IMG/VR virus record: IMGVR_UViG_3300050821_014614 | Length of the DNA: 64,000 nucleotides | Reading direction: 5' to 3' (one strand) | Source of the DNA: a virus | Part shown: piece after piece, positions 1 to 64,000 of the stretch | How positions within the stretch are numbered: the stretch's first letter is position 1 | How the letters are laid out: every line of letters begins with the position of its first letter | Position numbers and translations under genes: made by a program | The notes under the pieces: model-generated | Told to the model about the DNA's origin: nothing | Database searches by the model: none | What the model saw: only the letters and a program-made list of their open reading frames with translations

Positions 1-143
1 TTGCAGAATGATAGCTGTGATTTACGTTTGCGAGTGGTGCGAAAACAGCGACATTCCCGCCAGCAACCCGGAATTGTGCCGCGTTAGGTACTGTCAGCGC
101 TGCAGATGCGAGACCTGGCACTGGCCGAAACCAATCGTCCCCG

Positions 144-734
144 TCAGTTCAGATGCGCTGAAAACGTCGTGAGGCAGTTCGCGCCATCGTATGTGAAGGA
201 AAGAAGATCGATTGCGCTCGCGGCATTGGTAAGGGTGACCGCGCCCGCACCTGCCGACGCCACTTTCCAGACGCAGCCGGTGCCGAGAATCAGGCCTTCA
301 CCTCCGGTCGCGTCTTGAGTGAGCTCCAGTTTGTAATCGCCGCCGGCGACGAGGCCTGTAAGGTTCAGCGTGCGGCTGCCGGAATGCGCGGTGAACGTCA
401 GCGAAGCCCTGGCATTCAAAACGCCTGCGATAGCCCATGTCACAGTTGCGGCATCGGTAAGAACCGCGAGCACGTTCGGCCCGAGCATGGCGGGAGTGAC
501 CGCGGCAACGCCCGGCGCGATCAGATTCCAGTCATGGGACAATCCGCACACATACACGTTGGCGCCGGGAACGCCGTCCGAGGCCGTCGCCATATGCCCG
601 TTGTGACAGCCGCCGGCGAAAGTGGAGAAGGGCCTGAGCGGCATCGGCGCCACCCACTCGGCTCCCGAGTTATCGACCTTTTGCTGCGCCAAACAGGAGA
701 CCGCGAGAGCGAGGATAAGCAATAGAATTTTCAT
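144..734 (-). CDS. exported protein of unknown function (Sec-type signal peptide)
   Basis: 196 aa; N-terminus MKILLLILALAVSCLAQQ; start overlaps stop of upstream ORF (ATGA). Confidence 0.6.
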   Translation of the reverse strand: MKILLLILALAVSCLAQQKVDNSGAEWVAPMPLRPFSTFAGGCHNGHMATASDGVPGANVYVCGLSHDWNLIAPGVAAVTPAMLGPNVLAVLTDAATVTWAIAGVLNARASLTFTAHSGSRTLNLTGLVAGGDYKLELTQDATGGEGLILGTGCVWKVASAGAGAVTLTNAASAIDLLSFTYDGANCLTTFSAHLN

Positions 735-1705
735 GCGCGATTGAGTGTCCTTTGGAAAAACAGATTGCGATCGGGAAATTGCCCGCTCTGGAGAACCGGC
801 CCGGTTGTCGTCGGCGCTGCGGCGAGCGTGTAGCTTAAGGTCGCTATCGGGATCGGCGAAACGTTCTGTAGCGTAAGCGCTCCGCCGGTCGCCGCGGCAT
901 AGACATTCCAGCCGGAAGCGTTCAGCGGAACGACCTGGCCGTCGGCAATGCCAACCTTATCGGGCGCGCCATTCGGCGGATTGAGCCCGGCGATCGAGGC
1001 GGAAAGATGCTGCGATGCCGCGAGCTGGAAGGCGACGACGAGAGCGCCGGGTCCGCTTTCTCCGTTCCCTTTGACCGCGGGCGAAATGTACTGGCTCTGA
1101 TCGACGTATGTAATCGCGATGTCATAGAGCGCTGCGGCGGCGGATCCGCCGGCAACGCCCGAGACGCTGGAGGGTCCCCACGCGCCCGCGTTGACTGCAT
1201 GAAGAGCGCCAGGACATTCGAGCGGCCGGAAGACGATCGGCAGCCCGTTGGCTCGCAACGTTCCCCAGGCGCTCGCGGCGGCAGCTGCGTAGCGAATGAA
1301 CTTCGCCTCATACCGGTCTTTGATCTTGCGATTGGCCGCAGCCCGGTAGAAGTTGCGGAGCGCCAGATAAGAGAGCCAGGTCTGCAGGGATGAAACATCG
1401 TCCGCATAAGCTGAGCTGACAACAATCTGCGCTGGTTTAACCCGGGGGATTGAAGCGGCCGTATAACTGGCGCTGAGGACGGCCCAGGAACCGCCCCCGG
1501 CGAGAGAGGACGCGCCATACCAGGTGTTGTAAAGCTGCTGGGCCCGCAGGATCTCGTTTTTCGCCTCCGCCCATGCCTGCCGGATGATGCCGCCGGCGCC
1601 GTCGACGGTAATCGATTCGGCGGTGGCTACATCGCTGATCTCGCCGTCGATCTGCGTGAGATCCACCGCGGAGGTGATGACGTCGGAATCGGAGAAGAGG
1701 GCCAT
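731..1705 (-). CDS. hypothetical head-module protein
   Basis: Track ORF 731-1837 trimmed to ATG 1705 because a GC hairpin (1805-1828) lies in the longer N-terminus; same strand, downstream of capsid genes. Confidence 0.55.
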   Translation of the reverse strand: MALFSDSDVITSAVDLTQIDGEISDVATAESITVDGAGGIIRQAWAEAKNEILRAQQLYNTWYGASSLAGGGSWAVLSASYTAASIPRVKPAQIVVSSAYADDVSSLQTWLSYLALRNFYRAAANRKIKDRYEAKFIRYAAAAASAWGTLRANGLPIVFRPLECPGALHAVNAGAWGPSSVSGVAGGSAAAALYDIAITYVDQSQYISPAVKGNGESGPGALVVAFQLAASQHLSASIAGLNPPNGAPDKVGIADGQVVPLNASGWNVYAAATGGALTLQNVSPIPIATLSYTLAAAPTTTGPVLQSGQFPDRNLFFQRTLNRA

Positions 1706-1804
1706 CAGCGTTAAACTCGTTTCTTTGTGCAGGACAACCCCACAATGAAGCGGAGAAGCCGCGAGGCGAAGAATCCGCCGCAGCCCGCTGGCGGACCAGG
1801 GGAA

Positions 1805-1828
1805 GGCGGGAGTCGAGAGACTCCCGCC
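1805..1828 (-). terminator. GC-rich hairpin, possible intra-operon attenuator
   Basis: GGCGGGAGT-6 nt-ACTCCCGCC, perfect 9-bp stem between ORFs 1956-2327 and 731-1705; only a weak U-tract on the minus strand. Confidence 0.3.
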
Positions 1829-1955
1829 TTTCGTCACTCAGTAGCGATACAGCGCCTCATCGATGAGGTGCGTCTGGAACGCGAATCGCCCGGCGCCGCC
1901 TCTTTCGACCGCGCGCACAATCGGCACAACCGGTCATAGGCTGGCGGGGCGCCGC

Positions 1956-2327
1956 TTACTGCTCGAGCCAGGCCTGAACAAGAGCCGTCGGAGACCCCGT
2001 GACGACCTGCGCATTTAAGCGCAGTGCGGTATTGGTCGCCCCGAAGCGGCAGGCCGGGATCTGATAGCTCCGGACGGACTGCGTCGCGCCCTCGGCTTCA
2101 GCTACGCCCGCGAAGGTTACGGACCAGGGCTGCAGCGCATCCGAAAACGGGGTTACGTTGGCGGTGTCTTCGAGCGCGATTTGAATATTCTGCGCTGAAG
2201 TCAGCCCGCGCACGCGGATTTTGACAGTGAAGCCGCCGGTCAGCGCGGCGGTGTTGAGCGAGCCGGTGATGGCGCCGGTCGAGGTGACCGACTGCTCGCC
2301 GGTGGTGATTGCGGAGATTGTTGACAT
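1956..2327 (-). CDS. hypothetical head-module protein
   Basis: 123 aa ORF, Thr/Ala/Gly-rich, two genes downstream of the capsid gene. Confidence 0.6.
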   Translation of the reverse strand: MSTISAITTGEQSVTSTGAITGSLNTAALTGGFTVKIRVRGLTSAQNIQIALEDTANVTPFSDALQPWSVTFAGVAEAEGATQSVRSYQIPACRFGATNTALRLNAQVVTGSPTALVQAWLEQ

Positions 2328-2361
2328 GCGTTTTTAATTTCCTTTTGATTTGAATTTTGAT

Positions 2362-2748
2362 CTAGCTTCGCGCGGGCTTTTGGTCTGGCTTCGCGGGCTT
2401 CACGTCCCGATCCGCCAGCGCCACGGCAAGGGCGCGCTGCAGCTGATCGTCGGAGACCGCGGTTTCGAGGCGCACGGTCTGTTTCTTTTCGAGCTCTGTT
2501 CTGTTGATGGCGTCGGTGCGTGCTCTCAGCTCGGAGTGATAGCGGTCGATTTCGTCGACGGAAGCCAGCTTATGGGTGGCCCCGGCGATCCAGCGCGCGG
2601 CGTACTCCCGCGATGCGGCGCTCACTTTACCAGCAGCCGTACCCGCCAGTTCGTTGTCGATCGAGACGATATAAACCGGATCGTCGGGACCGCCCGGCAA
2701 CCCTTTTTCCGCCTCGCGAACCGCTCTCCAGTATTTATTGACATCCAT
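2362..2748 (-). CDS. hypothetical head-module protein
   Basis: Track ORF 2362-2814 trimmed to ATG 2748 (MDVNKYW...); immediately downstream of the capsid gene. Confidence 0.6.
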   Translation of the reverse strand: MDVNKYWRAVREAEKGLPGGPDDPVYIVSIDNELAGTAAGKVSAASREYAARWIAGATHKLASVDEIDRYHSELRARTDAINRTELEKKQTVRLETAVSDDQLQRALAVALADRDVKPAKPDQKPARS

Positions 2749-2821
2749 GGTGTGTCGTTTGATCCTTTGGCTTTCAGCGGACCGGAGCATTCCAGCCCGC
2801 TGAAAACGAAGCAAAAGCGAA

Positions 2822-3733
2822 CTAGGTGCTCTGGACGTCGACGGCGAAGTTCTGCCGCAACGGCGCGCAGCCGTAGAGAACGTCGACCGTGAACTGCTGA
2901 GCGAGCGTGTTCGGCTGATAGCTCATCGTGACGCGCATGCCGAAATTGCCCATCTCGGCATACTCGGCGATCGCGCCGGTGCCGGGAAGCGGCATCGGGA
3001 GACGGCGAACCACCAGGCCGATGGCATCACGGACGAAGGCCAGATTGTGATAGAGCGTCGAGACTTTCGTGATGTACTGCGAACGGAAGATGTCGAAGCT
3101 CGTTCCGCGTAGCACCATACCCTCAGCGATCGGGCTGGGCTGGCCATTGATGACATAGCCGGCCGTCTGCAGCTCGGTGTACCGCGGGATCTGGCGCAAC
3201 GCCGTATAGGGGTTGTCGCCCACGATCAGGATTTTGCGCTGGCCGCCGGGAATCTTGGCGTTGAAGAGCGCCTGCTCCGCGGCGTTCAGCACGGCTTCCG
3301 TGATGGCCGCTGAGCCGCCCACTGCTGCGTTGGCGGTGTAGAGCGAATACATTGCGAGCAGATCCGTTTCGATCTTCTCGGCAATCGCGATCACGGCCGG
3401 CTGCATATAGACTTTGAGCAGATCGGGCGTCGCCAGAATGCGCGTTACGTCCGGAATCTGGAACGTTGCTTCCATGTGCGTGTTCAGCACGATTTGCGCG
3501 TTGCCGAGTGCCGGGTTCTGTGTGGTGACGGTGCCGGCTTCAGCGATGTTGTTCGCTGTGAGCTTGGGCGAGATCGGCACATTGACCGTGTCGCCTGCGC
3601 TGGCGAGCGTGGGCTCGAAATCGCGGTTCACCAGGTTGCCCATGAGGAGATTACCGACGAGCGCCGGGAGGGCGTCGGCGGCGACGAGTTTGACGATGGC
3701 TTGCGCCACATTTGCTGACGTAATTGCTGGCAT
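2822..3733 (-). CDS. major capsid protein, P22-coat-like family
   Basis: 303 aa after the scaffold-like ORF; N-terminal pattern LVGNLLMGNLVNRDFEP..AGDTVNVPISP recalls P22-coat-type capsid proteins (from memory, not searched). Confidence 0.75.
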   Translation of the reverse strand: MPAITSANVAQAIVKLVAADALPALVGNLLMGNLVNRDFEPTLASAGDTVNVPISPKLTANNIAEAGTVTTQNPALGNAQIVLNTHMEATFQIPDVTRILATPDLLKVYMQPAVIAIAEKIETDLLAMYSLYTANAAVGGSAAITEAVLNAAEQALFNAKIPGGQRKILIVGDNPYTALRQIPRYTELQTAGYVINGQPSPIAEGMVLRGTSFDIFRSQYITKVSTLYHNLAFVRDAIGLVVRRLPMPLPGTGAIAEYAEMGNFGMRVTMSYQPNTLAQQFTVDVLYGCAPLRQNFAVDVQST

Positions 3734-3825
3734 GCTGATTCAGGCTCCTTTTGCCTTGTTGTGCTGCTGTGACACGCCTGGCTTAGGAGCCGTTGGCTGT
3801 GTTTTTGTTGACTGGAAAGGTGGGG

Positions 3826-4566
3826 CTACTTAATACCGGCGGCGGATCGCACGGCTTCCCAAGCGGCGTCGCGGGCCTTCGGATCCATGCCCGGCTTGAT
3901 GTCTTCGAACTGGACCTGGCGGCCGGCGATCATACCGACACCCTGGCGAGCGCCAGAGGAATCGACCTGTTTCGGCGCGAGAAGATGAGTTTTCAAGGCC
4001 ATGCGGGTTTTAATGAAATCGCCGACGGGAACGAAATCGCCGCCATAGAGCACGCCGTCGTCTCCTCGCTTCACTTCATCGCGGAGCGCGCGGAAAGCGT
4101 CTTCGCGGGCATCGTCGGACGCGAACTGGAAGTCGCCAAGCGAACTGCGAATAGCTGCATGGCGTTCCTTTTCCTCCGCCTGCGCGTTGGTCTTTTTGTT
4201 GAGCTCTTCCGTGGCCGCGTTCTTTTCCTCGAGCGCCTTGAAGCGGGCCGCGAAATCCTTGTTGGCGCGCTCGAGGGCTGCGTATGCGGGGTCGCGCTTT
4301 GCGGCAGCTGCGGCATCGGCGGCTGCAGTCGCAGCAGCGGCATCTGCCGCGGCCTGCGCGGCTGCATCGTCGGTTGACGCCTTTGGTGCGTATTTTGCCA
4401 ATTCGGCCGTGAACTTCCTATCGGAGGCCGTTTGCGATGCCGTGATGGCTTTCGTTACCTCGGCCATCAGCGAAGTCTGAAACGCGGCTGCATCGAACGC
4501 TCCGGTTCCTCCGCCGGTGCCGCCGGTTTCTTCGAAGAGTCGGGACATCAATCCAAAATGTTTCAT
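3826..4566 (-). CDS. scaffolding protein
   Basis: 246 aa, Ala/Lys/Glu-rich with coiled-coil character, between portal and capsid genes. Confidence 0.6.
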   Translation of the reverse strand: MKHFGLMSRLFEETGGTGGGTGAFDAAAFQTSLMAEVTKAITASQTASDRKFTAELAKYAPKASTDDAAAQAAADAAAATAAADAAAAAKRDPAYAALERANKDFAARFKALEEKNAATEELNKKTNAQAEEKERHAAIRSSLGDFQFASDDAREDAFRALRDEVKRGDDGVLYGGDFVPVGDFIKTRMALKTHLLAPKQVDSSGARQGVGMIAGRQVQFEDIKPGMDPKARDAAWEAVRSAAGIK

Positions 4567-4581
4567 TTTTCCTTTATGTGG

Positions 4582-6123
4582 TTAGCTCGAGTAGCCCGCG
4601 AGCGATTGCGAGAACAGCGCCTGCTGCGTTACCGCCGCGGCGGCCGCCAGATCGGAAATCGTCGGCGCGGCATCGATCTCGGCATCGATGGCGGCGTAAA
4701 CTGCCGGGTTCGCGTCCTGCAGCCCGATGCGCACGAGCTTTTTCTGTATTTCCTTTGCGAAGGTGTCGGACTGAACGTTCTCGGCCTGAATAGCGCTGAG
4801 GAATTCCACGTCCTCGGCTCCGCCCTTGTCGGCGAAATCGAACCCGCGAATGTCAGCCGCTATCTCTGCATAGCCGCGGATCGTCAGCACGTCATCGAGC
4901 ACGCCCTGCATATCGGTGCGGAGGTTGTCTCCAAAGCCTTCCTGCGCGTCCTTCGAAGGCGATTTATCCTGTTCCTTCGAAATGCCGGATTGCGCCGCGG
5001 GCGTTGCCCGCCCGCTTCGCGCCTGATCGATCAGATAGCAGGATCGATAGACGTCCTCGCGCAGTTCGTGTAAACGCTCACGATGCGTCTGCATGGCCTT
5101 GCCTTCCGGCTCAAGCCATTCGGCGCGCGTTTCCTTATCGGGAAAGTGCAGCCACGAGACCTCGCTCATCGTCGGCGTGTCGTCGTAGGGTCCGAAAATC
5201 GCCAGCATGGCGAGGGCGGACTGGAAGATCTGCCAGTCGAGCGCGTTCTCCATATTCAGGTGCTTCAGCAGCGGCAGCATGACGCGATCGCCGAACCACA
5301 TGCCCTCCGGCGCATCGCAGCGCCGCAATGGCACGCGCTGGTGATCGCTCAGCGCGTGGCGCCGCGGATAGCCCGCGACGAGGGCCGCGTTCTCTTCTTT
5401 TGCTGCCGCGCCCGGGCCAGCCTCAAATAAAACTTCGTATGCTGCTACCTGATCGGGCGTGTAGATATACCAGCAAACACGCACCTGGGTTTCGCCCAGA
5501 AGGGCAGCCTCGAACGTTTGCACCTTCAATACCACCCAGATCACATTGCCGTAATCATCCGTTTTCCAGTTGAGAACGCAGGTCGGGTCATAAGTCAGAA
5601 TGACCGGATCGAGAGCGCCCGCAGCTTCCTGTTGTGCCAGCGATCCATACTGCGCGCCGGCGGAATCGGGAAGATCGATCAGCAGCCACGACCTGCCGAA
5701 AACGATCTGGTGCGCCAATACCTGCCGCCACTTATCGGCATAGGCGCCACCGTGGTGATCGCAGTCGAGCTCCCACTGGGCGATCCACGCAGCCGTGTCG
5801 GCGGGCACGGCATCCTGCGCCGCTTTGATGTCCGCGATTGCGCTGACCCGGGTCAGGATATCCGGCTCACGCGCGAACATCGACGAAACGTACCAGCCGG
5901 CGATATTGCCAAGCAGGTTCGAATAGTTGAAGTTCTCCTGGCGCGACGCGAAGACGTCGGCATGCTCTTTTACCCGACGCATGAGAACCTCGCCACAGTT
6001 CTCCTTCAAGACCGAACCGCCACCATAGAGCAGGCCCAGCTTTCGCCAGGCACCCTTGTAGAGGCTATATTCGGGGTGCTCGGCATCGAGCGCCTTAATC
6101 GGAACTGCAGCTGGAAAGTCCAT
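4582..6123 (-). CDS. portal protein
   Basis: 513 aa ORF between large terminase and scaffold genes; call based on position and size. Confidence 0.7.
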   Translation of the reverse strand: MDFPAAVPIKALDAEHPEYSLYKGAWRKLGLLYGGGSVLKENCGEVLMRRVKEHADVFASRQENFNYSNLLGNIAGWYVSSMFAREPDILTRVSAIADIKAAQDAVPADTAAWIAQWELDCDHHGGAYADKWRQVLAHQIVFGRSWLLIDLPDSAGAQYGSLAQQEAAGALDPVILTYDPTCVLNWKTDDYGNVIWVVLKVQTFEAALLGETQVRVCWYIYTPDQVAAYEVLFEAGPGAAAKEENAALVAGYPRRHALSDHQRVPLRRCDAPEGMWFGDRVMLPLLKHLNMENALDWQIFQSALAMLAIFGPYDDTPTMSEVSWLHFPDKETRAEWLEPEGKAMQTHRERLHELREDVYRSCYLIDQARSGRATPAAQSGISKEQDKSPSKDAQEGFGDNLRTDMQGVLDDVLTIRGYAEIAADIRGFDFADKGGAEDVEFLSAIQAENVQSDTFAKEIQKKLVRIGLQDANPAVYAAIDAEIDAAPTISDLAAAAAVTQQALFSQSLAGYSS

Positions 6124-6443
6124 CAGGCCTGGATGTAAGAAACGAGCAGCCCGTCCGCCGCGGTGTCGGCGTCGATGTAATAGTCGGCGGCATTCATCTG
6201 ATTGCCGTCCGGACCGTTAACTTTCAGCGGGTCGACGATGCCCGTCGCTGTGGGCTTAAGGAACGCCTTGATGACGCCGACACCGGTCGATTTCACGAGC
6301 GTCGACACGCCGAAGTACGTATTGCCGGCATTTCCGGGCACCGGCGAGATGATGAGGCCGTAACATGGCGTCGGCGTCGCTGTGACGCGCACCGGCGTGC
6401 CGGGAGTGACGCAGGCGATCTTGCCGAGAGGGACGATAATCAT
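6123..6443 (-). CDS. hypothetical protein
   Basis: 106 aa ORF between terminase and portal; 1-nt overlap with the portal start. Confidence 0.55.
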   Translation of the reverse strand: MIIVPLGKIACVTPGTPVRVTATPTPCYGLIISPVPGNAGNTYFGVSTLVKSTGVGVIKAFLKPTATGIVDPLKVNGPDGNQMNAADYYIDADTAADGLLVSYIQA

Positions 6444-6598
6444 TAGGCGTCGGCCTTCTTTTGCTCCGCCTCGTCTTCGGGCAGGACCGGCGCGATGCCG
6501 GCTATCAAACGTTTTGCAGTGGCGTGCGTGTGCGGGTCGACCGCGTGCTTCGCGGCCTCGTTCAGCAGAAACAGAATTGCCTCTTCGATTGGGTGCAT
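6443..6598 (-). CDS. small hypothetical protein (51 aa, below track threshold)
   Basis: ATG 6598 preceded by GAGGA; MHPIEEAILFLLNEAAKH...; TAATG overlap with the next ORF. Confidence 0.4.
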   Translation of the reverse strand: MHPIEEAILFLLNEAAKHAVDPHTHATAKRLIAGIAPVLPEDEAEQKKADA

Positions 6599-6621
6599 TT
6601 TGTTGTATCCTCTATAACCGG

Positions 6622-7971
6622 TTAAAGAAGTACTTCCGATTGCGGGCCGCCGCGCTGCCGGACCGGAAACTCGCGATGAATCAAATAGCCCAGCGCGTCA
6701 GAAACATGGGTACGGCGCGGATCGCGCTTGTCCATTGAGGCCGTCAGGTTGCCCGAAGCATCCGGCTTCCACGACACCTGTTCAAAATCGCGGACCAATT
6801 CCCTGCACTTCGGATCCACAAAAAGCCGTGCCTCGCCGAGCGAGTTGCACAGCATCGAATTGACGGCCGTAACGCGGTCTTTAACCGGCGGATCCGCCGA
6901 TGGGACCTTGAAATTAAAAACGAACCGACGGTCGTTGCGGAAGTACTCGCGAACTAATTCCCAGTCCGATGCGCCCGCGTGCGTGCGGGCATTGCCGGCG
7001 GCGTCGCCGTACACGTTCACGCGGATCTGGCCGCGTTGTTCCGCCCAGGGACCGGCCCGTCTCGCAAATTCCGCGCAGACCTCGCGAATGTTCGAATCCG
7101 GAAGGCAGATTTCGCCCAGCACCCGAACCGTGGCGCCGCGCCTGCCCATCAGCGCTTCCGCTCGTGTTCCCGATTCCTCGATCTGCACGATCAGGCTGCA
7201 CATCGGGTCGACGTTGAAATCGAGTGTCCAGCAAAGCTGGTTCGAATACAGGAAGCCCTGCGGCGCGATATTCAGCGCGCGATTGAACGCATAGTAGATG
7301 GCGCCCGTCGCCATGTTCTCGAAGCTGCCCTGATATTCCTGGCGGAAAGTCTTCTCGTCCAGATCCGCCGCGGAGGACTGGATTTCCTCGCGCGAGACAT
7401 TTCCACCGTCTTCCGTTGTGAACTGAAACGCCGCCCAATCGAGCTTCAGCCGGGCTTCCTGCCAGAGGTCGTAAAAGAACCCCATGCCCTTCGGCGTGCC
7501 GATAAACAGGGCCTTCCCCATCCGGTCCGAAAGCATTGGCCGGATAACCTCGGTCCACGCCTGGGGATGCATGTCCGCTACTTCGTCCATCACGACGAAA
7601 TCGAGGCCTTCGCCGCGGAGGTTGTCGTAGTTGTCCGCGCCGCGCAGTGCGATGACCGCGCCGCATTTCAGCTCGATCGATAAATCGGTTTCATTCGGAC
7701 GCCTGCGCCAATACGGCCGGGTGAGAGCCTTGAGCTGCTTCCACGCCACCCGTTTCGCCTGCTTATAGGTAGGCGCTACATACCAACAAACGCGTTCGGA
7801 AATCGGTGTCTGGCTGAAATCCGGATCTATGGCGGCCCGCAGAAGTGCCACGCACGCCAGAAACGTCTTGCCGAATCGCCTGCCTGCGACCAACACGATG
7901 AAACGCTTCAGGCAGCTGAAAACATCGCCTTGCGGCGGCCGGAGTCTGACTTCGACAGGGCCGCGTCTCAC
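6622..7971 (-). CDS. terL: terminase large subunit
   Basis: 449 aa; Walker A-like VAGRRFGKT and Walker B-like LDFVVMDEV; upstream of portal. Confidence 0.85.
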   Translation of the reverse strand: MRRGPVEVRLRPPQGDVFSCLKRFIVLVAGRRFGKTFLACVALLRAAIDPDFSQTPISERVCWYVAPTYKQAKRVAWKQLKALTRPYWRRRPNETDLSIELKCGAVIALRGADNYDNLRGEGLDFVVMDEVADMHPQAWTEVIRPMLSDRMGKALFIGTPKGMGFFYDLWQEARLKLDWAAFQFTTEDGGNVSREEIQSSAADLDEKTFRQEYQGSFENMATGAIYYAFNRALNIAPQGFLYSNQLCWTLDFNVDPMCSLIVQIEESGTRAEALMGRRGATVRVLGEICLPDSNIREVCAEFARRAGPWAEQRGQIRVNVYGDAAGNARTHAGASDWELVREYFRNDRRFVFNFKVPSADPPVKDRVTAVNSMLCNSLGEARLFVDPKCRELVRDFEQVSWKPDASGNLTASMDKRDPRRTHVSDALGYLIHREFPVRQRGGPQSEVLL

Positions 7972-7992
7972 TCATTGCAGCGGGCACGGACA

Positions 7993-8562
7993 TCAACGCT
8001 GCTGGATGGTGACGATGAATGGAGGCGGGTCTGCATTGTCGTCAGATTTATTGAGATCGCGCGTGCCGTAACGGTCAGGGAAGCGGCCCCGCTGGCGGAA
8101 CATCAGCAGAGCGTCCGATTTCTTCCAGACGCCGAGGATCTCGCCTCGCGCAAACTTGAGAATCGTCCTCCCCGTGATCGGATCAGTGGTGGTGAGCTGC
8201 AAGCCAGTCTCGGGATCCAGACACGGAATCTGTTCATACGAAAACTGACCCTGAAACACGAGTGGCTCGAAGACACCTTTGTATGCGCGGACCGAAACCT
8301 CGTCTTCGTAAGCGTCATCGCCTTCCGCCATCGCTTTGGCGAACCGGTCCGGATAACGGGGATCGGCGTCCATCCACTTGTAGTGCGACGTCCTGCCGAC
8401 TTTAGCCTCTTCGGCCGCCTGCTTGATACTGCCGGTGATGGCGATCGCGGCGAGAAAAGCGCGCTGCTTATTGCGCAGCGGGGATTTGAGCTTTCGTTTG
8501 CGCTTCGGCGCGGCCGCTGCGGGCGGCGTTTTCGCAGCTCGCTTTGTCGTTTTCGGTTTCAC
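7993..8562 (-). CDS. terS: terminase small subunit (HTH)
   Basis: HTH-like GSIKQAAEEAKVGRTSHYKWM directly upstream of TerL; start set to GTG 8562 (GTGA overlap with upstream stop); track ORF runs to 8664. Confidence 0.6.
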   Translation of the reverse strand: MKPKTTKRAAKTPPAAAAPKRKRKLKSPLRNKQRAFLAAIAITGSIKQAAEEAKVGRTSHYKWMDADPRYPDRFAKAMAEGDDAYEDEVSVRAYKGVFEPLVFQGQFSYEQIPCLDPETGLQLTTTDPITGRTILKFARGEILGVWKKSDALLMFRQRGRFPDRYGTRDLNKSDDNADPPPFIVTIQQR

Positions 8563-8825
8563 TGTGAAACAACTGACTTTTCGCGCAGATCGAACAGCGC
8601 CTTCGCTGCTTCGCGCGATGCCTTCCACTCCCGGTAATCGATTGAGCCCAGCGCCGGCCGGCATTCAGCCACGTCCCGCGCGGCTGCCGGGCAACCCGTA
8701 TACGCCAAAAGAAACGCCTGCCAGTGCCGGGTGAACGTTAGAGCGTGTTCCATTAGCGCCGCATCTGGCTCGGCTGCTATCGATACCGCGAACAGCAGCA
8801 CGCCGAGGAGCGCATATCGCTTCAC
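8559..8825 (-). CDS. exported small protein
   Basis: 88 aa; MKRYALLGVLLFAVSIAAE signal-like N-terminus; no lipobox Cys; next to lysis genes. Confidence 0.55.
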   Translation of the reverse strand: MKRYALLGVLLFAVSIAAEPDAALMEHALTFTRHWQAFLLAYTGCPAAARDVAECRPALGSIDYREWKASREAAKALFDLREKSVVSQ

Positions 8826-9010
8826 CCGATCTCCGGCATAGCTTGCACAATCAACTGCAGCCGCTGCTTCAGGAGCGCTTTAAGCGCCGCATTTTCGCGC
8901 GCCTGCTTCATCGCCTCGGCGTGCCACGCTTCCGCGGTGGCCTTCCAGGCCGCGGCGTCTTCGAGAAGTGCGGCCTTCTCTTCGAGGGATAGCTTCCACA
9001 TTTCAGCCAT
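8822..9010 (-). CDS. small coiled-coil protein
   Basis: Track ORF 8822-9112 trimmed to ATG 9010 (MAEMWKLSLEEKAALLED...); 8-nt overlap with the endolysin end. Confidence 0.45.
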   Translation of the reverse strand: MAEMWKLSLEEKAALLEDAAAWKATAEAWHAEAMKQARENAALKALLKQRLQLIVQAMPEIG

Positions 9011-9443
9011 CAAGACTCGGATCCCACGCGCACTGCTGGCCGTTCGGTCCGTAACACCAGCGCGCCTTCGCGGCTCTCGTGTCGACGTGGATATACCCGC
9101 CGTGCACAGCAACGCCGATCCCGCCCGCGGCGAACGCCGGTACCTGCAGCGCCTCCCTGTACATCCCGGCCGGCGTCATGCCCTGAATTTTGATATCGGC
9201 GGCCATCCCGAGCTCGTGCTCGGAGTCCGGAACACCGCCAACCTTTGCGTTATGCCCGCAGTGCCCTGGGGTCGGGGGTTGCCCAGGAAGCGGCAGCGGA
9301 CACCGGCACGCGCAGTCGACGGCGATCGAGACGCCAACAATTACACGCAGCGCCTCCAGCGAGTCCACAAGAACCTGATGGCAGCGGCAAAAGCCGCATC
9401 CGCGACAAGCCAGTTCGGCCTCGCTGAAGTGGGCAGAGTGCAT
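9003..9443 (-). CDS. endolysin, peptidase M15 (zinc D-Ala-D-Ala carboxypeptidase-like) family
   Basis: 146 aa; motifs HN..VGG...SEHELGMAADI and GGIGVAVHGGYIHVDTR typical of M15-type phage lysins. Confidence 0.8.
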   Translation of the reverse strand: MHSAHFSEAELACRGCGFCRCHQVLVDSLEALRVIVGVSIAVDCACRCPLPLPGQPPTPGHCGHNAKVGGVPDSEHELGMAADIKIQGMTPAGMYREALQVPAFAAGGIGVAVHGGYIHVDTRAAKARWCYGPNGQQCAWDPSLDG

Positions 9444-9445
9444 TT

Positions 9446-9745
9446 TTAGGGGACCAGCGGCGCAACGGGAGCGGCAGCGGCGGGCGCTGGCTTGAATGCC
9501 TTGATGAGCGCGGCGAACAGATTCACGAGAAGCGCGCAGCTGGCCACCGTGGGATTCGGGGAGTTTTCGAGTGCGCCGCTTCCTACCTCGATGCCGACGA
9601 GGACCTTATTCAGAAGAACGGACTGCTTGGTTGCACCCGACACGGGCGGCGCGATGGTTTCGATTGCCTGCACTCCCGCCAGAAGAGCGGGCGCGTAGGC
9701 AAGCGCCTCGGATGTGATTTGATTTGTAACTGCAAGTGTGGACAT
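9446..9745 (-). CDS. small hydrophobic protein, holin candidate
   Basis: 99 aa with 2-3 hydrophobic stretches, immediately upstream of the endolysin. Confidence 0.4.
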   Translation of the reverse strand: MSTLAVTNQITSEALAYAPALLAGVQAIETIAPPVSGATKQSVLLNKVLVGIEVGSGALENSPNPTVASCALLVNLFAALIKAFKPAPAAAAPVAPLVP

Positions 9746-9748
9746 AAG

Positions 9749-10501
9749 TCAGGTGAGGGCGATCAGCGCGAGCGCTTCCGGCATCTTCGCGATTCCAGGC
9801 CCGTACGATGCCGGAAGCGAATGCTCGAAATGCGCGTCGAGCGCCTGGCCGACGCTGATGGCGTTCAGCCATCCGTCAAAAACCGCCGTCATGCCAGCGT
9901 GGATGAACTGCGGACGGGGTGGACAATGCGTAACGATGTCCTTCGTATTGGAAACTCGCACCAGGGTGATCTTCGCGTCGCAATGCGTCTTCCACGCCAC
10001 ATCGCCGACCCGCGGGCTGGCGAACACGATGCAGGTGACGGGCAGGGAAGTCCCGCCCGCGATACTCGCGGCCGCAAGGGTTGCGGCGGCAGCGCCCAGC
10101 GAATGGCCGATTACGCAGAATTGCGTGCCAGCGCGCGTGTCCGCGATCGCGGAACGGATCGAAGGCAAGAGCGCTTCGAGCAGGCGCTGAAAACCGGCGT
10201 GTACTTTAAACCCGCCGACGTCCTCAAGTACCGATTCGAAATCGTCGATCCATTCGTCCGGCGTTTCCGTGCCGCGGATCGCGATATAAACCACGTTGCC
10301 CGCGGTGGCCACGAAACCGAAGTAGGGGTTGTCCGGCGAGATCTTGCCGAGAGGGCGGTCAAGTTGAATTGACCGGATTGAAGCGTAACCTGCGGGCAGC
10401 GCCGGCGTTTCGGAAACCACGGTATACGCCGCCTCGGCCAGCGGCAGCGCTACTTCAAGCAGGAACGCTTTGTCGATCAGCATTTGTAATCGCGAATCCA
10501 C
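9749..10501 (-). CDS. class 3 lipase-like alpha/beta hydrolase
   Basis: 250 aa; nucleophile elbow VIGHSLGAAAATLAA (GxSxG). Confidence 0.75.
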   Translation of the reverse strand: MDSRLQMLIDKAFLLEVALPLAEAAYTVVSETPALPAGYASIRSIQLDRPLGKISPDNPYFGFVATAGNVVYIAIRGTETPDEWIDDFESVLEDVGGFKVHAGFQRLLEALLPSIRSAIADTRAGTQFCVIGHSLGAAAATLAAASIAGGTSLPVTCIVFASPRVGDVAWKTHCDAKITLVRVSNTKDIVTHCPPRPQFIHAGMTAVFDGWLNAISVGQALDAHFEHSLPASYGPGIAKMPEALALIALT

Positions 10502-10932
10502 GCGCGGATCAAGAGCTGCAGCGGGCTGATGTGGAACGCCTCCGCCTCCGCCATCGCCTGCGCATTGGTCCAGTGATCCACGCTCATCCGGTACGCCGCG
10601 ATTACGGCGCCGGTTCGATCCTCACCGTGTTTGCAGTGCACGAAGCAAACGAAATCCGGATCCGCGATCAGATCGAAGATCTGAGCAATCTGCATTTCCA
10701 TCGGCGGCTCGACACCGAAAGTAAGCTCCGTCGCGCCGATGGCGATATTGTGATGCGCCATCCCGAGCGTCTCGCAGTCGATCGATTCGTCGGTGCGGCC
10801 GAAAGGCTCGCGAAGATCGATCACGGTCGTTACGCCTAGCGCCTTCAGCTCCGCGAACTGCGCGTCGGTGGGTTGCGCGCCACGATAGAGCTTGCCTGGA
10901 ACGACGACGCCGAAGTTGGTGATGGTGGTCAG
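10477..10932 (-). CDS. CX5R protein tyrosine/dual-specificity phosphatase-like protein
   Basis: P-loop VHCKHGEDRTG. No ATG/GTG/TTG close to the domain start, so start provisionally placed at CTG 10932 (CTGA overlap with upstream stop). Track ORF extends to 11328 across another coding frame. Confidence 0.7.
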   Translation of the reverse strand: MTTITNFGVVVPGKLYRGAQPTDAQFAELKALGVTTVIDLREPFGRTDESIDCETLGMAHHNIAIGATELTFGVEPPMEMQIAQIFDLIADPDFVCFVHCKHGEDRTGAVIAAYRMSVDHWTNAQAMAEAEAFHISPLQLLIRAWIRDYKC

Positions 10933-11294
10933 AACGGATGCCCCGCGGCGTAAACCCGCGCCGCCAGGATGACGACGACAGCTACAACCAACGCGGCCGT
11001 CTTCACCGTTAGATTGAAGCGCGCTTTCCGCGTTAGCTTCGCCGGCGGCGCGACCGTCACTGCAATCGCGGGCCCGATGGGGCCAGCCACGCCGGGCTGC
11101 CCCGCGGCGCCGCCGTCGATCTCGACCGGGAGCGATACCGTATTCGGTATAACCTGCGATGCTCCATCCGTCGCCGGGACCAGCAGCGGACTGTCCGCCG
11201 GAATCTGCATCAGGGTGCCAGTCGGCCCAATCGGATCGCCCTGCTGTGCGAAGGCGCAAACAGCGAGGAGCGCGAAGGTAAGAAGGAGTTTCAT
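10929..11294 (-). CDS. exported protein with C-terminal membrane anchor
   Basis: Track ORF trimmed to ATG 11294; MKLLLTFALLAVCAFAQQ signal peptide; C-terminal TAALVVAVVVILAARVYAA helix. Confidence 0.6.
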   Translation of the reverse strand: MKLLLTFALLAVCAFAQQGDPIGPTGTLMQIPADSPLLVPATDGASQVIPNTVSLPVEIDGGAAGQPGVAGPIGPAIAVTVAPPAKLTRKARFNLTVKTAALVVAVVVILAARVYAAGHPF

Positions 11295-11467
11295 TCTTTT
11301 CGGTCGCCAACAGACTCGCGGAGCGCAAGCGCTACATGGCCCACATCCCGCCAGGTCGCCCTGATCTCGGGCGGAAGGTTTTTCCACGACGGGTAAACGT
11401 TTTGATCGCCCAGCCGCGATCTCAGCCACGTACGGAAGAGCTGCTCCGCGAACGCATCGCTGGTCAC
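11291..11467 (-). CDS. small protein, paralog of ORF 12438-12692
   Basis: 58 aa from GTG 11467 (GTGA overlap with sigma stop); shares an F.E.L...SR...P.W..P..RA.WR...AL.L pattern with the 84-aa ORF. Confidence 0.5.
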   Translation of the reverse strand: MTSDAFAEQLFRTWLRSRLGDQNVYPSWKNLPPEIRATWRDVGHVALALRESVGDRKE

Positions 11468-11994
11468 GCGGCAGCCCGCATAACCCTGAGCGCTCTGGCC
11501 TCGATCTGGCTTGCGCGGCATTCACTTACGCCAAAGGAGAGTCCGACTGCCTTCAACGTTTCTCCGCGCATGCGCCGGCGAACCAGTTCGCAATCGCGAT
11601 CCTTGAGGCCGCCCATGAGAGTCTCGACATCGAGCGCGGCTTCCATCGCGGGCCATGGATCCACGGCGGGGCCTTTGTTCACGCGAAGCTCGAGGTCTCC
11701 ATTTTTACGTCTGTACCCGGCATCGATAGATACCATCGCCCCATAGGCGAATCCCACACGGCGGTTACCGGTTTCCTGCCTGAGGGCATCCAGCGCCGCG
11801 AATCTCATTCGGCTGTGGACCCGGGCCTCTTCCGAACCCAGACCGTTCCAACTTCGAAAAGCGGGTATAGAGGCCATCAGAGCCTCCTGTTTCAGATCGT
11901 CGACAGGAATTCTGAAGCCCGTGATGCGGGAGATCCGCCAGGCAATACTTTGTGCGCGGCCCGCGTACTTCGCGACAATCTCGTCATCCGTCAT
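11464..11994 (-). CDS. sigma-70 family sigma factor (small, ECF/group-4-like)
   Basis: 176 aa; region-2-like DDLKQEALMASIPAFRSW and region-4.2-like LSFGVSECRASQIEARALRVMR. Confidence 0.75.
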   Translation of the reverse strand: MTDDEIVAKYAGRAQSIAWRISRITGFRIPVDDLKQEALMASIPAFRSWNGLGSEEARVHSRMRFAALDALRQETGNRRVGFAYGAMVSIDAGYRRKNGDLELRVNKGPAVDPWPAMEAALDVETLMGGLKDRDCELVRRRMRGETLKAVGLSFGVSECRASQIEARALRVMRAAA

Positions 11995-11997
11995 AAC

Positions 11998-12441
11998 TCA
12001 TTTAGTGAGCTGGTGGATATTACTGCCGACCGCGATGCCGAGCGGAACGGCTAACCCCGCGTTAACCACTGTGATCGTGAAAACATAGTTGGGCGTGCTC
12101 TTGCCGAGCCACACCGGAATCCACTCAGCCAGGCCGGCCGCAGCCACCGCGATCTTTACCCCGGTGAATCGCGGCACATCGATCTGGCATGGCGCCGAGA
12201 TAAGCAGCGGGTTCAGCTCACACCCGCCGGTGCCCGGGAACGCGCCCCGTCTGGTGGTGGCATAATCGCCGACGTTAATCATCTGCAGGATCGTGTCTGT
12301 GATCAGCATCCCGTCGAGAGACTTACGACTCGAATGGAAGCTGGCCACCGGATGTACAACCCACTTCAGCGGCATCGACACCGTGAGCGATGCGGCGTGG
12401 GCAGACAGCGCCAGGAAGGCGATAAGGAGTAGCATTTTCAT
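11998..12441 (-). CDS. exported/membrane protein
   Basis: Trimmed to ATG 12441; MKMLLLIAFLALSAHA signal peptide; two C-terminal hydrophobic helices. Confidence 0.6.
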   Translation of the reverse strand: MKMLLLIAFLALSAHAASLTVSMPLKWVVHPVASFHSSRKSLDGMLITDTILQMINVGDYATTRRGAFPGTGGCELNPLLISAPCQIDVPRFTGVKIAVAAAGLAEWIPVWLGKSTPNYVFTITVVNAGLAVPLGIAVGSNIHQLTK

Positions 12442-12692
12442 GGCTGGTGATACATCGCATTCGGGCCGACAGGCGCCCGGAGATATGCAGTCCGGACCTG
12501 CGGCGCCAATCTCAGCGCGGTCTCCGCGGCGGATCGCCACGCGGCTCTGACGCACGGCGACATGTCTTCAAATAGCGGGTTGACGTCGACTCCGGACTCC
12601 GGCGGGAAGCGCGATGCAAAGAACGCGGTATAGAGAAATTCGGTGAAGTCGGAAAGGCTGAGGCCTTCGGGCTTCGGAACGGGAACGGTCAC
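12438..12692 (-). CDS. small protein, paralog of ORF 11291-11467
   Basis: 84 aa from GTG 12692 (GTGA overlap); ATGA overlap with the next ORF. Confidence 0.5.
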   Translation of the reverse strand: MTVPVPKPEGLSLSDFTEFLYTAFFASRFPPESGVDVNPLFEDMSPCVRAAWRSAAETALRLAPQVRTAYLRAPVGPNAMYHQP

Positions 12693-12760
12693 GCGCGCGG
12701 CCTCCAGTGGAGGGCGAGTATCAGGGCCGAGAGGATCAGCACGGTGACGAGTTCTTTCAT
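12689..12760 (-). CDS. 23-aa hydrophobic micro-ORF
   Basis: MKELVTVLILSALILALHWRPRA; ATGA overlap upstream and GTGA overlap downstream. Confidence 0.3.
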   Translation of the reverse strand: MKELVTVLILSALILALHWRPRA

Positions 12761-12930
12761 TTGTGCAGCCCGTCGCGGCCCGTGGCGCCTGTCGCACCCA
12801 CGGCACCGGTGGCTCCTGTCGTTTTCGCCGCCTTCGCTTCGAGCTTCCGGACCCGGTGTTCGAGGACCGCACCGCAGAGCAGAAGCGCCATCACCGCGAC
12901 GCACAGCACCACCGTCATCGGGTCTGTCAT
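12757..12930 (-). CDS. 57-aa membrane micro-protein with short collagen-like tail (below track threshold)
   Basis: MTDPMTVVLCVAVMALLLCGAVLEHRVRKLEAKAAKTTGATGAVGATGATGRDGLHK; ATGA overlaps at both ends. Confidence 0.45.
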   Translation of the reverse strand: MTDPMTVVLCVAVMALLLCGAVLEHRVRKLEAKAAKTTGATGAVGATGATGRDGLHK

Positions 12931-13541
12931 TTCTTCGCCTTTGGCGCGTCCGCTTTCTTCACGTCCGCCGCTTCGATCTCAACCGGAGTATCGCGGCCGA
13001 ACATGGGCAACATTAAAGTGAGGAGCGTGCCGCCTTTGATTCGGGCGATCACGGCGGAGCGCCCCGCGAACGATCCGGATTTCACCGTGACCGAAGCACC
13101 TACCACATAAGGGCAGCATGCGTCGGGAACGGTTGACTCGATCACTTGTCGCAGGTCCGCGATTTCGCAATCAGGAATCGAAACGGGAATCTGGTCGATA
13201 CTCAAAATCGTTACAACGCCGCGCGCCCGGCTGATCGATGGCGCATCGGCCGGATCGAACCGCGCAAAGATATAGCCCGGGAACAAGGGCCGCGTCGTGA
13301 CCTTCTCACGATCGCTCCACTTCACGCGTTCATCCCAGGTCGGGAGAAATTCCTCGACGCCTTCGCCGCGGAGCTGGTCACGAACCGAAAATTCGAAACG
13401 CGATCTGGTCTGGATAGCGAACCAGGAAGGTGAAGCCGCTACGCGGGCGTCCGGGGAGAACGCAGACCTCTGCAGCGCGGGCGAAACGACGGGAATCTGA
13501 TGCACTACGTGCCCTTGAGTCCCGGATTCCACCTGGTGCAT
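12927..13541 (-). CDS. NusG/RfaH-family transcription antiterminator paralog (NGN + KOW)
   Basis: WFAIQTRSRFEFSVRDQLRGEGVEEFLPTW...PLFPGYIFARF (NGN-like) and GASVTVKSGSFAGRSAVIARIKG (KOW-like); start set to ATG 13541, the track TTG 13598 lies inside the promoter-like motif. Confidence 0.8.
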   Translation of the reverse strand: MHQVESGTQGHVVHQIPVVSPALQRSAFSPDARVAASPSWFAIQTRSRFEFSVRDQLRGEGVEEFLPTWDERVKWSDREKVTTRPLFPGYIFARFDPADAPSISRARGVVTILSIDQIPVSIPDCEIADLRQVIESTVPDACCPYVVGASVTVKSGSFAGRSAVIARIKGGTLLTLMLPMFGRDTPVEIEAADVKKADAPKAKK

Positions 13542-13570
13542 TTGAAGTTGCGTAACGGCCTCACGAGCCC

Positions 13571-13610
13571 TATCGGCGCGCGCCGGAAAAACGTGCAAAC
13601 GCGAATTTAG
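13571..13610 (-). promoter_or_regulatory. conserved motif copy A (TTGCAC-17 nt-CGATAG), promoter-like
   Basis: Minus-strand reading CTAAATTCGCGTTTGCACGTTTTTCCGGCGCGCGCCGATA; similar to copies at 14007-14050 and 50401-50444. Confidence 0.55.
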
Positions 13611-14002
13611 TTCTTCGCCTGCACTGCGTCGCCGAGGGCTTTTGTCACCCGCAAAAGCTTGTCGTTGATGTGATTGCCGATATCGATTGCAGTCGCGCTG
13701 GCATCGGTCGATTCCTGCACCTTGCTGACGATGTGGGCCTCGCTTGCGTCGCGCTGTATGACGGCGGCGGCGAATGCGAGGCGGACCTGTTCCGCCTGGA
13801 AGTCGCGCGATTCTTTTTCGCGCGCATAGCGGTTGGCTTCAGCGGCGCGGTCGGCGCGGCGATTGATGGCAGTCGTGATGATCGAGCAGAAACCGGCGAC
13901 GATGGTGCCATAGAGCGCGAGATGCGCGCCGTCGGGCTGCGCGAGGATCACCGCAACGCTGCCGAGGCTCGCTGCCTGCAAGGCTGAGGGTAGATGTTCC
14001 AA
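13607..14002 (-). CDS. membrane protein (two N-terminal helices, coiled-coil tail)
   Basis: 131 aa ORF with TTG start abutting motif copy B; the true start may be further in. Confidence 0.55.
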   Translation of the reverse strand: MEHLPSALQAASLGSVAVILAQPDGAHLALYGTIVAGFCSIITTAINRRADRAAEANRYAREKESRDFQAEQVRLAFAAAVIQRDASEAHIVSKVQESTDASATAIDIGNHINDKLLRVTKALGDAVQAKN

Positions 14003-14006
14003 GTCA

Positions 14007-14050
14007 GCTAATCGGCGCGCGCGGGGGAAACGTGCAAACGGGCGGTTTAG
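14007..14050 (-). promoter_or_regulatory. conserved motif copy B (TTGCAC-17 nt-CGATTA), promoter-like
   Basis: CTAAACCGCCCGTTTGCACGTTTCCCCCGCGCGCGCCGATTAGC on the minus strand, in the divergent gap between late and early blocks. Confidence 0.55.
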
Positions 14051-14158
14051 GGGGTGGGTTTATTTTCGCGGAATGACTTGACAACAAACCAGCAAAATGC
14101 TATTCTTAGGGAGTACCTGATTAGACCAGCCTGGCAACCCCGGGCGGAGAACAAAACA

Positions 14159-14317
14159 ATGACCAACGAAGAAATGCAGCACTCGATAGAGGCCCACGAC
14201 CGGCAAATCAATTCCGTGGTTGCGCTGCTGGCGACACTCGCGGAACGCCTTAACTCCCTGGTGCACCTGGCTGAAATCCAGAATCAGCGCATCACCCGGC
14301 TGGAAGGCAACGTATAG
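14159..14317 (+). CDS. small coiled-coil protein
   Basis: Trimmed to ATG 14159 with GGAGA 8 nt upstream; followed by a terminator. Confidence 0.5.
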   Translation: MTNEEMQHSIEAHDRQINSVVALLATLAERLNSLVHLAEIQNQRITRLEGNV

Positions 14318-14325
14318 GTAAGGCA

Positions 14326-14352
14326 GGGCGCGGCCTTCGCGCCCTTTTTTAT
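14326..14352 (+). terminator. rho-independent terminator
   Basis: GGGCGCG-GCCTT-CGCGCCC stem-loop followed by TTTTTTATT. Confidence 0.6.
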
Positions 14353-14386
14353 TCGACCAGCGCGGCATTCCGCGCGGAGGGAAAAG

Positions 14387-14632
14387 ATGATGAAGATTAC
14401 CAGCCTCACCCCAAGTCAAATCGCCGCTGGCATGACGATCGAGGATGTCGAGAAACAGCGCGCAGAATATTGGGAACGGCGCAAAATGGCGCGCATAGAA
14501 CGCAACCAGGCGATGCTCAATACGGGTATAGACATCTGGCCCGGCATGCCGAAAGACGGGATCTTCCGTGACGGCCAGGATCCCAGTAATGATTGCCGCG
14601 ATGACGAAGCATTAGGCGAGCCGGCACTGTGA
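14387..14632 (+). CDS. hypothetical protein
   Basis: 81 aa; GGAGGG Shine-Dalgarno 5-6 nt upstream. Confidence 0.55.
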   Translation: MMKITSLTPSQIAAGMTIEDVEKQRAEYWERRKMARIERNQAMLNTGIDIWPGMPKDGIFRDGQDPSNDCRDDEALGEPAL

Positions 14633-14994
14633 CACTCACCGTCATCATCACGAAGGATAACCAGCCTCGCAGCTTCCGCTGGGGCATTCGCGCGGGCGTC
14701 AACCAGCCGAACGAACTCGGCCTCTCCCGCGCCGAGGCGAACCCCGCCAAAGCCCGCCGCGCGGCCGAACGGGTGTTCGGCCCGCTCGAATGGATCGACG
14801 CCGCAGAAGCGGGCGCGGACGAGCGGAATTCATACGTCGTCGAGTGCGCGAAAGTAGATGCGGGCGCTGCCGCGCCTCTCTGCCCGAATTGCAAGCTACC
14901 CCTCGCTTATTTCGCTGGTCCGGAGAAAGGCGAGCGCGGCATGGTTTGCCAAACGCCAGGGTGCAACGATAAAAACGAATATGCCGTCGGCTAA
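14629..14994 (+). CDS. hypothetical protein with C-terminal Cys4 zinc-ribbon-like motif
   Basis: 121 aa; GTGA overlap with the previous stop; CPNC...CQTPGC. Confidence 0.55.
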   Translation: MTLTVIITKDNQPRSFRWGIRAGVNQPNELGLSRAEANPAKARRAAERVFGPLEWIDAAEAGADERNSYVVECAKVDAGAAAPLCPNCKLPLAYFAGPEKGERGMVCQTPGCNDKNEYAVG

Positions 14995-15166
14995 ACCCCT
15001 TTCCGCGATCCGCCGTGCCGCCTCGCTCTCCCGTAAGACGTTCAGTGGGGGAAGAGCCGGCGGCCGCCCAACGATCGCGGACCGCTGCCCGTGCGGATCG
15101 ATGACACGGGCGCGGGCGGAAAAACGCCGGCATCGGTGCGCGTCAAGCGGCGCGAAATCGGAGTAG
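14981..15166 (+). CDS. small basic Cys-containing protein
   Basis: 61 aa from ATG 14981 inside track ORF 14858-15166; GGRPTIADRCPCGSMTRARAEKRRHRC. Confidence 0.4.
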   Translation: MPSAKPLSAIRRAASLSRKTFSGGRAGGRPTIADRCPCGSMTRARAEKRRHRCASSGAKSE

Positions 15167-15176
15167 ACTTAGACGC

Positions 15177-15380
15177 ATGCACGGTCTCTCCAGCATCACT
15201 CTCCCCTCTGGCAACCTTCCGGTTCGCGGCGCGCTGAATAATATTCAGACGACGTCGAACGAAGCGCTGCGCTCGATCGCCGAGCAGGCGGACCAGCTCG
15301 TCTACTTCGAAGCCATCCGGCGATGGGCCGAGACGAACGCGAAATCGCTCAGCGGGAAGACGCAGGGCGCGACGGGTTAA
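15177..15380 (+). CDS. hypothetical protein
   Basis: 67 aa ORF, last gene of a short plus-strand run. Confidence 0.45.
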   Translation: MHGLSSITLPSGNLPVRGALNNIQTTSNEALRSIAEQADQLVYFEAIRRWAETNAKSLSGKTQGATG

Positions 15381-15925
15381 ACCCCGAGCGCGGCGCCCGT
15401 CGTTTTCGGCGCCGGCACTTCACCTTCGATAGCCTCCACGAAACGATCCTCGTCGTTCGCCACCGCGTAACAAAGCTGGCGGATCTGCGCCAGTGCGCCG
15501 AGGCCAGTCGGATCGGTGATGTGAATGGCCCCCCGGGTGACGGTCAGCGTTGCCGGCAGATCCGCCATCTTGGTGCGGCGCAGCTTCCGCGCATCCGTCT
15601 CCGGAGGCAGCTTGACCGCGTGAAGAAATAGATCGCTGACAGCGTCGTTCAGGGTTTCCCGCAGCTTGGCCCGCCGCTGAATTTCGGCCTCGACTTCTTC
15701 GCCATCGCCTCGCGCAATCGCCTCCAACCCGGCGATCAGCGCGCGCCGTTCCGCCATGCCGCCATATTCGGCCGAGGCGAAACGCGCCAGTAGCTTTTGG
15801 GCTACACGCAGGTTGAGCTTCAGGATTCCGGCCAGCGTTTTGGCGTCGACGACCACCGACGAAAGGCGCTTCAGCGCGCTTATCGATTCCGGAAGTCGTA
15901 CAATCCACTCAGCTTTGCGGGCCAC
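15377..15925 (-). CDS. hypothetical regulator, candidate lysogeny repressor (position-based)
   Basis: 182 aa lone minus-strand gene divergent from the early operon across a TTGCA-rich operator region. Confidence 0.5.
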   Translation of the reverse strand: MARKAEWIVRLPESISALKRLSSVVVDAKTLAGILKLNLRVAQKLLARFASAEYGGMAERRALIAGLEAIARGDGEEVEAEIQRRAKLRETLNDAVSDLFLHAVKLPPETDARKLRRTKMADLPATLTVTRGAIHITDPTGLGALAQIRQLCYAVANDEDRFVEAIEGEVPAPKTTGAALGV

Positions 15926-15990
15926 GTTGAAACCTCCTTTTATCCTCTACGTTCGTTCGCGTCGCGAATCTATGGACTACGATAGCTCGG

Positions 15991-16044
15991 GGTTGCAGTG
16001 CATTGCAAGAGGTTGCATATATAAGTTGCAAGGCGCTGCAACCC
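15991..16044. promoter_or_regulatory. operator-like cluster of five TTGCA / TGCAACC sites
   Basis: TTGCA at 15993, 16004, 16013 and 16026, plus CTGCAACC at 16036, in the divergent intergenic region. Confidence 0.55.
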
Positions 16045-16054
16045 TCGCTATACT
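16026..16054 (+). promoter_or_regulatory. sigma-70-type early promoter
   Basis: TTGCAA-17 nt-TATACT, then GGAGG and ATG at 16078. Confidence 0.6.
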
Positions 16055-16077
16055 CGCAGACGAACGGAGGCGAAGCG

Positions 16078-16368
16078 ATGGTCCATTACCGGCTTTTGCC
16101 CGTGTCACTTCAGGAAGGGATGCGGCGCTATATTGAGTTCGGCGTTCGACCCGGATCATTTCTCAACTCGTGCCTTGAGAACAATCTCGCCAGCGCAATC
16201 AGCCGCGCCGACGACGATAATCTGCGCGGGATATCGCGGGTCGTGAACTTCCTGCTCTACGAGGCGCCGGCCGGATCGTGGGGATCCGAGGCAGCGGTTC
16301 AGTACTGGGTTGATGCAGCTGCGGAACGGGAGCGTCAGCTCCGCGAAGCGCCGGCGGTGAACGTATGA
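16078..16368 (+). CDS. hypothetical early protein
   Basis: Track ORF 16003-16368 trimmed to ATG 16078 (MVHYRLLPVS...), which has a GGAGG SD. Confidence 0.55.
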   Translation: MVHYRLLPVSLQEGMRRYIEFGVRPGSFLNSCLENNLASAISRADDDNLRGISRVVNFLLYEAPAGSWGSEAAVQYWVDAAAERERQLREAPAVNV

Positions 16369-16676
16369 CGGCAGCACCGGTCCGCTTCGTACCCGGCGAC
16401 CGCGTCCGTATGTCCGCGACGAATAGCATCTGGAGCCGGCGAAGTGGAACGGTGGTTGCCCGCGTAGTGTCTAACGACGCTCTGCTTAGAGTGCGCTGGG
16501 ACGGTGCGAAGCATGAGCGCACGATCGCGGAGGATCGGCTGAAAAATAGTTACACGCCGTCACCAGAGCAGGCGCAAAAGAACTGCGATGATTTCCTTCT
16601 GGCGGGAACGAGACGCGAACGCGCCCTGCGCGAAAACGAGCGGCTGATGAAGAGCGGGACGGAGGCACCAAAGTGA
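16365..16676 (+). CDS. hypothetical early protein
   Basis: 103 aa; ATGA-type overlap with the previous ORF. Confidence 0.55.
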   Translation: MTAAPVRFVPGDRVRMSATNSIWSRRSGTVVARVVSNDALLRVRWDGAKHERTIAEDRLKNSYTPSPEQAQKNCDDFLLAGTRRERALRENERLMKSGTEAPK

Positions 16677-16942
16677 AGGCAACCGAGATTACGATCGGGA
16701 GGCAGTTCTATCTGGGCGTCGCGGGTCCGGCACAGACGCCGGAGACGCTGAGCGTCTCGATCAGCTGGAGCCTCGAAGGCGAAACAATCGAAGAGGCCGA
16801 AGCGAAGGCTGTCCCGAAACTCTACGAGATGGCGGAACGCGAGCGGCATCGGCGTTTCGAAATCATCAAGGCATGGAAAGCCAAACAGCCGGCGCGCACC
16901 GAACCGGTCGCGAAAGTCGAGGCCGCGAATGCCACACGCTGA
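16673..16942 (+). CDS. hypothetical early protein
   Basis: 89 aa; 4-nt overlap with the previous ORF. Confidence 0.55.
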   Translation: MKATEITIGRQFYLGVAGPAQTPETLSVSISWSLEGETIEEAEAKAVPKLYEMAERERHRRFEIIKAWKAKQPARTEPVAKVEAANATR

Positions 16943-16987
16943 ACCCGCGCAGGAACCGAGCCCTGAAGCGCCTTGCAGTGATGCGCA

Positions 16988-17024
16988 GCAACCCATTGCA
17001 ACCAACGACAACCCGCTGCAACCC
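16988..17024 (+). repeat. four direct GCAACC(C) repeats phased at exactly 10 bp (iteron/operator-like)
   Basis: GCAACCC 16988, GCAACCA 16998, ACAACCC 17008, GCAACCC 17018; related TTGCAG at 16973. Confidence 0.6.
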
Positions 17025-17033
17025 GAGGCGGCG

Positions 17034-17585
17034 ATGCTCACGAAACCGGAAGCCTGCGAGCTGCTCGGCAAGTCTGAGCGCACGGTGAATACTTACATGT
17101 CGAGCGGCCGCCTCGCGTTTCGAACGATCGGCGGCAAAGTCATTTTCGACCGCGCCAATGTCGAGCGGCTGAAGGCAGATCTCGAAACGCCGGTGGTGCG
17201 CGGTGCTGTGGCCAGGCCAGCATGGAACCCGCCGCCTATATCGCAAAAAAGTGATAACGCGGCTTTAGGGCCACACCAGGGACAAGATACCGGCGCGCTC
17301 GCGCGCATCGATCCGGAAAATGTGAAGACCGTAGCGGACGCGTTCGCCGCGGCGCTTCGAAGCGGGTTGCAGCCGCTCGAACCGAGGCCGGTGACGAAAC
17401 CCTGGCTCACGCTGGCTGAGGCGGTCGAGTATTCGGGCCTGCCGGCCTCATATCTGATGAGCCAGGCGAGAGCGTCGCAGGATGCCGATGTTACCACCGA
17501 CCGCGGGATTGTAGTGATCAATGTCGGCAGCGATAAACAGCATCGGTGGCGATTTCAGCGCGACTCGTTGGGAGGTGCGACATGA
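17034..17585 (+). CDS. DNA-binding protein with two MerR/excisionase-type HTH domains
   Basis: LTKPEACELLGKSERTVNTYMSSGRLAFRTIGGKVIFDRANVERL and WLTLAEAVEYSGLPASYLM...WRFQRDSL; alternative start 16929. Confidence 0.65.
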   Translation: MLTKPEACELLGKSERTVNTYMSSGRLAFRTIGGKVIFDRANVERLKADLETPVVRGAVARPAWNPPPISQKSDNAALGPHQGQDTGALARIDPENVKTVADAFAAALRSGLQPLEPRPVTKPWLTLAEAVEYSGLPASYLMSQARASQDADVTTDRGIVVINVGSDKQHRWRFQRDSLGGAT

Positions 17586-17830
17586 TATTTCCGACCCCGG
17601 AGGAACTGCGCGCGGCGCATGATTCCATCGAAAAGGACGGACCGAACGCGAATACTACAATGGCGCTGTCAATACTCATTCTGCGCGACCCGCACCTGAA
17701 AGCGGTTGTCGATCGCCTGACGCCGATCGGAGCGCCCATGGTGAGCCAGGGGATCATAATGGCCGCGATAGCGACGGGCCTGAACTACGCCCTCCGTGTC
17801 CACGAACAACGCATTGCGAGGGTGTCGTGA
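17582..17830 (+). CDS. hypothetical protein
   Basis: Trimmed to ATG 17582 (ATGA overlap, GGAGG SD). Confidence 0.5.
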   Translation: MIFPTPEELRAAHDSIEKDGPNANTTMALSILILRDPHLKAVVDRLTPIGAPMVSQGIIMAAIATGLNYALRVHEQRIARVS

Positions 17831-18006
17831 ATCTCGCGCCGCCCCAGCGCGTCGAGGCGAAGGCAGTGAAGCCCAATCCGGATGGCGGAGCCACTTGCCC
17901 GTGCGGTAAAGAATTCTCGGGTAAGTTCTGGATCTGTTTGAGGTTTTTCGGTTACGTCTGTTGTGACAGGTGTGGACGGGAATTCCAGGGAAAGGCGGCC
18001 ACATGA
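17827..18006 (+). CDS. 59-aa zinc-ribbon-like protein (below track threshold)
   Basis: GTG 17827 (GTGA overlap) to TGA 18006 (ATGA overlap); CPCG...CCDRCG. Confidence 0.45.
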   Translation: MNLAPPQRVEAKAVKPNPDGGATCPCGKEFSGKFWICLRFFGYVCCDRCGREFQGKAAT

Positions 18007-18242
18007 GCCAGCTCGATCATGAATCCGACGACCAATCTGCTGCAGCTAACGCGTTGGTCCGCAAGTTCGGGCCGCGCGGTTTAATAAGTGAGTCGGGGGA
18101 GCGCTGGCGCATCGGCTCGAAGATTCCTATCAATGTCTACGCGGGCGACCGACCCGTTTGTCAGTGTCATACCACCGACGATGCGAATCTGATCGTGTTG
18201 GCCGTTAATGCGCTGCTCGAAAGCCGGGAGCGTTTTAAATGA
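18003..18242 (+). CDS. hypothetical protein
   Basis: Trimmed to ATG 18003 (MSQLDHESDD...). Confidence 0.5.
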   Translation: MSQLDHESDDQSAAANALVRKFGPRGLISESGERWRIGSKIPINVYAGDRPVCQCHTTDDANLIVLAVNALLESRERFK

Positions 18243-18766
18243 GCTGCCCTTTCTATGGCGCGTCGCTTTATTTCAAGCCCGGCGTAAACGAAGGCGGCGT
18301 GCTGTTTAATTGCGGCGGGAACCGCTGCGCGTTAATCACATCGGCGCACTCTCCCTGCTGGATGGAGGTCGGCGAATCGCGCCCGCCCGACTGGGAGGCG
18401 TGCCCGCGCAATCCGGAATACCCGGCGCACGCCTTCGCAGAGTTCGCTGGCGATCCGAACGAGCGATTGCGTTTCTCGGATTGCGTTAGCTTCCTGGTCG
18501 GGATGCAGCGTTCCCGCGCCGAGTTCCGCGAGGTGGCGCAGCTGGCAAACCGCGCGGGGCTGGAGGGTTTCGAGTTTGAGGGGTTGGAGATGGGGCTCGA
18601 TAGCGATCTGGCTTTCAGTGCACCGCGTGACACGCCGCTCGACAAGCTTTGTAGCATCCGGGTCACGTATCGGAAGAGCCCCACGCGCTGCGGGCACTGC
18701 GGCGCGCCTGTCGCCGATCCGTCAAAGCACGCCTGCGAAGACGCGGGTCGAAAGGCGGACACGTGA
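18239..18766 (+). CDS. hypothetical Cys-rich protein
   Basis: 175 aa; coupled by 4-nt overlaps on both sides. Confidence 0.55.
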   Translation: MSCPFYGASLYFKPGVNEGGVLFNCGGNRCALITSAHSPCWMEVGESRPPDWEACPRNPEYPAHAFAEFAGDPNERLRFSDCVSFLVGMQRSRAEFREVAQLANRAGLEGFEFEGLEMGLDSDLAFSAPRDTPLDKLCSIRVTYRKSPTRCGHCGAPVADPSKHACEDAGRKADT

Positions 18767-18990
18767 AATTCCGTCAGAACCTCGATACGACCAACCGGCT
18801 GCTGAATGACCCCGCCACGACTGCGATGGGCGGCTATTCGATCGGCATTGTGTCTTCGCTGGCGGAGCAGGAAGGCGTCGTCGCGCCCGACGCGTTGCTT
18901 GAGGCCGCAGCGCAATGCCAGACCGTCAAGGAGGCAGTTGATCTGTTTCGGAGCTGCGTTGACCTCCGGAGGGGTAAGGCCTCCACGTGA
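18763..18990 (+). CDS. hypothetical protein
   Basis: 75 aa; coupled to the ATPase gene. Confidence 0.5.
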   Translation: MKFRQNLDTTNRLLNDPATTAMGGYSIGIVSSLAEQEGVVAPDALLEAAAQCQTVKEAVDLFRSCVDLRRGKAST

Positions 18991-20789
18991 AGGGACTTCA
19001 TCTCTCTGACGATCTGACGCTGCCTCTCGATGCGGTCACGTCCACGCTGATCGTTTACGGCGGGAAGGGAATGGGTAAGACAAATCTCGGCACCGTCTTC
19101 TGCGAGGAACTGTCCGCAGCGAACCAGCGCTTCTCCGTCATCGATCCGATGGGCGTGTTTTGGGGATTGCGCCATTCGGCCGACGGCAAAGGCCGCGGTA
19201 TCGAAGTTCTGATTCTCGGCGGTAAACACGGCGACATGCCGATCGAGCCCACCGGCGGCGCCGTCGTTGCCGACCTGGTGGCGGACGAATCGATCAGCGT
19301 CATTATCGACATATCCAGAAAACCGGATGGGAAGATGTGGGCGCGCGGCGAACGAACCCGCTTTGTCGCCGATTACTGCACGCGCCTCTATGAACGCCAG
19401 GGTGAACGCCGGCGGCCGCTGATGCAGATCATCGACGAGGCCGGCCGCTTTTGTCCGGAGCAGATCCGCAAGGATGAGATCGACATGGCGCGCTGTCTTG
19501 GCGCAGTGGCTTCGCTCGTGGAGGAAGCGAGAAACGTCGGCGTGGGGGTGATGCTCATAACCCAGCGATCGGCGCGCATGAGCAAAGCGGTGTCGGAACT
19601 CGCCGATGCGATGTTCGCATTCCGCACCGTGGGGCCCCGATCAGTGGATGCGATTCTCGACTGGTTCGGCGATCACGTGCCTAAGGAGCGCTGGAAGGAA
19701 CTGATCGGCCAGCTCCGGGCGCTCCCTCGCGGTACCGCGCTGGTCGTGTCGCCCGGCTGGCTGGAGTTTGAAGGCCAGGCTGCGATTCGCATGCGCGCAA
19801 CGTTCGATTCATCCGCTACGCCGAAGGCCGGCAAAGAACAGCACGCCTCCGGATCGGGCGCGATACCCGATCTTTCGCGTTATGCGGCGCGGATGGCGGA
19901 AACCATCGAGCGCGTCAAGGCGGACGATCCGCGCGAGCTCCGCCGCCAGATCGCGGAGCTGAAGAAGCAAATCGCGAAACCGCCGGCAGCAGCTGCTCCC
20001 GCGAAAGCGGCAAAGGCGCCTGCCGCGTCGAGAGAGGACCTGGACAAAGCCACAATGCGCGGCGCCATGCAGATGGCCAACCAGATGTCGCGGGAATTCA
20101 AGGTGATCATCGGACCGGTTCGCAAAGGGTTACTGCAAGGCATTGCAACCCTTCGCAAGGCTGCCGCTGAACTCGAGGCGGCGCTTCCGCCCGAAACGAT
20201 CGAATTCAAGGCGATGGTGAACCTGCCTACCGCCGCGCCTCCGGATCCGCCCGCAGTTCGGCCGCCGGCACGGCCCGTTGTCAGGCAACCGGCGCCGTCT
20301 GCAGTTCCGCGCGACAGCAGCAACGGAACGCTGCCTGGACCTGAACGCAAAATTCTGACCGCTCTCGCCCAGTATCCGGACGGCCTCACCAAGCAGCGGC
20401 TGGGCGCGCTGGCCGGATATACCGTCAATGGCAATTTCTATAACCTGCTCGGCGCGCTGCGGGCGAAAGGCGCCGTCACGCCGAAGGGAGTGGATCCGAT
20501 TGCGATCACGAACGAAGGACTGGAAACGCTCGGACCGTTCGAGCCACTACCGACAGGCCGCGCCCTTCGCGAATACTGGCTGAACAAAATCAGCGCGCCT
20601 GAAGCAAAAGTGCTGAAGGTTTTGTTCGATGCGTATCCCGCTGAGATGACGAAGGAAGATCTCGCCTCGCAATCCGGATACGTGGTCAATGGCAATTTCT
20701 ACAACCTACTCGGCGGGTTGCGAAGCCGCGGACTGATGACGCCGAAAGGCACGAGCCCGCGCGCCGCGCACGAGATGTTCGAAGAATGA
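18987..20789 (+). CDS. P-loop NTPase, HerA/FtsK-like, with duplicated C-terminal winged-helix-like module
   Basis: Walker A VYGGKGMGKT, Walker B LMQIIDEAGRF; C-terminal repeats ...GYTVNGNFYNLLGALRAKGAVTPKG and ...GYVVNGNFYNLLGGLRSRGLMTPKG. Confidence 0.7.
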   Translation: MKGLHLSDDLTLPLDAVTSTLIVYGGKGMGKTNLGTVFCEELSAANQRFSVIDPMGVFWGLRHSADGKGRGIEVLILGGKHGDMPIEPTGGAVVADLVADESISVIIDISRKPDGKMWARGERTRFVADYCTRLYERQGERRRPLMQIIDEAGRFCPEQIRKDEIDMARCLGAVASLVEEARNVGVGVMLITQRSARMSKAVSELADAMFAFRTVGPRSVDAILDWFGDHVPKERWKELIGQLRALPRGTALVVSPGWLEFEGQAAIRMRATFDSSATPKAGKEQHASGSGAIPDLSRYAARMAETIERVKADDPRELRRQIAELKKQIAKPPAAAAPAKAAKAPAASREDLDKATMRGAMQMANQMSREFKVIIGPVRKGLLQGIATLRKAAAELEAALPPETIEFKAMVNLPTAAPPDPPAVRPPARPVVRQPAPSAVPRDSSNGTLPGPERKILTALAQYPDGLTKQRLGALAGYTVNGNFYNLLGALRAKGAVTPKGVDPIAITNEGLETLGPFEPLPTGRALREYWLNKISAPEAKVLKVLFDAYPAEMTKEDLASQSGYVVNGNFYNLLGGLRSRGLMTPKGTSPRAAHEMFEE

Positions 20790-21085
20790 AGCCACTAACC
20801 CGCCGCCGACTTTTCGCCCTCCTCGCCGCATTCGCTGGCCGCCTGTTCGCGCAGCCGAAACCAAACGCGCTTCCGCTGCTGATCGATGTGGGGCCCGGCA
20901 AGAATGTGACGATCACGTTTCGCGGATACGATAACGCCAGCCTGACCGGAGTAGTCGTCGACGTGTTGATGTCCAGCGAAGACGCGGCCGCGCGGGCACG
21001 GCTGACACATGTCCTCGGAACGGCGACAGGGCTGACAGTGATTCTCACGACTAGCCGCGATAGAATCACGCCTGCGCCGAAATGA
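20786..21085 (+). CDS. exported protein
   Basis: 99 aa; MKPLTRRRLFALLAAFAGRLFAQ signal peptide. Confidence 0.55.
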   Translation: MKPLTRRRLFALLAAFAGRLFAQPKPNALPLLIDVGPGKNVTITFRGYDNASLTGVVVDVLMSSEDAAARARLTHVLGTATGLTVILTTSRDRITPAPK

Positions 21086-21145
21086 GCGCGCGCGGTCGCT
21101 GATATTTTCCTTACGCTCGGGCGCTGAACCTGTCAGACTTGGGCG

Positions 21146-21508
21146 GTGAACCTCTTCGGCTTCAGCGGCGCGACGACCAGCCAGATCGCGCTGCTTCAGG
21201 CGACGGCTAACCAGATCGTCGCTACCCTCCAAACCCTGCAAGCTCAAGGAGCTATTTTAATGGGCACCACCGCAAACATTCTCGCCGCGCAGCAAAAGAC
21301 AGCCGCTGACCTTACGGCCCTCTCAACCTCCACCAAGGCTTTAATTGCCGCGTTCGCTGCCGGAACTATTACACCCGCCGACGCAGCGACGATTCTCGCA
21401 AACGAAGCGGCGGAAGACACCGGCGCTAACACCCTCAATACCAGCATTCAGGCTGTGCTCAATCCGCCGGCAACCGGTGGCCCGCCCGCCTCGCAGCCAA
21501 CCGCGTAA
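21146..21508 (+). CDS. Ala/Thr-rich hypothetical protein
   Basis: GTG 21146; alternative ATG 21260 has a strong AAGGAG SD. Confidence 0.45.
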   Translation: MNLFGFSGATTSQIALLQATANQIVATLQTLQAQGAILMGTTANILAAQQKTAADLTALSTSTKALIAAFAAGTITPADAATILANEAAEDTGANTLNTSIQAVLNPPATGGPPASQPTA

Positions 21509-21510
21509 AT

Positions 21511-22275
21511 ATGAAGTGTCTGTTGTTATTCGCGCCGGCGGTGTTCTGCTTCGCGCAGACGCCGCCGCCCGCGGTCTCGCCGCCCGCGATCTCAGCTTTT
21601 TATCGCCTCGCGGGGCAGGCCGTTAGTCCGGACGAAGGTAAGACGTCGGGGTTCGTCCAGTACAAATGGGCGCTCGTCGACTCTCCGCTCACGTTCACGT
21701 TCGACCTTGCAGGCGCGCCACACCTGGGGGTTTCCGGCGCTGTCGGCGCAACAGGTCCGTCTGGCGCGGATGGCCTGCCGGGCACCGCAGGTCCTGCAGG
21801 AGCTTCAGGCGCGCCTGGCGCAACCGGTCAGCAGGGCGGCGCTGGTGCTGCAGGCGCGGCCGGAGCTGCAGGTCCGCCCGGCGCGACGGGCGCAGCGGGC
21901 TCCGTCGTCGGCATGACGGTCGAAACCGGCTGCGCTACTGCCGCTGGCTGTGTTGTACTCGGAACCGCGACCACGCTCGATGTCGAGCCCGGCATCGGCA
22001 CGCTCTGCGTACCGCAGCTCGATCCAACCAAAGGCGTGATGACGTTGCAGTGCAGCAGCGACACGTCGATCATCGCATATCGGGTTGATGTTCCCACCGG
22101 CGCCGGCCCTTGCGTCGATCCGCTTGATAAACACGCCTACGGTGCAAGCGTGTGGGCTTCAGACGCATCCGGCTTTTACACTTGTGTGCTGCCCCCCGGA
22201 ACGGTGTTGCCCTTGGCGCCAGGCGTGCCGCTGGTCCTCGTGTGGTCTCGCACCGCGGCGACTGTGAGCTGGTAA
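21511..22275 (+). CDS. secreted collagen-like repeat protein
   Basis: MKCLLLFAPAVFCFAQ signal peptide; about 60 aa of G-X-Y triplets (GAVGATGPSGADGLPGTAGPAGASGAPGATGQQG...). Confidence 0.7.
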   Translation: MKCLLLFAPAVFCFAQTPPPAVSPPAISAFYRLAGQAVSPDEGKTSGFVQYKWALVDSPLTFTFDLAGAPHLGVSGAVGATGPSGADGLPGTAGPAGASGAPGATGQQGGAGAAGAAGAAGPPGATGAAGSVVGMTVETGCATAAGCVVLGTATTLDVEPGIGTLCVPQLDPTKGVMTLQCSSDTSIIAYRVDVPTGAGPCVDPLDKHAYGASVWASDASGFYTCVLPPGTVLPLAPGVPLVLVWSRTAATVSW

Positions 22276-22371
22276 AGCGCCTATTTTTCTGTCGACGCGT
22301 GAGCTCCCGCGGGCACTGGCTGAAATTTGCCAAGCCGCAGCGGCCGGGTGAAACAGACGAAAGGCAAGGAA

Positions 22372-22605
22372 ATGAAGCACAGGCGCGCGATACCCTGGCA
22401 CGTAGAGTTGCGGACGCTTCTTCTGACGCCGCTCACAGGCAAAGAGATCGCGTTCCAGATGGGAATTACGCTCGGCACTTTGAAGGTCTACGCGGGCAGG
22501 CTCTATAGAACGCTCGGGGTGCACAACCGCATTGAGCTGATGGCCGGCGAGATCGACCGGATGAAAGCGTCAAATAGTCCTCTCCCGCTGGCTACCGGCC
22601 GGTAA
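22372..22605 (+). CDS. LuxR/GerE-type HTH regulator (HTH-only)
   Basis: Trimmed to ATG 22372 (AAGGA SD); LTGKEIAFQMGITLGTLKVYAGRLYRTLGVHNRIEL. Confidence 0.65.
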   Translation: MKHRRAIPWHVELRTLLLTPLTGKEIAFQMGITLGTLKVYAGRLYRTLGVHNRIELMAGEIDRMKASNSPLPLATGR

Positions 22606-22612
22606 GCGCCCT

Positions 22613-22759
22613 TTAAATTCGGTCGCGGCCAAACAGCACGAGCAGCACCACCACAAGCAGAACGATTCCGAGGCCGCCGCCGGCGCCCCAGTGGTTATAG
22701 CCGTAGTAGCCACCGCCGCCACCAAACACCAGCAACAGCAAAATCAGAAGTAGGAGCAT
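22613..22759 (-). CDS. 48-aa Gly-rich two-helix membrane protein, DUF3309-like (below track threshold)
   Basis: MLLLLILLLLVFGGGGGYYGYNHWGAGGGLGIVLLVVVLLVLFGRDRI. Confidence 0.5.
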   Translation of the reverse strand: MLLLLILLLLVFGGGGGYYGYNHWGAGGGLGIVLLVVVLLVLFGRDRI

Positions 22760-22792
22760 CAATCCAGTGTTTCAGATAATGCCGGACGATCG

Positions 22793-23422
22793 GTGGCGTC
22801 AGTGACGCATTACATGGGCCGCGTTGCTGATCACAGCCCGGCTCTGGTGATGACGGACCTTTCGAGCGCACAATGTACGCATGCGCATTGGTATCGAGAT
22901 GGCTGGCGGGACGGAAGGCAGAAGCTGCGATGTACGCGCTGCCGGATGGGTACGATCGTCGGAGTGCGACCCAGCCGGTTAGTGAAGCTTTCCATTCTCG
23001 GCCCGAATTATGTGGCCGGTTTGAGTATCAAACAGGCGATGAAAAAGACCGGCTATACCTACGGGTGCGTACAGCGAATCTATATACTGCTCCGCGCCAG
23101 AGCTAGCGTGCTTTGTCCATGCGGGCGGTCGGCAAGTCACAGCGGCCGATGCAGGGCGCGGCGGGAGAAGGAAGTGAAACGCGAAACACCCTGGCACGTG
23201 GAATTGCATGCCCTGCTACTCACAGACCTGAGTGGCAAACACATCGCTCGCGCGATGGGTATTACCTATGGCACGCTCCACAGTTATACGAATCAGCTTT
23301 ACCAGAAATTAAACGTGCATGATCGCGTGGACCTTATGTCGCGAGAAATCGAAAGACTGAAGGTTGCCGCTTCGCGTGCGAGTCCGGTGGATAAAAAATG
23401 GGACAACGATGACCAGCACTGA
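22793..23422 (+). CDS. LuxR-type HTH regulator with N-terminal zinc-ribbon/HTH extension
   Basis: C-terminal 65 aa paralogous to ORF 22372-22605 (TPWHVELHALLLTDLSGKHIARAMGITYGTLHSY...); N-terminal C..H...C..C motif. Confidence 0.6.
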   Translation: MASVTHYMGRVADHSPALVMTDLSSAQCTHAHWYRDGWRDGRQKLRCTRCRMGTIVGVRPSRLVKLSILGPNYVAGLSIKQAMKKTGYTYGCVQRIYILLRARASVLCPCGRSASHSGRCRARREKEVKRETPWHVELHALLLTDLSGKHIARAMGITYGTLHSYTNQLYQKLNVHDRVDLMSREIERLKVAASRASPVDKKWDNDDQH

Positions 23423-23616
23423 AGCGTATAAAGCCGGCATCGGCCCGACTACTCCATTACCTGAACTTTGCGGCCCTTCCTTTAGCGTCGCGCCATTCGA
23501 AGTTTCCTGTGCTTCGGCCGCGCGTCTGCGCGCCTCGATTCAAGCCGCGGCGTGATATTTCTGTGCGCGGTCACAAACCTGAAAAAGCTGTCTGCGAATT
23601 TAAGTATCATCTGGTC

Positions 23617-24672
23617 TCACGCCGCTTTCTTCGCCGGCGCCGCCGGCGTTCCGCGTTCGTAGCTCGTCACGGTGCGCGATCCGGTTTGCGCCACCGATGT
23701 AACGCTGGCCGCCACGTCCGCCGAAACGTGCTCGGCAAGATCCTTCAGTGTCGTCTGCGCAAATGTGCCGAACAGTTTGACTCCCACTTTTTTAATTAAG
23801 GCCGGGATATCGAAGCTGCTGACATTACTGCGCGGTCCGATCAGCACGGTGAAGCGATCGCCCGACGCTTCGAAGCCTCTGGTTGCATCGGCATCGTCGT
23901 AGAGCTCGCGCGCCCATTTGCGAAGATTCGTCTGCCGGGTGAGTTTCGATTTCAGTGGCGCGAAAAACTGGTCTAATTCGCCCAGCTCGTCGAGGTTCTT
24001 TCTGCGATCCGCCTCGAGCGCTGCAGCCGCGGATGTGGGGATAACTTTACTGGATTTGGGCACACCGCTATATCGGCGCGGCGCCTGCGAACCGTGCACG
24101 CCGGTGCGGAACCGCAACTCCGCGATCGCTTCGCTGTGCCGCTCTGCGACCCATCGCAGGGAATGGCCCATCGCCTTGGCGATCGCCGGCATCGTCATTT
24201 CGGCCGAACCGTAGCGCATCGATAGAATGCGCCGCTGATCGGCCGATAACCAGGTTGTGGCCGCAATCGTTTTCAGGAGTTGCTCACGGGTGTGCGCGTC
24301 CCGTTCCTGGTTGGCCACTGTCGGCGCACAGGCTACGCCAGGCGCGTCGTCTTCGTTTTCGCCGGTACTGAGCGGAAGACACGTGCCGGCGGTGTAGTGG
24401 CGCCCGGTGACAGCGTCCAGCATGGCGCCGCGGATCCGCTTACGGGCGAAACACACGAACGGCACGGGTTTCGGGAAGCCAGAGCGCTGGTGCGCGGCCG
24501 GGTTATATTGCGTGGCGGCGCGGAGCAGACCGATCACGCCTTCCTGTACGAGATCCTCGACCGGAAACGAAGGCGGCAGGGTTCGGCTCAGACCGCGGGC
24601 GATATGCCGGATCAGGGGCAGGTGCGCGTCCACAAGTTCGGTGTGGCACAATGTATTGTTTTTCACTGCCAT
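23617..24672 (-). CDS. sigma-70 family sigma factor (group-3/FliA-like) fused to a roughly 170-aa C-terminal domain of unknown function
   Basis: Region 2 EDLVQEGVIGLLRAATQYNP..FARKRIRGAMLDAV, region 4 LSADQRRILSMRY..TMPAIAKAMGHSLRWVAERHSEAIAELR; trimmed to ATG 24672. Confidence 0.7.
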   Translation of the reverse strand: MAVKNNTLCHTELVDAHLPLIRHIARGLSRTLPPSFPVEDLVQEGVIGLLRAATQYNPAAHQRSGFPKPVPFVCFARKRIRGAMLDAVTGRHYTAGTCLPLSTGENEDDAPGVACAPTVANQERDAHTREQLLKTIAATTWLSADQRRILSMRYGSAEMTMPAIAKAMGHSLRWVAERHSEAIAELRFRTGVHGSQAPRRYSGVPKSSKVIPTSAAAALEADRRKNLDELGELDQFFAPLKSKLTRQTNLRKWARELYDDADATRGFEASGDRFTVLIGPRSNVSSFDIPALIKKVGVKLFGTFAQTTLKDLAEHVSADVAASVTSVAQTGSRTVTSYERGTPAAPAKKAA

Positions 24673-24676
24673 ACTG

Positions 24677-25024
24677 ATGAACGAGATGATCGTACCGCGA
24701 AAAAAGGCCGTGCCCGCACACTGTAACCCCCGAGTGACAGGCCGCAACGGAGTGTCGCAGACGGTGGCGCGGACCATCCTCGTGTGGCTGGAGCGTATCG
24801 GGAAGAATCAGACCTGGCTTGCCGAAGAGTCAGGCTTGTCGCGCAAACGCGTAAACGAGATCGCCGCCGGACGGCAGAGTGAGATCCACGCCAGCACCCT
24901 TTTCCGGCTGGCGCTGGCACTTAAGCTCACGCCGAACGTGTTGTACGGGTACGCGCATCCGGATTATGTTGTGCACCCGAAGTTCACGCCAGGAGCGGCC
25001 CGGGTTTTTCACGGGCTGGTGTAG
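24677..25024 (+). CDS. XRE/Cro-CI family HTH regulator
   Basis: QTWLAEESGLSRKRVNEIAAGRQSEIHASTLFRLALAL. Start uncertain: ATG 24677 is only 5 nt from the divergent sigma start, and GTG 24752 is possible. Confidence 0.65.
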   Translation: MNEMIVPRKKAVPAHCNPRVTGRNGVSQTVARTILVWLERIGKNQTWLAEESGLSRKRVNEIAAGRQSEIHASTLFRLALALKLTPNVLYGYAHPDYVVHPKFTPGAARVFHGLV

Positions 25025-25025
25025 G

Positions 25026-25077
25026 ACAAACTCCGATTTCGGGGTTTGTGACGGTCACAAACTCGGTTCGGGTTTGC
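25026..25077. promoter_or_regulatory. nested palindromes built from ACAAAC/GTTTGT half-sites (operator-like)
   Basis: ACAAAC 25026, GTTTGT 25044, perfect 19-bp palindrome GTTTGTGAC-G-GTCACAAAC at 25044-25062, GTTTGC 25072. Confidence 0.5.
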
Positions 25078-25472
25078 GGCGGTTTTTCCCCGCCTGCGGT
25101 CGCAGCCGCCTCGTTCGGATCAGGCGCGGGAGGGTCGGAACGGCATCACGCCCATTTATAGGACGGGTTTTGCCCGGAGCTGGCACGTTGCCTGTCCATG
25201 ACTTAAAGAGTTCGGACGCGTAGCGGCCGTTCCTTTGGTTTTTAATTCAGAGCTGGATCTAAAACTGGTGGTCTGAGCGAAGCGATATCAATTCCGGAAG
25301 CGGAGCGACGCTTGCGGCGCGACTTCCTTAAATTCTGTCTCTTCTGTGAGAAACACCCACCCACCCGCAGGCCAGGGGGAGGGAGTCTTGAGCTTCAGAA
25401 TCTTCAATAAGGTATGTCGCCGCTAAGTAGTAGCTGTACTTCGTTTTCTGGCGTCTGCACTTCGCCAAAAGC

Positions 25473-25509
25473 GAACTGTAGTTCCGCGCAGTTCTGGAAC
25501 TGGAGTTCC
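25473..25509. promoter_or_regulatory. two GAACT-NN-AGTTCC palindromes with an extra half-site
   Basis: GAACTGTAGTTCC at 25473-25485 and GGAACTGGAGTTCC at 25496-25509, with AGTTC at 25490. Confidence 0.4.
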
Positions 25510-25561
25510 GCACTCAACGCAACACGGCTTTGCGCGTCGAAAGATTTGCGAGCGATCCGGA

Positions 25562-26902
25562 CTACTGAGGGTCGGCGGCCGGCAGAGGGGCCTCCACGAA
25601 ACGGACGTGCTCGATCCCGCGCTGGAGCGCGCGTGCGGTGTTATCGATCAGAGGCTGGAATTCATCTTCGAGGAAGATGATTGTTCCCTGGTCGGGGACC
25701 GCCACGATCAGTTGCGTGCCCTCCATGCCGATCTGTCGCGAACGGAGGATCCAGTTGTGATATCGCTCGTCGCTGAGCTGCGACTTTATCGCCCGCCGGA
25801 CGGCGCCCCAGTGCCCCTGATCGCAGTCCGACTCCGCGAAGAATAAGGCCATCGCCTTTTCGGTCGCTCGCCGGGCTTCCTGGAACTGGGTTTCTCTGGC
25901 TTCCTGCTCCTCTGCCGCGGCAAGGGCGGCCGCCTTGGCGGCCCATGCGGTTCGGACCGCTTCCTCGCGCCAGTCGCGGCCGCAATCGCGTGCCAGATCC
26001 TTTACCAGACCTGACTCCTTATAGACGCCCTTCCGGATCTTTTCCCGCACCCGCTCGGCGAGCATTTCCGCCGGCGCGCCATCAGAAAGCGCGACAACTT
26101 CGCCCAAAAGGCCGTCATCTGGCAGTTTACCGAATAGTTTCAGGAAGATAGGGTCTAGAACCGCGTGGAATGAGGCGAATAAAGGGCGAACCGTAGCGAA
26201 GTGAGTTCCGGTTTTTATGCTTTCTTTAGCTAAAACGCTGCCCTCTGGAATGGCTGGACCACGGTCGCGAGCGACCACGGAAACGACGTTGTTTTTGTCG
26301 ACCTCCCACGTGAACGCGACGGGCGCCGATGCCTCGCTGACTGCTCTGACAGACACCGCTGCCGGATCGATGCCCTTCAGCAGTCCGTCGATTAATGGGA
26401 TCGGCGTATCGCTCAGCGTGAAGCGGCCGGACTCATCGCGAGGGACGTGGTTCGGCACCGGCGACGGGTTGCCGCCGCGGTCATAGCGCGCTACGGATTT
26501 CAGATCTTCCGGAACGATCTTGCAGAGCCAGTGACGGCCCTCTTTTTTTCGGCGGAATAGTTGCCGGCCTTCCTTCTCGTTCGTCCCCTCGTTCAGTGCC
26601 AGTTCAAACGCCTTCGCCGTATAGTTGGCCCGCTTCGCCAATGGGCCGAATTTGATGAGCGCCCACTCGTGCACGCCGCGCTCGCGGCCGAACGTCCAGC
26701 GGACAATTTCCTGAGCCAGAATGGATTGCACGTGGCCCGAAAATTTATCGTGGTGCTCGAGCAAAAGATTGGGCGACGGCGACCAGCCTCCGACCTCGGC
26801 GAAGCGGTCGGTCGGCTTCATGGCCTCCAGTTCCGCTATGCGCTCGGGCGTCAGCGGCGGCGGTAACTTCTTTTCCTTTGTGGCACCGGTCCCCGCGCTC
26901 AC
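25562..26902 (-). CDS. candidate replication initiator/organiser with a DnaA-N-terminal-like C-terminal segment
   Basis: Start set to GTG 26902 (GTGA overlap); C-terminal ...YHNWILRSRQIGMEGTQLIVAVPDQGTIIFLEDEFQPLI... resembles DnaA domain I (from memory). Confidence 0.45.
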   Translation of the reverse strand: MSAGTGATKEKKLPPPLTPERIAELEAMKPTDRFAEVGGWSPSPNLLLEHHDKFSGHVQSILAQEIVRWTFGRERGVHEWALIKFGPLAKRANYTAKAFELALNEGTNEKEGRQLFRRKKEGRHWLCKIVPEDLKSVARYDRGGNPSPVPNHVPRDESGRFTLSDTPIPLIDGLLKGIDPAAVSVRAVSEASAPVAFTWEVDKNNVVSVVARDRGPAIPEGSVLAKESIKTGTHFATVRPLFASFHAVLDPIFLKLFGKLPDDGLLGEVVALSDGAPAEMLAERVREKIRKGVYKESGLVKDLARDCGRDWREEAVRTAWAAKAAALAAAEEQEARETQFQEARRATEKAMALFFAESDCDQGHWGAVRRAIKSQLSDERYHNWILRSRQIGMEGTQLIVAVPDQGTIIFLEDEFQPLIDNTARALQRGIEHVRFVEAPLPAADPQ

Positions 26903-27156
26903 GCCGTCGCCTTTCGCCTGCGCAGGTTCCGCAGCCGGAACCATTCGCGCTGGTGCGCCAAGCGGCATTTCTCGCAGCGCGTCCGCGGGTTGCCCGCCTG
27001 GGTATCGAAGATCTCACCGCACGCCACGGCTTTTCCTTTGGCGGTATAGCCCCCGCACTGCACGCGGTTTGCGGGCCACGCGAACCCGCCACGCCCCACG
27101 GGTGCATAGCGCGCCAGATAACCGGCTGGATGAGGATCGCGATACCGCAGCTTCAT
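26899..27156 (-). CDS. small basic Cys-containing protein
   Basis: 85 aa; coupled by 4-nt overlaps on both sides. Confidence 0.5.
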   Translation of the reverse strand: MKLRYRDPHPAGYLARYAPVGRGGFAWPANRVQCGGYTAKGKAVACGEIFDTQAGNPRTRCEKCRLAHQREWFRLRNLRRRKATA

Positions 27157-27362
27157 TCGCCGCCTTTCGCGTCGCCGGCGCCCGCATCATCGCGGTAGCT
27201 ATCAGCATCCGCGCCCGGCCGAGGTTGGGGAGCCGGCGCAGGCGCGGACGCGTCGCCGGGAAGAACCCCCGGCGCGCCGAACAACGCGACGGGGCCGGCG
27301 AGGGCGGGGAAGGTGACAGAGCCGGGGAAAGGAGCGGGGAAGCCTGACCAGCAGAAGCTCAT
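27153..27362 (-). CDS. Pro/Ala/Gly-rich small protein
   Basis: 69 aa; coupled by 4-nt overlaps; low-complexity sequence. Confidence 0.4.
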   Translation of the reverse strand: MSFCWSGFPAPFPGSVTFPALAGPVALFGAPGVLPGDASAPAPAPQPRPGADADSYRDDAGAGDAKGGE

Positions 27363-27616
27363 GGCGTCGGCCCTTTCGCATACTGCAGCACCAGCGCCTG
27401 CGCGCGGATGAGGTAGTCTTTCGCGTCGCGGAGGCGCTGCTCCTGTTCAAGCGAGGCTGCAACCTGCGCCGAACTGCCGCGCCACATATCGGGCCCCCGC
27501 CGCGATTCGATCTCGCGAATCTCGGCGAGCGCGCTCTCGATATCGATCTGCAGGCCGTCAATCGGGTGATAGCGGATTGCCGGCATAATCGCCAGAGCGC
27601 GCGCAGAGCTGCTCAA
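27359..27616 (-). CDS. hypothetical protein
   Basis: 85 aa; coupled by 4-nt overlaps. Confidence 0.5.
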   Translation of the reverse strand: MSSSARALAIMPAIRYHPIDGLQIDIESALAEIREIESRRGPDMWRGSSAQVAASLEQEQRLRDAKDYLIRAQALVLQYAKGPTP

Positions 27617-27879
27617 TTGCGTGCCCCCATGCCCAAAAACTCATCGACTATGGCCTGTGCGGCTTGCCTATGGGTTGCCGGCGTCACGATCGTGCCGACC
27701 ATCCTCGCGGAGCCTACCAGGGAATCCGATAGCGCTTGCGCCTCGGTAATGTCCCCATCGGACGGCTTCTCCGGTCTGGAAAACGAAAGCCTGACCGCGA
27801 TCGCTGGCCCGTTGCGTTCCAGCCTCCAGCGCACTATATTGCCGCTCGCGAGCATTTTCTCACCCGTCAATTGGCGCAC
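27613..27879 (-). CDS. hypothetical protein, tandem paralog of 27867-28124
   Basis: TGEKMLASGNIVRW vs SGEKTLTSGNVAHW N-termini and similar length. Confidence 0.5.
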   Translation of the reverse strand: MRQLTGEKMLASGNIVRWRLERNGPAIAVRLSFSRPEKPSDGDITEAQALSDSLVGSARMVGTIVTPATHRQAAQAIVDEFLGMGARN

Positions 27880-28124
27880 CCCCTTCCGATGAGCTCGCCG
27901 ATCCGGGCCTTCACGGACTGGACATCCTCCCGGCTGGCGTGTCCACGTTCAAGCAGCCTGGCTCCCGGTGGCCTCAACTCTAAAAGCAGGGCGAGAACCT
28001 CAACGTGATCGTCGGCGGAGCTGTCACGATCCAGCATGATCTCGACCGCGGCGAGGCCGCCGAGACCATCGGTGATCGACCAGTGCGCCACGTTGCCGCT
28101 TGTTAATGTCTTCTCGCCGCTCAT
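27867..28124 (-). CDS. hypothetical protein, tandem paralog of 27613-27879
   Basis: 85 aa; see paralog. Confidence 0.5.
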   Translation of the reverse strand: MSGEKTLTSGNVAHWSITDGLGGLAAVEIMLDRDSSADDHVEVLALLLELRPPGARLLERGHASREDVQSVKARIGELIGRGCAN

Positions 28125-28342
28125 AGGATCATCCTCAGCGGAAATGCGTTCGGCCCGAGCGATGGCGCGCGCTGTTCCGTCAGTTCCCGTTCGAATTGCG
28201 TCAGGTCCTGGCTCTCATGCGCCGCGATTCGCGTGATCAGACATTGCACCTGAACTCCGCTCTCAGTTCGGCCTTCCCAAAGGCGGCAGGGGACGTCATT
28301 GACGTAAGTTAGTGCCGTCGTGCTCTCGATGGTGATCCTCAT
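28121..28342 (-). CDS. hypothetical protein
   Basis: 73 aa; 4-nt overlaps. Confidence 0.5.
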   Translation of the reverse strand: MRITIESTTALTYVNDVPCRLWEGRTESGVQVQCLITRIAAHESQDLTQFERELTEQRAPSLGPNAFPLRMIL

Positions 28343-28842
28343 TGCTCGCTCCCGGTCCGCATCGCCCGGCGGACGTCGGCATCTGTAGCGAGCTGCGGAT
28401 CGTCGAGCAGCTCGGCGACTTCGCGACCGTGTTGGTTGGCGATACTATCGTTCCGGCCGGAGATGTTAGGTTCCGGGGCAGGTGGTCCAAAGATGCGCGC
28501 CCGATCATGGACGCCCTCAGCTCTGTCAGCTGCGGAATCCAAGGCCGACTGGTATCCGGTGCGAGGCGGGGCCGGGCCGTTCCGCGTCCATGCCCTGCGC
28601 AGGCCGGCGCGGGCCTGGGCGGCGCTGTAGCCCTCAGGGATGGGCGGTGAGTCGCCGAGCCGGCTGTGGCAAGCGCTGACCGCGCGCATGAAGCTTTCCC
28701 GTGTACGGTGACCGACGATCACAGAACCGGTGGCGCTGGCTCGCCTGTCCGGACGGATACTGCTGGAGTCGATGAATTCGCTATCGTCCGGATCATCCCG
28801 CAACCCGCGATGCTGTAAAGGCACGTGTCCGCGGGTTTTCAT
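28339..28842 (-). CDS. hypothetical protein
   Basis: 167 aa; 4-nt overlaps. Confidence 0.5.
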   Translation of the reverse strand: MKTRGHVPLQHRGLRDDPDDSEFIDSSSIRPDRRASATGSVIVGHRTRESFMRAVSACHSRLGDSPPIPEGYSAAQARAGLRRAWTRNGPAPPRTGYQSALDSAADRAEGVHDRARIFGPPAPEPNISGRNDSIANQHGREVAELLDDPQLATDADVRRAMRTGSEQ

Positions 28843-29018
28843 ATGCGCGCCCCCGGCCGCTGGCAGCAGTAGGCGTGATCGCCATCGCGCCCGTCGCAGA
28901 AGATACAGCGGGCATGCCGGCGGCGGTCGGCCCGGTAGCGTAACGCGACTTTGATCGCGAGGGCGGTGCCGAGCGCGGTGGCGGCGTAAATCAGACAGTC
29001 GAGAAAAAAGGTTGGCAA
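28839..29018 (-). CDS. 59-aa membrane/Cys-rich protein, first gene of the replication operon (below track threshold)
   Basis: TTG 29018 with AGGAGG 6 nt upstream; N-terminal helix, C-terminal C..C...H..CC; ATGA overlap downstream. Confidence 0.45.
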   Translation of the reverse strand: MPTFFLDCLIYAATALGTALAIKVALRYRADRRRHARCIFCDGRDGDHAYCCQRPGARI

Positions 29019-29340
29019 AATATCCCTCCTGATAACTGGGAAAATATCCAGGCCGAAAAAGTACTGTCGGGTCTTGCGGGAGGGAACGGCTGGCGGGTAA
29101 AATGTTTTTACGTTACGCTGGAAGAGCGTCGCGCAGATTACGCCTGCCTCCTCGCAAAACCTGCTAATTCACCCTGGAAAAGTTGTTAGCAGACAGCGCG
29201 CGGAAACGACGCTCTCACGGCGAATGGCTCTCGCCAGTCGCTTTCAATCCACGCGCATTCGCGCGACAACCACTTAGCTGAAAATTGGGGGAACTCGTGA
29301 CGGAGGAGAGGTGCGTCCGAACATGCCGCGTGGCGCGGCG

Positions 29341-29410
29341 TAATTTGACATAAGATGTGGCCTCGGAAGCTGCGCCACTAATTTGACATAATATGTGGCG
29401 TCGGAAGCTG
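29341..29410. repeat. two 32-bp direct repeats, each carrying TTGACA
   Basis: TAATTTGACATAAGATGTGGCCTCGGAAGCTG (29341-29372) and TAATTTGACATAATATGTGGCGTCGGAAGCTG (29379-29410), 30 of 32 identical. Confidence 0.6.
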
Positions 29411-29663
29411 TTTTGCGTTTTCGCCCATTGCGCGTTGGCGCAGCTGCGCACGGGGGTTATGCTGCGCTCTTGTCCAGGTCCTGCCTGCGGTTGGTTTGGT
29501 GTCATAGGCCCCCTACGATGGGGAAAGAGTGGGGCTGGTGATCGTAGCACCAGCCCGCGCCTCTCATCCGGACAACATCGCGACTGCACTTCGAAATGCC
29601 GCCGCGAAACAACAGTATGCGCCGCAGAGGCCCGGAGCGCAAGTACCATTTTCGGGGTAGTAC

Positions 29664-29900
29664 TCACGCGGCCTCCTTTACTTTTTCGAGCGCCTTCACT
29701 ACTGCCCATGCGGCCAGCATTCGGTCGCGCATGGCTTGCGCCGCTTTCTTGCGCTGGTCCGGATCCTTCCAGCGGGCGGCGGCAGCGACGCGGGCGCGCT
29801 TCTTACGGCTCATTCTGCGGGGAGGCTCCTTGTCCGGTTTGGAGCCGCGGATGGCGGTCTTTTTTTTGCGGCGCGGGGGCTCCCGGGGTGGGCCAGGCAT
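29664..29900 (-). CDS. small basic protein with ARW motif
   Basis: Trimmed to ATG 29900; RKKRARVAAAARWKDPDQRKKAAQAMR. Confidence 0.45.
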   Translation of the reverse strand: MPGPPREPPRRKKKTAIRGSKPDKEPPRRMSRKKRARVAAAARWKDPDQRKKAAQAMRDRMLAAWAVVKALEKVKEAA

Positions 29901-30025
29901 ATAGCGGCTATGATACTCCTGGCCCAAACACGAAATCAAGGGCCATTTGTAAGTTAACAAACGAGTTAGCATCTATATGCTAGCGATTATCCTTTATTTA
30001 ACAGGGGCTCTGTGCAATCCCGCCC

Positions 30026-30214
30026 TCATTTCTTCCACCGCGCCTCCGCCGCCTTTTTCGCCACCGCTTTCCGTTCTTCCGGGGTCATTTGAGCCGCCCT
30101 GGCCTTGCCGCCCATCTCCGCGATTTCGCGCCGTTCCGCTGCCGTCAGTACTGCTGCCCTCGCCTCGCCGCCCGCTGATTGCCGATCCGTACTAGAACCA
30201 TAAAGTAACCGCAT
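30026..30214 (-). CDS. small basic protein with GGKARA...AAEARWKK motif
   Basis: 62 aa; related to ORFs 42150-42386 and 43267-43467. Confidence 0.5.
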   Translation of the reverse strand: MRLLYGSSTDRQSAGGEARAAVLTAAERREIAEMGGKARAAQMTPEERKAVAKKAAEARWKK

Positions 30215-30298
30215 ATCTACTATCTACCATGCTTGCTTGCTACAGTCGAGAACGTGCCTGATGTCCAGATTCCGCGTACGACCGTCCATCGCCGGGAA

Positions 30299-30775
30299 AT
30301 GACGTTTGCGACGCTGCTTCTGCGCGTATATCCCCGGCGGGCCGTTGCGGCGTTCGAGGGACAGCGTCTCAAGCCTGGCGCGCTCATCGATGAGGCGGAG
30401 CTTTGGCCCACGCAGGAATACCCGTCCACACCGATCCTGCTCGAATACGCCGGCAGCGATCACTCCGGATGGGGTCACCGGCGTTCGAACGATATTTACC
30501 TGCTGTGGAAGTATGACAAGACGCGCGGCCGCTGGACTGAACTCGCGAGACACATAGGGCAGGGAGCGGAATGGCAGGAAGCTTTTAAGACCATCGCTTT
30601 TCGCGAGATCGCGCGCGATGCTCCGCCCATCGACGCCGCAACCGCGGCAGCCGTCAGCGGGCGAGTGCTCGGCGTTCTCGATTCCGAACTCGAACTGCTG
30701 GGCTCCGCGGACCGGCTCCTGGTGATGAACTATGTCTACCAGGAGTTTTCCGCGCGCGCCGTCCAATACGGCTGA
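30299..30775 (+). CDS. hypothetical protein
   Basis: Plus frame has normal composition compared with the mirror minus ORF; ATG 30299 preferred, TTG 30233 possible. Confidence 0.5.
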   Translation: MTFATLLLRVYPRRAVAAFEGQRLKPGALIDEAELWPTQEYPSTPILLEYAGSDHSGWGHRRSNDIYLLWKYDKTRGRWTELARHIGQGAEWQEAFKTIAFREIARDAPPIDAATAAAVSGRVLGVLDSELELLGSADRLLVMNYVYQEFSARAVQYG

Positions 30776-30781
30776 CATGAT

Positions 30782-31000
30782 TTACGCCGCTGCGCCCCCT
30801 CCCGTCTTCCTGCCGAGGCCCATGGCCTTGCCGTTGCCCTTCTTCGTCGACGCGTTTTTTGCTGCCGTGCCACCGCCGCCTTTGCCAGTGGTCCCCGAAC
30901 GCGAGGCGGGGGAGCTCGCCGCGGACCTTTTCGTTGCGCCGCGGGCGGGTGTGGATGCTGCTGCGCGGGCCTTCGCCGGCGCTTTTTTCGGAATTGCCAT
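30782..31000 (-). CDS. Lys/Ala/Gly-rich histone-H1-like small basic protein
   Basis: 72 aa low-complexity basic ORF; could be a GC-frame artefact. Confidence 0.35.
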   Translation of the reverse strand: MAIPKKAPAKARAAASTPARGATKRSAASSPASRSGTTGKGGGGTAAKNASTKKGNGKAMGLGRKTGGGAAA

Positions 31001-31087
31001 ACCACCAAAGTACTGCTTTTCCTGGGGTTGCGTTCAAAAATATTTATGGTTTCGCCTTCCATTCACCGCGCACCGAAAAACACCACG

Positions 31088-32008
31088 ATGATGACGACGA
31101 TCGATTCCGGCCGGGATTCCGGCTTAAGTAAGGCGGTCGAGGACTACCTCGCTTCGCTCGAGCGCCGCGACGAATCACCGCACACGATAAGAAACTACGG
31201 CGCGGATCTTCGGGAGTTCGCGGTCTATTTTTCGGCAGACGGAATCGCGCCGGCCGACTTCGATCTGCACTCGCTTCGCGGCTGGCTCACCCATCTCGGC
31301 ACGCGCGGGCTGCAGGCAGCCACGATCCGCCGCAGGGTAGCGTCTCTGCGCGGCTTCTTCCGTTTTCTTTCGCGGGAACGGCGGATCCCGTCCGATCCCG
31401 CGCGGCTGCTGCGATCGCCCAAAATAGCCGCGCCGCTGCCCCACGTTCCATCCTGCGAAACGACGAATGCTCTGGTGGACACGGTCGGCGCAGACGGTCC
31501 TGACCGCCCGCATCCGAGGAGGGACCGCCTGCTGTTTGAGATTCTCTATGGTTGCGGCCTGCGCATCAGTGAAGCGGTGGGGCTGAATATGGATGATATC
31601 GACCAGACCGAACGCTGGCTGCATGTCAGAGGCAAAGGAAAAAAGGAACGGCCGGTGCCGTATGGCTCGAAGGCCGCAGGCGCGCTCATCGTATATCTGG
31701 CGGAGAGGGCACCGGCGGACGAGTCCCGCGCGTTGTTTCTGAATCACCGCGGCCGGCGGATAACGGACCGTGGCGCGCGCAACATCGTCAAGTTCTACGC
31801 GACCTTCGGAGCAGGTGACGCATCAATACATCCGCATACGTTGCGCCACGCGTTCGCCACAGATCTGCTGAATAGCGGCGCCGATCTCAGGGCGATACAG
31901 GAACTGCTGGGCCACCGAAGCCTGTCCACTACTAACAGATACACGCGCGTTTCGCTGTCGGATCTGATGCGGGTCTATGATCGGGCGCATCCGAAAGGGA
32001 ACGGTTAG
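31088..32008 (+). CDS. tyrosine recombinase, XerC/XerD-like
   Basis: N-terminal SAM-like core-binding domain; catalytic motifs GLRISEA, HPHTLRHAFAT, LLGHRSLSTTNRYT; trimmed to ATG 31088. Confidence 0.85.
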   Translation: MMTTIDSGRDSGLSKAVEDYLASLERRDESPHTIRNYGADLREFAVYFSADGIAPADFDLHSLRGWLTHLGTRGLQAATIRRRVASLRGFFRFLSRERRIPSDPARLLRSPKIAAPLPHVPSCETTNALVDTVGADGPDRPHPRRDRLLFEILYGCGLRISEAVGLNMDDIDQTERWLHVRGKGKKERPVPYGSKAAGALIVYLAERAPADESRALFLNHRGRRITDRGARNIVKFYATFGAGDASIHPHTLRHAFATDLLNSGADLRAIQELLGHRSLSTTNRYTRVSLSDLMRVYDRAHPKGNG

Positions 32009-32017
32009 GCGCGCGGA

Positions 32018-32167
32018 TCAGTGCTCATCCTCATGCGGATCGTCGGCATCGATGCCGTCCCGATCCAATAGCTCCCTCGCATGGCAGATACACGCGCAAT
32101 CTTCGTAGTCGCATTGCGCGCAAAACTTCCGATCGAAGCACTCCGCGCTAACGGTATTCGCGTTCAA
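32018..32167 (-). CDS. 49-aa Cys-rich acidic protein (below track threshold)
   Basis: TTG 32167 (TTGA overlap); ...ECFDRKFCAQCDYEDCACICH... Confidence 0.35.
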   Translation of the reverse strand: MNANTVSAECFDRKFCAQCDYEDCACICHARELLDRDGIDADDPHEDEH

Positions 32168-32322
32168 TGGTCGCGTCTCTGGATGCGCCGCGTAAGTTCA
32201 TCGAGCATCGCAAACGGGTCGCTCATGATCAACTCTCTCGCTCCCTCCTCGTTGGCATCGAACTCGAAAAGCAGCTCCTGTAAAGCCTTTGCGGAATTTG
32301 TACGGCCGGCATCGAGAAGCAC
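32164..32322 (-). CDS. small hypothetical protein, start unresolved
   Basis: Frame is open from 32409 with protein-like sequence but has no canonical start before GTG 32322; preferred over the Ser-rich plus ORF 32081-32413. Confidence 0.3.
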   Translation of the reverse strand: MLLDAGRTNSAKALQELLFEFDANEEGARELIMSDPFAMLDELTRRIQRRDH

Positions 32323-32418
32323 TGGAATGATGGCGCGGGAGGCCTCGGCGATTTTCAGGAGTATATTCGATTTCCGGATCAGAATGGCGTCAAGTTTTTT
32401 ACCCTGCTCCTAGTGGTG

Positions 32419-32766
32419 TCAAAGGCCCGCCTTTCCCTGTTGGCGAATTCTGATGCCGAGCGAAATTCCGTCGGCTCCTTCGAGCACGCGATCCCACAAC
32501 TCCAGCTCGTAATAAAACGGTGCGCGCGCCGTCCCGATCGATGACCCTTTGGGGCTGGCCGCTGCCACCGCATCGACAAATTCCTGCCGGGTCGCGCGGC
32601 GCTTGATCGCGATGCAGCGTTCGCCGTCTTTGCCGACGATGAGGCCTTGGGCTATTGCCTCGTTCGCGCCGATAACGACCCGGCCGCCGCTGGCCAGTAA
32701 ATCCGCAATTTTCCTGAAGCCCACTCCTATCGTGGCTTCGCCCATGTCGCCGTCATTGATCTGCAT
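32419..32766 (-). CDS. hypothetical protein
   Basis: 115 aa ORF in the same-strand small-gene array. Confidence 0.5.
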   Translation of the reverse strand: MQINDGDMGEATIGVGFRKIADLLASGGRVVIGANEAIAQGLIVGKDGERCIAIKRRATRQEFVDAVAAASPKGSSIGTARAPFYYELELWDRVLEGADGISLGIRIRQQGKAGL

Positions 32767-33099
32767 CTACGCCCCGGCCCTCCGCGCGCGAAGGAAGCGA
32801 TCCGCTTCCGCGTCGGAGACGAGCTCGACCAGCGGCGCGTCGCGTTCGTCATCGGAAGGCTTGTTGAAGCCGCGCTCTAGCGCCGCCCGCATCTGTGCGG
32901 GGAACTCTTCGTTGCCATCCGTGCTGCCGTCATAACCAGCCATTTCTTCCGCGCAGAACGAACATATGCCGCCGCCATTTATCTGCATCACCGCGATGCC
33001 CGGGCCAGTCGGGATCGGCACCCACGAGCAACTCTCGCCCGTCGTCCCGTCCACGCAGGCGTTGTCATCGGTGCAGCCGCAGACGATGCAAGTGATCAT
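32767..33099 (-). CDS. hypothetical Cys-rich protein
   Basis: 110 aa; MITCIVCGCTDDNAC...CSFC. Confidence 0.5.
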   Translation of the reverse strand: MITCIVCGCTDDNACVDGTTGESCSWVPIPTGPGIAVMQINGGGICSFCAEEMAGYDGSTDGNEEFPAQMRAALERGFNKPSDDERDAPLVELVSDAEADRFLRARRAGA

Positions 33100-33437
33100 T
33101 CGATCGAGCTCCCCAACTTGAGCGGCGTCTCGCCCCTCAACAGATTAAACGTCTCTTTGGCCAGGCGCGCAGCTTGCCGCCTCGTCGCCCCGGGTGGATC
33201 CCCACGCGTGCCGCCGCAACATAAGCACTCGCCCAGCTGGTGCGCGGCTGAGCCGAGCGTCATCCTGATGAGGCACTCGTCGTGGACGCGGTCACGTCCA
33301 CCGTTGACCGAGCCGAAATGTTCGCCCTGCAGAATCGGTTCGTCGCAATAAAGGCAGATCATTCGATCGACCTCGCACTTCTGCCTGGTTGCAATCGAGG
33401 TCACCGCGGCTCGTTTTTTCCGCGCGAGCGCTTTCAT
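33096..33437 (-). CDS. hypothetical Cys-rich protein
   Basis: Trimmed to ATG 33437 (TGATG overlap). Confidence 0.5.
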   Translation of the reverse strand: MKALARKKRAAVTSIATRQKCEVDRMICLYCDEPILQGEHFGSVNGGRDRVHDECLIRMTLGSAAHQLGECLCCGGTRGDPPGATRRQAARLAKETFNLLRGETPLKLGSSIE

Positions 33438-33787
33438 CAGAAGAGCCTCTCCTGCTGTAGCTTCGCATCGCGGGCACTCATCCGCGGCGCCGCCCACGCC
33501 GGCGCCTGCTCGATCTCCGGAAGCAGCCACAATTGCCCGTATCGCCTCGCGCGGATCCGCCGCCAGATCGCGAGCCGGTGTGCAGCGTCATGGCGATTGT
33601 GATCAGCCGCGCACATGAGAGCGACGGCGGATGTCAGAGGATCGTGCGTGAGGTGGACGAGGTTCAGATAGCGCAATACCTCGCGGCCGCAAACGGAGCA
33701 GATCGGGCCGCGCTGCAGGATCAGCTCGCGTCGATACGCGCGCCATTTCGGACCGTAGAAAAGCCGGAACTCAGGGCGCAGCGCCAT
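33437..33787 (-). CDS. HNH-endonuclease-like protein
   Basis: Trimmed to ATG 33787; CSVCG...HLTHD...CAADHNRHD. Confidence 0.5.
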   Translation of the reverse strand: MALRPEFRLFYGPKWRAYRRELILQRGPICSVCGREVLRYLNLVHLTHDPLTSAVALMCAADHNRHDAAHRLAIWRRIRARRYGQLWLLPEIEQAPAWAAPRMSARDAKLQQERLF

Positions 33788-33788
33788 A

Positions 33789-34115
33789 TCACCCTTGCCC
33801 CATCCGCACGCGCATCTCGATTGTGATGCGCCGGCCTTCTTCTTCGCGCAGTGCGCCGTCCGGCTCGATGCGGAAGGCTCCAACGAGATCCGTCGGCCCG
33901 GCTTGAAACAGGAATCGCGCGAAGGCGCCGCCGGCGAGAAACTCGGCCGACGCGCCGGGAAGAAGAATCCCGTCGCGCGAATCCCGCGACATCGCCTCCC
34001 CAATAGTCTGGAAGATTCCTTCGAACTGCGCCTCCCGCTTCGCCATCACTCTCGACGCGCCACAATTCAGCACCACACGATCACCGAGCTGCAGGTCGTT
34101 AATGTGCAGCGGCAT
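33789..34115 (-). CDS. hypothetical protein
   Basis: 108 aa ORF. Confidence 0.5.
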   Translation of the reverse strand: MPLHINDLQLGDRVVLNCGASRVMAKREAQFEGIFQTIGEAMSRDSRDGILLPGASAEFLAGGAFARFLFQAGPTDLVGAFRIEPDGALREEEGRRITIEMRVRMGQG

Positions 34116-34327
34116 CAGTGCACCACCACCGCCGTCGATCCCGGATCCGAATCCGTTCCAAAGATGACGTATTCAAGACGACCGATCCTCGCGTGAGTGA
34201 GCGCGTTGACGGTGATCTGATGCCGGTTAATCGCACGCTGAAGCCTGGCCCACCAGACGGTCAGGACCAGCAAGGCAATCACGAGCACTACAACCAGGCA
34301 GCTAAGCGCGAAAGTCACAAAAGCCAT
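34115..34327 (-). CDS. single-pass membrane protein
   Basis: 70 aa; FALSCLVVVLVIALLVLTVWW helix. Confidence 0.5.
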   Translation of the reverse strand: MAFVTFALSCLVVVLVIALLVLTVWWARLQRAINRHQITVNALTHARIGRLEYVIFGTDSDPGSTAVVVH

Positions 34328-34719
34328 TACCGCTTCTCCGTTCGGCCGAGCGCTTCGAATCTCTCCGCGAATCCGCGCGCCGCCTTCGCTTTTTCCGTGA
34401 CTGATTCCGGCGTGTCGGATGCCTCACGCGGATCGTAATCGAGCGCCGGGTTGTCTCCCAGACCGATCAGTTCAGCGTGCGCGGTAAAACCACAGCGGAG
34501 GAGGCCGGCGCGGACATCGTCGATTAATCGTCTTGCGATCTGAGCACCGGGCCCGCTGTTTAGCGGATGCCGGAGTGCGAGCTGAAGATTGCCACACAGC
34601 GACATCAAGCTCGTCAGGTCGAGTTCGAATTGGATCTTCCAGTCCCCCGCGCGCTCCTGTTCTTCCAGCGCGCGGTGGACAAGGCGCGCCTTCGGCGCCG
34701 TTTCGCGGGCGTCGCTCAT
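34327..34719 (-). CDS. hypothetical protein
   Basis: 130 aa ORF. Confidence 0.5.
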   Translation of the reverse strand: MSDARETAPKARLVHRALEEQERAGDWKIQFELDLTSLMSLCGNLQLALRHPLNSGPGAQIARRLIDDVRAGLLRCGFTAHAELIGLGDNPALDYDPREASDTPESVTEKAKAARGFAERFEALGRTEKR

Positions 34720-34937
34720 AGAGGGTCATCCTCGTGCGCGCGGGCGTGGCAATAGGCGCGCCACCACAACAGTAGAGAAGCAGCAGACCCAATGATTGGC
34801 GTGAGCATGCCCAGCGGCCTTGCGTGCGCGAGCGCGTGAATCTCGGGCGAGAATGAGCGATCGATCAGAAAGTAACGCCAGTTCATATACGTCATGCCGC
34901 TTTGCATAGTCGCGAGGAATAGCCACATGGCCGTCAT
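34716..34937 (-). CDS. small membrane protein
   Basis: 73 aa; two hydrophobic stretches; 4-nt overlap. Confidence 0.45.
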   Translation of the reverse strand: MTAMWLFLATMQSGMTYMNWRYFLIDRSFSPEIHALAHARPLGMLTPIIGSAASLLLWWRAYCHARAHEDDPL

Positions 34938-35200
34938 CAGCCTTCCCCCGCGGCCTGATCCGCTTCATGCCGTCGCGGACCGATAACCGTGCCGTCGCCG
35001 AACGTCGCGCGCATCATAACCTCATGGCCCAGCTGATCCTTCAGCGGCGGGATGTAAATCGCAGCCACCCCGCGGGGCGCGTGCACCGTCGTCGACCATA
35101 CGACGGCGCCGGTGTCAGGATGGAGCGCTTCGAGGGTGAACGGATAGAGCGCGCGCGGAAGATCGTAACGCGGCGCCGCGGCGGTTCCCATGCCGGACAT
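34937..35200 (-). CDS. hypothetical protein
   Basis: 87 aa ORF. Confidence 0.5.
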   Translation of the reverse strand: MSGMGTAAAPRYDLPRALYPFTLEALHPDTGAVVWSTTVHAPRGVAAIYIPPLKDQLGHEVMMRATFGDGTVIGPRRHEADQAAGEG

Positions 35201-35220
35201 TGTAGCTCGAAAAGAGCGAA

Positions 35221-35238
35221 ACTGAAATGCGTTTCAGT
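35221..35238 (-). terminator. weak AT-rich hairpin with T-tract (attenuator candidate)
   Basis: ACTGAAA-4 nt-TTTCAGT, then TTCGCTCTTTTCG on the minus strand; overlaps the stop of ORF 35234-35482. Confidence 0.3.
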
Positions 35239-35482
35239 ACTTTCCCGCGTGCGTAATTGCCGAATTGGCATCCATTCGAGCCTCGCGGATCTTGCGAATA
35301 GCGGAACTCCGGTCGGGGCACGGCGGCGCGCCGGCGACGATTGCCTTCACCGCATCGGCGAGCGCGGTCCGGATCTTCGAACCCGCGATTGTCTGCTCGT
35401 CCGTCCATTTGTGATAGTCGAAGGCGTCCTCGATTTCGGCCTCGACTTCGGGAGTCAGGCCACGCGCGCGGGTGAAGTCCAT
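35234..35482 (-). CDS. hypothetical protein
   Basis: 82 aa, first gene of a minus-strand run. Confidence 0.5.
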   Translation of the reverse strand: MDFTRARGLTPEVEAEIEDAFDYHKWTDEQTIAGSKIRTALADAVKAIVAGAPPCPDRSSAIRKIREARMDANSAITHAGKY

Positions 35483-35518
35483 CTATTCACTCTACGCCTG
35501 TCACCGACAATTGGGGCG

Positions 35519-35698
35519 ATGTCCAGCAAACGGAGAATTCGGCGCAGGCAATGCGGCGCGAAAATCAGATTCGCTGACCAGACGCTGGCGGTCCGGGGCC
35601 TCAGAAGTTTTATGCGAACGGGCGCGTCGGGCATGAGCACGTATCGATGTCCTTTTTGCCGCGGCTGGCATTTCGGGCATTTCGGGCGCCGGCAATGA
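35519..35698 (+). CDS. 59-aa basic zinc-ribbon-like protein
   Basis: ATG 35519 within track ORF 34967-35698; RRRQCG...YRCPFCRGWHFGH. Confidence 0.45.
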   Translation: MSSKRRIRRRQCGAKIRFADQTLAVRGLRSFMRTGASGMSTYRCPFCRGWHFGHFGRRQ

Positions 35699-35991
35699 GC
35701 CGTAAGATCTGGATGGATCTAAACGAGCCCGTCGACCGGATCCCTGCCGCCGGCGATTACCTCGTGACCCGCGGCAAACGCGGGTGGGGTTCAGCGTACC
35801 TGATCGTCGCGTGGCGGGAAGTGCGGCGCGTCGGCCGAAAAACGCCGGAGCGAAGATTCGCCCTTACGGTTCAGCCGGGATATCCGATCGAAGAGGCGCT
35901 TCGCTTCCGGCCATGGGTACTGCGCTGGTATTCGCGGGCGGCACGCCTTCCTCGTAAGCCCGCGCGACCTGACTCTCGATCATCAATCTGA
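35695..35991 (+). CDS. hypothetical protein
   Basis: Trimmed to ATG 35695 (ATGA overlap); the 3-prime end overlaps the convergent ORF 35864-36127. Confidence 0.45.
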   Translation: MSRKIWMDLNEPVDRIPAAGDYLVTRGKRGWGSAYLIVAWREVRRVGRKTPERRFALTVQPGYPIEEALRFRPWVLRWYSRAARLPRKPARPDSRSSI

Positions 35992-36127
35992 TCGTCGCCG
36001 CTTCATCGGGCTGAAGAGGGCCGTTCGCCTCGATCCAATTCGCGGCACGCTCAATTCGTTCTGTGAGCTCGTACACGTCGTCGACAAGCGTCCACCCGCT
36101 CGTGATATGACTGAATCCCTGGCGCAT
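35864..36127 (-). CDS. hypothetical protein
   Basis: 87 aa; first 60 aa look protein-like; convergent overlap with 35695-35991 is unresolved. Confidence 0.4.
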   Translation of the reverse strand: MRQGFSHITSGWTLVDDVYELTERIERAANWIEANGPLQPDEAATIRLMIESQVARAYEEGVPPANTSAVPMAGSEAPLRSDIPAEP

Positions 36128-36224
36128 GACGCGAGTGTAGCGCCGCGGGGCTCACGCCATCATTTCCGCGCGCGCGTAGGACGTGTACCGTGGCGTTCGT
36201 CCGCACGCGGAGCGGCCCGGCATC

Positions 36225-36263
36225 AGAATGCCATAAGAATGCCAATGTTTTGCCTGTTTTTGC
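36225..36263. repeat. short tandem repeats in an AT-rich stretch upstream of the integrase (arm-site/attP candidate)
   Basis: AGAATGCCA twice (36225, 36236) and TGTTTT(T)GC twice (36246, 36255). Confidence 0.4.
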
Positions 36264-36339
36264 ATGATTTCCTGCCTTCGGCCGATATACTCGTTTGGAT
36301 GCGAATTCAACCTTACTCCTGGATAAAGAGGACACCCAA

Positions 36340-37068
36340 ATGAAAAACATTGGCAGAAAAGCGCGATTTCGGGCCCCAATTCAACCGTCTGTAGAGACTG
36401 TAGAATTCGCGGCCGAAACGCCGAAACCTAAGAAAAAGGCATTCAAACGAACAGAGCTCGATGAGAATATGTACCTTCAGCCGGAGGAAACGCGGGCTTT
36501 CTTTGAGGCGGTCGAGAGCAGGCGAGACCGCGCCATCTTCAGGGTTCTGTATCACTACGGTCTGCGCGCGCACGAAGTCGGCGTGCTCCAGATAAGCGAT
36601 TACAAAGACCGTGATGGCATGCTCTACATCCGGAGGGGGAAGGGAAGCGTCTCGCGCGACCACCGGCTGATACCGGAGGCGCTGAAGGCCCTGCGCAGCT
36701 ACATCAAGTTCGACCGGGGAACGCAGCCCGGTCCGCTGTTCCAGTCACGCAAGAATCACACGGCGCGTATTCCGCGATCGGTGCAGGAGTTGGATCTGGC
36801 CGCGCGGCGGGGACGCCTCGGCATCAGCAGGTTTATGATCTTCCGGCTGATGCGCCAGTATTGTAAGGCTGCAGGCATCCCTCCGGAGAAAGCGCACCCG
36901 CACGCCTGGAAGCATACGTGTGGAACGTCGATGGCGGACCGTGGCAATGATACCGATGCGATTCAGGACTGGCTCGGACATCGCGACTCCAAGAGCACTG
37001 AAATCTATAAGCACTTCAGCAGGTCGCGCCGCGATGAGTCAGTGGAGAAGAATCGGGACTGGAGTTAA
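36340..37068 (+). CDS. tyrosine recombinase/integrase, short form
   Basis: Catalytic-domain motifs HYGLRAHEV, HPHAWKHTCGT, WLGHRDSKSTEIY; trimmed to ATG 36340. Confidence 0.75.
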   Translation: MKNIGRKARFRAPIQPSVETVEFAAETPKPKKKAFKRTELDENMYLQPEETRAFFEAVESRRDRAIFRVLYHYGLRAHEVGVLQISDYKDRDGMLYIRRGKGSVSRDHRLIPEALKALRSYIKFDRGTQPGPLFQSRKNHTARIPRSVQELDLAARRGRLGISRFMIFRLMRQYCKAAGIPPEKAHPHAWKHTCGTSMADRGNDTDAIQDWLGHRDSKSTEIYKHFSRSRRDESVEKNRDWS

Positions 37069-37346
37069 GCGCTATGCCAGCAACCGCTGTAAAACGTATG
37101 GCAAAATCCGCAGTACCGAGTGGCGACGTCGTTCGGGTTGCGGCTGGTGTTGCGGCATGCGGCGCATGTGATCGAGTCGCCGGCGGGCGAGATCCAGCAG
37201 AGGATGCCATTGTCTACCAGGAATGCTGACGCGAGCCCTGCCATCTCGCGCGCCGAATCGGGGAAGTAAACCGCATGCGCCTTCTCCCACGCGACCGCCA
37301 GGATCGCGAGCTCTATTGCGGCGCGGCAGTTGACGGTCTCAGCCAT
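37065..37346 (-). CDS. hypothetical Cys-containing protein
   Basis: 93 aa ORF. Confidence 0.5.
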   Translation of the reverse strand: MAETVNCRAAIELAILAVAWEKAHAVYFPDSAREMAGLASAFLVDNGILCWISPAGDSITCAACRNTSRNPNDVATRYCGFCHTFYSGCWHSA

Positions 37347-37361
37347 TTCCTGATTGTTCTC

Positions 37362-37631
37362 TCAGTACCAGATGAAGACGAGCTCGGCCCAGTTGTGCTG
37401 GCGCGGATCATTCAACTCGGCCCAATATGCGGCCGCCTCGATGCGGCGCGTCTCGAACCGGGTTGGCGGCTTTTCCGGGTGAGGGCCGGGCGTTTCGCCC
37501 CGCGTTGCCTCGGAGTCGATGGCATAGTCATCAGACGTATAGATCCATTGCCTGGTTAGCTCCGGCTGTACATTGCTGCCTGGTATCAGGCCGCCGCGAA
37601 CCGTCCACGATGCTTTGAGTGCTACTGGCAT
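37362..37631 (-). CDS. hypothetical protein
   Basis: Trimmed to ATG 37631. Confidence 0.45.
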   Translation of the reverse strand: MPVALKASWTVRGGLIPGSNVQPELTRQWIYTSDDYAIDSEATRGETPGPHPEKPPTRFETRRIEAAAYWAELNDPRQHNWAELVFIWY

Positions 37632-37635
37632 GCCG

Positions 37636-37920
37636 CTATTCTCCCGCGTTCTGTTTCTGCTCCGAATCCCTGGCTTCGATCTGCACGATCTTAATCCTGC
37701 TGATGATGACGTTGCTTCCATAGCAATTCGAACAGCACACCCGGTCGAGGTCCTGCCCTATTGAAACATCGAGATAGTTCCAAAACGTCTGGCACCGGCG
37801 GCAGCGAAATTCAACCGGCGTGATCTGCTCACAGTTCTCTCTTTTTCTGACGTTCTCAAGGCGAAGCAACGTGCCCTTCGATCCGCATTTGATGCAGGAA
37901 GATATGACTAAGGTGGTCAC
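37636..37920 (-). CDS. zinc-ribbon protein
   Basis: Start GTG 37920 (GTGA overlap); CIKCGS...CRRCQ...CCSNC. Confidence 0.5.
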   Translation of the reverse strand: MTTLVISSCIKCGSKGTLLRLENVRKRENCEQITPVEFRCRRCQTFWNYLDVSIGQDLDRVCCSNCYGSNVIISRIKIVQIEARDSEQKQNAGE

Positions 37921-38120
37921 GGCGTTTCTCCCACATTCCGCTTCTGCTCCGCTTCGAGCCTGCGCTTCCCGCAAGCGTCGTCGTCGCGGCAGACGAGCAC
38001 TTTCTGCTTGGCATTCTTCGTCTGCCCGGGGAAGCCGCGCCAGTATGTCCCGAGCCGCATCTCCACCATCACGCCGTCAGAGAAGCCCTTCAGTTCGCAG
38101 CCGCAAAGCGCGCACGTCAC
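37917..38120 (-). CDS. small Cys-rich protein
   Basis: Start GTG 38120 (GTGA overlap with the micro-ORF stop); VTCALCGCELKG... Confidence 0.45.
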   Translation of the reverse strand: MTCALCGCELKGFSDGVMVEMRLGTYWRGFPGQTKNAKQKVLVCRDDDACGKRRLEAEQKRNVGETP

Positions 38121-38245
38121 GAGAACACCCGGCCGATCAATACCGCAATCAGCACCACCACAATCACGCCCGCGGCCGCGATGAGAAGCATCGCGAACGC
38201 CCGTCTGGCGAGGCGGCCGGCGCGGTGTTTGGCGGTTTCCAACAT
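38117..38245 (-). CDS. 42-aa single-pass membrane micro-protein (below track threshold)
   Basis: MLETAKHRAGRLARRAFAMLLIAAAGVIVVVLIAVLIGRVFS. Confidence 0.35.
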   Translation of the reverse strand: MLETAKHRAGRLARRAFAMLLIAAAGVIVVVLIAVLIGRVFS

Positions 38246-38270
38246 GCATTACTCCGTAAACGCGTCTCGA

Positions 38271-38492
38271 TCATCCGACCGGATACTCCCCGCAATACGC
38301 GGACGCCGGCAGCGGTTTCACGCGCTCGGCGTTGAGGCGCTTGAACTCCTCGAAATCGATCCCGCCGGCAAATCGCACGCCGAGTTCCAATAGCATCGGA
38401 TTCCAGCCTGGCCGCGATAGCGCCAGTTCGGCAAGCGCGAGAAGAATTACCTGGCGCTCGCCATCTGTGACGTCGATCATCATGGATTTCAC
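38271..38492 (-). CDS. hypothetical protein
   Basis: 73 aa ORF. Confidence 0.5.
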   Translation of the reverse strand: MKSMMIDVTDGERQVILLALAELALSRPGWNPMLLELGVRFAGGIDFEEFKRLNAERVKPLPASAYCGEYPVG

Positions 38493-38493
38493 C

Positions 38494-38667
38494 TTACCGC
38501 TTAACGTTCAGGCGCGGCAACAGCGGAATGTGCGACGGCAGAAGCGGCGCGACGCAACCGGTGAACGGCGTCGGTGGCACCGTGAGCACGGGAGGCGGAC
38601 AGAATATCGGCGGAAATGGCTTCGGCGGCAGGATTACGAGCAGCGCGAAAACGAGCAATTCGAACAT
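38494..38667 (-). CDS. small Pro-rich membrane protein
   Basis: Trimmed to ATG 38667 (MFELLVFALLVILPP...). Confidence 0.4.
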   Translation of the reverse strand: MFELLVFALLVILPPKPFPPIFCPPPVLTVPPTPFTGCVAPLLPSHIPLLPRLNVKR

Positions 38668-38743
38668 GACGGGTCCTTTGAGCAATGCGTTCAGGTGCAA
38701 GCCGGAATATCCCGCCGGCGCGGTGAATTCGTGCTTTCGTGCT

Positions 38744-38917
38744 TTACGGCTTCGGCGCGGGCTTCGGCATCGCGATCACTTCTGCCGGGCCAGCCGTGAT
38801 CTCGCGCGATTCGATCGTGTGAGTATGCTCCCAGCGCCGCGCGCCAATCGAGAAGATCACCTTCGTGACGCGGATCTCGTCGGCCGGATCCGGACGAGGG
38901 ATTAGAAGGCGGCTCAT
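38744..38917 (-). CDS. 57-aa hypothetical protein (below track threshold)
   Basis: ATG 38917 (ATGA overlap); MSRLLIPRPDPADEIRVTKVIFSIGARRWEH... Confidence 0.4.
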   Translation of the reverse strand: MSRLLIPRPDPADEIRVTKVIFSIGARRWEHTHTIESREITAGPAEVIAMPKPAPKP

Positions 38918-39270
38918 CCGCGCTCCGCTTCCAGCGCTTCGTGTGCCGCCTTCGCCGAGAAGCAGGTCGGGCAGTAGCCCGCGTGCCAGATGGCGACCGT
39001 GTAGATCTCGCAGGCATCGTTATTCCACGGCACGTAATGCGCCTGGCTCGCGCACTGGCTGATCTGCGGATACTCGGACGTGCCCATATCGTTCCAGTTG
39101 CGGATGGCCGTGTCCAGCGTCTTCTGCAGCGTGCCGCAGGCCTTGTATGCCTCACGCTGGAGATCGTCGCCGCCGTGCCGCGCCGCGACCTGATCGAGCT
39201 CGCCGATCGCGCGCCAGAAGCCCGCGGCCGTCTCGATGAATACCTGCAGTTCCGTCTTTGTTGCCGTCAT
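38914..39270 (-). CDS. hypothetical protein
   Basis: 118 aa ORF with normal composition. Confidence 0.55.
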   Translation of the reverse strand: MTATKTELQVFIETAAGFWRAIGELDQVAARHGGDDLQREAYKACGTLQKTLDTAIRNWNDMGTSEYPQISQCASQAHYVPWNNDACEIYTVAIWHAGYCPTCFSAKAAHEALEAERG

Positions 39271-39521
39271 TGAATTTGCTCCTTCGTGCTTGCCGCTTCC
39301 ACCTTCGCGGCTTCGGTCTTTGCTTTCGCCGGCGTGATCAGCCCTGCCATGATGCCATGCAGCAGAAACTCCAGGCGATTGATTCCTGCGCCCAATTCAT
39401 CGGGATACGTGCCGCTCTCGCGATAGACGCGGTTCTGATAGGCCACCAGTCGCCGGATCGCGAGGCGAAGCTCCGTCTTCGCCGCCGCGAGGATTTGATC
39501 GGACGTGGCCTTACCCGGCAT
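39267..39521 (-). CDS. hypothetical protein
   Basis: Trimmed to ATG 39521. Confidence 0.45.
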   Translation of the reverse strand: MPGKATSDQILAAAKTELRLAIRRLVAYQNRVYRESGTYPDELGAGINRLEFLLHGIMAGLITPAKAKTEAAKVEAASTKEQIQ

Positions 39522-39750
39522 ACTTTTCCCTGTATTCCGAAAGCTGTCTCTCGCGCCCACTCTCCGCGCCGAAGTCAGGCTCCCAATCATAGGGAATGTC
39601 GTAGTCGGGACCGTGCGGGCAGCCCATCACGTGCTCGTGGGCATCAAAGCATTCCCTGAGGCATTCCGGAGTGCCAGGGAAGTCATCGTCGTCCGGGTCC
39701 GGATCCAGATCTGCCCAGCGTTCGACATCGTCGATCATGCAGTTCTCCAC
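39511..39750 (-). CDS. acidic small protein
   Basis: 79 aa, Asp/Glu/Pro-rich. Confidence 0.5.
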   Translation of the reverse strand: MENCMIDDVERWADLDPDPDDDDFPGTPECLRECFDAHEHVMGCPHGPDYDIPYDWEPDFGAESGRERQLSEYREKYAG

Positions 39751-39933
39751 CTAGAACCCCCTCGCGATGCCGTAGATCAGCACCGCGCAACCGAGAGCCA
39801 TGACGATCAGCATCCAGCGATACCCCCGCGTGTGTCCGGGCTGGATAGTATCCAGCTCCGGATCGAGGCCGAAGTGCTCGCGCCACGTGGCCGGCACTTC
39901 CGGCTCCGGCTCCTTCTTCCATCTGCGCGTCAT
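39751..39933 (-). CDS. small C-terminally anchored membrane protein
   Basis: Trimmed to ATG 39933 (ATGA overlap); YRWMLIVMALGCAVLIYGIA helix. Confidence 0.45.
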   Translation of the reverse strand: MTRRWKKEPEPEVPATWREHFGLDPELDTIQPGHTRGYRWMLIVMALGCAVLIYGIARGF

Positions 39934-40490
39934 TGCGTCACCTCGAATTGGTACACGATGGTGAAAGTAGGCTCCATGTGGATCGTGAGCCCGCTCGTAT
40001 TCAGCGCTACGAACGGCTGGCATATCATCAGGCCGTCCGCGCCAAGCAGTCCGCCGGCCGATACTACGAAGTCGAACGTTGCCCGCGGACTCGAATTCTG
40101 CGACGTCACCACGTTCTGGATCCACGCGAACGAATTGTCGTAAGCGCTCGAACCCGGCGCGGTCGGATACGTGACCCGCGCACTGCCATCCGGCGCCGTG
40201 GTCTTCAACCCCCAGCCCACTTCGGCCGAAGTGCCGGGCGCGATAACCCCGGTCTTAGCCCACGCCACGAAATCCCCGTAGATTCGCAGGATACGCGTGT
40301 GGTAGCCAGCGGGTGCGTTGAACCGGATCGGGATCTGGATGCTGCCGGCAGATCCCCACGCGGCCGCGTCCACGGCTCCGGCGAGATCGATCGAGAAGTT
40401 CGACGTGGCGGAATACGGTCCGAGTATGGGCGTTGGCGTTTGCGCAGCGAGTGCAAAGGAAGCGAGAAAGAAAACGACGGGGGTTTTCAT
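39930..40490 (-). CDS. exported beta-rich protein
   Basis: 186 aa; MKTPVVFFLASFALAAQ signal peptide. Confidence 0.6.
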   Translation of the reverse strand: MKTPVVFFLASFALAAQTPTPILGPYSATSNFSIDLAGAVDAAAWGSAGSIQIPIRFNAPAGYHTRILRIYGDFVAWAKTGVIAPGTSAEVGWGLKTTAPDGSARVTYPTAPGSSAYDNSFAWIQNVVTSQNSSPRATFDFVVSAGGLLGADGLMICQPFVALNTSGLTIHMEPTFTIVYQFEVTQ

Positions 40491-40651
40491 TCGCCGCTCC
40501 TATCGGCCGGCTGTTCGCGTTTTGCGAACTTCGGCGGGGTCGGGATGCCGAGGCGCTGCTCGATCGTTGCGAGGCGCGCGGCTATTGCGCGCCCCTCGTA
40601 TTTGATCTTCATCGCGAGGTTGAAGATCTGCTTGCGGAGTTCTTCGCTCAT
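40487..40651 (-). CDS. 54-aa hypothetical protein (below track threshold)
   Basis: ATG 40651 to TGA 40487, ATGA overlaps at both ends; MSEELRKQIFNLAMKIKYEGR... Confidence 0.45.
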   Translation of the reverse strand: MSEELRKQIFNLAMKIKYEGRAIAARLATIEQRLGIPTPPKFAKREQPADRSGE

Positions 40652-41409
40652 GATCTGGACAGCCTTTCGCCCTGGACCAACCTGCAGCCGGGTACGGCCG
40701 CGGGATCCAGCTTGAGGGCCAGCTTAATCGCGGTGTTATCCGGAATCGGAAGCGGATGAGGCGGAGGCGGCGGTTCCGGCGTGCGCCAAAACTGTATCGG
40801 GATCCCGTCTTCGTCGTCGATGACGAGTTTGGCGGGATTCAGCTTCATCGATATCGCGGACGTATGACCTTCGAGCTTCTTGCCGCCGCTCCGTCTGATC
40901 GCCATGAGCAGGTACGATTCGAGATTCTCTTTCTGCTTTGCCAAACTCAACGCGCGCTTTGTGCATCGAGCAGCTTCCGCCTGAGCAAGAACGATCGACG
41001 ATTCATATTGCGAGAGCACCCAGCAGCTGCCGTCGATCTTCGCTTTCGTTCCGCTGACCGATTCGGTCAGCATCGCGGCCAGCTCTTCGCGGGCCTCGCC
41101 GTCTAGGTCTGCGTCGTCAAGGCCGGCCAGCGTTTCGTAGATCGCCTGCGTGTCTTCGAGGCGATCGATCAGCGAGCGCTTCGGAACGAGCGCAAGCGCC
41201 GGAGGCGCGGGCGCCTCCGCAACCGGCTCCAGTTTGTAAGTCGGAATGAAAGATGGATCCCCCTCGTGCCAATCTACCGGCGGCGCGAGCGTGATCCCGT
41301 TCGAGGGACCGCCTTCGGTCCCCCATTCGATCGGATCGGACGCGTACGCGTCGAGAAGATCCGGCGCGGACTCGAGAATCGCGAGAACCGCGGAGGCGGG
41401 GCGCTTCAT
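40648..41409 (-). CDS. Siphovirus Gp157-like protein
   Basis: Trimmed to ATG 41409; the coiled-coil middle and the C-terminal ...IPIQFWRTPEPP...PDNTAIKLALK...VPGCRLVQGERL recall the Gp157 family (from memory). Confidence 0.5.
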   Translation of the reverse strand: MKRPASAVLAILESAPDLLDAYASDPIEWGTEGGPSNGITLAPPVDWHEGDPSFIPTYKLEPVAEAPAPPALALVPKRSLIDRLEDTQAIYETLAGLDDADLDGEAREELAAMLTESVSGTKAKIDGSCWVLSQYESSIVLAQAEAARCTKRALSLAKQKENLESYLLMAIRRSGGKKLEGHTSAISMKLNPAKLVIDDEDGIPIQFWRTPEPPPPPHPLPIPDNTAIKLALKLDPAAVPGCRLVQGERLSRS

Positions 41410-42005
41410 CGCGCACCGCCGTTTCGGCAGGCGTCGATGTAGATCGAGAGGCCGATTGCTCTGACCGACTCCTCGGAGAAGGTGAGGCCGATACCGCGGC
41501 GCGTGGCGTAGGCCTGCGTTTCGATGATGGCGTCGACCGCGGAACACATCGCGGCCATCATGCAGCTGGCTGCGCCGCTGAGCTTTCGGGTCTGTTCGGG
41601 TGCCGGCGGCGGTGGCGGGGTAGTACCATTGCCGTTGCGTGATGTCGCGCTTTGAGCAGCCGATGTTGTAGTTTGCGCAATGGCGGGCGGCGTTGTTTCA
41701 GCAACGCTGCCTGCCCCAATTAAGTTCACCTGAATGGTGGCCTTGGCCTTCCCCATCTGCGTTATCTCAAACATCTGGTCCGCCTGGATTCGCAGGCCGT
41801 ATATCGTGTCCGCGACGATCTGCGGAACGTACCAGGGACGTCCGTTCCCGAGATCGAAAACAACCTCGCTCGGGCCGAACTCAGAGGCCACTAACCTGCC
41901 CGGCAGCGCTGTGATCGAGATCTGGTAAGTTACCCCGATCTGCGGCGTGAACTTCGGCGGGCGCGGTGGCCGTCCGTTTTGTGGCGCGTAATTTTGTGTG
42001 CTCAT
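41406..42005 (-). CDS. hypothetical protein
   Basis: 199 aa; first gene after the conserved leader copy 1. Confidence 0.55.
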   Translation of the reverse strand: MSTQNYAPQNGRPPRPPKFTPQIGVTYQISITALPGRLVASEFGPSEVVFDLGNGRPWYVPQIVADTIYGLRIQADQMFEITQMGKAKATIQVNLIGAGSVAETTPPAIAQTTTSAAQSATSRNGNGTTPPPPPAPEQTRKLSGAASCMMAAMCSAVDAIIETQAYATRRGIGLTFSEESVRAIGLSIYIDACRNGGAR

Positions 42006-42048
42006 CGTTCAGTTTCCTTTTCTCGGGGTTGACCCGTTTCCGATTGCG
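42006..42048. repeat. conserved 5-prime leader, copy 1
   Basis: GTTTCCTTTTCTCGGGGTTGACCCGTTTCCGATTGC, about 85 percent identical to 43091-43128; both abut the start of a minus-strand gene. Confidence 0.55.
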
Positions 42049-42149
42049 TACTGGATTACAAAACTATATTTACATGCTATCGTTAGCGTGTCAATACATG
42101 TGACGAGTTTATTTTCACGCTGGCCATACCGTGTTAATATCCTTAGAGG

Positions 42150-42386
42150 ATGGCTAGATTAAAGAAATCGATGACTACCGCGGCCGCTGGCCGGCTTGGT
42201 GGCCTCGCGCGCGCTGAGCGGTTGGCCGCCGGGGAGATTACGATTGAGCCAGCCGGAGCCGCGGTCCCCAAGCCCACCATCTGCCCGCGATGCGGAGTCG
42301 AACAACCGAGCGCGCGTGCGGCCTGGGTGCATTGCCGCAAGCCGCGGACGAAGAAGAAGGTCGGAAAGAAAGGCACGAAGTCATGA
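42150..42386 (+). CDS. small basic protein (GGLARAERL..., C-terminal Lys-rich, CPRC...C)
   Basis: 78 aa; a possible TTTTCA-17 nt-TAATAT promoter at 42112-42140. Confidence 0.5.
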   Translation: MARLKKSMTTAAAGRLGGLARAERLAAGEITIEPAGAAVPKPTICPRCGVEQPSARAAWVHCRKPRTKKKVGKKGTKS

Positions 42387-42775
42387 GTGAAGCCGATCAG
42401 CTGAACTGGGTTGAAAGGCGCCATCGCGCCGAGAAGAATCTTGCCGACTCGAAGGTGGGCCTTTGGCGCGACGTCTGCGCGGCCATCACGGACGCATCCA
42501 GAAGCTTCGGAGCATTGTACGAGACTTCGACTGAAGTTACGACCGTAAACGGGCACCGCCTCAGGATTATGCTTGGGACGGTGGATCGGATCGACGTCGA
42601 TTTTGATGAGAAGGGATGCGGGATCAACACGTCTTACGCCTCCCCTTTTCGCGTTCGCAACTTCAGGATCAGGGCCGATCACGTTTCCGCGTTCATCGTC
42701 GATGACAAGGGCAACCGCATGACGCCCGATGAAGTTTCCGAAAGCATTCTTGCCCCGGTGTTTTTCCCGCGGTAG
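42383..42775 (+). CDS. hypothetical protein
   Basis: Trimmed to ATG 42383 (ATGA overlap). Confidence 0.5.
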   Translation: MSEADQLNWVERRHRAEKNLADSKVGLWRDVCAAITDASRSFGALYETSTEVTTVNGHRLRIMLGTVDRIDVDFDEKGCGINTSYASPFRVRNFRIRADHVSAFIVDDKGNRMTPDEVSESILAPVFFPR

Positions 42776-42781
42776 CTGCAT

Positions 42782-43090
42782 TTACGCGGCCCTCCGCTCT
42801 TCAGTCGTCGCGATCGCGCCCGCGAAGATCCGCGAGATCTCGCCGTTGACGAACGCCTGCAGGCGCTGAGACTCCGCATGCAGCGCTTCCTCGCGGATCT
42901 CGAATTCGGCCTCCGATCCGCCGCGCGCGACAAACGCGTGGTAGCGGGCCATCGAGGCGTCGTGCTCGCGGTCTTCGGCCTCGCGGGCCTCCGCCCTCGC
43001 GCATTCGCGCTCGTGTTGCGTTTCGCGATCGAGGCGGTCGAGGTAATCGTCTTTCGTTTGGATGTGCGGTTTGATTGGTGCGGTTCGCAT
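42782..43090 (-). CDS. hypothetical charged coiled-coil protein
   Basis: 102 aa; preceded by conserved leader copy 2. Confidence 0.5.
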   Translation of the reverse strand: MRTAPIKPHIQTKDDYLDRLDRETQHERECARAEAREAEDREHDASMARYHAFVARGGSEAEFEIREEALHAESQRLQAFVNGEISRIFAGAIATTEERRAA

Positions 43091-43128
43091 CGTTGTTTCC
43101 TTTGCGGGGGTTGCCCGTTTCCGATTGC
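43091..43128. repeat. conserved 5-prime leader, copy 2
   Basis: GTTTCCTTTGCGGGGGTTGCCCGTTTCCGATTGC; see copy 1. Confidence 0.55.
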
Positions 43129-43140
43129 TTACAGAACCAT

Positions 43141-43189
43141 CTTATAACCGTGCGCACGATTAGTCAATAGGCGTGCGCACGGTTATAAG
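43141..43189. repeat. perfect 18-bp inverted repeat with 13-nt spacer (operator or hairpin)
   Basis: CTTATAACCGTGCGCACG-13 nt-CGTGCGCACGGTTATAAG; further GTGCGCA copies at about 43232 and 43245. Confidence 0.7.
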
Positions 43190-43266
43190 AGTTATTTTGA
43201 GCAAGGTTCTAGTACGCTTCTTCGTTGACAGTGCGCAACATCCGTGCGCATGGTAAAAAGGAATGC

Positions 43267-43467
43267 ATGACAGATAAAGCTGCATCTGACTTGGCGGCAA
43301 AGCGCTGGAAAAAAACCACGAAGGCTGAGCGGAGCGAAGTTGCGCGGAGTATGAGCACGTCGCGCTGGGCAAACGCGACGCCCGAAGAACGGACGGCGCA
43401 CGGTCAAATGCTGGCGGCGGCGCGAGCTAAGGCGCGGAAGAAGAAGGCAAAAGAGGCAAAAACATGA
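43267..43467 (+). CDS. small basic protein with AAKRWKK / TPEER motifs
   Basis: Trimmed to ATG 43267 (AAGGAA SD); related to ORF 30026-30214. Confidence 0.5.
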   Translation: MTDKAASDLAAKRWKKTTKAERSEVARSMSTSRWANATPEERTAHGQMLAAARAKARKKKAKEAKT

Positions 43468-44102
43468 AGACGAAAACGGTATTACAAATGATCGTGATCG
43501 TCGCGCTGGCTGCGAGTGCGTTCGCCCAGTCGCCATCGCCGACGCAACAGCCGAGGTCAGACGGGCCGTTCGGCTTCCGCCGTGGCATGACAAGGGCGCA
43601 GGTATTGGCGGCGGTCGGCCAATCGTCCGTTGATACCACGCTCGGGGGCGAAGACACTCTCGTTGTCACGGTCGCGCCGAGGCCACATCCCTCCTTCACA
43701 AAATACGTGATGATCATTTCCCCAACGGACGGGCTTCTCAAGATGTTGGCGTTTGGAAAGGACGTCGAGACCAACGACTTCGGGAACCAGCTACGCGATG
43801 AGTTCGATTCAATCGTCGCTGGCGTTACCTCGGCGTATGGAAAGCCCACAAGGGCCGACGGTCTACAGTCCGGCAGTATTTGGAACGCTCCAAACGAGTG
43901 GATGATGTCATTGCTTAAAAAGGAGCGGATTCTCCAGTACGATTGGGACGTATCTTCAACGAAACCGAACCGGATTGAGACGGTTACCGTCAGTGCGGTC
44001 GCAGTATCTGAGCACCACGGGTTTGTTGATCTCACCTATGAGTTCGATGGATTCTCCGCATACGCCGAGGCGGTTGTGGCGAAACGAAATCGAGCCTTTT
44101 AA
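43464..44102 (+). CDS. exported protein
   Basis: 212 aa; MKTKTVLQMIVIVALAASAFAQ signal peptide. Confidence 0.6.
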   Translation: MKTKTVLQMIVIVALAASAFAQSPSPTQQPRSDGPFGFRRGMTRAQVLAAVGQSSVDTTLGGEDTLVVTVAPRPHPSFTKYVMIISPTDGLLKMLAFGKDVETNDFGNQLRDEFDSIVAGVTSAYGKPTRADGLQSGSIWNAPNEWMMSLLKKERILQYDWDVSSTKPNRIETVTVSAVAVSEHHGFVDLTYEFDGFSAYAEAVVAKRNRAF

Positions 44103-44139
44103 TCCGGCCCCGCGCCCGCGGCGCAAGGAGAATTAACAG

Positions 44140-44418
44140 ATGACTATCGAACGCAGACTCATCGCCGGCATCGACGACATCAAGGGCGTCACGTTCGAGT
44201 GCCTGAATTGCTCCCTGCGCCACACCGTGCCGCCCGAAAAGATCGGCGATATCCCGGCGCAGTGCCCGCGCTGCCACCATACGTGGATCCCATTTCCGCC
44301 CGCGTCCCCGCTGGTCGATCTCGCGTCGGCGATCGAGCGGATCCGCGCCCTCGATAAGCAGGAGGGAAATAAGCCCGGGTTTCGGGTGCTCCTGGAGCTG
44401 GACGCGCTGAAGCTGTAA
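44140..44418 (+). CDS. zinc-ribbon protein
   Basis: 92 aa; CLNC...CPRC; AAGGAGAATT SD. Confidence 0.5.
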   Translation: MTIERRLIAGIDDIKGVTFECLNCSLRHTVPPEKIGDIPAQCPRCHHTWIPFPPASPLVDLASAIERIRALDKQEGNKPGFRVLLELDALKL

Positions 44419-44470
44419 CGCCGCGCCCCGCGCCCGCGCGGGGGCGAACGCAAATAAGGAGAATTGAGGT

Positions 44471-44854
44471 ATGGACTGGATCAGAGCGAGACGAAAATGC
44501 TCCATCGAGCACGCCTGGAATACTCTTTGCGAACGCATCCGCACCGATATCGACACCTGGCGCGAAGCTGACGATCTCGCAGCGACTGTTGAGTTTTCCA
44601 TGGACGCCAACGTCGCCATCGTGACGAAGAATGCCCGCGGGGCGAGTACAACGCGCATTACCCTGCGCCACAAGGCCCACCATATCGCTGTCGAATTGCC
44701 AGGTAACCAGGAGCACCAGCATTCGCTGATACTGACACCTCTCCTGAACGAAACCGGCGAATGCAGGTTGCGCGCGGGAGGCGAGGAACTCGAATTCTGG
44801 CAGGCATCGCGTAAGATCCTCGAAAAGTTCCTTTTCGCCGACGGCGAAGCATAA
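44471..44854 (+). CDS. hypothetical protein
   Basis: 127 aa; AAGGAGAATT SD. Confidence 0.5.
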   Translation: MDWIRARRKCSIEHAWNTLCERIRTDIDTWREADDLAATVEFSMDANVAIVTKNARGASTTRITLRHKAHHIAVELPGNQEHQHSLILTPLLNETGECRLRAGGEELEFWQASRKILEKFLFADGEA

Positions 44855-44946
44855 TGCGGTCGCTCCAAGCAATAGCGAACGGCCTTATCGTTGTGGGCAT
44901 CGGCGCGATGGTCTTCCTCTTCGTCCGAATTTTGAGGCGTCTGTAA
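44854..44946 (+). CDS. 30-aa hydrophobic micro-ORF
   Basis: MRSLQAIANGLIVVGIGAMVFLFVRILRRL; TAATG overlap with the previous stop. Confidence 0.3.
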   Translation: MRSLQAIANGLIVVGIGAMVFLFVRILRRL

Positions 44947-44951
44947 AACCA

Positions 44952-45188
44952 GTGAAGCGCTGTAAGGTCACCGTCGACGGCCGCACCATCACCGTGGAAG
45001 CGCGATCCCTCTTCTACGCGGCGATCGCCTATAACGCCGAGGCGATCTGCGGGGTCGGCGCCCGCCCGCCGAAGCTTACGCCCGACAGCATCTTAGAGAT
45101 CCTCGTCGAAGGCGAAGCAACCCCGCGGCGCGTGGCCTGGAAGCGCGTGCAGGAATGGTCGAACGCGCAAGGCCTCCCGAAACGCTAA
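44952..45188 (+). CDS. hypothetical protein
   Basis: 78 aa, GTG start. Confidence 0.45.
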   Translation: MKRCKVTVDGRTITVEARSLFYAAIAYNAEAICGVGARPPKLTPDSILEILVEGEATPRRVAWKRVQEWSNAQGLPKR

Positions 45189-45215
45189 AATACCGGGCAG
45201 GGAAGGCGGCGCAGA

Positions 45216-45638
45216 ATGATCGCGCGAATCAACGACGTCGATTATCACATCCAGTGGAGCTATGCGCGCCGCGAAGGCAAGCGCCACCGGCTAGCCCGCA
45301 ATGCGCCCGTTCCCGGCGTCACCGCGTGCGCGATCTGTTGGATCGGCGATGCCGGCAGGATTGTCAGCGCGCTCGGCCAGTCAGTCTGTTCTGCCGCGGA
45401 CAACTGGAACCGCGCCGAAGGCCGGGCGTGGGCATTTGAAGATGCGGTTCATCGCTGCGGGCTTCTTCGCGGCGATATTTCCATGGGGCTCGATCGTTGG
45501 TTCGCCCAGCGCTTTCCTCGGCACGCGCCTCCGGCGAAACGCGTAACCGTCCGCCTCTCCGACGCCGACATTGCATGGCGCAAAGAGGAGGGGCGCGCGC
45601 GGAAGGCGCAAGCCGCGCTTGCGGAGGGCGGCCAATGA
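45216..45638 (+). CDS. hypothetical protein
   Basis: 140 aa ORF. Confidence 0.5.
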   Translation: MIARINDVDYHIQWSYARREGKRHRLARNAPVPGVTACAICWIGDAGRIVSALGQSVCSAADNWNRAEGRAWAFEDAVHRCGLLRGDISMGLDRWFAQRFPRHAPPAKRVTVRLSDADIAWRKEEGRARKAQAALAEGGQ

Positions 45639-45751
45639 GGGCCTGGCTCGTTGTAGCGTTTGTTGCTATCCTACCCGACTGCATGGTGGAAGCGTTGACC
45701 AGGCAGATACGGTATCGGCGCCTGCGCGCGCAAAGGGCGGCAAAGGCATGA
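45635..45751 (+). CDS. 38-aa membrane micro-protein
   Basis: MRAWLVVAFVAILPDCMVEAL...; ATGA overlaps at both ends. Confidence 0.35.
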   Translation: MRAWLVVAFVAILPDCMVEALTRQIRYRRLRAQRAAKA

Positions 45752-45933
45752 CCGATTGCGTAACGCGACCGGAACCCCAGACGATCCAGCGGACGCCCAG
45801 CGCGTCATGCCCGGCGTGCAGAGCGATGCGGCAGCACGTCGACGCGGAGTGGGTGCAGTTCCATCCGGACGCCGGCCACGGGTTTCAGCAGGATCGCGGA
45901 TGGACAAAGCCCGGACTGGAGGGGAATCGCTGA
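45748..45933 (+). CDS. small hypothetical protein
   Basis: Trimmed to ATG 45748. Confidence 0.45.
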   Translation: MTDCVTRPEPQTIQRTPSASCPACRAMRQHVDAEWVQFHPDAGHGFQQDRGWTKPGLEGNR

Positions 45934-46367
45934 TGTGCGGGCAATGCGGAACGCGACCGGCTATATCTGATTCTGCTTTGTGCGGCGAATGTTTTCGCGC
46001 GTCTATCATCGCGCCTCCGGAGACCGACGCCAACGGGCGTTACATCCTCGAAGGGCATGAAGCGGTCCCTTGCGTCGATCTTCTGACATGGGGCCGGTGG
46101 CTCGAAGACCATCGCGCAGAGTGCGGCGTCGCGCATGAGCAGTTCGGCGATTACGAAGTAAGCACGATTTTCATCGGGCTGGATATGAATCTCTGGCGTC
46201 TGCGGGACGGCGACAACGCGCCACCGATGCTTTTCGAAACGATGGTCTTTTCCGGTTTCGACCGCGCCGGAGGAATTCAGGCATGCGCCCGGTGCTCCAC
46301 CTGGACGCAGGCGGAAATCCAGCACGAACGCCTCGCTCGGCAGTTCCGCCTCGCCGCGGTCTCGTAA
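45933..46367 (+). CDS. hypothetical protein with N-terminal Cys4 motif
   Basis: Trimmed to ATG 45933 (MCGQCG...CGEC). Confidence 0.5.
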   Translation: MCGQCGTRPAISDSALCGECFRASIIAPPETDANGRYILEGHEAVPCVDLLTWGRWLEDHRAECGVAHEQFGDYEVSTIFIGLDMNLWRLRDGDNAPPMLFETMVFSGFDRAGGIQACARCSTWTQAEIQHERLARQFRLAAVS

Positions 46368-46375
46368 ACGCAAAA

Positions 46376-46402
46376 CGCCCGCCCCCGGGTTAGGGGCGGG
46401 CG
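46376..46402 (-). terminator. strong GC hairpin terminator between convergent blocks
   Basis: CGCCCGCCCC-7 nt-GGGGCGGGCG; the T-tract (TTTTG) follows it only on the minus strand. Confidence 0.6.
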
Positions 46403-46463
46403 CGCGTGTCTGATGGGATTGCCGCTGTGACTACCAGCTTATCGCGCGGGCTGCGCGGATCGC

Positions 46464-48128
46464 TCAGTAAGTGACCCAGTTCGAGCCATTGCACATGACT
46501 GGCACGAAAGTTCCACCGCCGCTCACGTATGTACCCATGAACGTCGGACTGGCGGCATCGTACACCGTTTCCTTGTCATTCGCGAGTTGCCCGTTGCAGA
46601 CTGGAAGCGGAAAACCAGACGCGCCATAGAGCGAAATAGACTGCGAATTATGCAGAGTCACGTTCAGGGCGCCAGATCGGGTAATGAACTGCATTCCGTT
46701 GGAACCGGAGCCCGCGCTGTTTGAGGGGCCGTAGAGCATGTAGTCGATAGTTCCCGCCAGCTTGTTACCGGCGTCCACGATCAGGGAAGAGCTCGGCGCC
46801 ATCCAACTGGTGCCCCAGCTTTCTCCATCCATATGGAATTTAACCGGCACAACCGAGGAAGCCCCGGAGTCAACCGCGATCATAATTGGTGAACTCTCGA
46901 CCCGCGCGGATCCCTCGACGTCGTGATTGTAGGCGTAGAGATAGATGCCGGCATTACAGCCGTACAGGTATGGAGAGGTCATCAGGCCGTGTTCCCCGGG
47001 CACCAGGCAATGGTTCATGAACGCGACTTTGCCGCCAACCTCTAACTGCACGTTGTTGTATGCCTGCGGCATCCAGATACCGGTACTGCCGCCTGTCGGC
47101 GCGTTCCAGGTACAGCAGGGGCTTGCTACGTCCGGCGCAGAAGCAACAACAGTATGATTGCCAACGTGCGCCTGCAATGCGTTCGCGAGCATCAGGCCGT
47201 TTAGTTTCGTCTGGGCCGGAAGGCTCCAGTTCAGGTTATCGGTAACCAGATCCAGGCCTTCAAATATGCTCCCGAAGTTGCCGGAAGTCGCAGCAACATA
47301 GGGCGCTGCGGAGAAGGCTGAGTTACCTGACACATTCGGTGCGTCGCTAAAATCCAACGTCACGTTCGGCGCTTCACCGAGCAGCGTCACCGGGACCGGG
47401 AAACCATACCCGACGCTTTGCGGCACTGTCAGGATGCCGCCGGTCGCGGGGTCCGCCACACAATTCATGCGATAGTAGCCATCCGTTCCGGTCTGCCGGA
47501 ACCACACGATGCCACCGGCCCCTGTGTTGTAAGACGCTGCTATAGCAGCATTCGCCGAAGCGCAGTCGCTGTGCTTCACAGTTACCCCGGTGACGGCAAT
47601 CGTGCAGTTCACGGCCAGGGTGAAGATATTACCGGAAATCGCCGTGACCTTAGTCGCCAGGTTTCCATGGGGGTTTTGGGTTACGGTAGAAACGCAGCCG
47701 GGAATCCAGATACCGTGACCAACAGAAAATGTCGCCGCGCTGACTACGGTCAGAGAGTTTGTGTTGGCCGCTATCGTCCCTGTCGTCGTCGCCGCTGAGC
47801 CGCTTGCACTGTAGTTTGCGACAACGTCGTATTTGTAGAGCGACGAGGCGCCTGCGCCGCGCAATTGCCACTGCCCTGCCGCGACAGACGTGCAGGCCGG
47901 AGCCGGGGTGCCCGCTGCCGCGCCGCATATGTACTCCGCGACCGGGCTGGTGGCTGTGTTGAGGTAGCTGTCCTGCGAAAGATTGCCGGCTACAGATCCG
48001 GGAGCCCCGGCGCCGTTGAACGCGCGCGGAGTGACGGCAGAGATGGCAGGCGTATTCCGCTGCCCGATATCGCGGACCTGGCCAAAACAGGAAAGAGCGA
48101 TGAAGACGAGCGTGAGGGCGAGCTTCAT
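46464..48128 (-). CDS. exported beta-helix (pectate-lyase/tailspike-like) protein
   Basis: 554 aa; MKLALTLVFIALSCFGQ signal peptide; Gly/Asn/Thr/Ser-rich with ...GAGGIVWFRQTGTDGYY... segment. Confidence 0.6.
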   Translation of the reverse strand: MKLALTLVFIALSCFGQVRDIGQRNTPAISAVTPRAFNGAGAPGSVAGNLSQDSYLNTATSPVAEYICGAAAGTPAPACTSVAAGQWQLRGAGASSLYKYDVVANYSASGSAATTTGTIAANTNSLTVVSAATFSVGHGIWIPGCVSTVTQNPHGNLATKVTAISGNIFTLAVNCTIAVTGVTVKHSDCASANAAIAASYNTGAGGIVWFRQTGTDGYYRMNCVADPATGGILTVPQSVGYGFPVPVTLLGEAPNVTLDFSDAPNVSGNSAFSAAPYVAATSGNFGSIFEGLDLVTDNLNWSLPAQTKLNGLMLANALQAHVGNHTVVASAPDVASPCCTWNAPTGGSTGIWMPQAYNNVQLEVGGKVAFMNHCLVPGEHGLMTSPYLYGCNAGIYLYAYNHDVEGSARVESSPIMIAVDSGASSVVPVKFHMDGESWGTSWMAPSSSLIVDAGNKLAGTIDYMLYGPSNSAGSGSNGMQFITRSGALNVTLHNSQSISLYGASGFPLPVCNGQLANDKETVYDAASPTFMGTYVSGGGTFVPVMCNGSNWVTY

Positions 48129-49024
48129 TGTGTGATCGACCCTCCGTTTATCGTGCAGTTAGTGGTGCCACCCCCGGCTTCGACGAATTCGTAAAAGTAG
48201 CCGTTCGGTATAATTCCAACGATTTCCTGGTTAAAGCCGCCCACAATCTGAAACCAATTCGTGTTGACCGATACGGTTGGCGGTGACGCAGCCCCCGCTA
48301 AAACTGCCATCACCTGGCTGCTGCTGCAAAAACCGCCGCCCGCTACCGTCTGCGGCGCTCCCGACGTGTTCTGATAAATGGTTCTAATGGCGAATGAGAA
48401 ACTGGAGATAGCCGCAAAAGGCGCCGCACCGCATGTCGCCGTCACAATCTGCGAACTGGAATTCGTTCCCACGCAGGTTTGTGAAGCTGGCACGGCGGCG
48501 CTATTCACACTGTTAATCAACGTTCCGAACTGCGCAGGCGAAAGTTCCACTATCGCTGTCGCGCCGGCAGACGCCGATGTCAGAAGCGTGCCGATGATCC
48601 GCGTCGAGGTACTGATCGAGGCGGACGCCGTAGGGCCGGAAAACCCGGAGTCGCGGCAATCGATGACTGTGGACGTCCCGGGAATCACGAGATGGCCAGC
48701 CGTTGCGTTGTTGTCCATGACACACGCGACCTGCCCGTAACGCTGGACCTGCACGGACGCCGTAGCGATGGCCGTCGAGAGCGCTACACCGTGCGCGCCT
48801 GCGCCGGTTGCTGCGATGGCTTTCGCGGGCGAAGACGTGTCCGTTATTACGAGCGTATTCGCTGTCACGCCGCCTGAGCCGGCGATGAACGTTTCTGTCG
48901 CACACGCCTTTGCGTTGATCTCAGCTGCTGCTACCGTGCTGCCGCTGGCAGATGCCGAACACTGTCCGAAAAGTGAAGCTCCGGAAGCGGCGAGAATCAC
49001 CGCGAGAAATATGGTGTTTTTCAT
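48125..49024 (-). CDS. exported Ala/Ser/Thr-rich fibre-like protein
   Basis: 299 aa; MKNTIFLAVILAASGASLFGQ signal peptide; 4-nt overlap with the next gene. Confidence 0.6.
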   Translation of the reverse strand: MKNTIFLAVILAASGASLFGQCSASASGSTVAAAEINAKACATETFIAGSGGVTANTLVITDTSSPAKAIAATGAGAHGVALSTAIATASVQVQRYGQVACVMDNNATAGHLVIPGTSTVIDCRDSGFSGPTASASISTSTRIIGTLLTSASAGATAIVELSPAQFGTLINSVNSAAVPASQTCVGTNSSSQIVTATCGAAPFAAISSFSFAIRTIYQNTSGAPQTVAGGGFCSSSQVMAVLAGAASPPTVSVNTNWFQIVGGFNQEIVGIIPNGYFYEFVEAGGGTTNCTINGGSITQ

Positions 49025-49025
49025 G

Positions 49026-50156
49026 TTAGTTAGTCATCCCTGTCCATTGAGAATTTGTCGCGGCAGTCCATTGCGAATTGGTCATTCCGGTCCACGAAAG
49101 ACTCAGATTTGGACCGTTGCCCATTCCGGTCCATTGCGCATTTGTCATCCCTGTCCACTGCGCGTCGGTGAGCTGAGTCCACAGCAAAGAAGCGCCGCAC
49201 GAAGCCCAGCCGTACGCGTAAGACGGTCCGCTCGTGACGGTGACCTGCGGGCAGTAAACGCCAACGACCGATGGAGGCGAGCCGAACACACCGATGGACC
49301 CGGCAGGCCCTGTCGGCCCCGGCGCTCCCGTTGCCCCCTGCGCGCCAGTCGATCCGATCGCGCCCGTGCCGCCTCCGAGAATCGTTACCGATCCGGTGAA
49401 TCCGCCGGGCCAGGAGAATGTAATATTGCCCGACGAATCCGCGGACCAATCGCAGGCGATGGAGTGCGTTGAGGCGTCGAAACAAAAACCGGCCGGATGA
49501 ATGCCCTGCCCGTGCGTCGCCGCAGTGACCGTCAAAGTCGAAAGCGCGGTTACCGTTGCTGGGTAAGGCGCGTTGCCTGTGCCTGGAGGCCCGGTGCCGC
49601 CCACCGCGCCCACCGCGCCAGTTGCGCCGGCCGCACCCGCCGATCCGGCCGGGCCGGTGGGCCCCGGAGGTCCCCCGCTCGGGCCTCCCGGCCCGGTGGC
49701 GCCCGTCGCTCCCGTCGCGCCCGCCGCGATCACGACGTTCGGCGTCGTGAGGCACCCGATTGCGCCCGGAGTGCATTCGATCGCGCTGACCAGATAGGGG
49801 CCGCCCGAGGAAGGCACCGTCCAGTTACGGGTGAACTTGGTCGTGCCCACAATAGGCGGCGGGTTATTGACCGTATAGCTCGCCACCACGGTCGCGCCTG
49901 GGGGCACGCAAACGAGAGCGGCAGCGTTGTAGTAGAGAGTTCCCGCTTTAACCTGCACCTGCATCTGGCTCTGCTCCATCTGGGGATTCCCGGAGATGGT
50001 ATAGTTCAGCGCCAGGGCGATCGTGCCCGTCAGCGGACCCGCCAGTGTGCTGACCGGGCCGGTAATCTGGATGCCGGTCGGCGCCGCGCAGCTCTGGCCG
50101 TATAGCGGAATGCCCGGCGCCGCCAGAGCCACGAGTGCGAGCAGGAGTTTGGTCAT
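49026..50156 (-). CDS. exported collagen-like fibre protein with C-terminal Trp-heptad repeats
   Basis: 376 aa; MTKLLLALVALAAPGIPLYGQ signal peptide; two G-X-Y tracts; C-terminal (T/N)xxQWTGM repeats. Confidence 0.7.
   Translation of the reverse strand: MTKLLLALVALAAPGIPLYGQSCAAPTGIQITGPVSTLAGPLTGTIALALNYTISGNPQMEQSQMQVQVKAGTLYYNAAALVCVPPGATVVASYTVNNPPPIVGTTKFTRNWTVPSSGGPYLVSAIECTPGAIGCLTTPNVVIAAGATGATGATGPGGPSGGPPGPTGPAGSAGAAGATGAVGAVGGTGPPGTGNAPYPATVTALSTLTVTAATHGQGIHPAGFCFDASTHSIACDWSADSSGNITFSWPGGFTGSVTILGGGTGAIGSTGAQGATGAPGPTGPAGSIGVFGSPPSVVGVYCPQVTVTSGPSYAYGWASCGASLLWTQLTDAQWTGMTNAQWTGMGNGPNLSLSWTGMTNSQWTAATNSQWTGMTN
49029..49178 (-). repeat. in-frame 21-nt tandem repeats (heptads xxxQWTG)
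   Basis: WTQLTDAQWTGMTNAQWTGMGNGPNLSLSWTGMTNSQWTAATNSQWTGMTN at the C-terminus of ORF 49026-50156. Confidence 0.7.
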
Positions 50157-50174
50157 TTGGGGAATTCCGGGGAA

Positions 50175-50393
50175 TTACTTAGCTGATGGAGGAAGCCCAG
50201 CCGCATCGACGCAAATCAATTCCAGCGTCGGAACTCCGTCAATAAAGACGATCCCCACAATGCAGGGATATGGCTGCGCAGGCATCACCGGCGCGGGTGG
50301 CCTTGGCTCCGGGCGCCGCGGCATTGCTCCGGCCGTCGCCCCGATACAAGACATGCAGGCGGCCGCTAGCGATAGCCCGATGAACTTTTTCAT
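50175..50393 (-). CDS. small exported protein, possible lipoprotein
   Basis: 72 aa; MKKFIGLSLAAACMSC; the ATG lies only about 10 nt after motif copy C. Confidence 0.55.
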   Translation of the reverse strand: MKKFIGLSLAAACMSCIGATAGAMPRRPEPRPPAPVMPAQPYPCIVGIVFIDGVPTLELICVDAAGLPPSAK

Positions 50394-50400
50394 GTACCCG

Positions 50401-50444
50401 GCTAATCGGCGCGCAGGCGGGAAACGTGCAAAGGGCCCGGTTAG
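50401..50444 (-). promoter_or_regulatory. conserved motif copy C (TTGCAC-17 nt-CGATTA), promoter-like
   Basis: CTAACCGGGCCCTTTGCACGTTTCCCGCCTGCGCGCCGATTAGC on the minus strand, between the spike gene and the exported-protein operon. Confidence 0.55.
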
Positions 50445-51769
50445 CTCTGGGTGTGCGAGTGTGCCGGGGTCCCGTTGACTGAGGTAGCTGCGCCCTTTGT
50501 TGCGGTGTTCGCCATCATGCCAAAAAGCGTGCTGATGCTGCTGTTAATGCTGGCAATCAGCGTATCCAGCGAACCAGCCGTAATTGTCACGTCAGTAAAT
50601 GTCGGACTATCTGCCGTTCCAAGATTTTGAGCATGGACACCGCCAAGATTGCCCGAAAGACTCGTGTCGCCGTTGACGTTGAAATTCTTGTTATGCGCTG
50701 AGGTTCCGACAGCTACGGCAACCCCGAACTGCATCGAGGCCCCTCCCAGGGTATCGCCGACGCCGACAAGAGAGTTGTAACTGCCCGCCGAGGCCGTGCT
50801 CGCCCCAGGGAAGCTATTGACGAACCCGGTTGTCGCGCCACCCCAGAGCGTGCCGCTGATATTGCCGCTCAGGTCATTGAACGCGAACATGTTCACGTTC
50901 ACCGCATTCGCCAGGACGGCGAAGTTAGTCAGCGTGGCGGGGGTGTACATCCCCATCCCCATGATATTCACGACCCCGCCAGACAGGGCTAGAAATTGCG
51001 CGTAGTTGCCGCCTGTCGAGCGGTCTTGCTCGATGAAGCAGTCCGTCACCCGGACATAGTTGCCGTTGTTCGCGTCCACCACCAAAAACGTGTAATCGAC
51101 CGACCCGCCGAGGGCGAAATTCGGGTTCTCGAAATGGCAACCTGTGATGACCACCTGAGCAGCGGAAGTTCCCCCGTTTCCGATCCGGAGCTGCGCCTGG
51201 TCGAAAGAGCAGTGCGCAAAAATGATTTCCTGGCCTCCGCCCTGTATCCAGACTGAATTGGTGTGCGGCGCCGGCGCATCCGCAAAAGTCACGTGGTCAA
51301 ATTCGACATTTTCGCCCGCCTGTGTCATGCCGCTGGGCATCAGGACGTTGGTGCCTCCATCGCGAATCATGCCGTGCGAGAACCGGGTGATCCACGTATT
51401 CGAGGAGGTCTGAAGATTCACGCCGAACGACTGGATCTTGAAGTACTCGGCGCTCAGGCCGACCGCGCCATTGGCTCCGCCCACGATAACGCCAATTGTT
51501 GAGGTGGAGTTACCCGGCCCTGTCAGTGTGATATTTTTCAGCCCCGAGCAGAAATCGAAAGCAGCTCCGTTATTGAAAGTAATCGCGGTCCCGGTTGTCG
51601 GGGTGAAGATAAGTTCCACGGCATTGCCGAAACCCCGCAGCGTCGCCACCTTGCCCGGTACCGCTAAGACGATCGGAACCGTGAACGTTCCGCCCTGATC
51701 GATAACGATCTCACCGCCCTCTGGCGGCAACGCAGCATATGTTGTATTTACGAATGTTCCGATGTCCAT
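50441..51769 (-). CDS. tail spike/fibre with right-handed beta-helix-like repeats
   Basis: 442 aa, no signal peptide; ...NITLTGPGN..., ...VVITGCHFENPNF...; C-terminal SPTFTDVTITAGS fibre-like motif; follows the tail hub gene. Confidence 0.55.
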   Translation of the reverse strand: MDIGTFVNTTYAALPPEGGEIVIDQGGTFTVPIVLAVPGKVATLRGFGNAVELIFTPTTGTAITFNNGAAFDFCSGLKNITLTGPGNSTSTIGVIVGGANGAVGLSAEYFKIQSFGVNLQTSSNTWITRFSHGMIRDGGTNVLMPSGMTQAGENVEFDHVTFADAPAPHTNSVWIQGGGQEIIFAHCSFDQAQLRIGNGGTSAAQVVITGCHFENPNFALGGSVDYTFLVVDANNGNYVRVTDCFIEQDRSTGGNYAQFLALSGGVVNIMGMGMYTPATLTNFAVLANAVNVNMFAFNDLSGNISGTLWGGATTGFVNSFPGASTASAGSYNSLVGVGDTLGGASMQFGVAVAVGTSAHNKNFNVNGDTSLSGNLGGVHAQNLGTADSPTFTDVTITAGSLDTLIASINSSISTLFGMMANTATKGAATSVNGTPAHSHTQS

Positions 51770-51770
51770 G

Positions 51771-54700
51771 TTAGTTTCGCGGGTTTACGAGCGAGTGAAT
51801 AAGCAAAGGTGCGTCCGGGCTCGGCACGAAGACTTCCTGCCATGGCGCAAATCGCACCGGCGAGATATTGCCCTGCTTATCCTGCGTGACGACCTGCACG
51901 AGAAAAGACTGCGATCCCGCGCTCGAAAACGGAACCTGCAGCGCAGCAAGAACGGCTGTGCCGCCCCCGCCGAACGTGGCGGCGTCATACGTAGATGCCG
52001 CGGCCGGAATAGTAAGCGACGGCGCGGATTCGAGGATTGAGAAGACGCTGGTACCGTCAGGAATCGTAGTCCAGGCCTGCGTGATCGTCAATGTCGTGGA
52101 TGTATTCGAGGCGATATTGCGCCTTTGGCCAGCGCCGGTGCCTTTCATGATCCAGACGACTTTCCCATACTCCGCGTTGACGATCAGGCCGCCCGGCGCG
52201 AACTGATTCACAAAGGCCGAATCGCCGATCGTGGTCGCCGAGGCGATGTTCGCCATCGCGCGCATCACATAGGCATCCCCGGCATGGCCGAACGTCGCCT
52301 GCGTCACCGTCATATTGCCCGACGTGTCGTTCGCCGTGACGTTGAAATTCCCAGGCTGCGCGTAGCAGAGCCCCGCAAAGGTCTGCGGCCCGACGCCGCC
52401 GATCGGGATCGGCGTGGCCGAACCGTAGGCGGACAGAATACGGCCTGCCCACTGGCTCGCGGTGGGCGATGAAGGAATGGAGATGACGCCGGAAGCGATC
52501 GCCGATGCGCTGCTACCCCAGATGCCGCCGTGCCGGATCGGCGTGAGCAAAAGCATCACGTTCGTTTCGACAACGTCCGGGCGCCCCGGCCCGTCGGTTG
52601 ACCAGATGATTTCGGCGCCTATCGTGATGGTGGCTGCGACGGGGTTGTGAGCGAATGAGGGCGGCGGATCTACCAGCCACATATTCAGCGAATGCGGGCC
52701 GAGATACGCCTCATAGGTGACTGCCTTCGAATCCCAGACGATATTCGAAACCGTGATGGTGGATCCGGCCGAAGCCACGACCGCCTTCACGTTAGCGGAG
52801 GGCTGCGATTTAGAGCCCGCGGCGTCGATGCCAACGAGGGAAACGAGCCAGGTGCCCGCCGCGATCGCGCCGCCCGAGCCGACCGTCGCCTGCAGCGGCA
52901 CGCGTGGAGCCGAGGTCACCGATGAGGGCACATTCACGACTGGCGCCGACGCAATTGTGATCTGACCGTTGGTCGTGTAAAGCCCGATCGTTTCGAGCCC
53001 CGGAAAGAGCGCATCGTTCGATGGGTATGGGCTGTAGCCCGGCTTTAATGGCCAGGGCAGCCGGTTCGGCGCGGCCGAGAGCGGATTCTTCTGGTAGGGC
53101 GCCGGATCCTGACCGTACAGATCCGTATGCCACTGATCGAAATGCCAGCGGAACGCGAGGTCCCAATGCTCACCGTCCGTATTCGGCGTGGCGGAAAGCA
53201 GGCGCGCGAGCACCATGGAAAAACTCGCCTGCGCATAGATGATCCCGCATATGAAGCCAACCCGACTGGCGAGGTGCGCGGCCTTGACCGTCGTTTTAAA
53301 AGACGGAAGCTCAGTGCCGCCGGCGTCGAAGCGCGAATTACCGTAGAGCGCCTTGGCCAGCTCGATATTCGAAACGCGGGTGCCCTGGTCGAAATTGTCG
53401 ATACCCATCGGCGCGAACGATGCGGGAATCTCCTGATTGCCCGACGTGACGTAACCGTCCGGATCGATGGTTGTGATCGTGTCCTGAACGAACTGGTTCG
53501 CTTCATCCTGAAACGGAAACGTGATCGTGTTCGGCGTGTCGTTCAGCGTCCGCCCGCCCAGCTTGAAGGTGCCTTTCTCGATCGACGGTTGCACGGTCGC
53601 CGAGCCGCCATCGAAGAGATACGCGAGGTAGCCCGGCGTTGTAAGCGATGGAACCAGCGTCGTGCTCGTCGCCGGCATGGACGCCACGGCGGTCGAATAG
53701 TTCGAGCCCGAAATCGGCGCGCTCTGCTGGTCTGCCAGCGTCTGCTCGATGAAGCACTGGATTAATCCGTTGACCGGGTTGCGCGCGAGAATAATACACG
53801 CGCAGCCGCGTATCGCGAGCACCGCTTTCGCGAGCGATTGCCGCTGAGTCGTAGTCAGAGCGAGCGAGCAGCGGAAGCGCGCATGGGTGGCCGCGTTGTT
53901 ATTGATATCGGTATAGCCGATCTGCACTGCGCAGATCTGCGCCGCGGCGTACCAGCTGGCGGCGTCGATGTCGAGCGCCGTGAAAGGGCCCCAGCAGGCC
54001 AGCAGGTCCATCAGCGCCCAGACCGGGTTGGCCGCGACCGCAATGGTCGGAATGCCGCCGGCGCTGGGAACTACATCGCTGAAGCCATCATCGGAAGCTG
54101 CGATCGGATAGTAGAAGATACTACCGCCGGTTCCGTTAAAGTTGCCCGGGATGGTGATGGTGCCCGTTGTCGGCGAGACGGTTTGCGTGACGGCGGACGC
54201 TGTATAGGAACCGTTCGGGACGCCGGAGTTGCCGGCGAGAAAGAAGGCTTGTCCGGCGTTCACGCCCGCGTTGTAGTTGTTCCCTACACCGGCGGCAAGG
54301 TGGAGAATCGTATTGCCGCCGCCGCTATACACCGCGCTCGCGATCGGATAAGCGTGGAGGCACTGCGGGAACTGCACGAGGACCTGCACCGTCGGGATGG
54401 ATCCGGAGCCGGCCAGTTCCGCCGGTACCGTGACCAGGATCCAGCAGGTCGAGCCATGCGGATCGCCTTGCCCGTTGAGCACAGGGACCTGGCTTACCGT
54501 GCTCGATCTGCCGCCGCCCGATCTGACGACATATGTGAAATCGTTCGTAGCGGGAGCGTTCTCCGGAACCTCGACGCCGTTGACCAGAACTTTCAGGACC
54601 GTCGCCGGGCCGTTCGTGGCCATGCAAACGATGCACTCGGCAAGTAGGTCGTTCGATCCGGAGAATGGTTCGAGAACTGTCGCGTTGACCCACTGCGTGC

Positions 54701-55718
54701 CGTAGCCCTGGTTGTAATAGGTTGTTCCGGTGGGCGGATTCGGCGCGTTGAAGCCGTATTGCGTACCGGCGGACGGGTTAACATACTGCTTGCCCGACCA
54801 GCCCTGCGGAGAGACCCATGTGTCGCCCGTGAAGTGCCCGGTGGCGCGGTTGCCGCTGTCATTCGCGATATCGCCATCCGGGCCGCATGGCTTGCCGCCC
54901 GAGCCGAATGTCGTGGTGGCAGCATAGTTACCGAGCCGCGCCATGCAGCCCTGTGTGCGCGTGCCCCGGCCAGACCCGCAGGAGCGGGTGTAATCGCACA
55001 TCACATAGTTGCCTGCGCTATCGGTCAGCGCGGAGCCGTCAGGATTGGTGAGGTTAGCGGTAGTCGTATTACCGACGCCGCCAATACTGATCAGGTCGGG
55101 AGAGTAGCCACAGCCGAAAAACAGTGAGGTCGGATTGACCAGGCCATCGAGCCGCTGCGCCGCGTTCGCAGGGAACGTGTTGCCGCAGCGATTCTGGCGG
55201 GCGAAATTCGGGACGGTCAGCCGCGTCATCGACTGCCGCGCCTGCCCCGTGACCTTGATGACGCCGGCGCCGAAATCGACGCTCGGCTTGTCGAGAATGA
55301 ACGTCCACGTATAGGCGTTCGTCGAATAAGAGAAACTCAGAATGTCCCAGAGGACGAAAATCACGGTCAGCGTGCCGCCGCGCCACCCAAACGCGTTGGC
55401 GTGCGTGGTCCAGATCGTGAAATCGCCGTCCGCAATCACGAGCGAGATCGAACCCGGGATGTCGTAGCCCTGCGGGGACTGCGCCTGTATCTGTTCGATC
55501 GGGTTGCCCTGCAGGCGCGCTTCGTAAACGTTGCCGGCATACGTCAGCGTGTTGCCGCCGAGCCCCGGCGTAGTGGTCAGGTAAGTGACGTCGCTGCCCG
55601 AATCCACCAGCTTCGTCGCGGGGTTGATCGCCGCGAGCGCGCAGAGGATCAGCGGCTTCGGGATGACGTTCGCCTGGATGAGGCCGGTCTCTTTGCCGGA
55701 TTCGATGGTGAAGGACAT
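51771..55718 (-). CDS. tail hub / host-specificity protein (gpJ- or GTA-g15-like)
   Basis: 1315 aa, downstream of tape measure and distal tail genes; call based on size and position. Confidence 0.6.
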   Translation of the reverse strand: MSFTIESGKETGLIQANVIPKPLILCALAAINPATKLVDSGSDVTYLTTTPGLGGNTLTYAGNVYEARLQGNPIEQIQAQSPQGYDIPGSISLVIADGDFTIWTTHANAFGWRGGTLTVIFVLWDILSFSYSTNAYTWTFILDKPSVDFGAGVIKVTGQARQSMTRLTVPNFARQNRCGNTFPANAAQRLDGLVNPTSLFFGCGYSPDLISIGGVGNTTTANLTNPDGSALTDSAGNYVMCDYTRSCGSGRGTRTQGCMARLGNYAATTTFGSGGKPCGPDGDIANDSGNRATGHFTGDTWVSPQGWSGKQYVNPSAGTQYGFNAPNPPTGTTYYNQGYGTQWVNATVLEPFSGSNDLLAECIVCMATNGPATVLKVLVNGVEVPENAPATNDFTYVVRSGGGRSSTVSQVPVLNGQGDPHGSTCWILVTVPAELAGSGSIPTVQVLVQFPQCLHAYPIASAVYSGGGNTILHLAAGVGNNYNAGVNAGQAFFLAGNSGVPNGSYTASAVTQTVSPTTGTITIPGNFNGTGGSIFYYPIAASDDGFSDVVPSAGGIPTIAVAANPVWALMDLLACWGPFTALDIDAASWYAAAQICAVQIGYTDINNNAATHARFRCSLALTTTQRQSLAKAVLAIRGCACIILARNPVNGLIQCFIEQTLADQQSAPISGSNYSTAVASMPATSTTLVPSLTTPGYLAYLFDGGSATVQPSIEKGTFKLGGRTLNDTPNTITFPFQDEANQFVQDTITTIDPDGYVTSGNQEIPASFAPMGIDNFDQGTRVSNIELAKALYGNSRFDAGGTELPSFKTTVKAAHLASRVGFICGIIYAQASFSMVLARLLSATPNTDGEHWDLAFRWHFDQWHTDLYGQDPAPYQKNPLSAAPNRLPWPLKPGYSPYPSNDALFPGLETIGLYTTNGQITIASAPVVNVPSSVTSAPRVPLQATVGSGGAIAAGTWLVSLVGIDAAGSKSQPSANVKAVVASAGSTITVSNIVWDSKAVTYEAYLGPHSLNMWLVDPPPSFAHNPVAATITIGAEIIWSTDGPGRPDVVETNVMLLLTPIRHGGIWGSSASAIASGVISIPSSPTASQWAGRILSAYGSATPIPIGGVGPQTFAGLCYAQPGNFNVTANDTSGNMTVTQATFGHAGDAYVMRAMANIASATTIGDSAFVNQFAPGGLIVNAEYGKVVWIMKGTGAGQRRNIASNTSTTLTITQAWTTIPDGTSVFSILESAPSLTIPAAASTYDAATFGGGGTAVLAALQVPFSSAGSQSFLVQVVTQDKQGNISPVRFAPWQEVFVPSPDAPLLIHSLVNPRN

Positions 55719-55732
55719 GCGATGGTTGAGCT

Positions 55733-55984
55733 ATGGAAGGACTTGTAACGAGCGCCATTGCGCTGGGGCTGAGCAAGGAGTCCTACACCCAGGGGCAAAA
55801 GGATCTCATCGATTCGATGAGGGAAACGCTGGAGCTACTCAGGCCCACATACGGCCCCGCGCTAACACAAGCGATAGTGCAAATGCTGGACATTCAGGCG
55901 CGGGTGGTAGCCGGAACTCCCCTGGACGCCGCGATGCTCACCGCTCACCTCGCGCATGTGATCGTCACCGGTCCGCCGCAATGA
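55733..55984 (+). CDS. opposite-strand moron, hypothetical protein
   Basis: 83 aa plus-strand ORF between hub and distal-tail genes. Confidence 0.45.
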   Translation: MEGLVTSAIALGLSKESYTQGQKDLIDSMRETLELLRPTYGPALTQAIVQMLDIQARVVAGTPLDAAMLTAHLAHVIVTGPPQ

Positions 55985-56277
55985 ACCGCCGCCATTTCCT
56001 CGCGCCGGCCGGCGCGGCGGCGATAGCGCCCGCGCTGGCGAAACCCGCGCTGTTCGAGGACTACCGTGACTACGTCGCCACTGGCCGCACGCGCGTCAAC
56101 GGCAGAATAGGCGAATTCTCGATTACGGCGGCTCTCGACCTTGATTCGTCTGGCCGCCCGGAGGTGGGCGCCTATGTATTCCTCATCCGCCATGGAAAGG
56201 CCGATATGTGCCTGGGACGCGTTGAAACCGTCGACGTCACAGGTACTTCGATAACACTGTCAGGGCCGATGCCCTAG
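55981..56277 (+). CDS. opposite-strand moron, small exported protein (Tat-like signal)
   Basis: Trimmed to ATG 55981 (ATGA overlap); MNRRHFLAPAGAAAIAPALA. Confidence 0.5.
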   Translation: MNRRHFLAPAGAAAIAPALAKPALFEDYRDYVATGRTRVNGRIGEFSITAALDLDSSGRPEVGAYVFLIRHGKADMCLGRVETVDVTGTSITLSGPMP

Positions 56278-57050
56278 AACGTCTGCTCGAGGACAATCTT
56301 CAGACTCGAATCGTTCACCCCGCGATACGTAACCACCAAATCGTCCATCGCGTAATGCGTCTTCGCGTAAGGCACCGCATCCTCATCCGTGAACGTAAAC
56401 GAAAACGCCCGCCCCCAATTCGCGAGGAAGTGCGCGACCAGCGTGGCCGTGTCCGCATCCGAAACCATCGAAGCGTTGAACTCCCAGCCATTCAGACCGC
56501 CGGCACCCGGGTATCCGCTTAACCCGCCGCCGAATTCCGCGAACGTATAAATTGGACCCGCATCCACCTTCTGCGCGATAGTCTGGTACCGACGCTTCTG
56601 TACGTACGGCAGAATGCCGATCGCGCCGTTGGCGAGCGTGGGGAACGCGCCGCCGGGCGAGCCCGGCGTCAGGTTCTGCGTGATCGACTGTGTGAGGCGC
56701 AGCGGGCCGTTGTATTGCGTCGTTTTCGATTCGGTCGCGGCCCATTCGTCCGCATCGATGCCTAAATTGAAGAACGTCGCAAGCGATCCGCCGAAAGGCA
56801 GGCTGATTTCCAGGTTTTGCTCGAACCGGCCGGCGGCGCCGGCGAAGGCGGCTTTCACCGTGTTCTTCTGCGCCTGCGTCAGCTGCGCGTAAGGAATCGC
56901 GACTTTGATCAGTGCGCCCGGCTGCCGGATCCAGCGCTGCTGCGCGCCGTTCTGGAATTGGCCGATGCCGGTTAAAAAGCTATAGGTGACGTCGAACGGG
57001 TAGTTCGCCGCGGATGCGCCGTGGATTACGGGAAGCGGAGTTGACGACAT
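56274..57050 (-). CDS. distal tail protein (DUF2460/Dit-like)
   Basis: 258 aa directly after the tape measure gene; the N-terminal pattern recalls the DUF2460 family (from memory). Confidence 0.5.
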   Translation of the reverse strand: MSSTPLPVIHGASAANYPFDVTYSFLTGIGQFQNGAQQRWIRQPGALIKVAIPYAQLTQAQKNTVKAAFAGAAGRFEQNLEISLPFGGSLATFFNLGIDADEWAATESKTTQYNGPLRLTQSITQNLTPGSPGGAFPTLANGAIGILPYVQKRRYQTIAQKVDAGPIYTFAEFGGGLSGYPGAGGLNGWEFNASMVSDADTATLVAHFLANWGRAFSFTFTDEDAVPYAKTHYAMDDLVVTYRGVNDSSLKIVLEQTF

Positions 57051-57053
57051 CGG

Positions 57054-60000
57054 TTATCCGTTCGCTGTCCGATGTACTTCGGTCGCAAGCGCGCCGTGAA
57101 CGTTCTGGAGATTCTTTGCCGCCGCGTTGCCGATCGCGATGTGGTGTTTATCCGCGAAGTCCGCAAAGGACGCCACGTCCATCGCGTTCACGTTGATCAC
57201 GGTCGTTGGCTTCGCCGCGGTGGCAGGGTTGAACTGGCCGGTCTGCGTGCCCGGTACATCGTAGTACGTCGGCGGCGGCCCGAAAAGCCCGTGCGTCTGC
57301 TCCCAGACCGAGCCTTGCCGCACGGTTGGGACCGCGGAGAAATCGGACGTGCGGATCTGGCCACGCGCGTTAAAGTCGGTGAAATTGCCATTCGAGGACT
57401 GCGTTAGGTTCAGGGCCTGCGGAGCGATGTACTGGTTGGCGGAGAGCTCCTGGTTGATCTGATTGGCGCGCTGAACAGGGCCGCTGCCGAGCAGGCTGCC
57501 GATCAGTGGCAGCGCGATAGCGGCGATGGAGCCGATAATCGGTACCGCGCTGAGGAACGGGGTGGCAACGCTCATTAACTTCGCGACATTGGTCGTAATG
57601 GCCGCCGCCATTCCTACCGCGCTGCCGGCCGCTGTGAGCGCGCCACCCGCGCCTCCGGCATGGAGGCCGGATACGATTCCGAACGCGCCGGCGCCGAGCG
57701 TGGCCGCAAGGCCGACGCCTGACGCAATTGATTGTCCGGTTGTTGGCGCATAGCCTGGTAGCGCAACCGACATTCCGGCCAGCGGCCCGCTGAGGTTAGT
57801 CGTTGCTCCGGGCGTGCCGAGGCCGAGTACATTCGAAAGTGCGTTCCCGCTAAATACAGAGCCAATGCCGCCGCCGGCAAGCCCGAGGGCCTTCGTGATC
57901 GCAGCAAGCGGTCCGCTGCTCAACGCCGCGGGCAGGGAAGAGGTAGCCATTGCCGACATTGCGGACAGTGGATTCGTCAGCGGGTTCGCCGCCGCCATCG
58001 ATATCGCGGAGGCGGGGTCCGCGGACGATGGATCGGAGGCCGAGGTCTGTCCGCTGATTGTTTGGTAAATTTTCGCGAGCCAACCCACGGTTTTATCCGT
58101 GTTGGTCATGATCGCGGCCTGTGCGGCATCCGGAATCGCCTTGTTGCCGGGATCGAGCATCGTCCCCTTGAGTGTTTTCCCCCAGCTACCCGGGATCGCG
58201 CCCGCAACGCCCTGACCCGCCTGCTGCAGCATCGGCCCGACGACATTACCGAACAGCGTTCCGCCTTCGCTCAGCGCGTCTTTTTTGAGCAGCAACCCGA
58301 GCGCGCGGCCCGCGCCGACCTGGCGGTTCGTTAACGCGTCGAAAATCGAAACGGCGTCTTTGTGGTATTTTTCGAGATTTTTCTCGCGGAGCTCGTCGAG
58401 CGATTCTTCGTACTGCGCCTGCGCCTGGTAAACCGACTCGGCTGCCTGCTTCGCGTTGGCTCCGTTGTCTTTTATTTTTTGGTCTGCATCGTCATAAAGG
58501 TTGATGCGTTTTTGCTCGATATCGAAGATCTGTTTCGCCGCCGTCAGTTGCGCCTGCATATCGGCAGCCGCGCCCTGCGCTCCGCCGGGTCCGCCGCCGC
58601 GGGCGGAGTTCGCGCGGATCGTGGCCTGCAGCTGGCGACGCACCTGCGAGGAATCGGAGGCGGCGAGATCGCCGCCCGCGACGCGCTTCGCGGCTTCGGT
58701 TTTGTTGTACTCGTCGAATTCGTGCGGGTCGCGGCTGTGTTCGAGATCTTCGAGCAGGCCGCGGCGCTGGCGCTCTGCACTCGTTATCTGCCATTCGCCG
58801 AACGCGCTGGCGATGCCAACTGCGTCTTTGTCGAGCTTCACTTGATACTGCTTCAGTAGCTCTGCGGTGATGGCCTGCTCGACAGCAAGGCGCGCGGTCG
58901 TCAGAAGACCGTCGGCCTTTAGCTGGTCCTGAATGGCCTGACGATCGGCTTTGATCTTTTCGGTGTCCGACAGTTCCTTTGCCGACAGCGTCCCCAGTTC
59001 TTTGTTCGCGCCGATGACACCCTGATCCTGGCGCTTCTTCAGCTCGCGTGCTGGGGCTCCCGCTTCGCGCTGTTCCCGCGCCTCTTTGTCGTCTTGCTGC
59101 TTCTGCGCCGCTATTGTCTTCGCCTGCAGGTCGCCGACGTGACTGGTGTCCCTCGTAACAAGTTCACGCGCGGTTTCTAGTTGCGGCCTGAGCACGTCGT
59201 CGCGATGACGGAGAGCGGCGAGCGCGTCCCTGTCAAGTGTGTCGACTGCCTTACCGCTAGCGTCCCAGTTGCCGCGATTGGAGGTACCGGCTTTTATTTT
59301 GGCGTTATCCTCCGCAATACGTCGCTGTAAAATTGTCACAGCGTCTGTGTCGCTTACGAGGTCTGCCCCTGCGTATCCGCTTTCCGCGCGCAGGCGTTCG
59401 GCTTTTCCCTGCTCGCGCTCGATCTTGTCGAGCTTAAAAGTTCGGTCCTCGCTCGCTGCTTTGTCATACTCCGCATTGAGCTTCTTCATCTGCTCAAGCG
59501 CGAGTGTTTCCGCCTTAACCACCGGATCCCACTTATTGTAAAGATCGCCCACCTTGCCAATCATCTGGCCGAGGACCTCTACAAACGCCACCGCGCCGAG
59601 GAGCGGAAAAAGGCTCTGGAGGAGTGGCCCGAGGCCCAGTACATTCACCGCCATCTGCCCCAATGCGCGCGTGGGAAGGCGACCTTCCATGAGCGCAAAT
59701 TCCGCGTTCGCCGCAGCAATCGCCGGAACCATCCGTGTCGTGGCTTCCGTAACCTGAACCGTCGCGGCGGCCTGTGCTTCAGCAGCTTCCGACTGCTCTC
59801 TTGTCGCCGCTGTATATTCAACTTGTGCCGCGGTGGCACTCTTCGTCGCGGGTGTCAACGCTTCGAGCGACGCCTTGAGCTCCCGTTGCTTGACGACGAG
59901 GCCGTCCAGCGCCGCGCGTTCCTCCGTTGCTACTTTCGAGATCTCATCCGCAATCTTCGTATGGCCGGCGGTGACCGCCTCCGCCATCTGCTTTTCGGCA

Positions 60001-60140
60001 TCGGCGACGCGGTTCGCGGTCTGGCGCATTTCTAGCCCGGTCGCGGTGATCTGCGCCTTCATCACGGTCATCTTGGCCGTGATCTGGTCGATGGTCTCGG
60101 CGCCGGTTTGGGCGACGTTGAATTTGATATCGTAAGCCAT
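57054..60140 (-). CDS. tape measure protein
   Basis: 1028 aa; long coiled-coil N-terminal half, Gly/Ala-rich hydrophobic segment; follows the chaperone genes. Confidence 0.85.
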   Translation of the reverse strand: MAYDIKFNVAQTGAETIDQITAKMTVMKAQITATGLEMRQTANRVADAEKQMAEAVTAGHTKIADEISKVATEERAALDGLVVKQRELKASLEALTPATKSATAAQVEYTAATREQSEAAEAQAAATVQVTEATTRMVPAIAAANAEFALMEGRLPTRALGQMAVNVLGLGPLLQSLFPLLGAVAFVEVLGQMIGKVGDLYNKWDPVVKAETLALEQMKKLNAEYDKAASEDRTFKLDKIEREQGKAERLRAESGYAGADLVSDTDAVTILQRRIAEDNAKIKAGTSNRGNWDASGKAVDTLDRDALAALRHRDDVLRPQLETARELVTRDTSHVGDLQAKTIAAQKQQDDKEAREQREAGAPARELKKRQDQGVIGANKELGTLSAKELSDTEKIKADRQAIQDQLKADGLLTTARLAVEQAITAELLKQYQVKLDKDAVGIASAFGEWQITSAERQRRGLLEDLEHSRDPHEFDEYNKTEAAKRVAGGDLAASDSSQVRRQLQATIRANSARGGGPGGAQGAAADMQAQLTAAKQIFDIEQKRINLYDDADQKIKDNGANAKQAAESVYQAQAQYEESLDELREKNLEKYHKDAVSIFDALTNRQVGAGRALGLLLKKDALSEGGTLFGNVVGPMLQQAGQGVAGAIPGSWGKTLKGTMLDPGNKAIPDAAQAAIMTNTDKTVGWLAKIYQTISGQTSASDPSSADPASAISMAAANPLTNPLSAMSAMATSSLPAALSSGPLAAITKALGLAGGGIGSVFSGNALSNVLGLGTPGATTNLSGPLAGMSVALPGYAPTTGQSIASGVGLAATLGAGAFGIVSGLHAGGAGGALTAAGSAVGMAAAITTNVAKLMSVATPFLSAVPIIGSIAAIALPLIGSLLGSGPVQRANQINQELSANQYIAPQALNLTQSSNGNFTDFNARGQIRTSDFSAVPTVRQGSVWEQTHGLFGPPPTYYDVPGTQTGQFNPATAAKPTTVINVNAMDVASFADFADKHHIAIGNAAAKNLQNVHGALATEVHRTANG

Positions 60141-60626
60141 CTAAGCTCTGTTTATTGCCCGTTCCTGCGCATTTTCATCGCGCGCCTTCTGCGCTTTGAG
60201 AATCCCGACCGCGTCGTAAAATGATCCCGGCCACGCTTCGGCCGAACCGAATGGCGACTCGCCAACGGCCTGCGCCTGACTGAATATCTGGACCAGATCG
60301 TCAGCGCGCGTGTCGCGCAGCACGACCGATTTCGGGCACTCGGCCGAACGGATCTCATCGATATCGACGCGGATCCGTTTGATGCCTTTCGTGGTTTCGA
60401 GATCCAGCGGATAACCCGCGCTCCACCACTCGCGCGGATCCGGCCCATACTGATACCAAAAAGAAAGCCTCTTCAGGAAGACGCGCTTCGCCGGCTCTAC
60501 GTCCTCCGGATGCCGCGCTAAGCAGCGGCGGGCAATGTAGAGTCGGCGGGATTCGCAGGCGGCGCAATCGTACTCGTCAGTTCGCCATCCGCCTGCGCGC
60601 CGGAAGTGGAAGGCAAGGGTAAATTT
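60141..60626 (-). CDS. -1 frame extension of the tail assembly chaperone (GT-like fusion product)
   Basis: The -1 frame is open from the slippery site to 60141 with no canonical start until GTG 60323; the track shows only 60141-60323. Confidence 0.5.
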   Translation of the reverse strand, partial: KFTLAFHFRRAGGWRTDEYDCAACESRRLYIARRCLARHPEDVEPAKRVFLKRLSFWYQYGPDPREWWSAGYPLDLETTKGIKRIRVDIDEIRSAECPKSVVLRDTRADDLVQIFSQAQAVGESPFGSAEAWPGSFYDAVGILKAQKARDENAQERAINRA

Positions 60627-61108
60627 CGCGCCGCCGCGGCCGACAGATATCCGTTCCCGTTGATCGATTCCACCAGCTCATCGAAAAGCTCATCCGGGCC
60701 GTTCTCGACCAGTAGCGCCGCGCTGGCAGCTTTCCCGTCATAAGTCAGCGCTTCCGCGCCGCCGAAACTCTTCACGGCCGCCATGATGAACGCCGGATGA
60801 ATCTGCGCACGCACCAGCGCGGAGGCCTCATCGCTGATAGCCTGCAGCTCCATAGCCAGCACCAGGGTTTCGCCCCGGAGTTCCGCTTCGATCGGCCGGC
60901 CTTCCTCATCTCTCGGCGACAGCGCGATCGCCGCGACGAGTTTTTGCCGCACGTCTTCATGGCGCATCGATAGCTCGCGCTGCTTCGCGCGGGCAGCGGA
61001 AACGGAAAGCTCCACTTCCGCGCGGCGTTTCGGCCCCATTCGTTTCAGGGTCACGATAACGCCCGGGAAGGCGGTCGATTCGAGCGTGTAAGTCGATTTG
61101 AAATCCAT
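60518..61108 (-). CDS. tail assembly chaperone (G-like)
   Basis: 196 aa between the tail tube and tape measure genes; contains the slippery site near its 3-prime end. Confidence 0.6.
   Translation of the reverse strand: MDFKSTYTLESTAFPGVIVTLKRMGPKRRAEVELSVSAARAKQRELSMRHEDVRQKLVAAIALSPRDEEGRPIEAELRGETLVLAMELQAISDEASALVRAQIHPAFIMAAVKSFGGAEALTYDGKAASAALLVENGPDELFDELVESINGNGYLSAAAARNLPLPSTSGAQADGELTSTIAPPANPADSTLPAAA
60620..60626 (-). promoter_or_regulatory. programmed -1 frameshift slippery heptamer A_AAT_TTA
   Basis: In the zero frame of ORF 60518-61108 (codons CGA AAT TTA = R161 N162 L163); AAA TTT in the -1 frame. Confidence 0.5.
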
Positions 61109-61164
61109 TGGTCCTTTTTGAATGCGAATATCAGGTAGTGACCGAAGCCGAGGTAATAGACCTG

Positions 61165-61332
61165 ATGGTGTCGAGCCGTTCCGATGAGGAATGGAATGCC
61201 AACTGCGATGCGGTCAAGCTTCTGTTTGGCGGCTACTATCCGGACTTTTGGTACGCCGCGATCATCCGGTCCGGCTGCATGGCTCTGACCGTCGCGGGCT
61301 TTAAGTCAGCACCATATTCATTTCGTCCGTGA
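61165..61332 (+). CDS. opposite-strand small ORF
   Basis: MVSSRSDEEWNANCDAVKLLFGGYYPDFWYAAIIRSG... looks protein-like; lies in the gap between tail tube and chaperone genes; TTG 61108 is an alternative start. Confidence 0.4.
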   Translation: MVSSRSDEEWNANCDAVKLLFGGYYPDFWYAAIIRSGCMALTVAGFKSAPYSFRP

Positions 61333-62374
61333 CCGTGATGCTCGTTGCGTTCGCGCCCGAGCTGCCGAACTTGATGTTCAGGCCCGCGCCCGACTCTTCC
61401 CATGAATTCGCGCCGATCTGAACGTTGTTCAGGTTGATCGTCACGATGGAGCCGGCCACATTGCCGAATGTGAACGCCAGCGTTTGCGGCGCCTTCGTGA
61501 AGGCGGCCGCCTTCAGCGCGTTCAGGAGCGTGGAATCGGAATCGATGCAGGTGATGTTCGATACCGAAATCAGGCGCTCGCCGCCGAGGAAGCCGATCGT
61601 ATACGGATCGGTTACCGCATCGGACACACCTTCAACTCCCATCTCCATGTTGATTTCCGCGGTTCCGCGGACTTCATAAACCGTCGAGCCGCCGATCGAG
61701 AAGCCGGCGCCCGAGCCGAAGCCCGGAAGAATGTTGCCGTTGACTGTGACGGTCGGCTCCGCAGGGAAGGTGGTCAGGCCGCTCGCCTGAGAGCCCTTAC
61801 CCGCGAGCGGAGCATCGAAGCCGCTATAGGGGAAATTGACGCTGTCGCCGACACCCACGGCGCCGCCCGAAATTTCCATGTCGAGGAAATTCGCGCCGCC
61901 CGTAAACTTCACGCTCTGCGGAATGGCGCCCATAACGTAACGGTTGGTCGGATTCGTGAGCCCGGGCGTCTTGTTGTAGTCGAGGAAAAGCAGATAGTTC
62001 AGTGCGTCGGTCAGGCTATACGTCACGCTCACGCCCGCGGAGACCGCTCCCGTGGCGCCGAAGATGGCCTGCAGGATCGGATCGTCATCCGGACGCGTGC
62101 CCGCGGCGCCGGACGGGAAGAACGGCTTCTGGAGCGTCCACGAACCGCCCTGGCGGCCGCGAATTCCCTTCAGGCGCGACCGAAAGCCGGTCTTATATGT
62201 CGGTGAGTTCAGCCCGTTACCGGCGATCGGGCCGAAGGTATTGAAGCGGACCCGTTGAGCCGCGGCAGACGTCCAGACGCCTGTCGTGTTGGGTATAGTG
62301 CGCGGATCGGTGATGATCTGTGCATAGAGCGTTCTGTCGCGCGAATTGCTGAGATTCAGAGCGTAGTAGGACAT
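61301..62374 (-). CDS. major tail (tube) protein
   Basis: 357 aa immediately upstream of the chaperone/tape-measure set; position-based call. Confidence 0.55.
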   Translation of the reverse strand: MSYYALNLSNSRDRTLYAQIITDPRTIPNTTGVWTSAAAQRVRFNTFGPIAGNGLNSPTYKTGFRSRLKGIRGRQGGSWTLQKPFFPSGAAGTRPDDDPILQAIFGATGAVSAGVSVTYSLTDALNYLLFLDYNKTPGLTNPTNRYVMGAIPQSVKFTGGANFLDMEISGGAVGVGDSVNFPYSGFDAPLAGKGSQASGLTTFPAEPTVTVNGNILPGFGSGAGFSIGGSTVYEVRGTAEINMEMGVEGVSDAVTDPYTIGFLGGERLISVSNITCIDSDSTLLNALKAAAFTKAPQTLAFTFGNVAGSIVTINLNNVQIGANSWEESGAGLNIKFGSSGANATSITVTDEMNMVLT

Positions 62375-62474
62375 GTTTTGGTTTTTCCTTTAGGCCCGGC
62401 GGGCGCCGGGGTGAGATAGGTTGCGCGGGAACCGCCTCGCGTGGTTTGTTGAAGATCTGTGAGAGAGTTGAGCT

Positions 62475-62882
62475 ATGAGCGAATTCAGGTTTTTCGGAAG
62501 CGAAACGATCCTGCCCGGCGACATCGCGCTTTCGCGCTATGGGCAGATCGTCGAAATGGAGCCGGCTGCCGCAACCGCTCTGATCGTGGCGTCGCCGCCC
62601 GCACTATTGCTTCCGGCGGATCTGTGGGATGAGATCTTCCTGCCCGGGCCCGAGACCGACGCCGAGCTGGCTAAATGGGCCTCCGCGACGATCCACGCGA
62701 CCGTGCCCTCGGCTGATACGAATGCGCCCGGGGAGTTCCTCGCGCGTACTAAGGCTGTGCGCGACGCCTATCACGAATTCCGGCAAGGCCTGCTCGAATC
62801 CGTGGTGAAAGCCGCCAAAGATGGAACGCTGAAGACCACATTCGCCGAGGACCGCAAAACGGCTCCCGAACCGAAGCCGTGA
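62475..62882 (+). CDS. opposite-strand moron, hypothetical protein
   Basis: 135 aa plus-strand ORF divergent from the tail tube gene. Confidence 0.5.
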   Translation: MSEFRFFGSETILPGDIALSRYGQIVEMEPAAATALIVASPPALLLPADLWDEIFLPGPETDAELAKWASATIHATVPSADTNAPGEFLARTKAVRDAYHEFRQGLLESVVKAAKDGTLKTTFAEDRKTAPEPKP

Positions 62883-63070
62883 CAGCCCCGGGCAAATTGC
62901 AATGGCATCATTTCGACCCTGACGATGCGCCTGAGGTCCTGACCTCGATATCGCCGGAGTGCCAGGAGGGCCGTCACGCCGAGTGCCCCGGTATATACAA
63001 AGATCCCGACGCCGGCGGAGAGCTTATATTCTGCGTTCATCCGTGGCACAAGCTGCCCGGAGCCTGCTAG
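62879..63070 (+). CDS. opposite-strand moron, small Cys/His-rich protein
   Basis: 63 aa; CQEGRHAECPG...CVHPWH; 4-nt overlap with the previous ORF. Confidence 0.45.
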   Translation: MTAPGKLQWHHFDPDDAPEVLTSISPECQEGRHAECPGIYKDPDAGGELIFCVHPWHKLPGAC

Positions 63071-63603
63071 CCTCCGATATAGGCTTCGAACTGAGCGACG
63101 AATTTAATCGGCACGATCCAGTTCTCGCCGTCCTGTCCGCATTTACCCCGCGTGGATGAAATCTCGAACGCGTAGAGCTTCCCGGATCCCGTCAGATTCG
63201 CCTGTGCGCTGAAGCTGTTCATCGTGGTGATCATGGCGTCTTCGCCGGCATCCGCCCACGGCTCGAAATCGCGTACCTTCTCGCCCAGCACGCCCATATA
63301 CAGATCGAGATTGATCCGCACGTTGCCGGACCAGGTGGCATTGAAGAGCTTCTGATTGCCGCCGGCCACGAACGGGGCCGCGCCGGCGCCATACACCGCG
63401 AGCAGATTCAGATTCGCGACGCCCGAGTCTTCCGTGTCCACGTAAGCGATATTCGCCTGGATGACATTCTTACTTCCAGGTTGAAAATTGAAAACCACTG
63501 CGGGCACTCCATACGCTATGCACGAGGCGGCCAGATTAGGATTCAGCGCGAGCGACAGCTGCGCCATGACCGCGGCGCGCACAAGCGCAATGGGTGATGT
63601 CAC
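63067..63603 (-). CDS. tail completion/terminator-like protein (position-based)
   Basis: 178 aa upstream of the tail tube gene on the same strand. Confidence 0.4.
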   Translation of the reverse strand: MTSPIALVRAAVMAQLSLALNPNLAASCIAYGVPAVVFNFQPGSKNVIQANIAYVDTEDSGVANLNLLAVYGAGAAPFVAGGNQKLFNATWSGNVRINLDLYMGVLGEKVRDFEPWADAGEDAMITTMNSFSAQANLTGSGKLYAFEISSTRGKCGQDGENWIVPIKFVAQFEAYIGG

Positions 63604-63941
63604 GCCGCGCGGCCCCGCATGCGCATTTCGCTTCTCGCACCCATGTCGTTTTCCATCTCGTGAACGTCCTGATCGGAGGCGTCGAAAAAATGCCGGCGGG
63701 GCATCGTAAGGGTTGCCTTCGCGGCCTTCAGCCGGCGCGCATTACGCGGTTTGTAGCCGTAAGACGCTTCCTCGAATCCGCCATATCCGAGCCGTGTTCG
63801 AATCGTCGCGCCCTCGTTGTGGACTTCCGCCAGCAGCGCTGCGCGTTCATCGTAAAACGCCAGGCTGCCGTTGACCGCTCGCGTGTTCGAATCGCCGTCG
63901 TCGGTCAGGGATCCGGCAGTGGCCATAATCGCCTGCAGCAT
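63600..63941 (-). CDS. head-tail joining protein (position-based)
   Basis: 113 aa; 4-nt overlap with the next gene. Confidence 0.4.
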   Translation of the reverse strand: MLQAIMATAGSLTDDGDSNTRAVNGSLAFYDERAALLAEVHNEGATIRTRLGYGGFEEASYGYKPRNARRLKAAKATLTMPRRHFFDASDQDVHEMENDMGARSEMRMRGRAA

Positions 63942-64000
63942 GTGCGGAGCGTTGCGGCCGCGCAGATCGACGGTGCCTGCGCTGCGTCCGAATTTCTCCT

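Follow-up and report, generated by a model that had tools for sequence, protein, structure and literature searches.

In diderm hosts, the third step of phage lysis is the slot of the spanins, such as lambda Rz/Rz1 and the unimolecular u-spanin T1 gp11. Spanins are missing from about 15% of the phages of Gram-negative hosts, which disrupt the outer membrane by other means; the disruptin of one such spanin-less phage (phiKT gp28) is a small cationic amphipathic peptide (bioRxiv 10.1101/515445). Mycobacteriophages such as D29 carry LysB, a leaderless serine esterase/lipase encoded beside the endolysin in the lysis cassette, and this lipolytic third lysis enzyme is dispensable in some relatives (PMC6116114). 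In corynephages and mycobacteriophages, the lately recognised extra lysis-cassette membrane protein LysZ is required for overcoming an additional envelope barrier (bioRxiv 10.1101/2025.06.24.661397). Here, we describe a locus that resembles the LysB cassettes in placing a leaderless lipase beside the endolysin, and the LysZ cassettes in carrying more than a holin and an endolysin. The likeness to LysZ ends there; the host envelope differs, LysZ is not an enzyme pair, and homology is not expected.

The locus lies in a stretch of 64,000 nucleotides from an IMG/VR virus record (IMGVR_UViG_3300050821_014614), all of which was analysed and is called the window below. Its source is best explained as an uncultivated tailed phage, and the locus as a late-operon lysis module (Table 1). 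The host is probably a diderm soil bacterium of the Acidobacteriota (Bryobacteraceae or Terriglobia-like), judging from one binned 4.9-kb contig and the best cellular matches; two genome scans found no prophage. An ORF check of the window showed that the minus-strand gene order given in an earlier, sequence-only reading is real, with every ORF in its place. The genes run head-to-tail in close packing from the sigma factor through TerS, with overlapping start and stop codons at six of the nine junctions and no SD-like motifs. The small ORF upstream of the cassette, which had no match in a family search, has homologues upstream of the cassette in seven other loci (L001, L002, L005, L013, L015, L016 and L018).

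Table 1. Features of the lysis locus and its flanks in the window.
Feature	Position	Strand	Remarks
Sigma-70-like factor	11467..11994	-	Sigma70_r4 E 6e-7; TIGR02937 2e-7; upstream context
Sigma-70-like factor stop / 58-aa gene start			GTGA overlap
58-aa conserved protein	11294..11467	-	GTG start (GTGA overlap); stop overlaps anchor ATG (ATGA)
Anchor	10929..11294	-	121-aa bitopic protein; hydropathy
Conserved junction GCGCGGGTTTACG..GCGGGGCA..CGTTCTGA	10929..10961	-	Ends with CTGA start/stop overlap
Phosphatase	10477..10932	-	151 aa from putative start CTG 10932; PTP-type Pfam matches
Class-3 lipase	9749..10483	-	244 aa; Lipase_3 match
Holin-like protein	9446..9745	-	99 aa; hydropathy
M15 endolysin	9003..9443	-	146 aa; Peptidase_M15_3 and phrog_894
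62-aa helical protein	8822..9010	-	ATG overlaps endolysin stop
88-aa exported ORF	8559..8825	-	Signal-peptide-like N-terminus
TerS	7993..8562	-	phrog_4044 at 1e-17; GTG 8562 in GTGA overlap; downstream module end
TerL	7971..6622		After TerS; Terminase_6N at 1e-14

Profile searches bore out the proposed lipase domain (Lipase_3, E 2.3e-24, above the gathering score). The GHSLG motif contains Ser128, with Asp182 and probably His221 as partners; this assignment draws on a profile alignment to Rhizomucor lipase and on an alignment of homologues, in which S128 and D182 never vary and H221 is nearly invariant. The AF2 model (pLDDT 93.6) matches plant PLA1 and fungal lipases in Foldseek (E ~1e-12). 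The most likely start of the gene is not GTG 10501 but ATG 10483, within the ATGCTGA overlap with the phosphatase stop.

The lipase is found within a few genes of lysis-type genes in about nine of about nine distinct loci from related and more distant metagenomic phages (the window; L001; L002; L003 and the P0123 locus; L013/L014; L015; L016; L018; L019), in every case zero to three genes from a putative holin, anchor or endolysin. Eight of these roughly nine loci have an endolysin nearby, recognisable or weakly supported, which is of the M15, the T4-lysozyme-like/GH24 or a weakly supported 110-aa type. The cassette combines two recurring units. One is a core conserved among relatives, consisting of a small one-TM protein, the endolysin and the 62-aa helical protein; the other is the anchor with an intact leaderless class-3 lipase, which in divergent phages sits beside endolysins of at least two recognisable families and, with weak support, of a third type. 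Three relatives (L005, L011 and L012) share the core but have no lipase, so the lipase is not an obligatory step; it is dispensable or replaceable. The suggestion that it could act on the outer membrane in the manner of LysB gains contextual support from its association with different endolysin families in divergent phages. The phosphatase is likewise optional, an insert and not a fixed part of the cassette. Both enzymes occur in the window and L001, only the lipase in L002 and L003, only the phosphatase in L005, and neither in L011 and L012.

The endolysin itself was correctly assigned to the M15 peptidases (Peptidase_M15_3, 31.1 bits, with the cutoff at 23.2; phrog_894 'endolysin', 2e-18). 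It has no signal sequence, and carries a 13-aa Pro-rich insertion compared with the versions in relatives. In L001 a T4-lysozyme-like protein takes its position, and this swap confirms the slot as a lysis cassette. The protein encoded directly upstream, a putative holin by its size, position and single hydrophobic segment (residues 65-85, followed by an Ala/Pro-rich tail), matched nothing in family searches. It is conserved in this place in L001, L002 and L005, and other small hydrophobic proteins fill the slot in L003 and L012.

A six-frame scan of the whole window agreed that there is no recognisable spanin pair, and turned up no canonical lipobox ORF in the neighbourhood of the cassette. 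The sole lipobox candidate in the window, a 196-aa protein at 144..734, is weak and lies away from the cassette. Unlike a spanin component, the 62-aa helical protein lacks a TM segment (maximum KD hydropathy 0.65), as had been noted; it comes right after the endolysin in every relative examined and has only 8 clusters among 5.8 billion proteins. The 88-aa ORF has two Cys and, again as previously read, no lipobox; it was not seen in the relatives, where different genes occupy its position. A disruptin is a peptide rather than an enzyme, and such a gene is absent from the window. L002 and L005 encode a 70-72-aa protein that pairs a signal peptide with a cationic tail; its likeness to disruptin is confined to composition.

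The phosphatase domain was likewise upheld by profile matches above the gathering scores (PTP-NADK, Y_phosphatase2 and Y_phosphatase3, E ~4e-13). Its P-loop (VHCKHGEDRTG) contains the HCxxGxxR signature that is invariant in the family and shares the HCxxGxxRTG form with Pseudomonas aeruginosa TpbA and yeast/plant Siw14/PFA-DSP1. The AF2 model (pLDDT 96.6) has a PFA-DSP/Siw14/TpbA-like fold (TM 0.76-0.82, Siw14 reaching 0.82 in Foldseek), and the best PDB sequence matches are TpbA and AtPFA-DSP1 (E ~2e-5), although identity is only ~20%. Unlike TpbA and most bacterial homologues, which are exported, the phage form is leaderless; signal-peptide-like N-termini occur in 0 of 13 close, apparently phage-type phosphatases versus 88 of 107 more distant homologues. 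It is a leaderless relative of the mostly exported bacterial PFA-DSP/TpbA-like enzymes, and an intact, selected but optional insert.

We favour, tentatively, an accessory, holin-dependent lipolytic lysis module with LysB-like logic and CUG reinitiation, a function suggested by the genomic context. The lipase, and the phosphatase where present, would build up in the cytoplasm like the endolysin, and would reach the envelope only once the holin has made the inner membrane permeable. The lipase would then cleave acyl esters of envelope lipids, aiding outer-membrane rupture without spanins. The phosphatase would be made at a low, coupled level by ribosomes that end at the anchor UGA and start again at the overlapping CUG or, possibly, an AUC close by. 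Bacteria initiate only very weakly at CUG.

Like LysB, the lipase can be missing from relatives, and for both, the presumed target is the outer lipid layer, once the holin and endolysin have acted. However, the two have no detectable sequence relationship, the fold here is class-3 lipase/PLA1-like, and the outer membrane of the presumed host is of the LPS type, with no mycolyl-arabinogalactan ester to cut. A tblastn search with the lipase against 50,697 phage records found no match among deposited phages, and we found no family annotation or experiment linking class-3 lipases with phage lysis. The module may be LysB-like in logic, though it is unrelated in sequence. If so, the lipase would be a LysB-like lipolytic third step in a spanin-less phage of a diderm host; as the cluster has no spanin genes, it may represent a new means of breaching the Gram-negative outer membrane.

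Perhaps the lipase and phosphatase are instead accessory cargo, co-expressed late without a role in lysis and inserted at a recombination hot spot between the regulatory and the lysis/packaging genes. Such cargo could serve host takeover, signalling or EPS control, counter-defence or conversion. This seems rather unlikely, although several observations fit it. Both enzymes are patchily present among relatives, which carry unrelated cargo in the same region (DUF6527, Big_2, a ParB-methyltransferase among other methyltransferases, and HicAB/BrnT toxin-antitoxin pairs). Export signals are missing from both enzymes, and the cellular homologues of the lipase are leaderless as well (signal-peptide-like in 3/109). 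The closest solved phosphatases, TpbA and Siw14/PFA-DSP, serve signalling or metabolite turnover. Against this, the lipase stays linked to the anchor and endolysin despite differing endolysin families and gene order, which is not expected of random cargo, and the genes leave no space between them and show no promoter or terminator signals of their own.

It is improbable, though less easily set aside than what follows, that the third-step or membrane component is really the anchor (as a lipid-free u-spanin analogue, or as the actual holin), with the lipase as its partner or modulator. The anchor has a signal-peptide-like N-terminus (AFA|QQ), a Pro-rich low-complexity middle, a basic juxtamembrane stretch, a C-terminal TM segment (mean KD 2.3) and a conserved tail (RVYAAGHPF). 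This exported N-terminus and C-terminal TM segment give it u-spanin topology, and the ~70-residue Pro-rich spacer could span a periplasm. The architecture recurs beside the lipase or endolysin in L001, L003, L013, L016 and L018, and in the last three it immediately follows the endolysin, with no other small membrane protein called nearby. Counting distinct lipase loci read on the upstream side, the anchor is present in 5/7 (it was seen in the window and those five, and not in L002, L015 or L019), compared with 0/3 lipase-less relatives. However, all versions have an AxA|Q site, apparently of the signal-peptidase-I type, and none has a lipobox; the N-terminal Cys of the window version is not conserved. 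The periplasmic part is low-complexity and poorly conserved, a family search gave no match, and the window's clade has a separate holin-like gene.

The start of the phosphatase raises two further alternatives. As claimed, there is no in-frame ATG, GTG or TTG between TTG 11328 and the internal GTG 10824, and CTG 10932..10930 overlaps the anchor stop TGA 10931..10929. The putative use of this CTG is strengthened by three lines of evidence. The aligned codon in relatives is a GTG (GTGA) in L005 and an ATG in L008 (ATGA) and L006; purifying selection acts on the 36 codons that precede the first canonical start (pN/pS 0.25-0.33); and these codons form beta1, beta2, alpha1 and beta3 of the model. 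The strongly conserved 33-nt junction precedes the phosphatase in the window and L001 and the lipase in L003; the counterpart in L018 is anchor-ATGA-lipase.

This conservation would also fit programmed -1 frameshifting near the anchor 3' end, making the phosphatase (or, in L003, the lipase) a C-terminal fusion tethered to the inner membrane. Relative to the anchor, the downstream frame is indeed -1, and ahead of the CTG it has no stop for 399 nt in the window, 75 nt in L001 and 393 nt in L003, and a TM-like N-terminal extension on the L016 lipase suggests that tethering is possible. We nonetheless consider a fusion very unlikely. The anchor frame lacks an X_XXY_YYZ heptamer, with G_GGU_UUA in the wrong phase; beyond the junction, the phosphatase and lipase versions are completely different in sequence, which leaves no conserved 3' stimulator; in relatives an ordinary ATG or GTG start takes the place of the CTG; and a cat-to-cac change is synonymous in the anchor frame and not in the -1 frame. 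It is hardly credible that the phosphatase is a decaying untranslated remnant, or solely a 115-aa product from the internal GTG, as the missing canonical start and the public JGI gene call (P0002) might imply, since the frame runs on without a stop or frameshift, every residue that is invariant in the family is kept, the whole of the model is confident, pN/pS stays well below 1 on both sides of that GTG, the 115-aa product would miss four core secondary-structure elements, and L001 retains the CTG junction at 53% phosphatase identity.

The cassette belongs to a head-to-tail chain of genes on the minus strand (11994-7993), running from a sigma-70-like factor to TerS and followed by TerL (Terminase_6N), a portal-like protein and a P22-type coat. 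The gene content and order described in the sequence-only reading were accurate, with every ORF in place and family matches far beyond chance; the one adjustment concerns the lipase start, which is most likely the ATG at 10483. The genes of the cassette are intact and under selection.

Genes of the minus-strand chain from the sigma-70-like factor to TerS
Feature	Coordinates	Strand	Remarks
Sigma-70-like factor	11994..11467	-	
Conserved 58-aa protein	11467..11294	-	
121-aa anchor	11294..10929	-	signal-peptide-like N-terminus, C-terminal TM segment
Phosphatase frame	10932..10477	-	
Class-3 lipase	10483..9749	-	
99-aa holin-like protein	9745..9446	-	
Peptidase M15 endolysin	9443..9003	-	
62-aa helical protein	9010..8822	-	
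88-aa exported protein	8825..8559	-	
TerS	8562..7993	-	phrog_4044, 1e-17

Start and stop codons overlap at six of the nine junctions in this chain (GTGA, ATGA, CTGA, ATGCTGA, ATGGCTGA and GTGA), and none of the 14 minus-strand gene starts between 6123 and 13598 has an SD-like motif. The absence of such motifs and the mostly overlapping junctions suggest that the late operon is translated SD-independently, by coupling. A promoter and terminator scan returned signals at chance level only. Besides its sigma-70-like factor, the phage encodes a NusG-like protein (12927-13598, minus strand) upstream of the lysis genes, and relatives keep both genes in this position. A blastn search with 7.5 kb against GenBank phages gave only a weak TerL match, and the anchor, holin-like, 62-aa, 88-aa and 58-aa proteins had no match in PHROG, Pfam or NCBIfam.

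The lipase matched Lipase_3 (PF01764) well above the curated threshold (86.3 bits, cutoff 22; E 2.3e-24), as the family call made from the sequence had anticipated, and also phrog_21992 'esterase/lipase' (4e-17). Ser128 (S128, in GHSLG) and D182 are invariant across 42 lipase homologues, and their motifs align to GHSLG and NERDIVPH of the Rhizomucor miehei lipase. The HMM alignments end before H221 (EHSLxxSY), which is conserved in at least 90% of the homologues and is the probable third member of the triad. With the AF2 model (pLDDT 93.6), Foldseek ranked phospholipases A1 from plants and lipases from fungi highest (E 1e-12 to 1e-10; TMq at most 0.75), pointing to an alpha/beta-hydrolase lipase fold of class-3/PLA1-like type. 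Hydropathy revealed neither a hydrophobic N-terminus nor a leader, and cellular homologues are likewise leaderless (signal-peptide-like N-termini in 3 of 109, by a heuristic).

The phosphatase has the P-loop VHCKHGEDRTG, of the form HCX5R(S/T), with H99, C100 and R106 invariant in 42 homologues. Matches to PTP-NADK (49.7 bits) and Y_phosphatase2 (49.8 bits; cutoff 27), along with Y_phosphatase3 (E about 4e-13 for all three), bear out the earlier assignment to the CX5R phosphatases. The AF2 model (pLDDT 96.6) resembles Siw14 (TM 0.82), PFA-DSP1 (0.78), TpbA (0.77) and also DUSP23 (range 0.76-0.82), and the best PDB sequence matches were P. aeruginosa TpbA and Arabidopsis PFA-DSP1. TpbA is exported to the periplasm, as are most of the bacterial homologues, whereas the window phosphatase is leaderless, its domain starting 5 residues past the CTG. 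By a heuristic, signal-peptide-like N-termini occur in 0 of 13 close, apparently phage-type phosphatases vs 88 of 107 more distant homologues; the latter mostly carry signal peptides or lipoboxes, and the named ones are from Terriglobia, Bryobacteraceae and Verrucomicrobiae. The inspected contigs of the close group (the window, L001, L005, L006 and L008, the last four being related metagenomic phage contigs) all have phage-like gene contexts. A phosphatase scan of IMG/VR recovered already known contigs only.

With 8 clusters in a total of 5.8 billion proteins, the 62-aa protein marks a clade that is very small. The gene orders of its members are compared below with those of a second set of phages (L013/L014, L016, L018, L015 and L019), in which the lipase is only 51-57% identical.

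Gene order around the cassette in the window and in related metagenomic phage loci
Locus	Gene order
Window	sigma - 58 aa - anchor - phosphatase - lipase - holin-like - M15 - 62-aa helical - 88 aa - TerS
L001	as window; T4-lysozyme-like protein replaces M15
L003 and P0123 locus	anchor - lipase - 80-aa hydrophobic protein - M15 - 62-aa helical
L002	194-aa exported - 70-aa (signal peptide, cationic tail) - DUF6527 - lipase - holin-like - M15 - 74-aa helical
L005	169 aa - 72-aa (signal peptide, cationic tail) - phosphatase - holin-like - M15 - 62-aa helical; no lipase
L011	small proteins - Big_2 - M15 - 63-aa helical; neither enzyme
L012	241-aa TM protein - 126 aa - M15 - 62-aa helical; neither enzyme
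L013/L014	GH24 lysozyme - anchor-type - DUF6527 - lipase - ... - terminase
L016	sigma - GH24 lysozyme - anchor-type - lipase - methyltransferase - terminase
L018	sigma - 110-aa protein - anchor-type - lipase
L015	111-aa protein - lipase - 81 aa - TerS
L019	lipase - small holin-like protein

Since M15 is swapped for a T4-lysozyme-like protein in L001, the slot is a lysis cassette. The lipase gene neighbours the holin-like gene and the endolysin in the window and in relatives, and it accompanies endolysins of at least two recognisable families and a weakly supported third type, in two gene orders; the 110-111-aa protein of L018 and L015 matched endolysins weakly (phrog_873 'endolysin' 3e-5, Gp29 N-terminus 0.006). 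An anchor-type protein is usually present with the lipase, and both are linked to the lysis genes. The leaderless phosphatase is optional, being found in some members only and, in L005, without the lipase. The L016 contig was binned to a Bryobacteraceae MAG. Scans of genome contigs with the lipase and the endolysin alignments gave no match, and hence no prophage and no direct host; a metagenome contig scan with the 62-aa alignment was likewise empty.

Several other genes were seen in these relatives. A zinc-ribbon-like DUF6527 gene (PF20137; BubE in a precomputed table) lies between anchor and lipase in L013 (1288-1584) and immediately upstream of the lipase in L002 (5708-6004). Relatives also have an Acb2/Tad1-hairpin (anti-CBASS/Thoeris-type) gene directly after TerL and, next to the cassette, insertions of toxin-antitoxin pairs of HicAB or BrnT/CopG type (L011 10385-10768 and 1044-1588; L001 about 3100-3741; L012 3254-3879). 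Upstream of the conserved MIVDK start, the lipase ORF of L016 (1768-2646) continues for 45 codons without a stop, and this extension, which is strongly hydrophobic (ILFAACLTLIDAIAISTLAFIAIALAMV), begins at a GTG 4 nt past the anchor stop, making a membrane-tethered long isoform possible.

Within the limits of the heuristics used, the claim that there is no recognisable spanin pair stands. Scanning all 64 kb of the window in six frames (every ATG/GTG/TTG start, minimum ORF length 30 aa) yielded no canonical lipobox ORF, and no o-spanin lipoprotein near 8.5-11.5 kb; the sole weak candidate, a 196-aa protein at 144..734, is distant from the cassette. An i-spanin would have an N-terminal TM and a periplasmic coiled coil, but no segment of the 62-aa protein is hydrophobic (maximum KD 0.65), and the 88-aa protein has no lipobox, its leader being of signal-peptidase-I type (SIA|AE). 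No spanin or holin family was matched in PHROG, Pfam or NCBIfam. The u-spanin gp11 of T1 combines a lipoprotein signal with a C-terminal TM, whereas the anchor, a bitopic protein with a Pro-rich middle, has only the latter. As identities for the anchor we rejected both lipoprotein and u-spanin: the Cys of its 'AVC' is missing in L001, L003, L016 and L018, and AxA|Q is present in all. The 99-aa protein is a candidate holin by position, with one hydrophobic segment (residues 65-85, KD 1.91) and a conserved place beside the endolysin; its alignment recovered only already known contigs from IMG/VR. At the anchor's place, L002 (5499-5711) and L005 (5786-6004) have a small protein of 70-72 aa in which a signal peptide is combined with an amphipathic, strongly cationic tail (..AAKVAKRIGAKAAKKIAKRT). 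To our knowledge, the cationic peptide disruptin is the only other characterised outer-membrane answer for spanin-less phages of diderm bacteria, and the 70-72-aa protein is like it in composition only.

The start of the phosphatase required closer attention, as its frame has no ATG, GTG or TTG between TTG 11328 and GTG 10824. We rejected both of these: the TTG gives a 283-aa ORF spanning the whole anchor gene in a different frame, while the internal GTG, where the public (JGI) call P0002 starts (10822-10824, minus strand; a 115-aa fragment), would delete the core of the fold. The 13 close homologues (153-188 aa) begin M-x-x-x-NFG, with starts 3-6 residues before NFG, where the window reads CTG-ACC-ACC-ATC-ACC-AAC-TTC-GGC. 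At the aligned start codon, L005 (80% identical) has GTG, overlapping as GTGA, L008 has ATG, overlapping as ATGA, and L006 has an ATG that overlaps TAA; the L001 phosphatase is only 53% identical and retains the TTCTGACCACCATC junction, likewise without a canonical start. Against L001, L005 and L008, pN/pS was 0.33, 0.32 and 0.25 over the 36 codons from the CTG to the internal GTG, and 0.58, 0.21 and 0.39 over the remainder of the gene. In the model, this N-terminal segment contributes the strands at 8-11, 15-18 and 36-39 and the helix at 23-31; these four elements, the first of the fold, are all missing from the P0002 product. Start alignment, pN/pS and model thus indicate that the region is translated and that the 115-aa product would not fold. 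These several lines place the likely true start at or beside CTG 10932, in the CTGA overlap proposed from the sequence, and with such a start P0002 would be an annotation artefact.

The same conserved junction (33 nt at the anchor 3' end, closing in CTGA) recurs in L003, where the lipase directly follows the anchor and appears to start at its CTG (..GCGGGGCACGCGTTCTGATCATCGATAAG..), the first canonical start lying 10 codons inside. In L018, the anchor ends ..GHQ-stop and the lipase has an ordinary ATG in an ATGA overlap. The simplest reading of these sequences is termination-reinitiation coupling at the CUGA overlap, where the start may be either the CUG or a nearby AUC. CUG is a very weak initiator. 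In this clade, three intact genes (a lipase and two phosphatases) would depend on CUG in a CUGA stop/start overlap, and standard gene callers truncate or mis-start them. Scanning IMG/VR with the junction pattern recovered already known contigs only, and a degenerate version had no match in metagenome contigs.

We tentatively favour, at somewhat short of an even chance, a role for the lipase (and the phosphatase where present) as a lysis accessory. By analogy with canonical endolysins, which are exported-type enzymes made without a leader, both enzymes would be held in the cytoplasm and gain access to the envelope via holin lesions; the lipase would then attack envelope lipid esters, replacing or aiding the missing outer-membrane step. 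Against this, three relatives with the same core have no lipase, unrelated cargo also collects in the region, the holin call is positional and the host is presumed. That lipase and phosphatase are themselves cargo unrelated to lysis is less likely, if still well worth weighing; the lipase and anchor keep company with the lysis genes across both gene orders. It is improbable that the anchor is instead the primary membrane actor, with the lipase it usually accompanies in a lesser part.

Slightly more doubtful again is a stronger proposal, in which lipase and phosphatase would together dismantle the outer membrane and LPS enzymatically, in place of spanins, in a small clade of probable Acidobacteriota phages. 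Here, the holin would free the PLA1-like lipase, which has no leader, and in some members also a phosphatase derived from a periplasmic PFA-DSP/TpbA-type enzyme but likewise leaderless. Outer-membrane lipids or LPS would be deacylated and dephosphorylated, losing their acyl anchors together with the cross-bridges formed by phosphate and divalent cations; the Pro-rich protein anchored in the inner membrane would be an envelope-spanning partner of both enzymes, and the conserved CUG start would keep the phosphatase dose low. Fusion of the enzyme to the anchor through a programmed -1 frameshift is very unlikely: there is no X_XXY_YYZ site in the anchor's phase, the -1 frame of L001 is closed 75 nt upstream, and 3' of the junction the phosphatase and lipase versions are unrelated in sequence. 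The lack of an in-phase slippery site and of downstream conservation between the two junction versions also led us to reject a -1 or +1 shift at the stop itself. Least credible of all is a dead phosphatase, its HCxxGxxR loop being invariant.

The accessory reading of the lipase has a partial precedent in mycobacteriophage LysB (PMC6116114), the analogy drawn at the outset. The logic is the same, and the window lipase shares with LysB a leaderless esterase in a lysis cassette, but the protein is unrelated, the envelope of the presumed host is of LPS type, and no sequence homology was found (tblastn against 50,697 GenBank phage records, no match at E 1e-3). Spanins are absent in roughly 15% of phages of Gram-negative hosts, a gap that the lipase reading fits (bioRxiv 10.1101/515445), as it does recent evidence that cassettes contain additional envelope factors (bioRxiv 10.1101/2025.06.24.661397). 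We found no report in the literature of a lipase in a Gram-negative phage lysis cassette. Accessory lipolytic enzymes in phage lysis cassettes are already known as a kind; new are the class-3, PLA1-like family in that putative role, the bitopic Pro-rich partner conserved alongside it, the presumed diderm host of a phage without spanins, the optional leaderless PFA-DSP/TpbA-type phosphatase insert and the recurrent CUGA start. With a class-3 lipase and a conserved bitopic partner co-occurring with endolysins of different families, the clade provides a specific and experimentally accessible candidate for an enzymatic route by which spanin-less phages of diderms breach the outer membrane. The phages and their presumed hosts probably belong to Acidobacteriota, a phylum for which we know of almost no phage biology.

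The endolysin itself matched Peptidase_M15_3 (31.1 bits, cutoff 23.2) and phrog_894 'endolysin' (2e-18), and its SEHxxGxAAD and YIHVD motifs are conserved in the alignment. We did not count as evidence a suspected M15-like endolysin downstream of the L008 phosphatase (5349-5932), which has no Pfam match and is split by an assembly gap; its two ORF fragments have M15/VanY-looking motifs (ATYRPPE.., ..HTRRLAIDM.. and ..GPHWS). The window M15 (9003-9443, minus strand) carries a 13-aa Pro-rich insertion (PLPLPGQPPTPGH) and reads DCACRC where five relatives have DDAYRC.

Follow-up and report, generated by a model that had tools for sequence, protein, structure and literature searches.

A specialised NusG paralog placed near the head of a phage late-gene array, a candidate late antiterminator

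A 64,000-nt stretch of viral DNA (IMG/VR record IMGVR_UViG_3300050821_014614; hereafter the window) encodes a member of the NusG family near the head of a long minus-strand array of lysis, packaging and head genes. The findings described here give good support to the view that this protein belongs to a phage-specific lineage of such specialised paralogs, in a position comparable to that of lambda Q. Specialised NusG paralogs control capsule, LPS, antibiotic and conjugation operons. Phage late transcription, with N and Q, provides the classic examples of antitermination. Taking the analysis as a whole, we consider it reasonably probable that the paralog serves as a processive antiterminator of the late array, functionally in place of lambda Q.

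The minus-strand open reading frame 12927-13505 encodes a NusG-family protein with an NGN and a KOW domain (Table 1). PF02357 (NusG/NGN) matched with E 4.6e-17 (62.8 bits, cut-off 22.2; residues 39-131 of a 204-aa reading), and the Pfam KOW model scored 19.4 bits, slightly below its cut-off of 22.3. A family profile matched full-length E. coli NusG (5e-20), RfaH (1e-18) and isolated NusG KOW chains (2kvq_G, E 1.6e-8). The AlphaFold2 model (mean pLDDT 81; about 90 in the NGN and 76-88 in the KOW barrel) combines an alpha/beta NGN with a five-strand barrel, and a Foldseek search of the PDB returned NusG and RfaH as its best matches and also Spt5. PrfaH (9ik0_A) was among both the fold and the sequence matches. 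The NGN-like and KOW-like segments of the original prediction were therefore recovered by profile and by fold comparison alike. The segment PLFPGYIF aligns to FFPGYV of NusG and LFPNYLF of RfaH, the hydrophobic motif with which these proteins contact the beta-prime clamp helices, and its L, F, G, Y and F are invariant among the 20-24 family members aligned. One KOW strand, FGRDTPVE (FGRxTPVE), is like that of housekeeping NusG; since the KOW keeps residues that also bind Rho in E. coli NusG, the effect of the paralog on Rho could go either way.

Housekeeping NusG (TIGR00922) scored 53.1 bits against a cut-off of 135.7, and the gene is surrounded by phage genes, not by secE-nusG-rplK, in agreement with its prediction as a specialised, non-housekeeping paralog. 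The best-scoring named family was UpxY (NF033644, 89.6 bits, below its cut-off of 100). RfaH models gave 70.1 bits (TIGR01955, cut-off 144.5) and 51.5 bits (NF006534, cut-off 124), and LoaP gave 40.1 bits (NF033641, below its cut-off of 125). The earlier label "RfaH-type" does not fit, as the model shows a beta-barrel in the C-terminal domain and, of the four ops-contacting residues inside the alignment, three are not conserved. The ops-contacting residues are K10, H20, R23, Q24 and R73: H20, R23 and Q24 are replaced by Q, G and E, R73 is kept, and K10 lies outside the alignment. The modelled barrel, obtained with an alignment of 24 sequences, is suggestive but not decisive evidence against an RfaH fold switch. 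Read directly, the leader of the paralog contains no ops element (GGCGGTAGnnTG), and NCBIfam models identified no UpxZ or other family among the small proteins encoded downstream. The paralog is UpxY-like in sequence, compact like RfaH and below the cut-off of every named family of specialised NusG paralogs (NusG-SP).

Table 1. Features of the paralog locus and the leftward array, in window coordinates.
Feature	Position	Strand	Description
Promoter-like motif, copy 1	14011..14038	-	followed after 9 nt by the TTG start codon of the first leftward gene
First gene of leftward array	13607..14002	-	131 aa, hydrophobic N-terminus, no family match
Promoter-like motif, copy 2	13572..13599	-	immediately upstream of the NusG paralog
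Leader box 1, GTGAGGCCGTTACGCAA	13548..13564	-	candidate recruitment or pause element
Leader box 2, GGGACTCAAGGGCACGTAGTGC	13502..13523	-	small hairpin GCAC-GTA-GTGC overlapping the GTG start codon
Phage specialised NusG paralog CDS	12927..13505	-	192 aa; disordered N-terminal tail of ~26 residues, NGN ~27-123, KOW barrel ~137-184
Three small genes	12438..12930	-	ATGA or GTGA overlaps: 57 aa (12757-12930), ~23 aa (12689-12760), 84 aa (12438-12692)
Sigma-70 family (ECF-like) factor	11464..11994	-	176 aa; Pfam Sigma70_r4 E 6e-7; phrog_351
Cargo and lysis block	8559..11328	-	exported protein, PTP-type phosphatase, class-3 lipase, 99-aa ORF, M15 peptidase (endolysin), small ORFs
Packaging and head genes	2822..8664	-	TerS 7993-8664, TerL 6622-7971, two small ORFs, portal 4582-6123
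Head genes, continued	2822..4566	-	246-aa putative scaffold 3826-4566; P22-like coat 2822-3733
Hairpin GGCGGGAGUC-UCUC-GACUCCCGCC	1803..1830	-	perfect 12-bp GC-rich stem in a 250-nt gap, without U-tract
Last two array genes inside window	144..1705	-	324 aa and 196 aa; array runs on past the left edge
Array continuation after circular join	63067..64000	-	stops before the opposite-strand gene 62475-62882
Promoter-like motif, copy 3	50405..50432	-	11 nt upstream of the 72-aa signal-peptide ORF 50175-50393

The gene functions originally assigned along the array were borne out by family matches (sigma region 4, PTPase, Lipase_3, M15 peptidase, TerS, TerL, portal DUF4055 and P22-like coat). TIGR02937 aligned to the sigma factor over its full length but stayed under its cut-off (30.7 bits against 42.9), and a second sigma-70 family gene was identified at 23617-24777. 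The 57-aa and ~23-aa products of the three small genes are hydrophobic. The paralog had been described as heading this operon. Its placement near the head of the lysis, packaging and head genes is real and conserved, but it is not strictly first: an identical promoter-like motif and a 131-aa gene lie upstream, making the paralog the second gene of the array, and this upstream gene is conserved in relatives L003, L244, L245 and L246. Close packing was likewise confirmed, although NTGA overlaps, thought to be the usual arrangement, account for only about 5-7 of about 25 junctions, most others being gaps of 1-35 nt.

An independent assembly (L247), 100% identical to window positions 10734-1 and 64000-55898, shows that the genome is circular and measures about 65.75 kb, and that the window lacks 1,754 bp of it. 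Since the window ends are joined through the 1,754 bp, the array does not end at position 144, as had been assumed, but continues into the right end of the window and runs uninterrupted for about 16.7 kb. A prophage with host flanks was considered and rejected on the basis of uniform GC content (0.575-0.635 per 2-kb segment), no tRNA genes and closure of the window via the 1,754 bp. The phage is temperate, and its genome encodes two tyrosine recombinases.

The gene was initially taken to span 12927-13541. Across relatives the conserved start is GTG 13505, preceded by a conserved GGGACTCAAGGGCACGTA, while ATG 13541 is not kept; gene callers also give 192 aa. The promoter-like motif upstream, TTTGCACGTTT-N7-GCGCGCCGAT, stood up to analysis: three exact copies were found in the window, all on the minus strand, compared with 0.01 expected. 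Two of them form a tandem pair 439 nt apart, and the same pair occurs in relative L001 at 437 nt. Copy 2 is almost invariant across six homologous leaders and is present also in relative L002. The signal-peptide ORF behind copy 3 is followed by a collagen-repeat tail-fibre gene (49026-50156).

Two conserved boxes were identified in the leader. Box 1 is identical in relative L003, near-identical in L245 with a 2-nt insertion, and takes the form GTTTGCCGC.(A/T)ACGCAA in L001, L244 and L246. Box 2 lies at a fixed 43-45 nt from the motif end in seven phages. In its hairpin, pairing is kept in 28 of 28 cells; the loops vary and one change is compensatory. The statistical support is weak, the observed value being reached in 77 of 500 shuffles, and folding the homologous leaders to a consensus yielded the 4-bp hairpin only, with an unfavourable covariation term of +1.06 kcal/mol. 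Because the boxes overlap the ribosome-binding site and the start codon, their conservation may reflect translation signals. Each box occurs once in the window and neither follows the other two motif copies. Rfam searches of the whole window at gathering thresholds detected no known RNA element (e.g. put, EAR), and no second promoter motif was common to the other array gaps (upstream of coat and of TerS, 1706-1955, and the tail gaps). A possible fourth copy of the leader and motif at 44869-46463 was discarded as chance similarity, its shared 9-10-mers being scattered and non-collinear with a local alignment score of 30.

The hairpin at 1803-1830, earlier described as weak, proved to be a perfect 12-bp stem with dG -23.8 kcal/mol (z -2.9; none of 200 shuffles was as stable). 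It may act as an attenuator, a terminator or an RNA-stability element, and it is the only structural terminator candidate in the array, although it has no U-tract. Canonical intrinsic terminators were not enriched in the array (13 compared with 16.5 expected; 16 compared with 20.5 in a second count); these numbers refer to the canonical intrinsic type, Rho-dependent sites not being predictable. Apart from the hairpin there is thus no demonstrated terminator for the paralog to overcome, which counts against antitermination. About 500 nt from the paralog lies a divergent control region with a small ORF, a near-consensus sigma-70 promoter at 14078-14106 (TTGACA-17-TATTCT with TG) and a canonical terminator, located on the rightward unit at 14325-14345 (dG -16.2).

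Relatives of the paralog were found on at least 146 IMG/VR contigs, and the PHROGs family phrog_6386, "transcription antiterminator", matches it with E 3.9e-21 over residues 36-196. Phage NusG paralogs are thus not rare in sequence data, and the view that such a gene would be unusual for a phage cannot be maintained. The full-length match to phrog_6386 means that phage NusG-like proteins are already catalogued with an antiterminator role, the annotation being computational. Sixty-five viral loci have a large same-strand ORF after the paralog; the first one encodes a terminase in about 35 loci (the sum of four family counts), a ParB-methylase in 14 and a portal in two. Close relatives share the order of the window: the 131-aa gene, a leader of about 100 nt, the NusG-SP gene, small genes, a sigma or GerE gene, a PTPase or lipase gene, an M15 peptidase gene and the terminase. 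Sigma or GerE genes thus accompany the paralog in relatives. In distant phages, with 47-54% identity, the paralog again lies 1-2 kb upstream of terminase and portal genes.

Nearest neighbours of viral copies are viral in 77 of 84 cases and those of cellular copies are cellular in 155 of 158, by which measure the viral copies form a lineage separate from the cellular ones. Cellular relatives are at most 43% identical and come mostly from Acidobacteriota, with other phyla also represented. They head polysaccharide export or biosynthesis operons (Wzz, Poly_export, epimerases), with no terminases, which suggests that the ancestral logic of these genes is that of "first gene of a long operon". A metagenome scan with a broad alignment was dominated by cellular-type relatives of up to 46% identity and added no close phage loci. 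Searching 50,697 deposited phage records with tblastn gave eight weak matches, none of them to a cultured phage: five unannotated human-gut contigs, one 635-kb uncultured phage and two Salmonella records with rfaH.

Comparison with known systems shows where the paralog fits. Like it, the UpxY proteins of Bacteroides capsule operons are compact NusG paralogs with NGN and KOW domains whose genes lie at the start of a long operon, the presumed target in the case of the phage protein, with a conserved leader between promoter and gene. They differ in having a capsule locus as target instead of a presumed phage late array; no UpxZ-like antagonist gene follows the phage paralog, and its leader lacks the ops-type sequence YGCGNAGCR (PMC11685472). 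E. coli RfaH is the best single-sequence PDB match (5ond_A, E 1.3e-8, both domains aligned). It shares with the paralog the lack of the NusG NGN insertion, the PLFPGY motif, R73 and an association with long, horizontally acquired operons, but its HTT motif is missing from the paralog and its C-terminal domain is an autoinhibitory alpha-hairpin in place of the modelled beta-barrel. Lambda Q occupies the same position, directly upstream of the lysis, terminase, head and tail genes and on their strand, and there too a promoter and a conserved transcribed leader come first. Q has no sequence or fold relation to the paralog, and an equivalent of tR' was not found in this phage. Whereas the NusG family binds the clamp helices of elongating RNA polymerase, loading of Q takes place at the promoter and involves a DNA site and sigma-dependent pausing. 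ActX, TraB, the IncX3 protein PrfaH and LoaP are, like the paralog, NusG paralogs on a mobile element or gene cluster beside a very long operon, the plasmid examples adjoining tra operons (PMC7593976); their targets are conjugation or secondary metabolism (antibiotic clusters) as opposed to virion morphogenesis. GafZ of the Caulobacter gene transfer agent was considered as a precedent and set aside: the passages of the source that mention NusG describe it as working with host NusA, NusG and NusE and do not call it a NusG paralog.

By analogy with characterised members of the family, we infer that the NGN of the paralog binds the beta-prime clamp helices of host RNA polymerase, displacing host NusG. 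Polymerase carrying the paralog would become resistant to pausing and to Rho, and the KOW barrel may tether the lead ribosome via S10. Leftward transcripts from the promoter-like motifs would then run the length of the target array, which appears densely packed and partly translationally coupled, without premature termination, and would probably extend beyond it into the tail genes. Because the paralog is encoded at the 5' end of its own unit, as are UpxY and LoaP, its synthesis would create a feed-forward switch. Recruitment probably takes place via the conserved leader, with box 1 and the box 2 hairpin as candidate sites.

Antitermination of the late array has to be weighed against other explanations, and the sigma-like factors encoded in the array and at 23617-24777 could alone explain late-gene control. 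The paralog could also be a general take-over factor that replaces host NusG on all elongating polymerases and blunts NusG/Rho silencing of phage DNA genome-wide. Such a role would be compatible with leader boxes that are unique in the window and missing after the other two motif copies, with a KOW strand resembling that of housekeeping NusG, and with a KOW predicted to be a constitutive beta-barrel, lacking the RfaH-like autoinhibited alpha-hairpin that imposes site-specific activation. We consider it unlikely, however, as every characterised NusG-SP is recruited site-specifically (PMC11685472; PMC7819879), seven phages have kept the leader at a constant distance from the promoter motif, and there is strong conservation of the gene's position at the head of one particular unit. 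Somewhat less likely again is an early, N-like regulator, for which the nearby divergent region, with its sigma-70 promoter, small ORF and canonical terminator, provides a plausible setting. The paralog would then belong to an immediate-early leftward unit at this switch region, its main job being read-through to the sigma-like gene or antitermination elsewhere, e.g. at the 14325-14345 terminator, and phage sigma factors would drive the true late promoters. The presence of two sigma-70 family genes, and of sigma or GerE genes beside the paralog in relatives, fits this reading. Yet a search for another repeated promoter motif ahead of the structural genes found none, and no sizeable gap or terminator separates the paralog from the lysis and terminase genes. 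The same motif precedes the paralog and the tail-fibre genes, which places the paralog in the promoter class of late genes and argues against the N-like reading.

Another explanation is suggested by the nearest cellular relatives, which head polysaccharide operons in Acidobacteriota and other phyla. In a temperate phage with two tyrosine recombinases, the paralog could be a host-directed moron that mimics UpxY-like regulators and activates or disturbs host capsule or EPS operons during lysogeny or infection. We find this very improbable: identity to cellular copies does not exceed 43%, viral copies cluster by themselves, there is no polysaccharide gene within the window, and a gene embedded in the late array and conserved beside terminase is untypical of morons.

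No experimental work on a NusG paralog encoded by a phage was found in the literature searched, and we know of no phage transcription biology from Acidobacteriota. A broader proposal, which we put forward tentatively and rate as somewhat short of probable, is that phage NusG paralogs constitute a widespread third route to late-gene control in hosts such as Acidobacteriota, the other two being Q-type antiterminators and late sigma factors or activators. They would use their own leader element, made up of a box and a small hairpin at a fixed 43-45 nt from a dedicated promoter motif, cooperate with sigma factors of the phage and keep RNA polymerase coupled to ribosomes over late units of 17 kb to >30 kb. 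If antitermination by the paralog is correct, phages have repeatedly adopted a universal elongation factor, and not a new polymerase-binding protein, for protecting long late transcripts. The leader would then provide a new recruitment element beside ops, opsX and the LoaP RNA hairpins, and late-gene control could be annotated better in uncultured phages from soil and freshwater. The locus, in which a promoter motif, some 60 nt of conserved leader, the factor itself and a long array come together, offers a compact and testable system, with dozens of natural variants for comparison.

The product of the minus-strand ORF that ends at 12927 belongs to the NusG family. Its NGN domain matches PF02357 (E 4.6e-17; 62.8 bits against a Pfam gathering score of 22.2), and its KOW motif scores 19.4 bits, slightly below the Pfam threshold of 22.3. 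A 24-member family profile matched full-length E. coli NusG (E 5e-20), RfaH (E 1e-18) and isolated NusG KOW domains (E 1.6e-8). A single-sequence PDB search found RfaH as the best hit (E 1.3e-8), with both domains aligned. The AlphaFold2 model (mean pLDDT 81) shows an alpha/beta NGN domain (pLDDT ~90) and a five-strand barrel behind ~26 disordered residues, and a structural search of the PDB ranks NusG and RfaH highest. The clamp-helix-binding segments of these two proteins align with PLFPGYIF, which is near-invariant across the family. The PF02357 score, the profile matches and the barrel bear out the NGN and KOW segments of the original prediction.

Among the named families of NCBIfam, the paralog scores highest with UpxY (89.6 bits, cut-off 100), followed by RfaH (70.1, cut-off 144.5), NusG (53.1, cut-off 135.7) and LoaP (40.1, cut-off 125), each below its own cut-off. 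It differs from RfaH at the ops-contacting residues, which we take from RfaH:ops work to be H20, R23, Q24 and R73: Q, G and E stand in place of the first three, leaving R73 as the one residue retained. The HTT motif of RfaH is also absent, and the C-terminal domain is not modelled as alpha-helical. The gene context is not that of housekeeping NusG, and a family search of the downstream genes found no UpxZ-like gene after the paralog. A PHROGs family labelled transcription antiterminator matches the protein, so a phage NusG paralog, initially considered unusual, is of a kind already known. A NusG-like regulator is mentioned in a survey of Helicobacter prophages (PMC11321410). The literature searched yielded no experimental work on NusG paralogs of phages, and a NusG review of 2021 leaves phage-encoded members out of its discussion. 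The new elements are the broad and consistent placement of paralogs upstream of terminase, a viral lineage of its own, a connection with the regulators of cellular polysaccharide operons, and a defined leader as a candidate recruitment element.

Relatives with 69-100% identity, found by protein search, come from phage-like contigs that share the gene order. Those with 47-59% identity are on phage contigs of 28-48 kb; here 1-2 kb separate the gene from a downstream terminase and P22-type portal, and a sigma factor is close by. Many relatives of ~40% identity are labelled NusG or UpxY. Sigma or GerE genes accompany the paralog at four relative loci (L004, L005, L244 and L245). Two degenerate peptide patterns identified at least 146 IMG/VR viral contigs encoding a relative. 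Families were assigned to the first large co-directional ORF (at least 380 aa, no more than 8 kb downstream) of 65 returned loci; among these ORFs are ~35 from terminase large-subunit families, 2 portals and 14 ParB-N6 methylases. The best cellular matches in GTDB (one genome per species) are at most 43% identical and overwhelmingly from Acidobacteriota (Vicinamibacterales, Bryobacterales and Terriglobia). The genes downstream of these cellular copies serve the export and synthesis of polysaccharides (Wzz, Poly_export/SLBB, epimerases and sugar transferases), and no terminase was found among them. The nearest neighbour was viral for 77 of 84 viral copies and cellular for 155 of 158 cellular copies, in sets that are top hits from different patterns and with IMG/VR calls that can contain misclassified DNA.

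Chaining of minus-strand ORFs, family searches and independent gene calls gave the order of the late array. It starts with a 131-aa protein, the NusG paralog, three small genes with ATGA/GTGA overlaps and an exported protein. A sigma-70/ECF-like factor, exported proteins, a PTP-type phosphatase, a class-3 lipase, an M15 peptidase and small ORFs follow, then TerS, TerL, portal, a 246-aa putative scaffold, a P22-like coat protein and four further genes. The packing is as tight as first described, with NTGA overlaps at only ~5-7 junctions and short gaps at the others. Both sizeable gaps were found again: one of 92 nt precedes the coat gene, and the other, 250 nt long (1706-1955), contains a hairpin without a U-tract. 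Two scans found no enrichment of canonical terminators in the array (13 versus 16.5 expected and 16 versus 20.5 expected); the phage does have one on the other strand, at 14325-14345. The phosphatase and lipase are unusual cargo in a lysis/late region; close relatives (the contig of P0006, and L244) retain one or both. Between TerL and portal, the relative L003 carries a gene (12147-12530) of the Acb2/Tad1-hairpin family of anti-CBASS/Thoeris sponges.

The window has three copies of the promoter-like motif TTTGCACGTTT-N7-GCGCGCCGAT, with 0.01 expected. The motif can be parsed as TTGCAC and CGATAG/GATTAG separated by 17-18 nt, and could be a promoter for a host or a phage sigma factor. The tandem pair is also present in L001 with a spacing of 437 nt. 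One copy does lie upstream of the paralog, as had been proposed; since another copy and the 131-aa gene lie further upstream, the paralog comes second in the leftward array and not first. The start originally assigned to it, ATG 13541, is not conserved. GGGACTCAAGGGCACGTA followed by GTG 13505 is conserved in L003 and L245, with one-base variants of the block in L001 and L244, and translation from this GTG yields 192 aa, the length that gene callers also report (P0001, 100% identical).

In seven phages the motif is followed by two leader blocks. Box 1 is GTGAGGCCGTTACGCAA or the variant GTTTGCCGC...ACGCAA, its first half alone being kept in L002. Box 2, GGGACTCAAGGGCAC-GTA-GTGC, lies a fixed 43-45 nt from the motif end in the seven phages despite variable intervening sequence. 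It contains a 4-bp hairpin (GCAC/GTGC; loops GTA, GCA, TTT and TCC), in whose stem L246 has a single compensatory change. All 28 of 28 stem cells pair, as they do in 77 of 500 shuffles. Translation signals are an alternative reason for the conservation of box 2, since the ribosome-binding site and start codon overlap it. Box 2 is retained in L246 although the GTG is lost there, and in L002 although a ~950-bp insertion parts it from the NGN coding region. Each box occurs once in the window, so neither recurs at the other motif copies; the window has no Rfam match. In L002, a 67-kb relative, the region 8926-10516 has the promoter motif and both leader boxes intact; its insertion holds a 283-aa opposite-strand ORF, and the NGN coding region now has a different start, a new ATG that yields 177 aa and omits the N-terminal tail.

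Features of the window and their coordinates
Feature	Position	Strand	Remarks
Hairpin in 250-nt gap	1803-1830		perfect, 12 bp, GC-rich; dG -23.8 kcal/mol, z -2.9
ORF at TerL-portal site	6443-6598		51 aa, sole ORF at this site
Phosphatase (PTP or dual-specificity) and class-3 lipase	9749-11328	-	between regulators and endolysin
First sigma-70 family gene	11464-11994	-	
Membrane protein adjoining paralog	12757-12930	-	57 aa; ends in short TGATGAVGATGATG repeat
Motif copy	13572-13599	-	precedes NusG paralog
Motif copy	14011-14038	-	9 nt upstream of 131-aa gene
Near-consensus sigma-70 promoter	14078-14106	+	TTGACA-17-TATTCT with TG; opens rightward unit
Small ORF	14159-14317	+	~52 aa, after the promoter
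Canonical terminator	14325-14345	+	after small ORF; 9-bp stem and T-run, dG -16.2
ORF	18987-20789		600 aa; weak resemblance to terminase or TrwB-type ATPase
Duplication within 600-aa ORF	20372-20722	+	90 nt, 70% identical, 261 nt apart
Collagen-like protein	21511-22275	+	254 aa; Gly-X-Y repeats
Second sigma-70 family gene	23617-24777	-	386 aa
Tandem direct repeats	29341-29410		two, 32 nt, 94% identical, 38 nt spacing (TAATTTGACATAAGATGTGGCCTCGGAAGCTG)
Tyrosine recombinase	31028-32008	+	phage integrase family; N-terminal SAM-like domain
Tyrosine recombinase	36295-37068	+	phage integrase family
Tail fibre	49026-50156	-	Gly-X-Y repeats
Motif copy	50405-50432	-	11 nt upstream of 72-aa signal-peptide ORF, then collagen-repeat tail-fibre gene
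First opposite-strand gene beyond array	62475-62882		

The best-supported reading, which we consider probable, is a phage-specific specialised NusG paralog that keeps host RNA polymerase processive through the late array. It would load onto the polymerase early in the leftward unit, probably at the leader, and sustain processivity along the long, translationally coupled genes by anti-pausing or anti-Rho action. UpxY and LoaP are likewise encoded at the head of the unit they serve, and the paralog would fill the place of lambda Q. Family membership, fold, gene order, the recurring placement, the distinct viral lineage and the conservation of the leader are established here; binding to the polymerase, the effect on pausing or Rho, the target and the recruitment element are inferred. 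A non-specific NusG substitute that blunts Rho silencing appears unlikely. The last KOW strand, MFGRDTPVEIE, strikingly resembles IFGRATPVEL of E. coli NusG, a segment which binds S10 and also Rho.

We give even less weight to an early N-like factor acting mainly on sigma genes or the rightward terminator. The rightward unit has a lambda-like layout of early promoter, small gene and terminator and may itself need antitermination. The second sigma protein scores above the cut-off of the ECF superfamily and is similar to FliA/WhiG in regions 2 and 4. Mimicry of host polysaccharide regulators is very improbable, as the viral copies form their own lineage.

The array is longer than the window shows. 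L247, an independent ENA assembly, is 100% identical to window positions 10734-1 and then, past 1,754 bp, to 64000-55898. The piece absent from the window (L247 10735-12488) encodes proteins of 325, 90 and 99 aa, together with the beginning of a tail-like protein of 200 aa. Since it joins the window ends, the source genome is circular or circularly permuted, with ~65,754 bp, in agreement with relatives' contigs of 61-67 kb. From 14002 the same-strand array passes position 1, crosses the missing 1.75 kb and reaches 63067 (~16.7 kb), and tail genes continue on this strand to at least 46464 with two short interruptions. GC content is uniform across the window, in which no tRNA genes were found. 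The phage is probably temperate because it has two tyrosine recombinases. The tandem direct repeats, near the ORF 29215-29709, look like paired promoter or operator sites.
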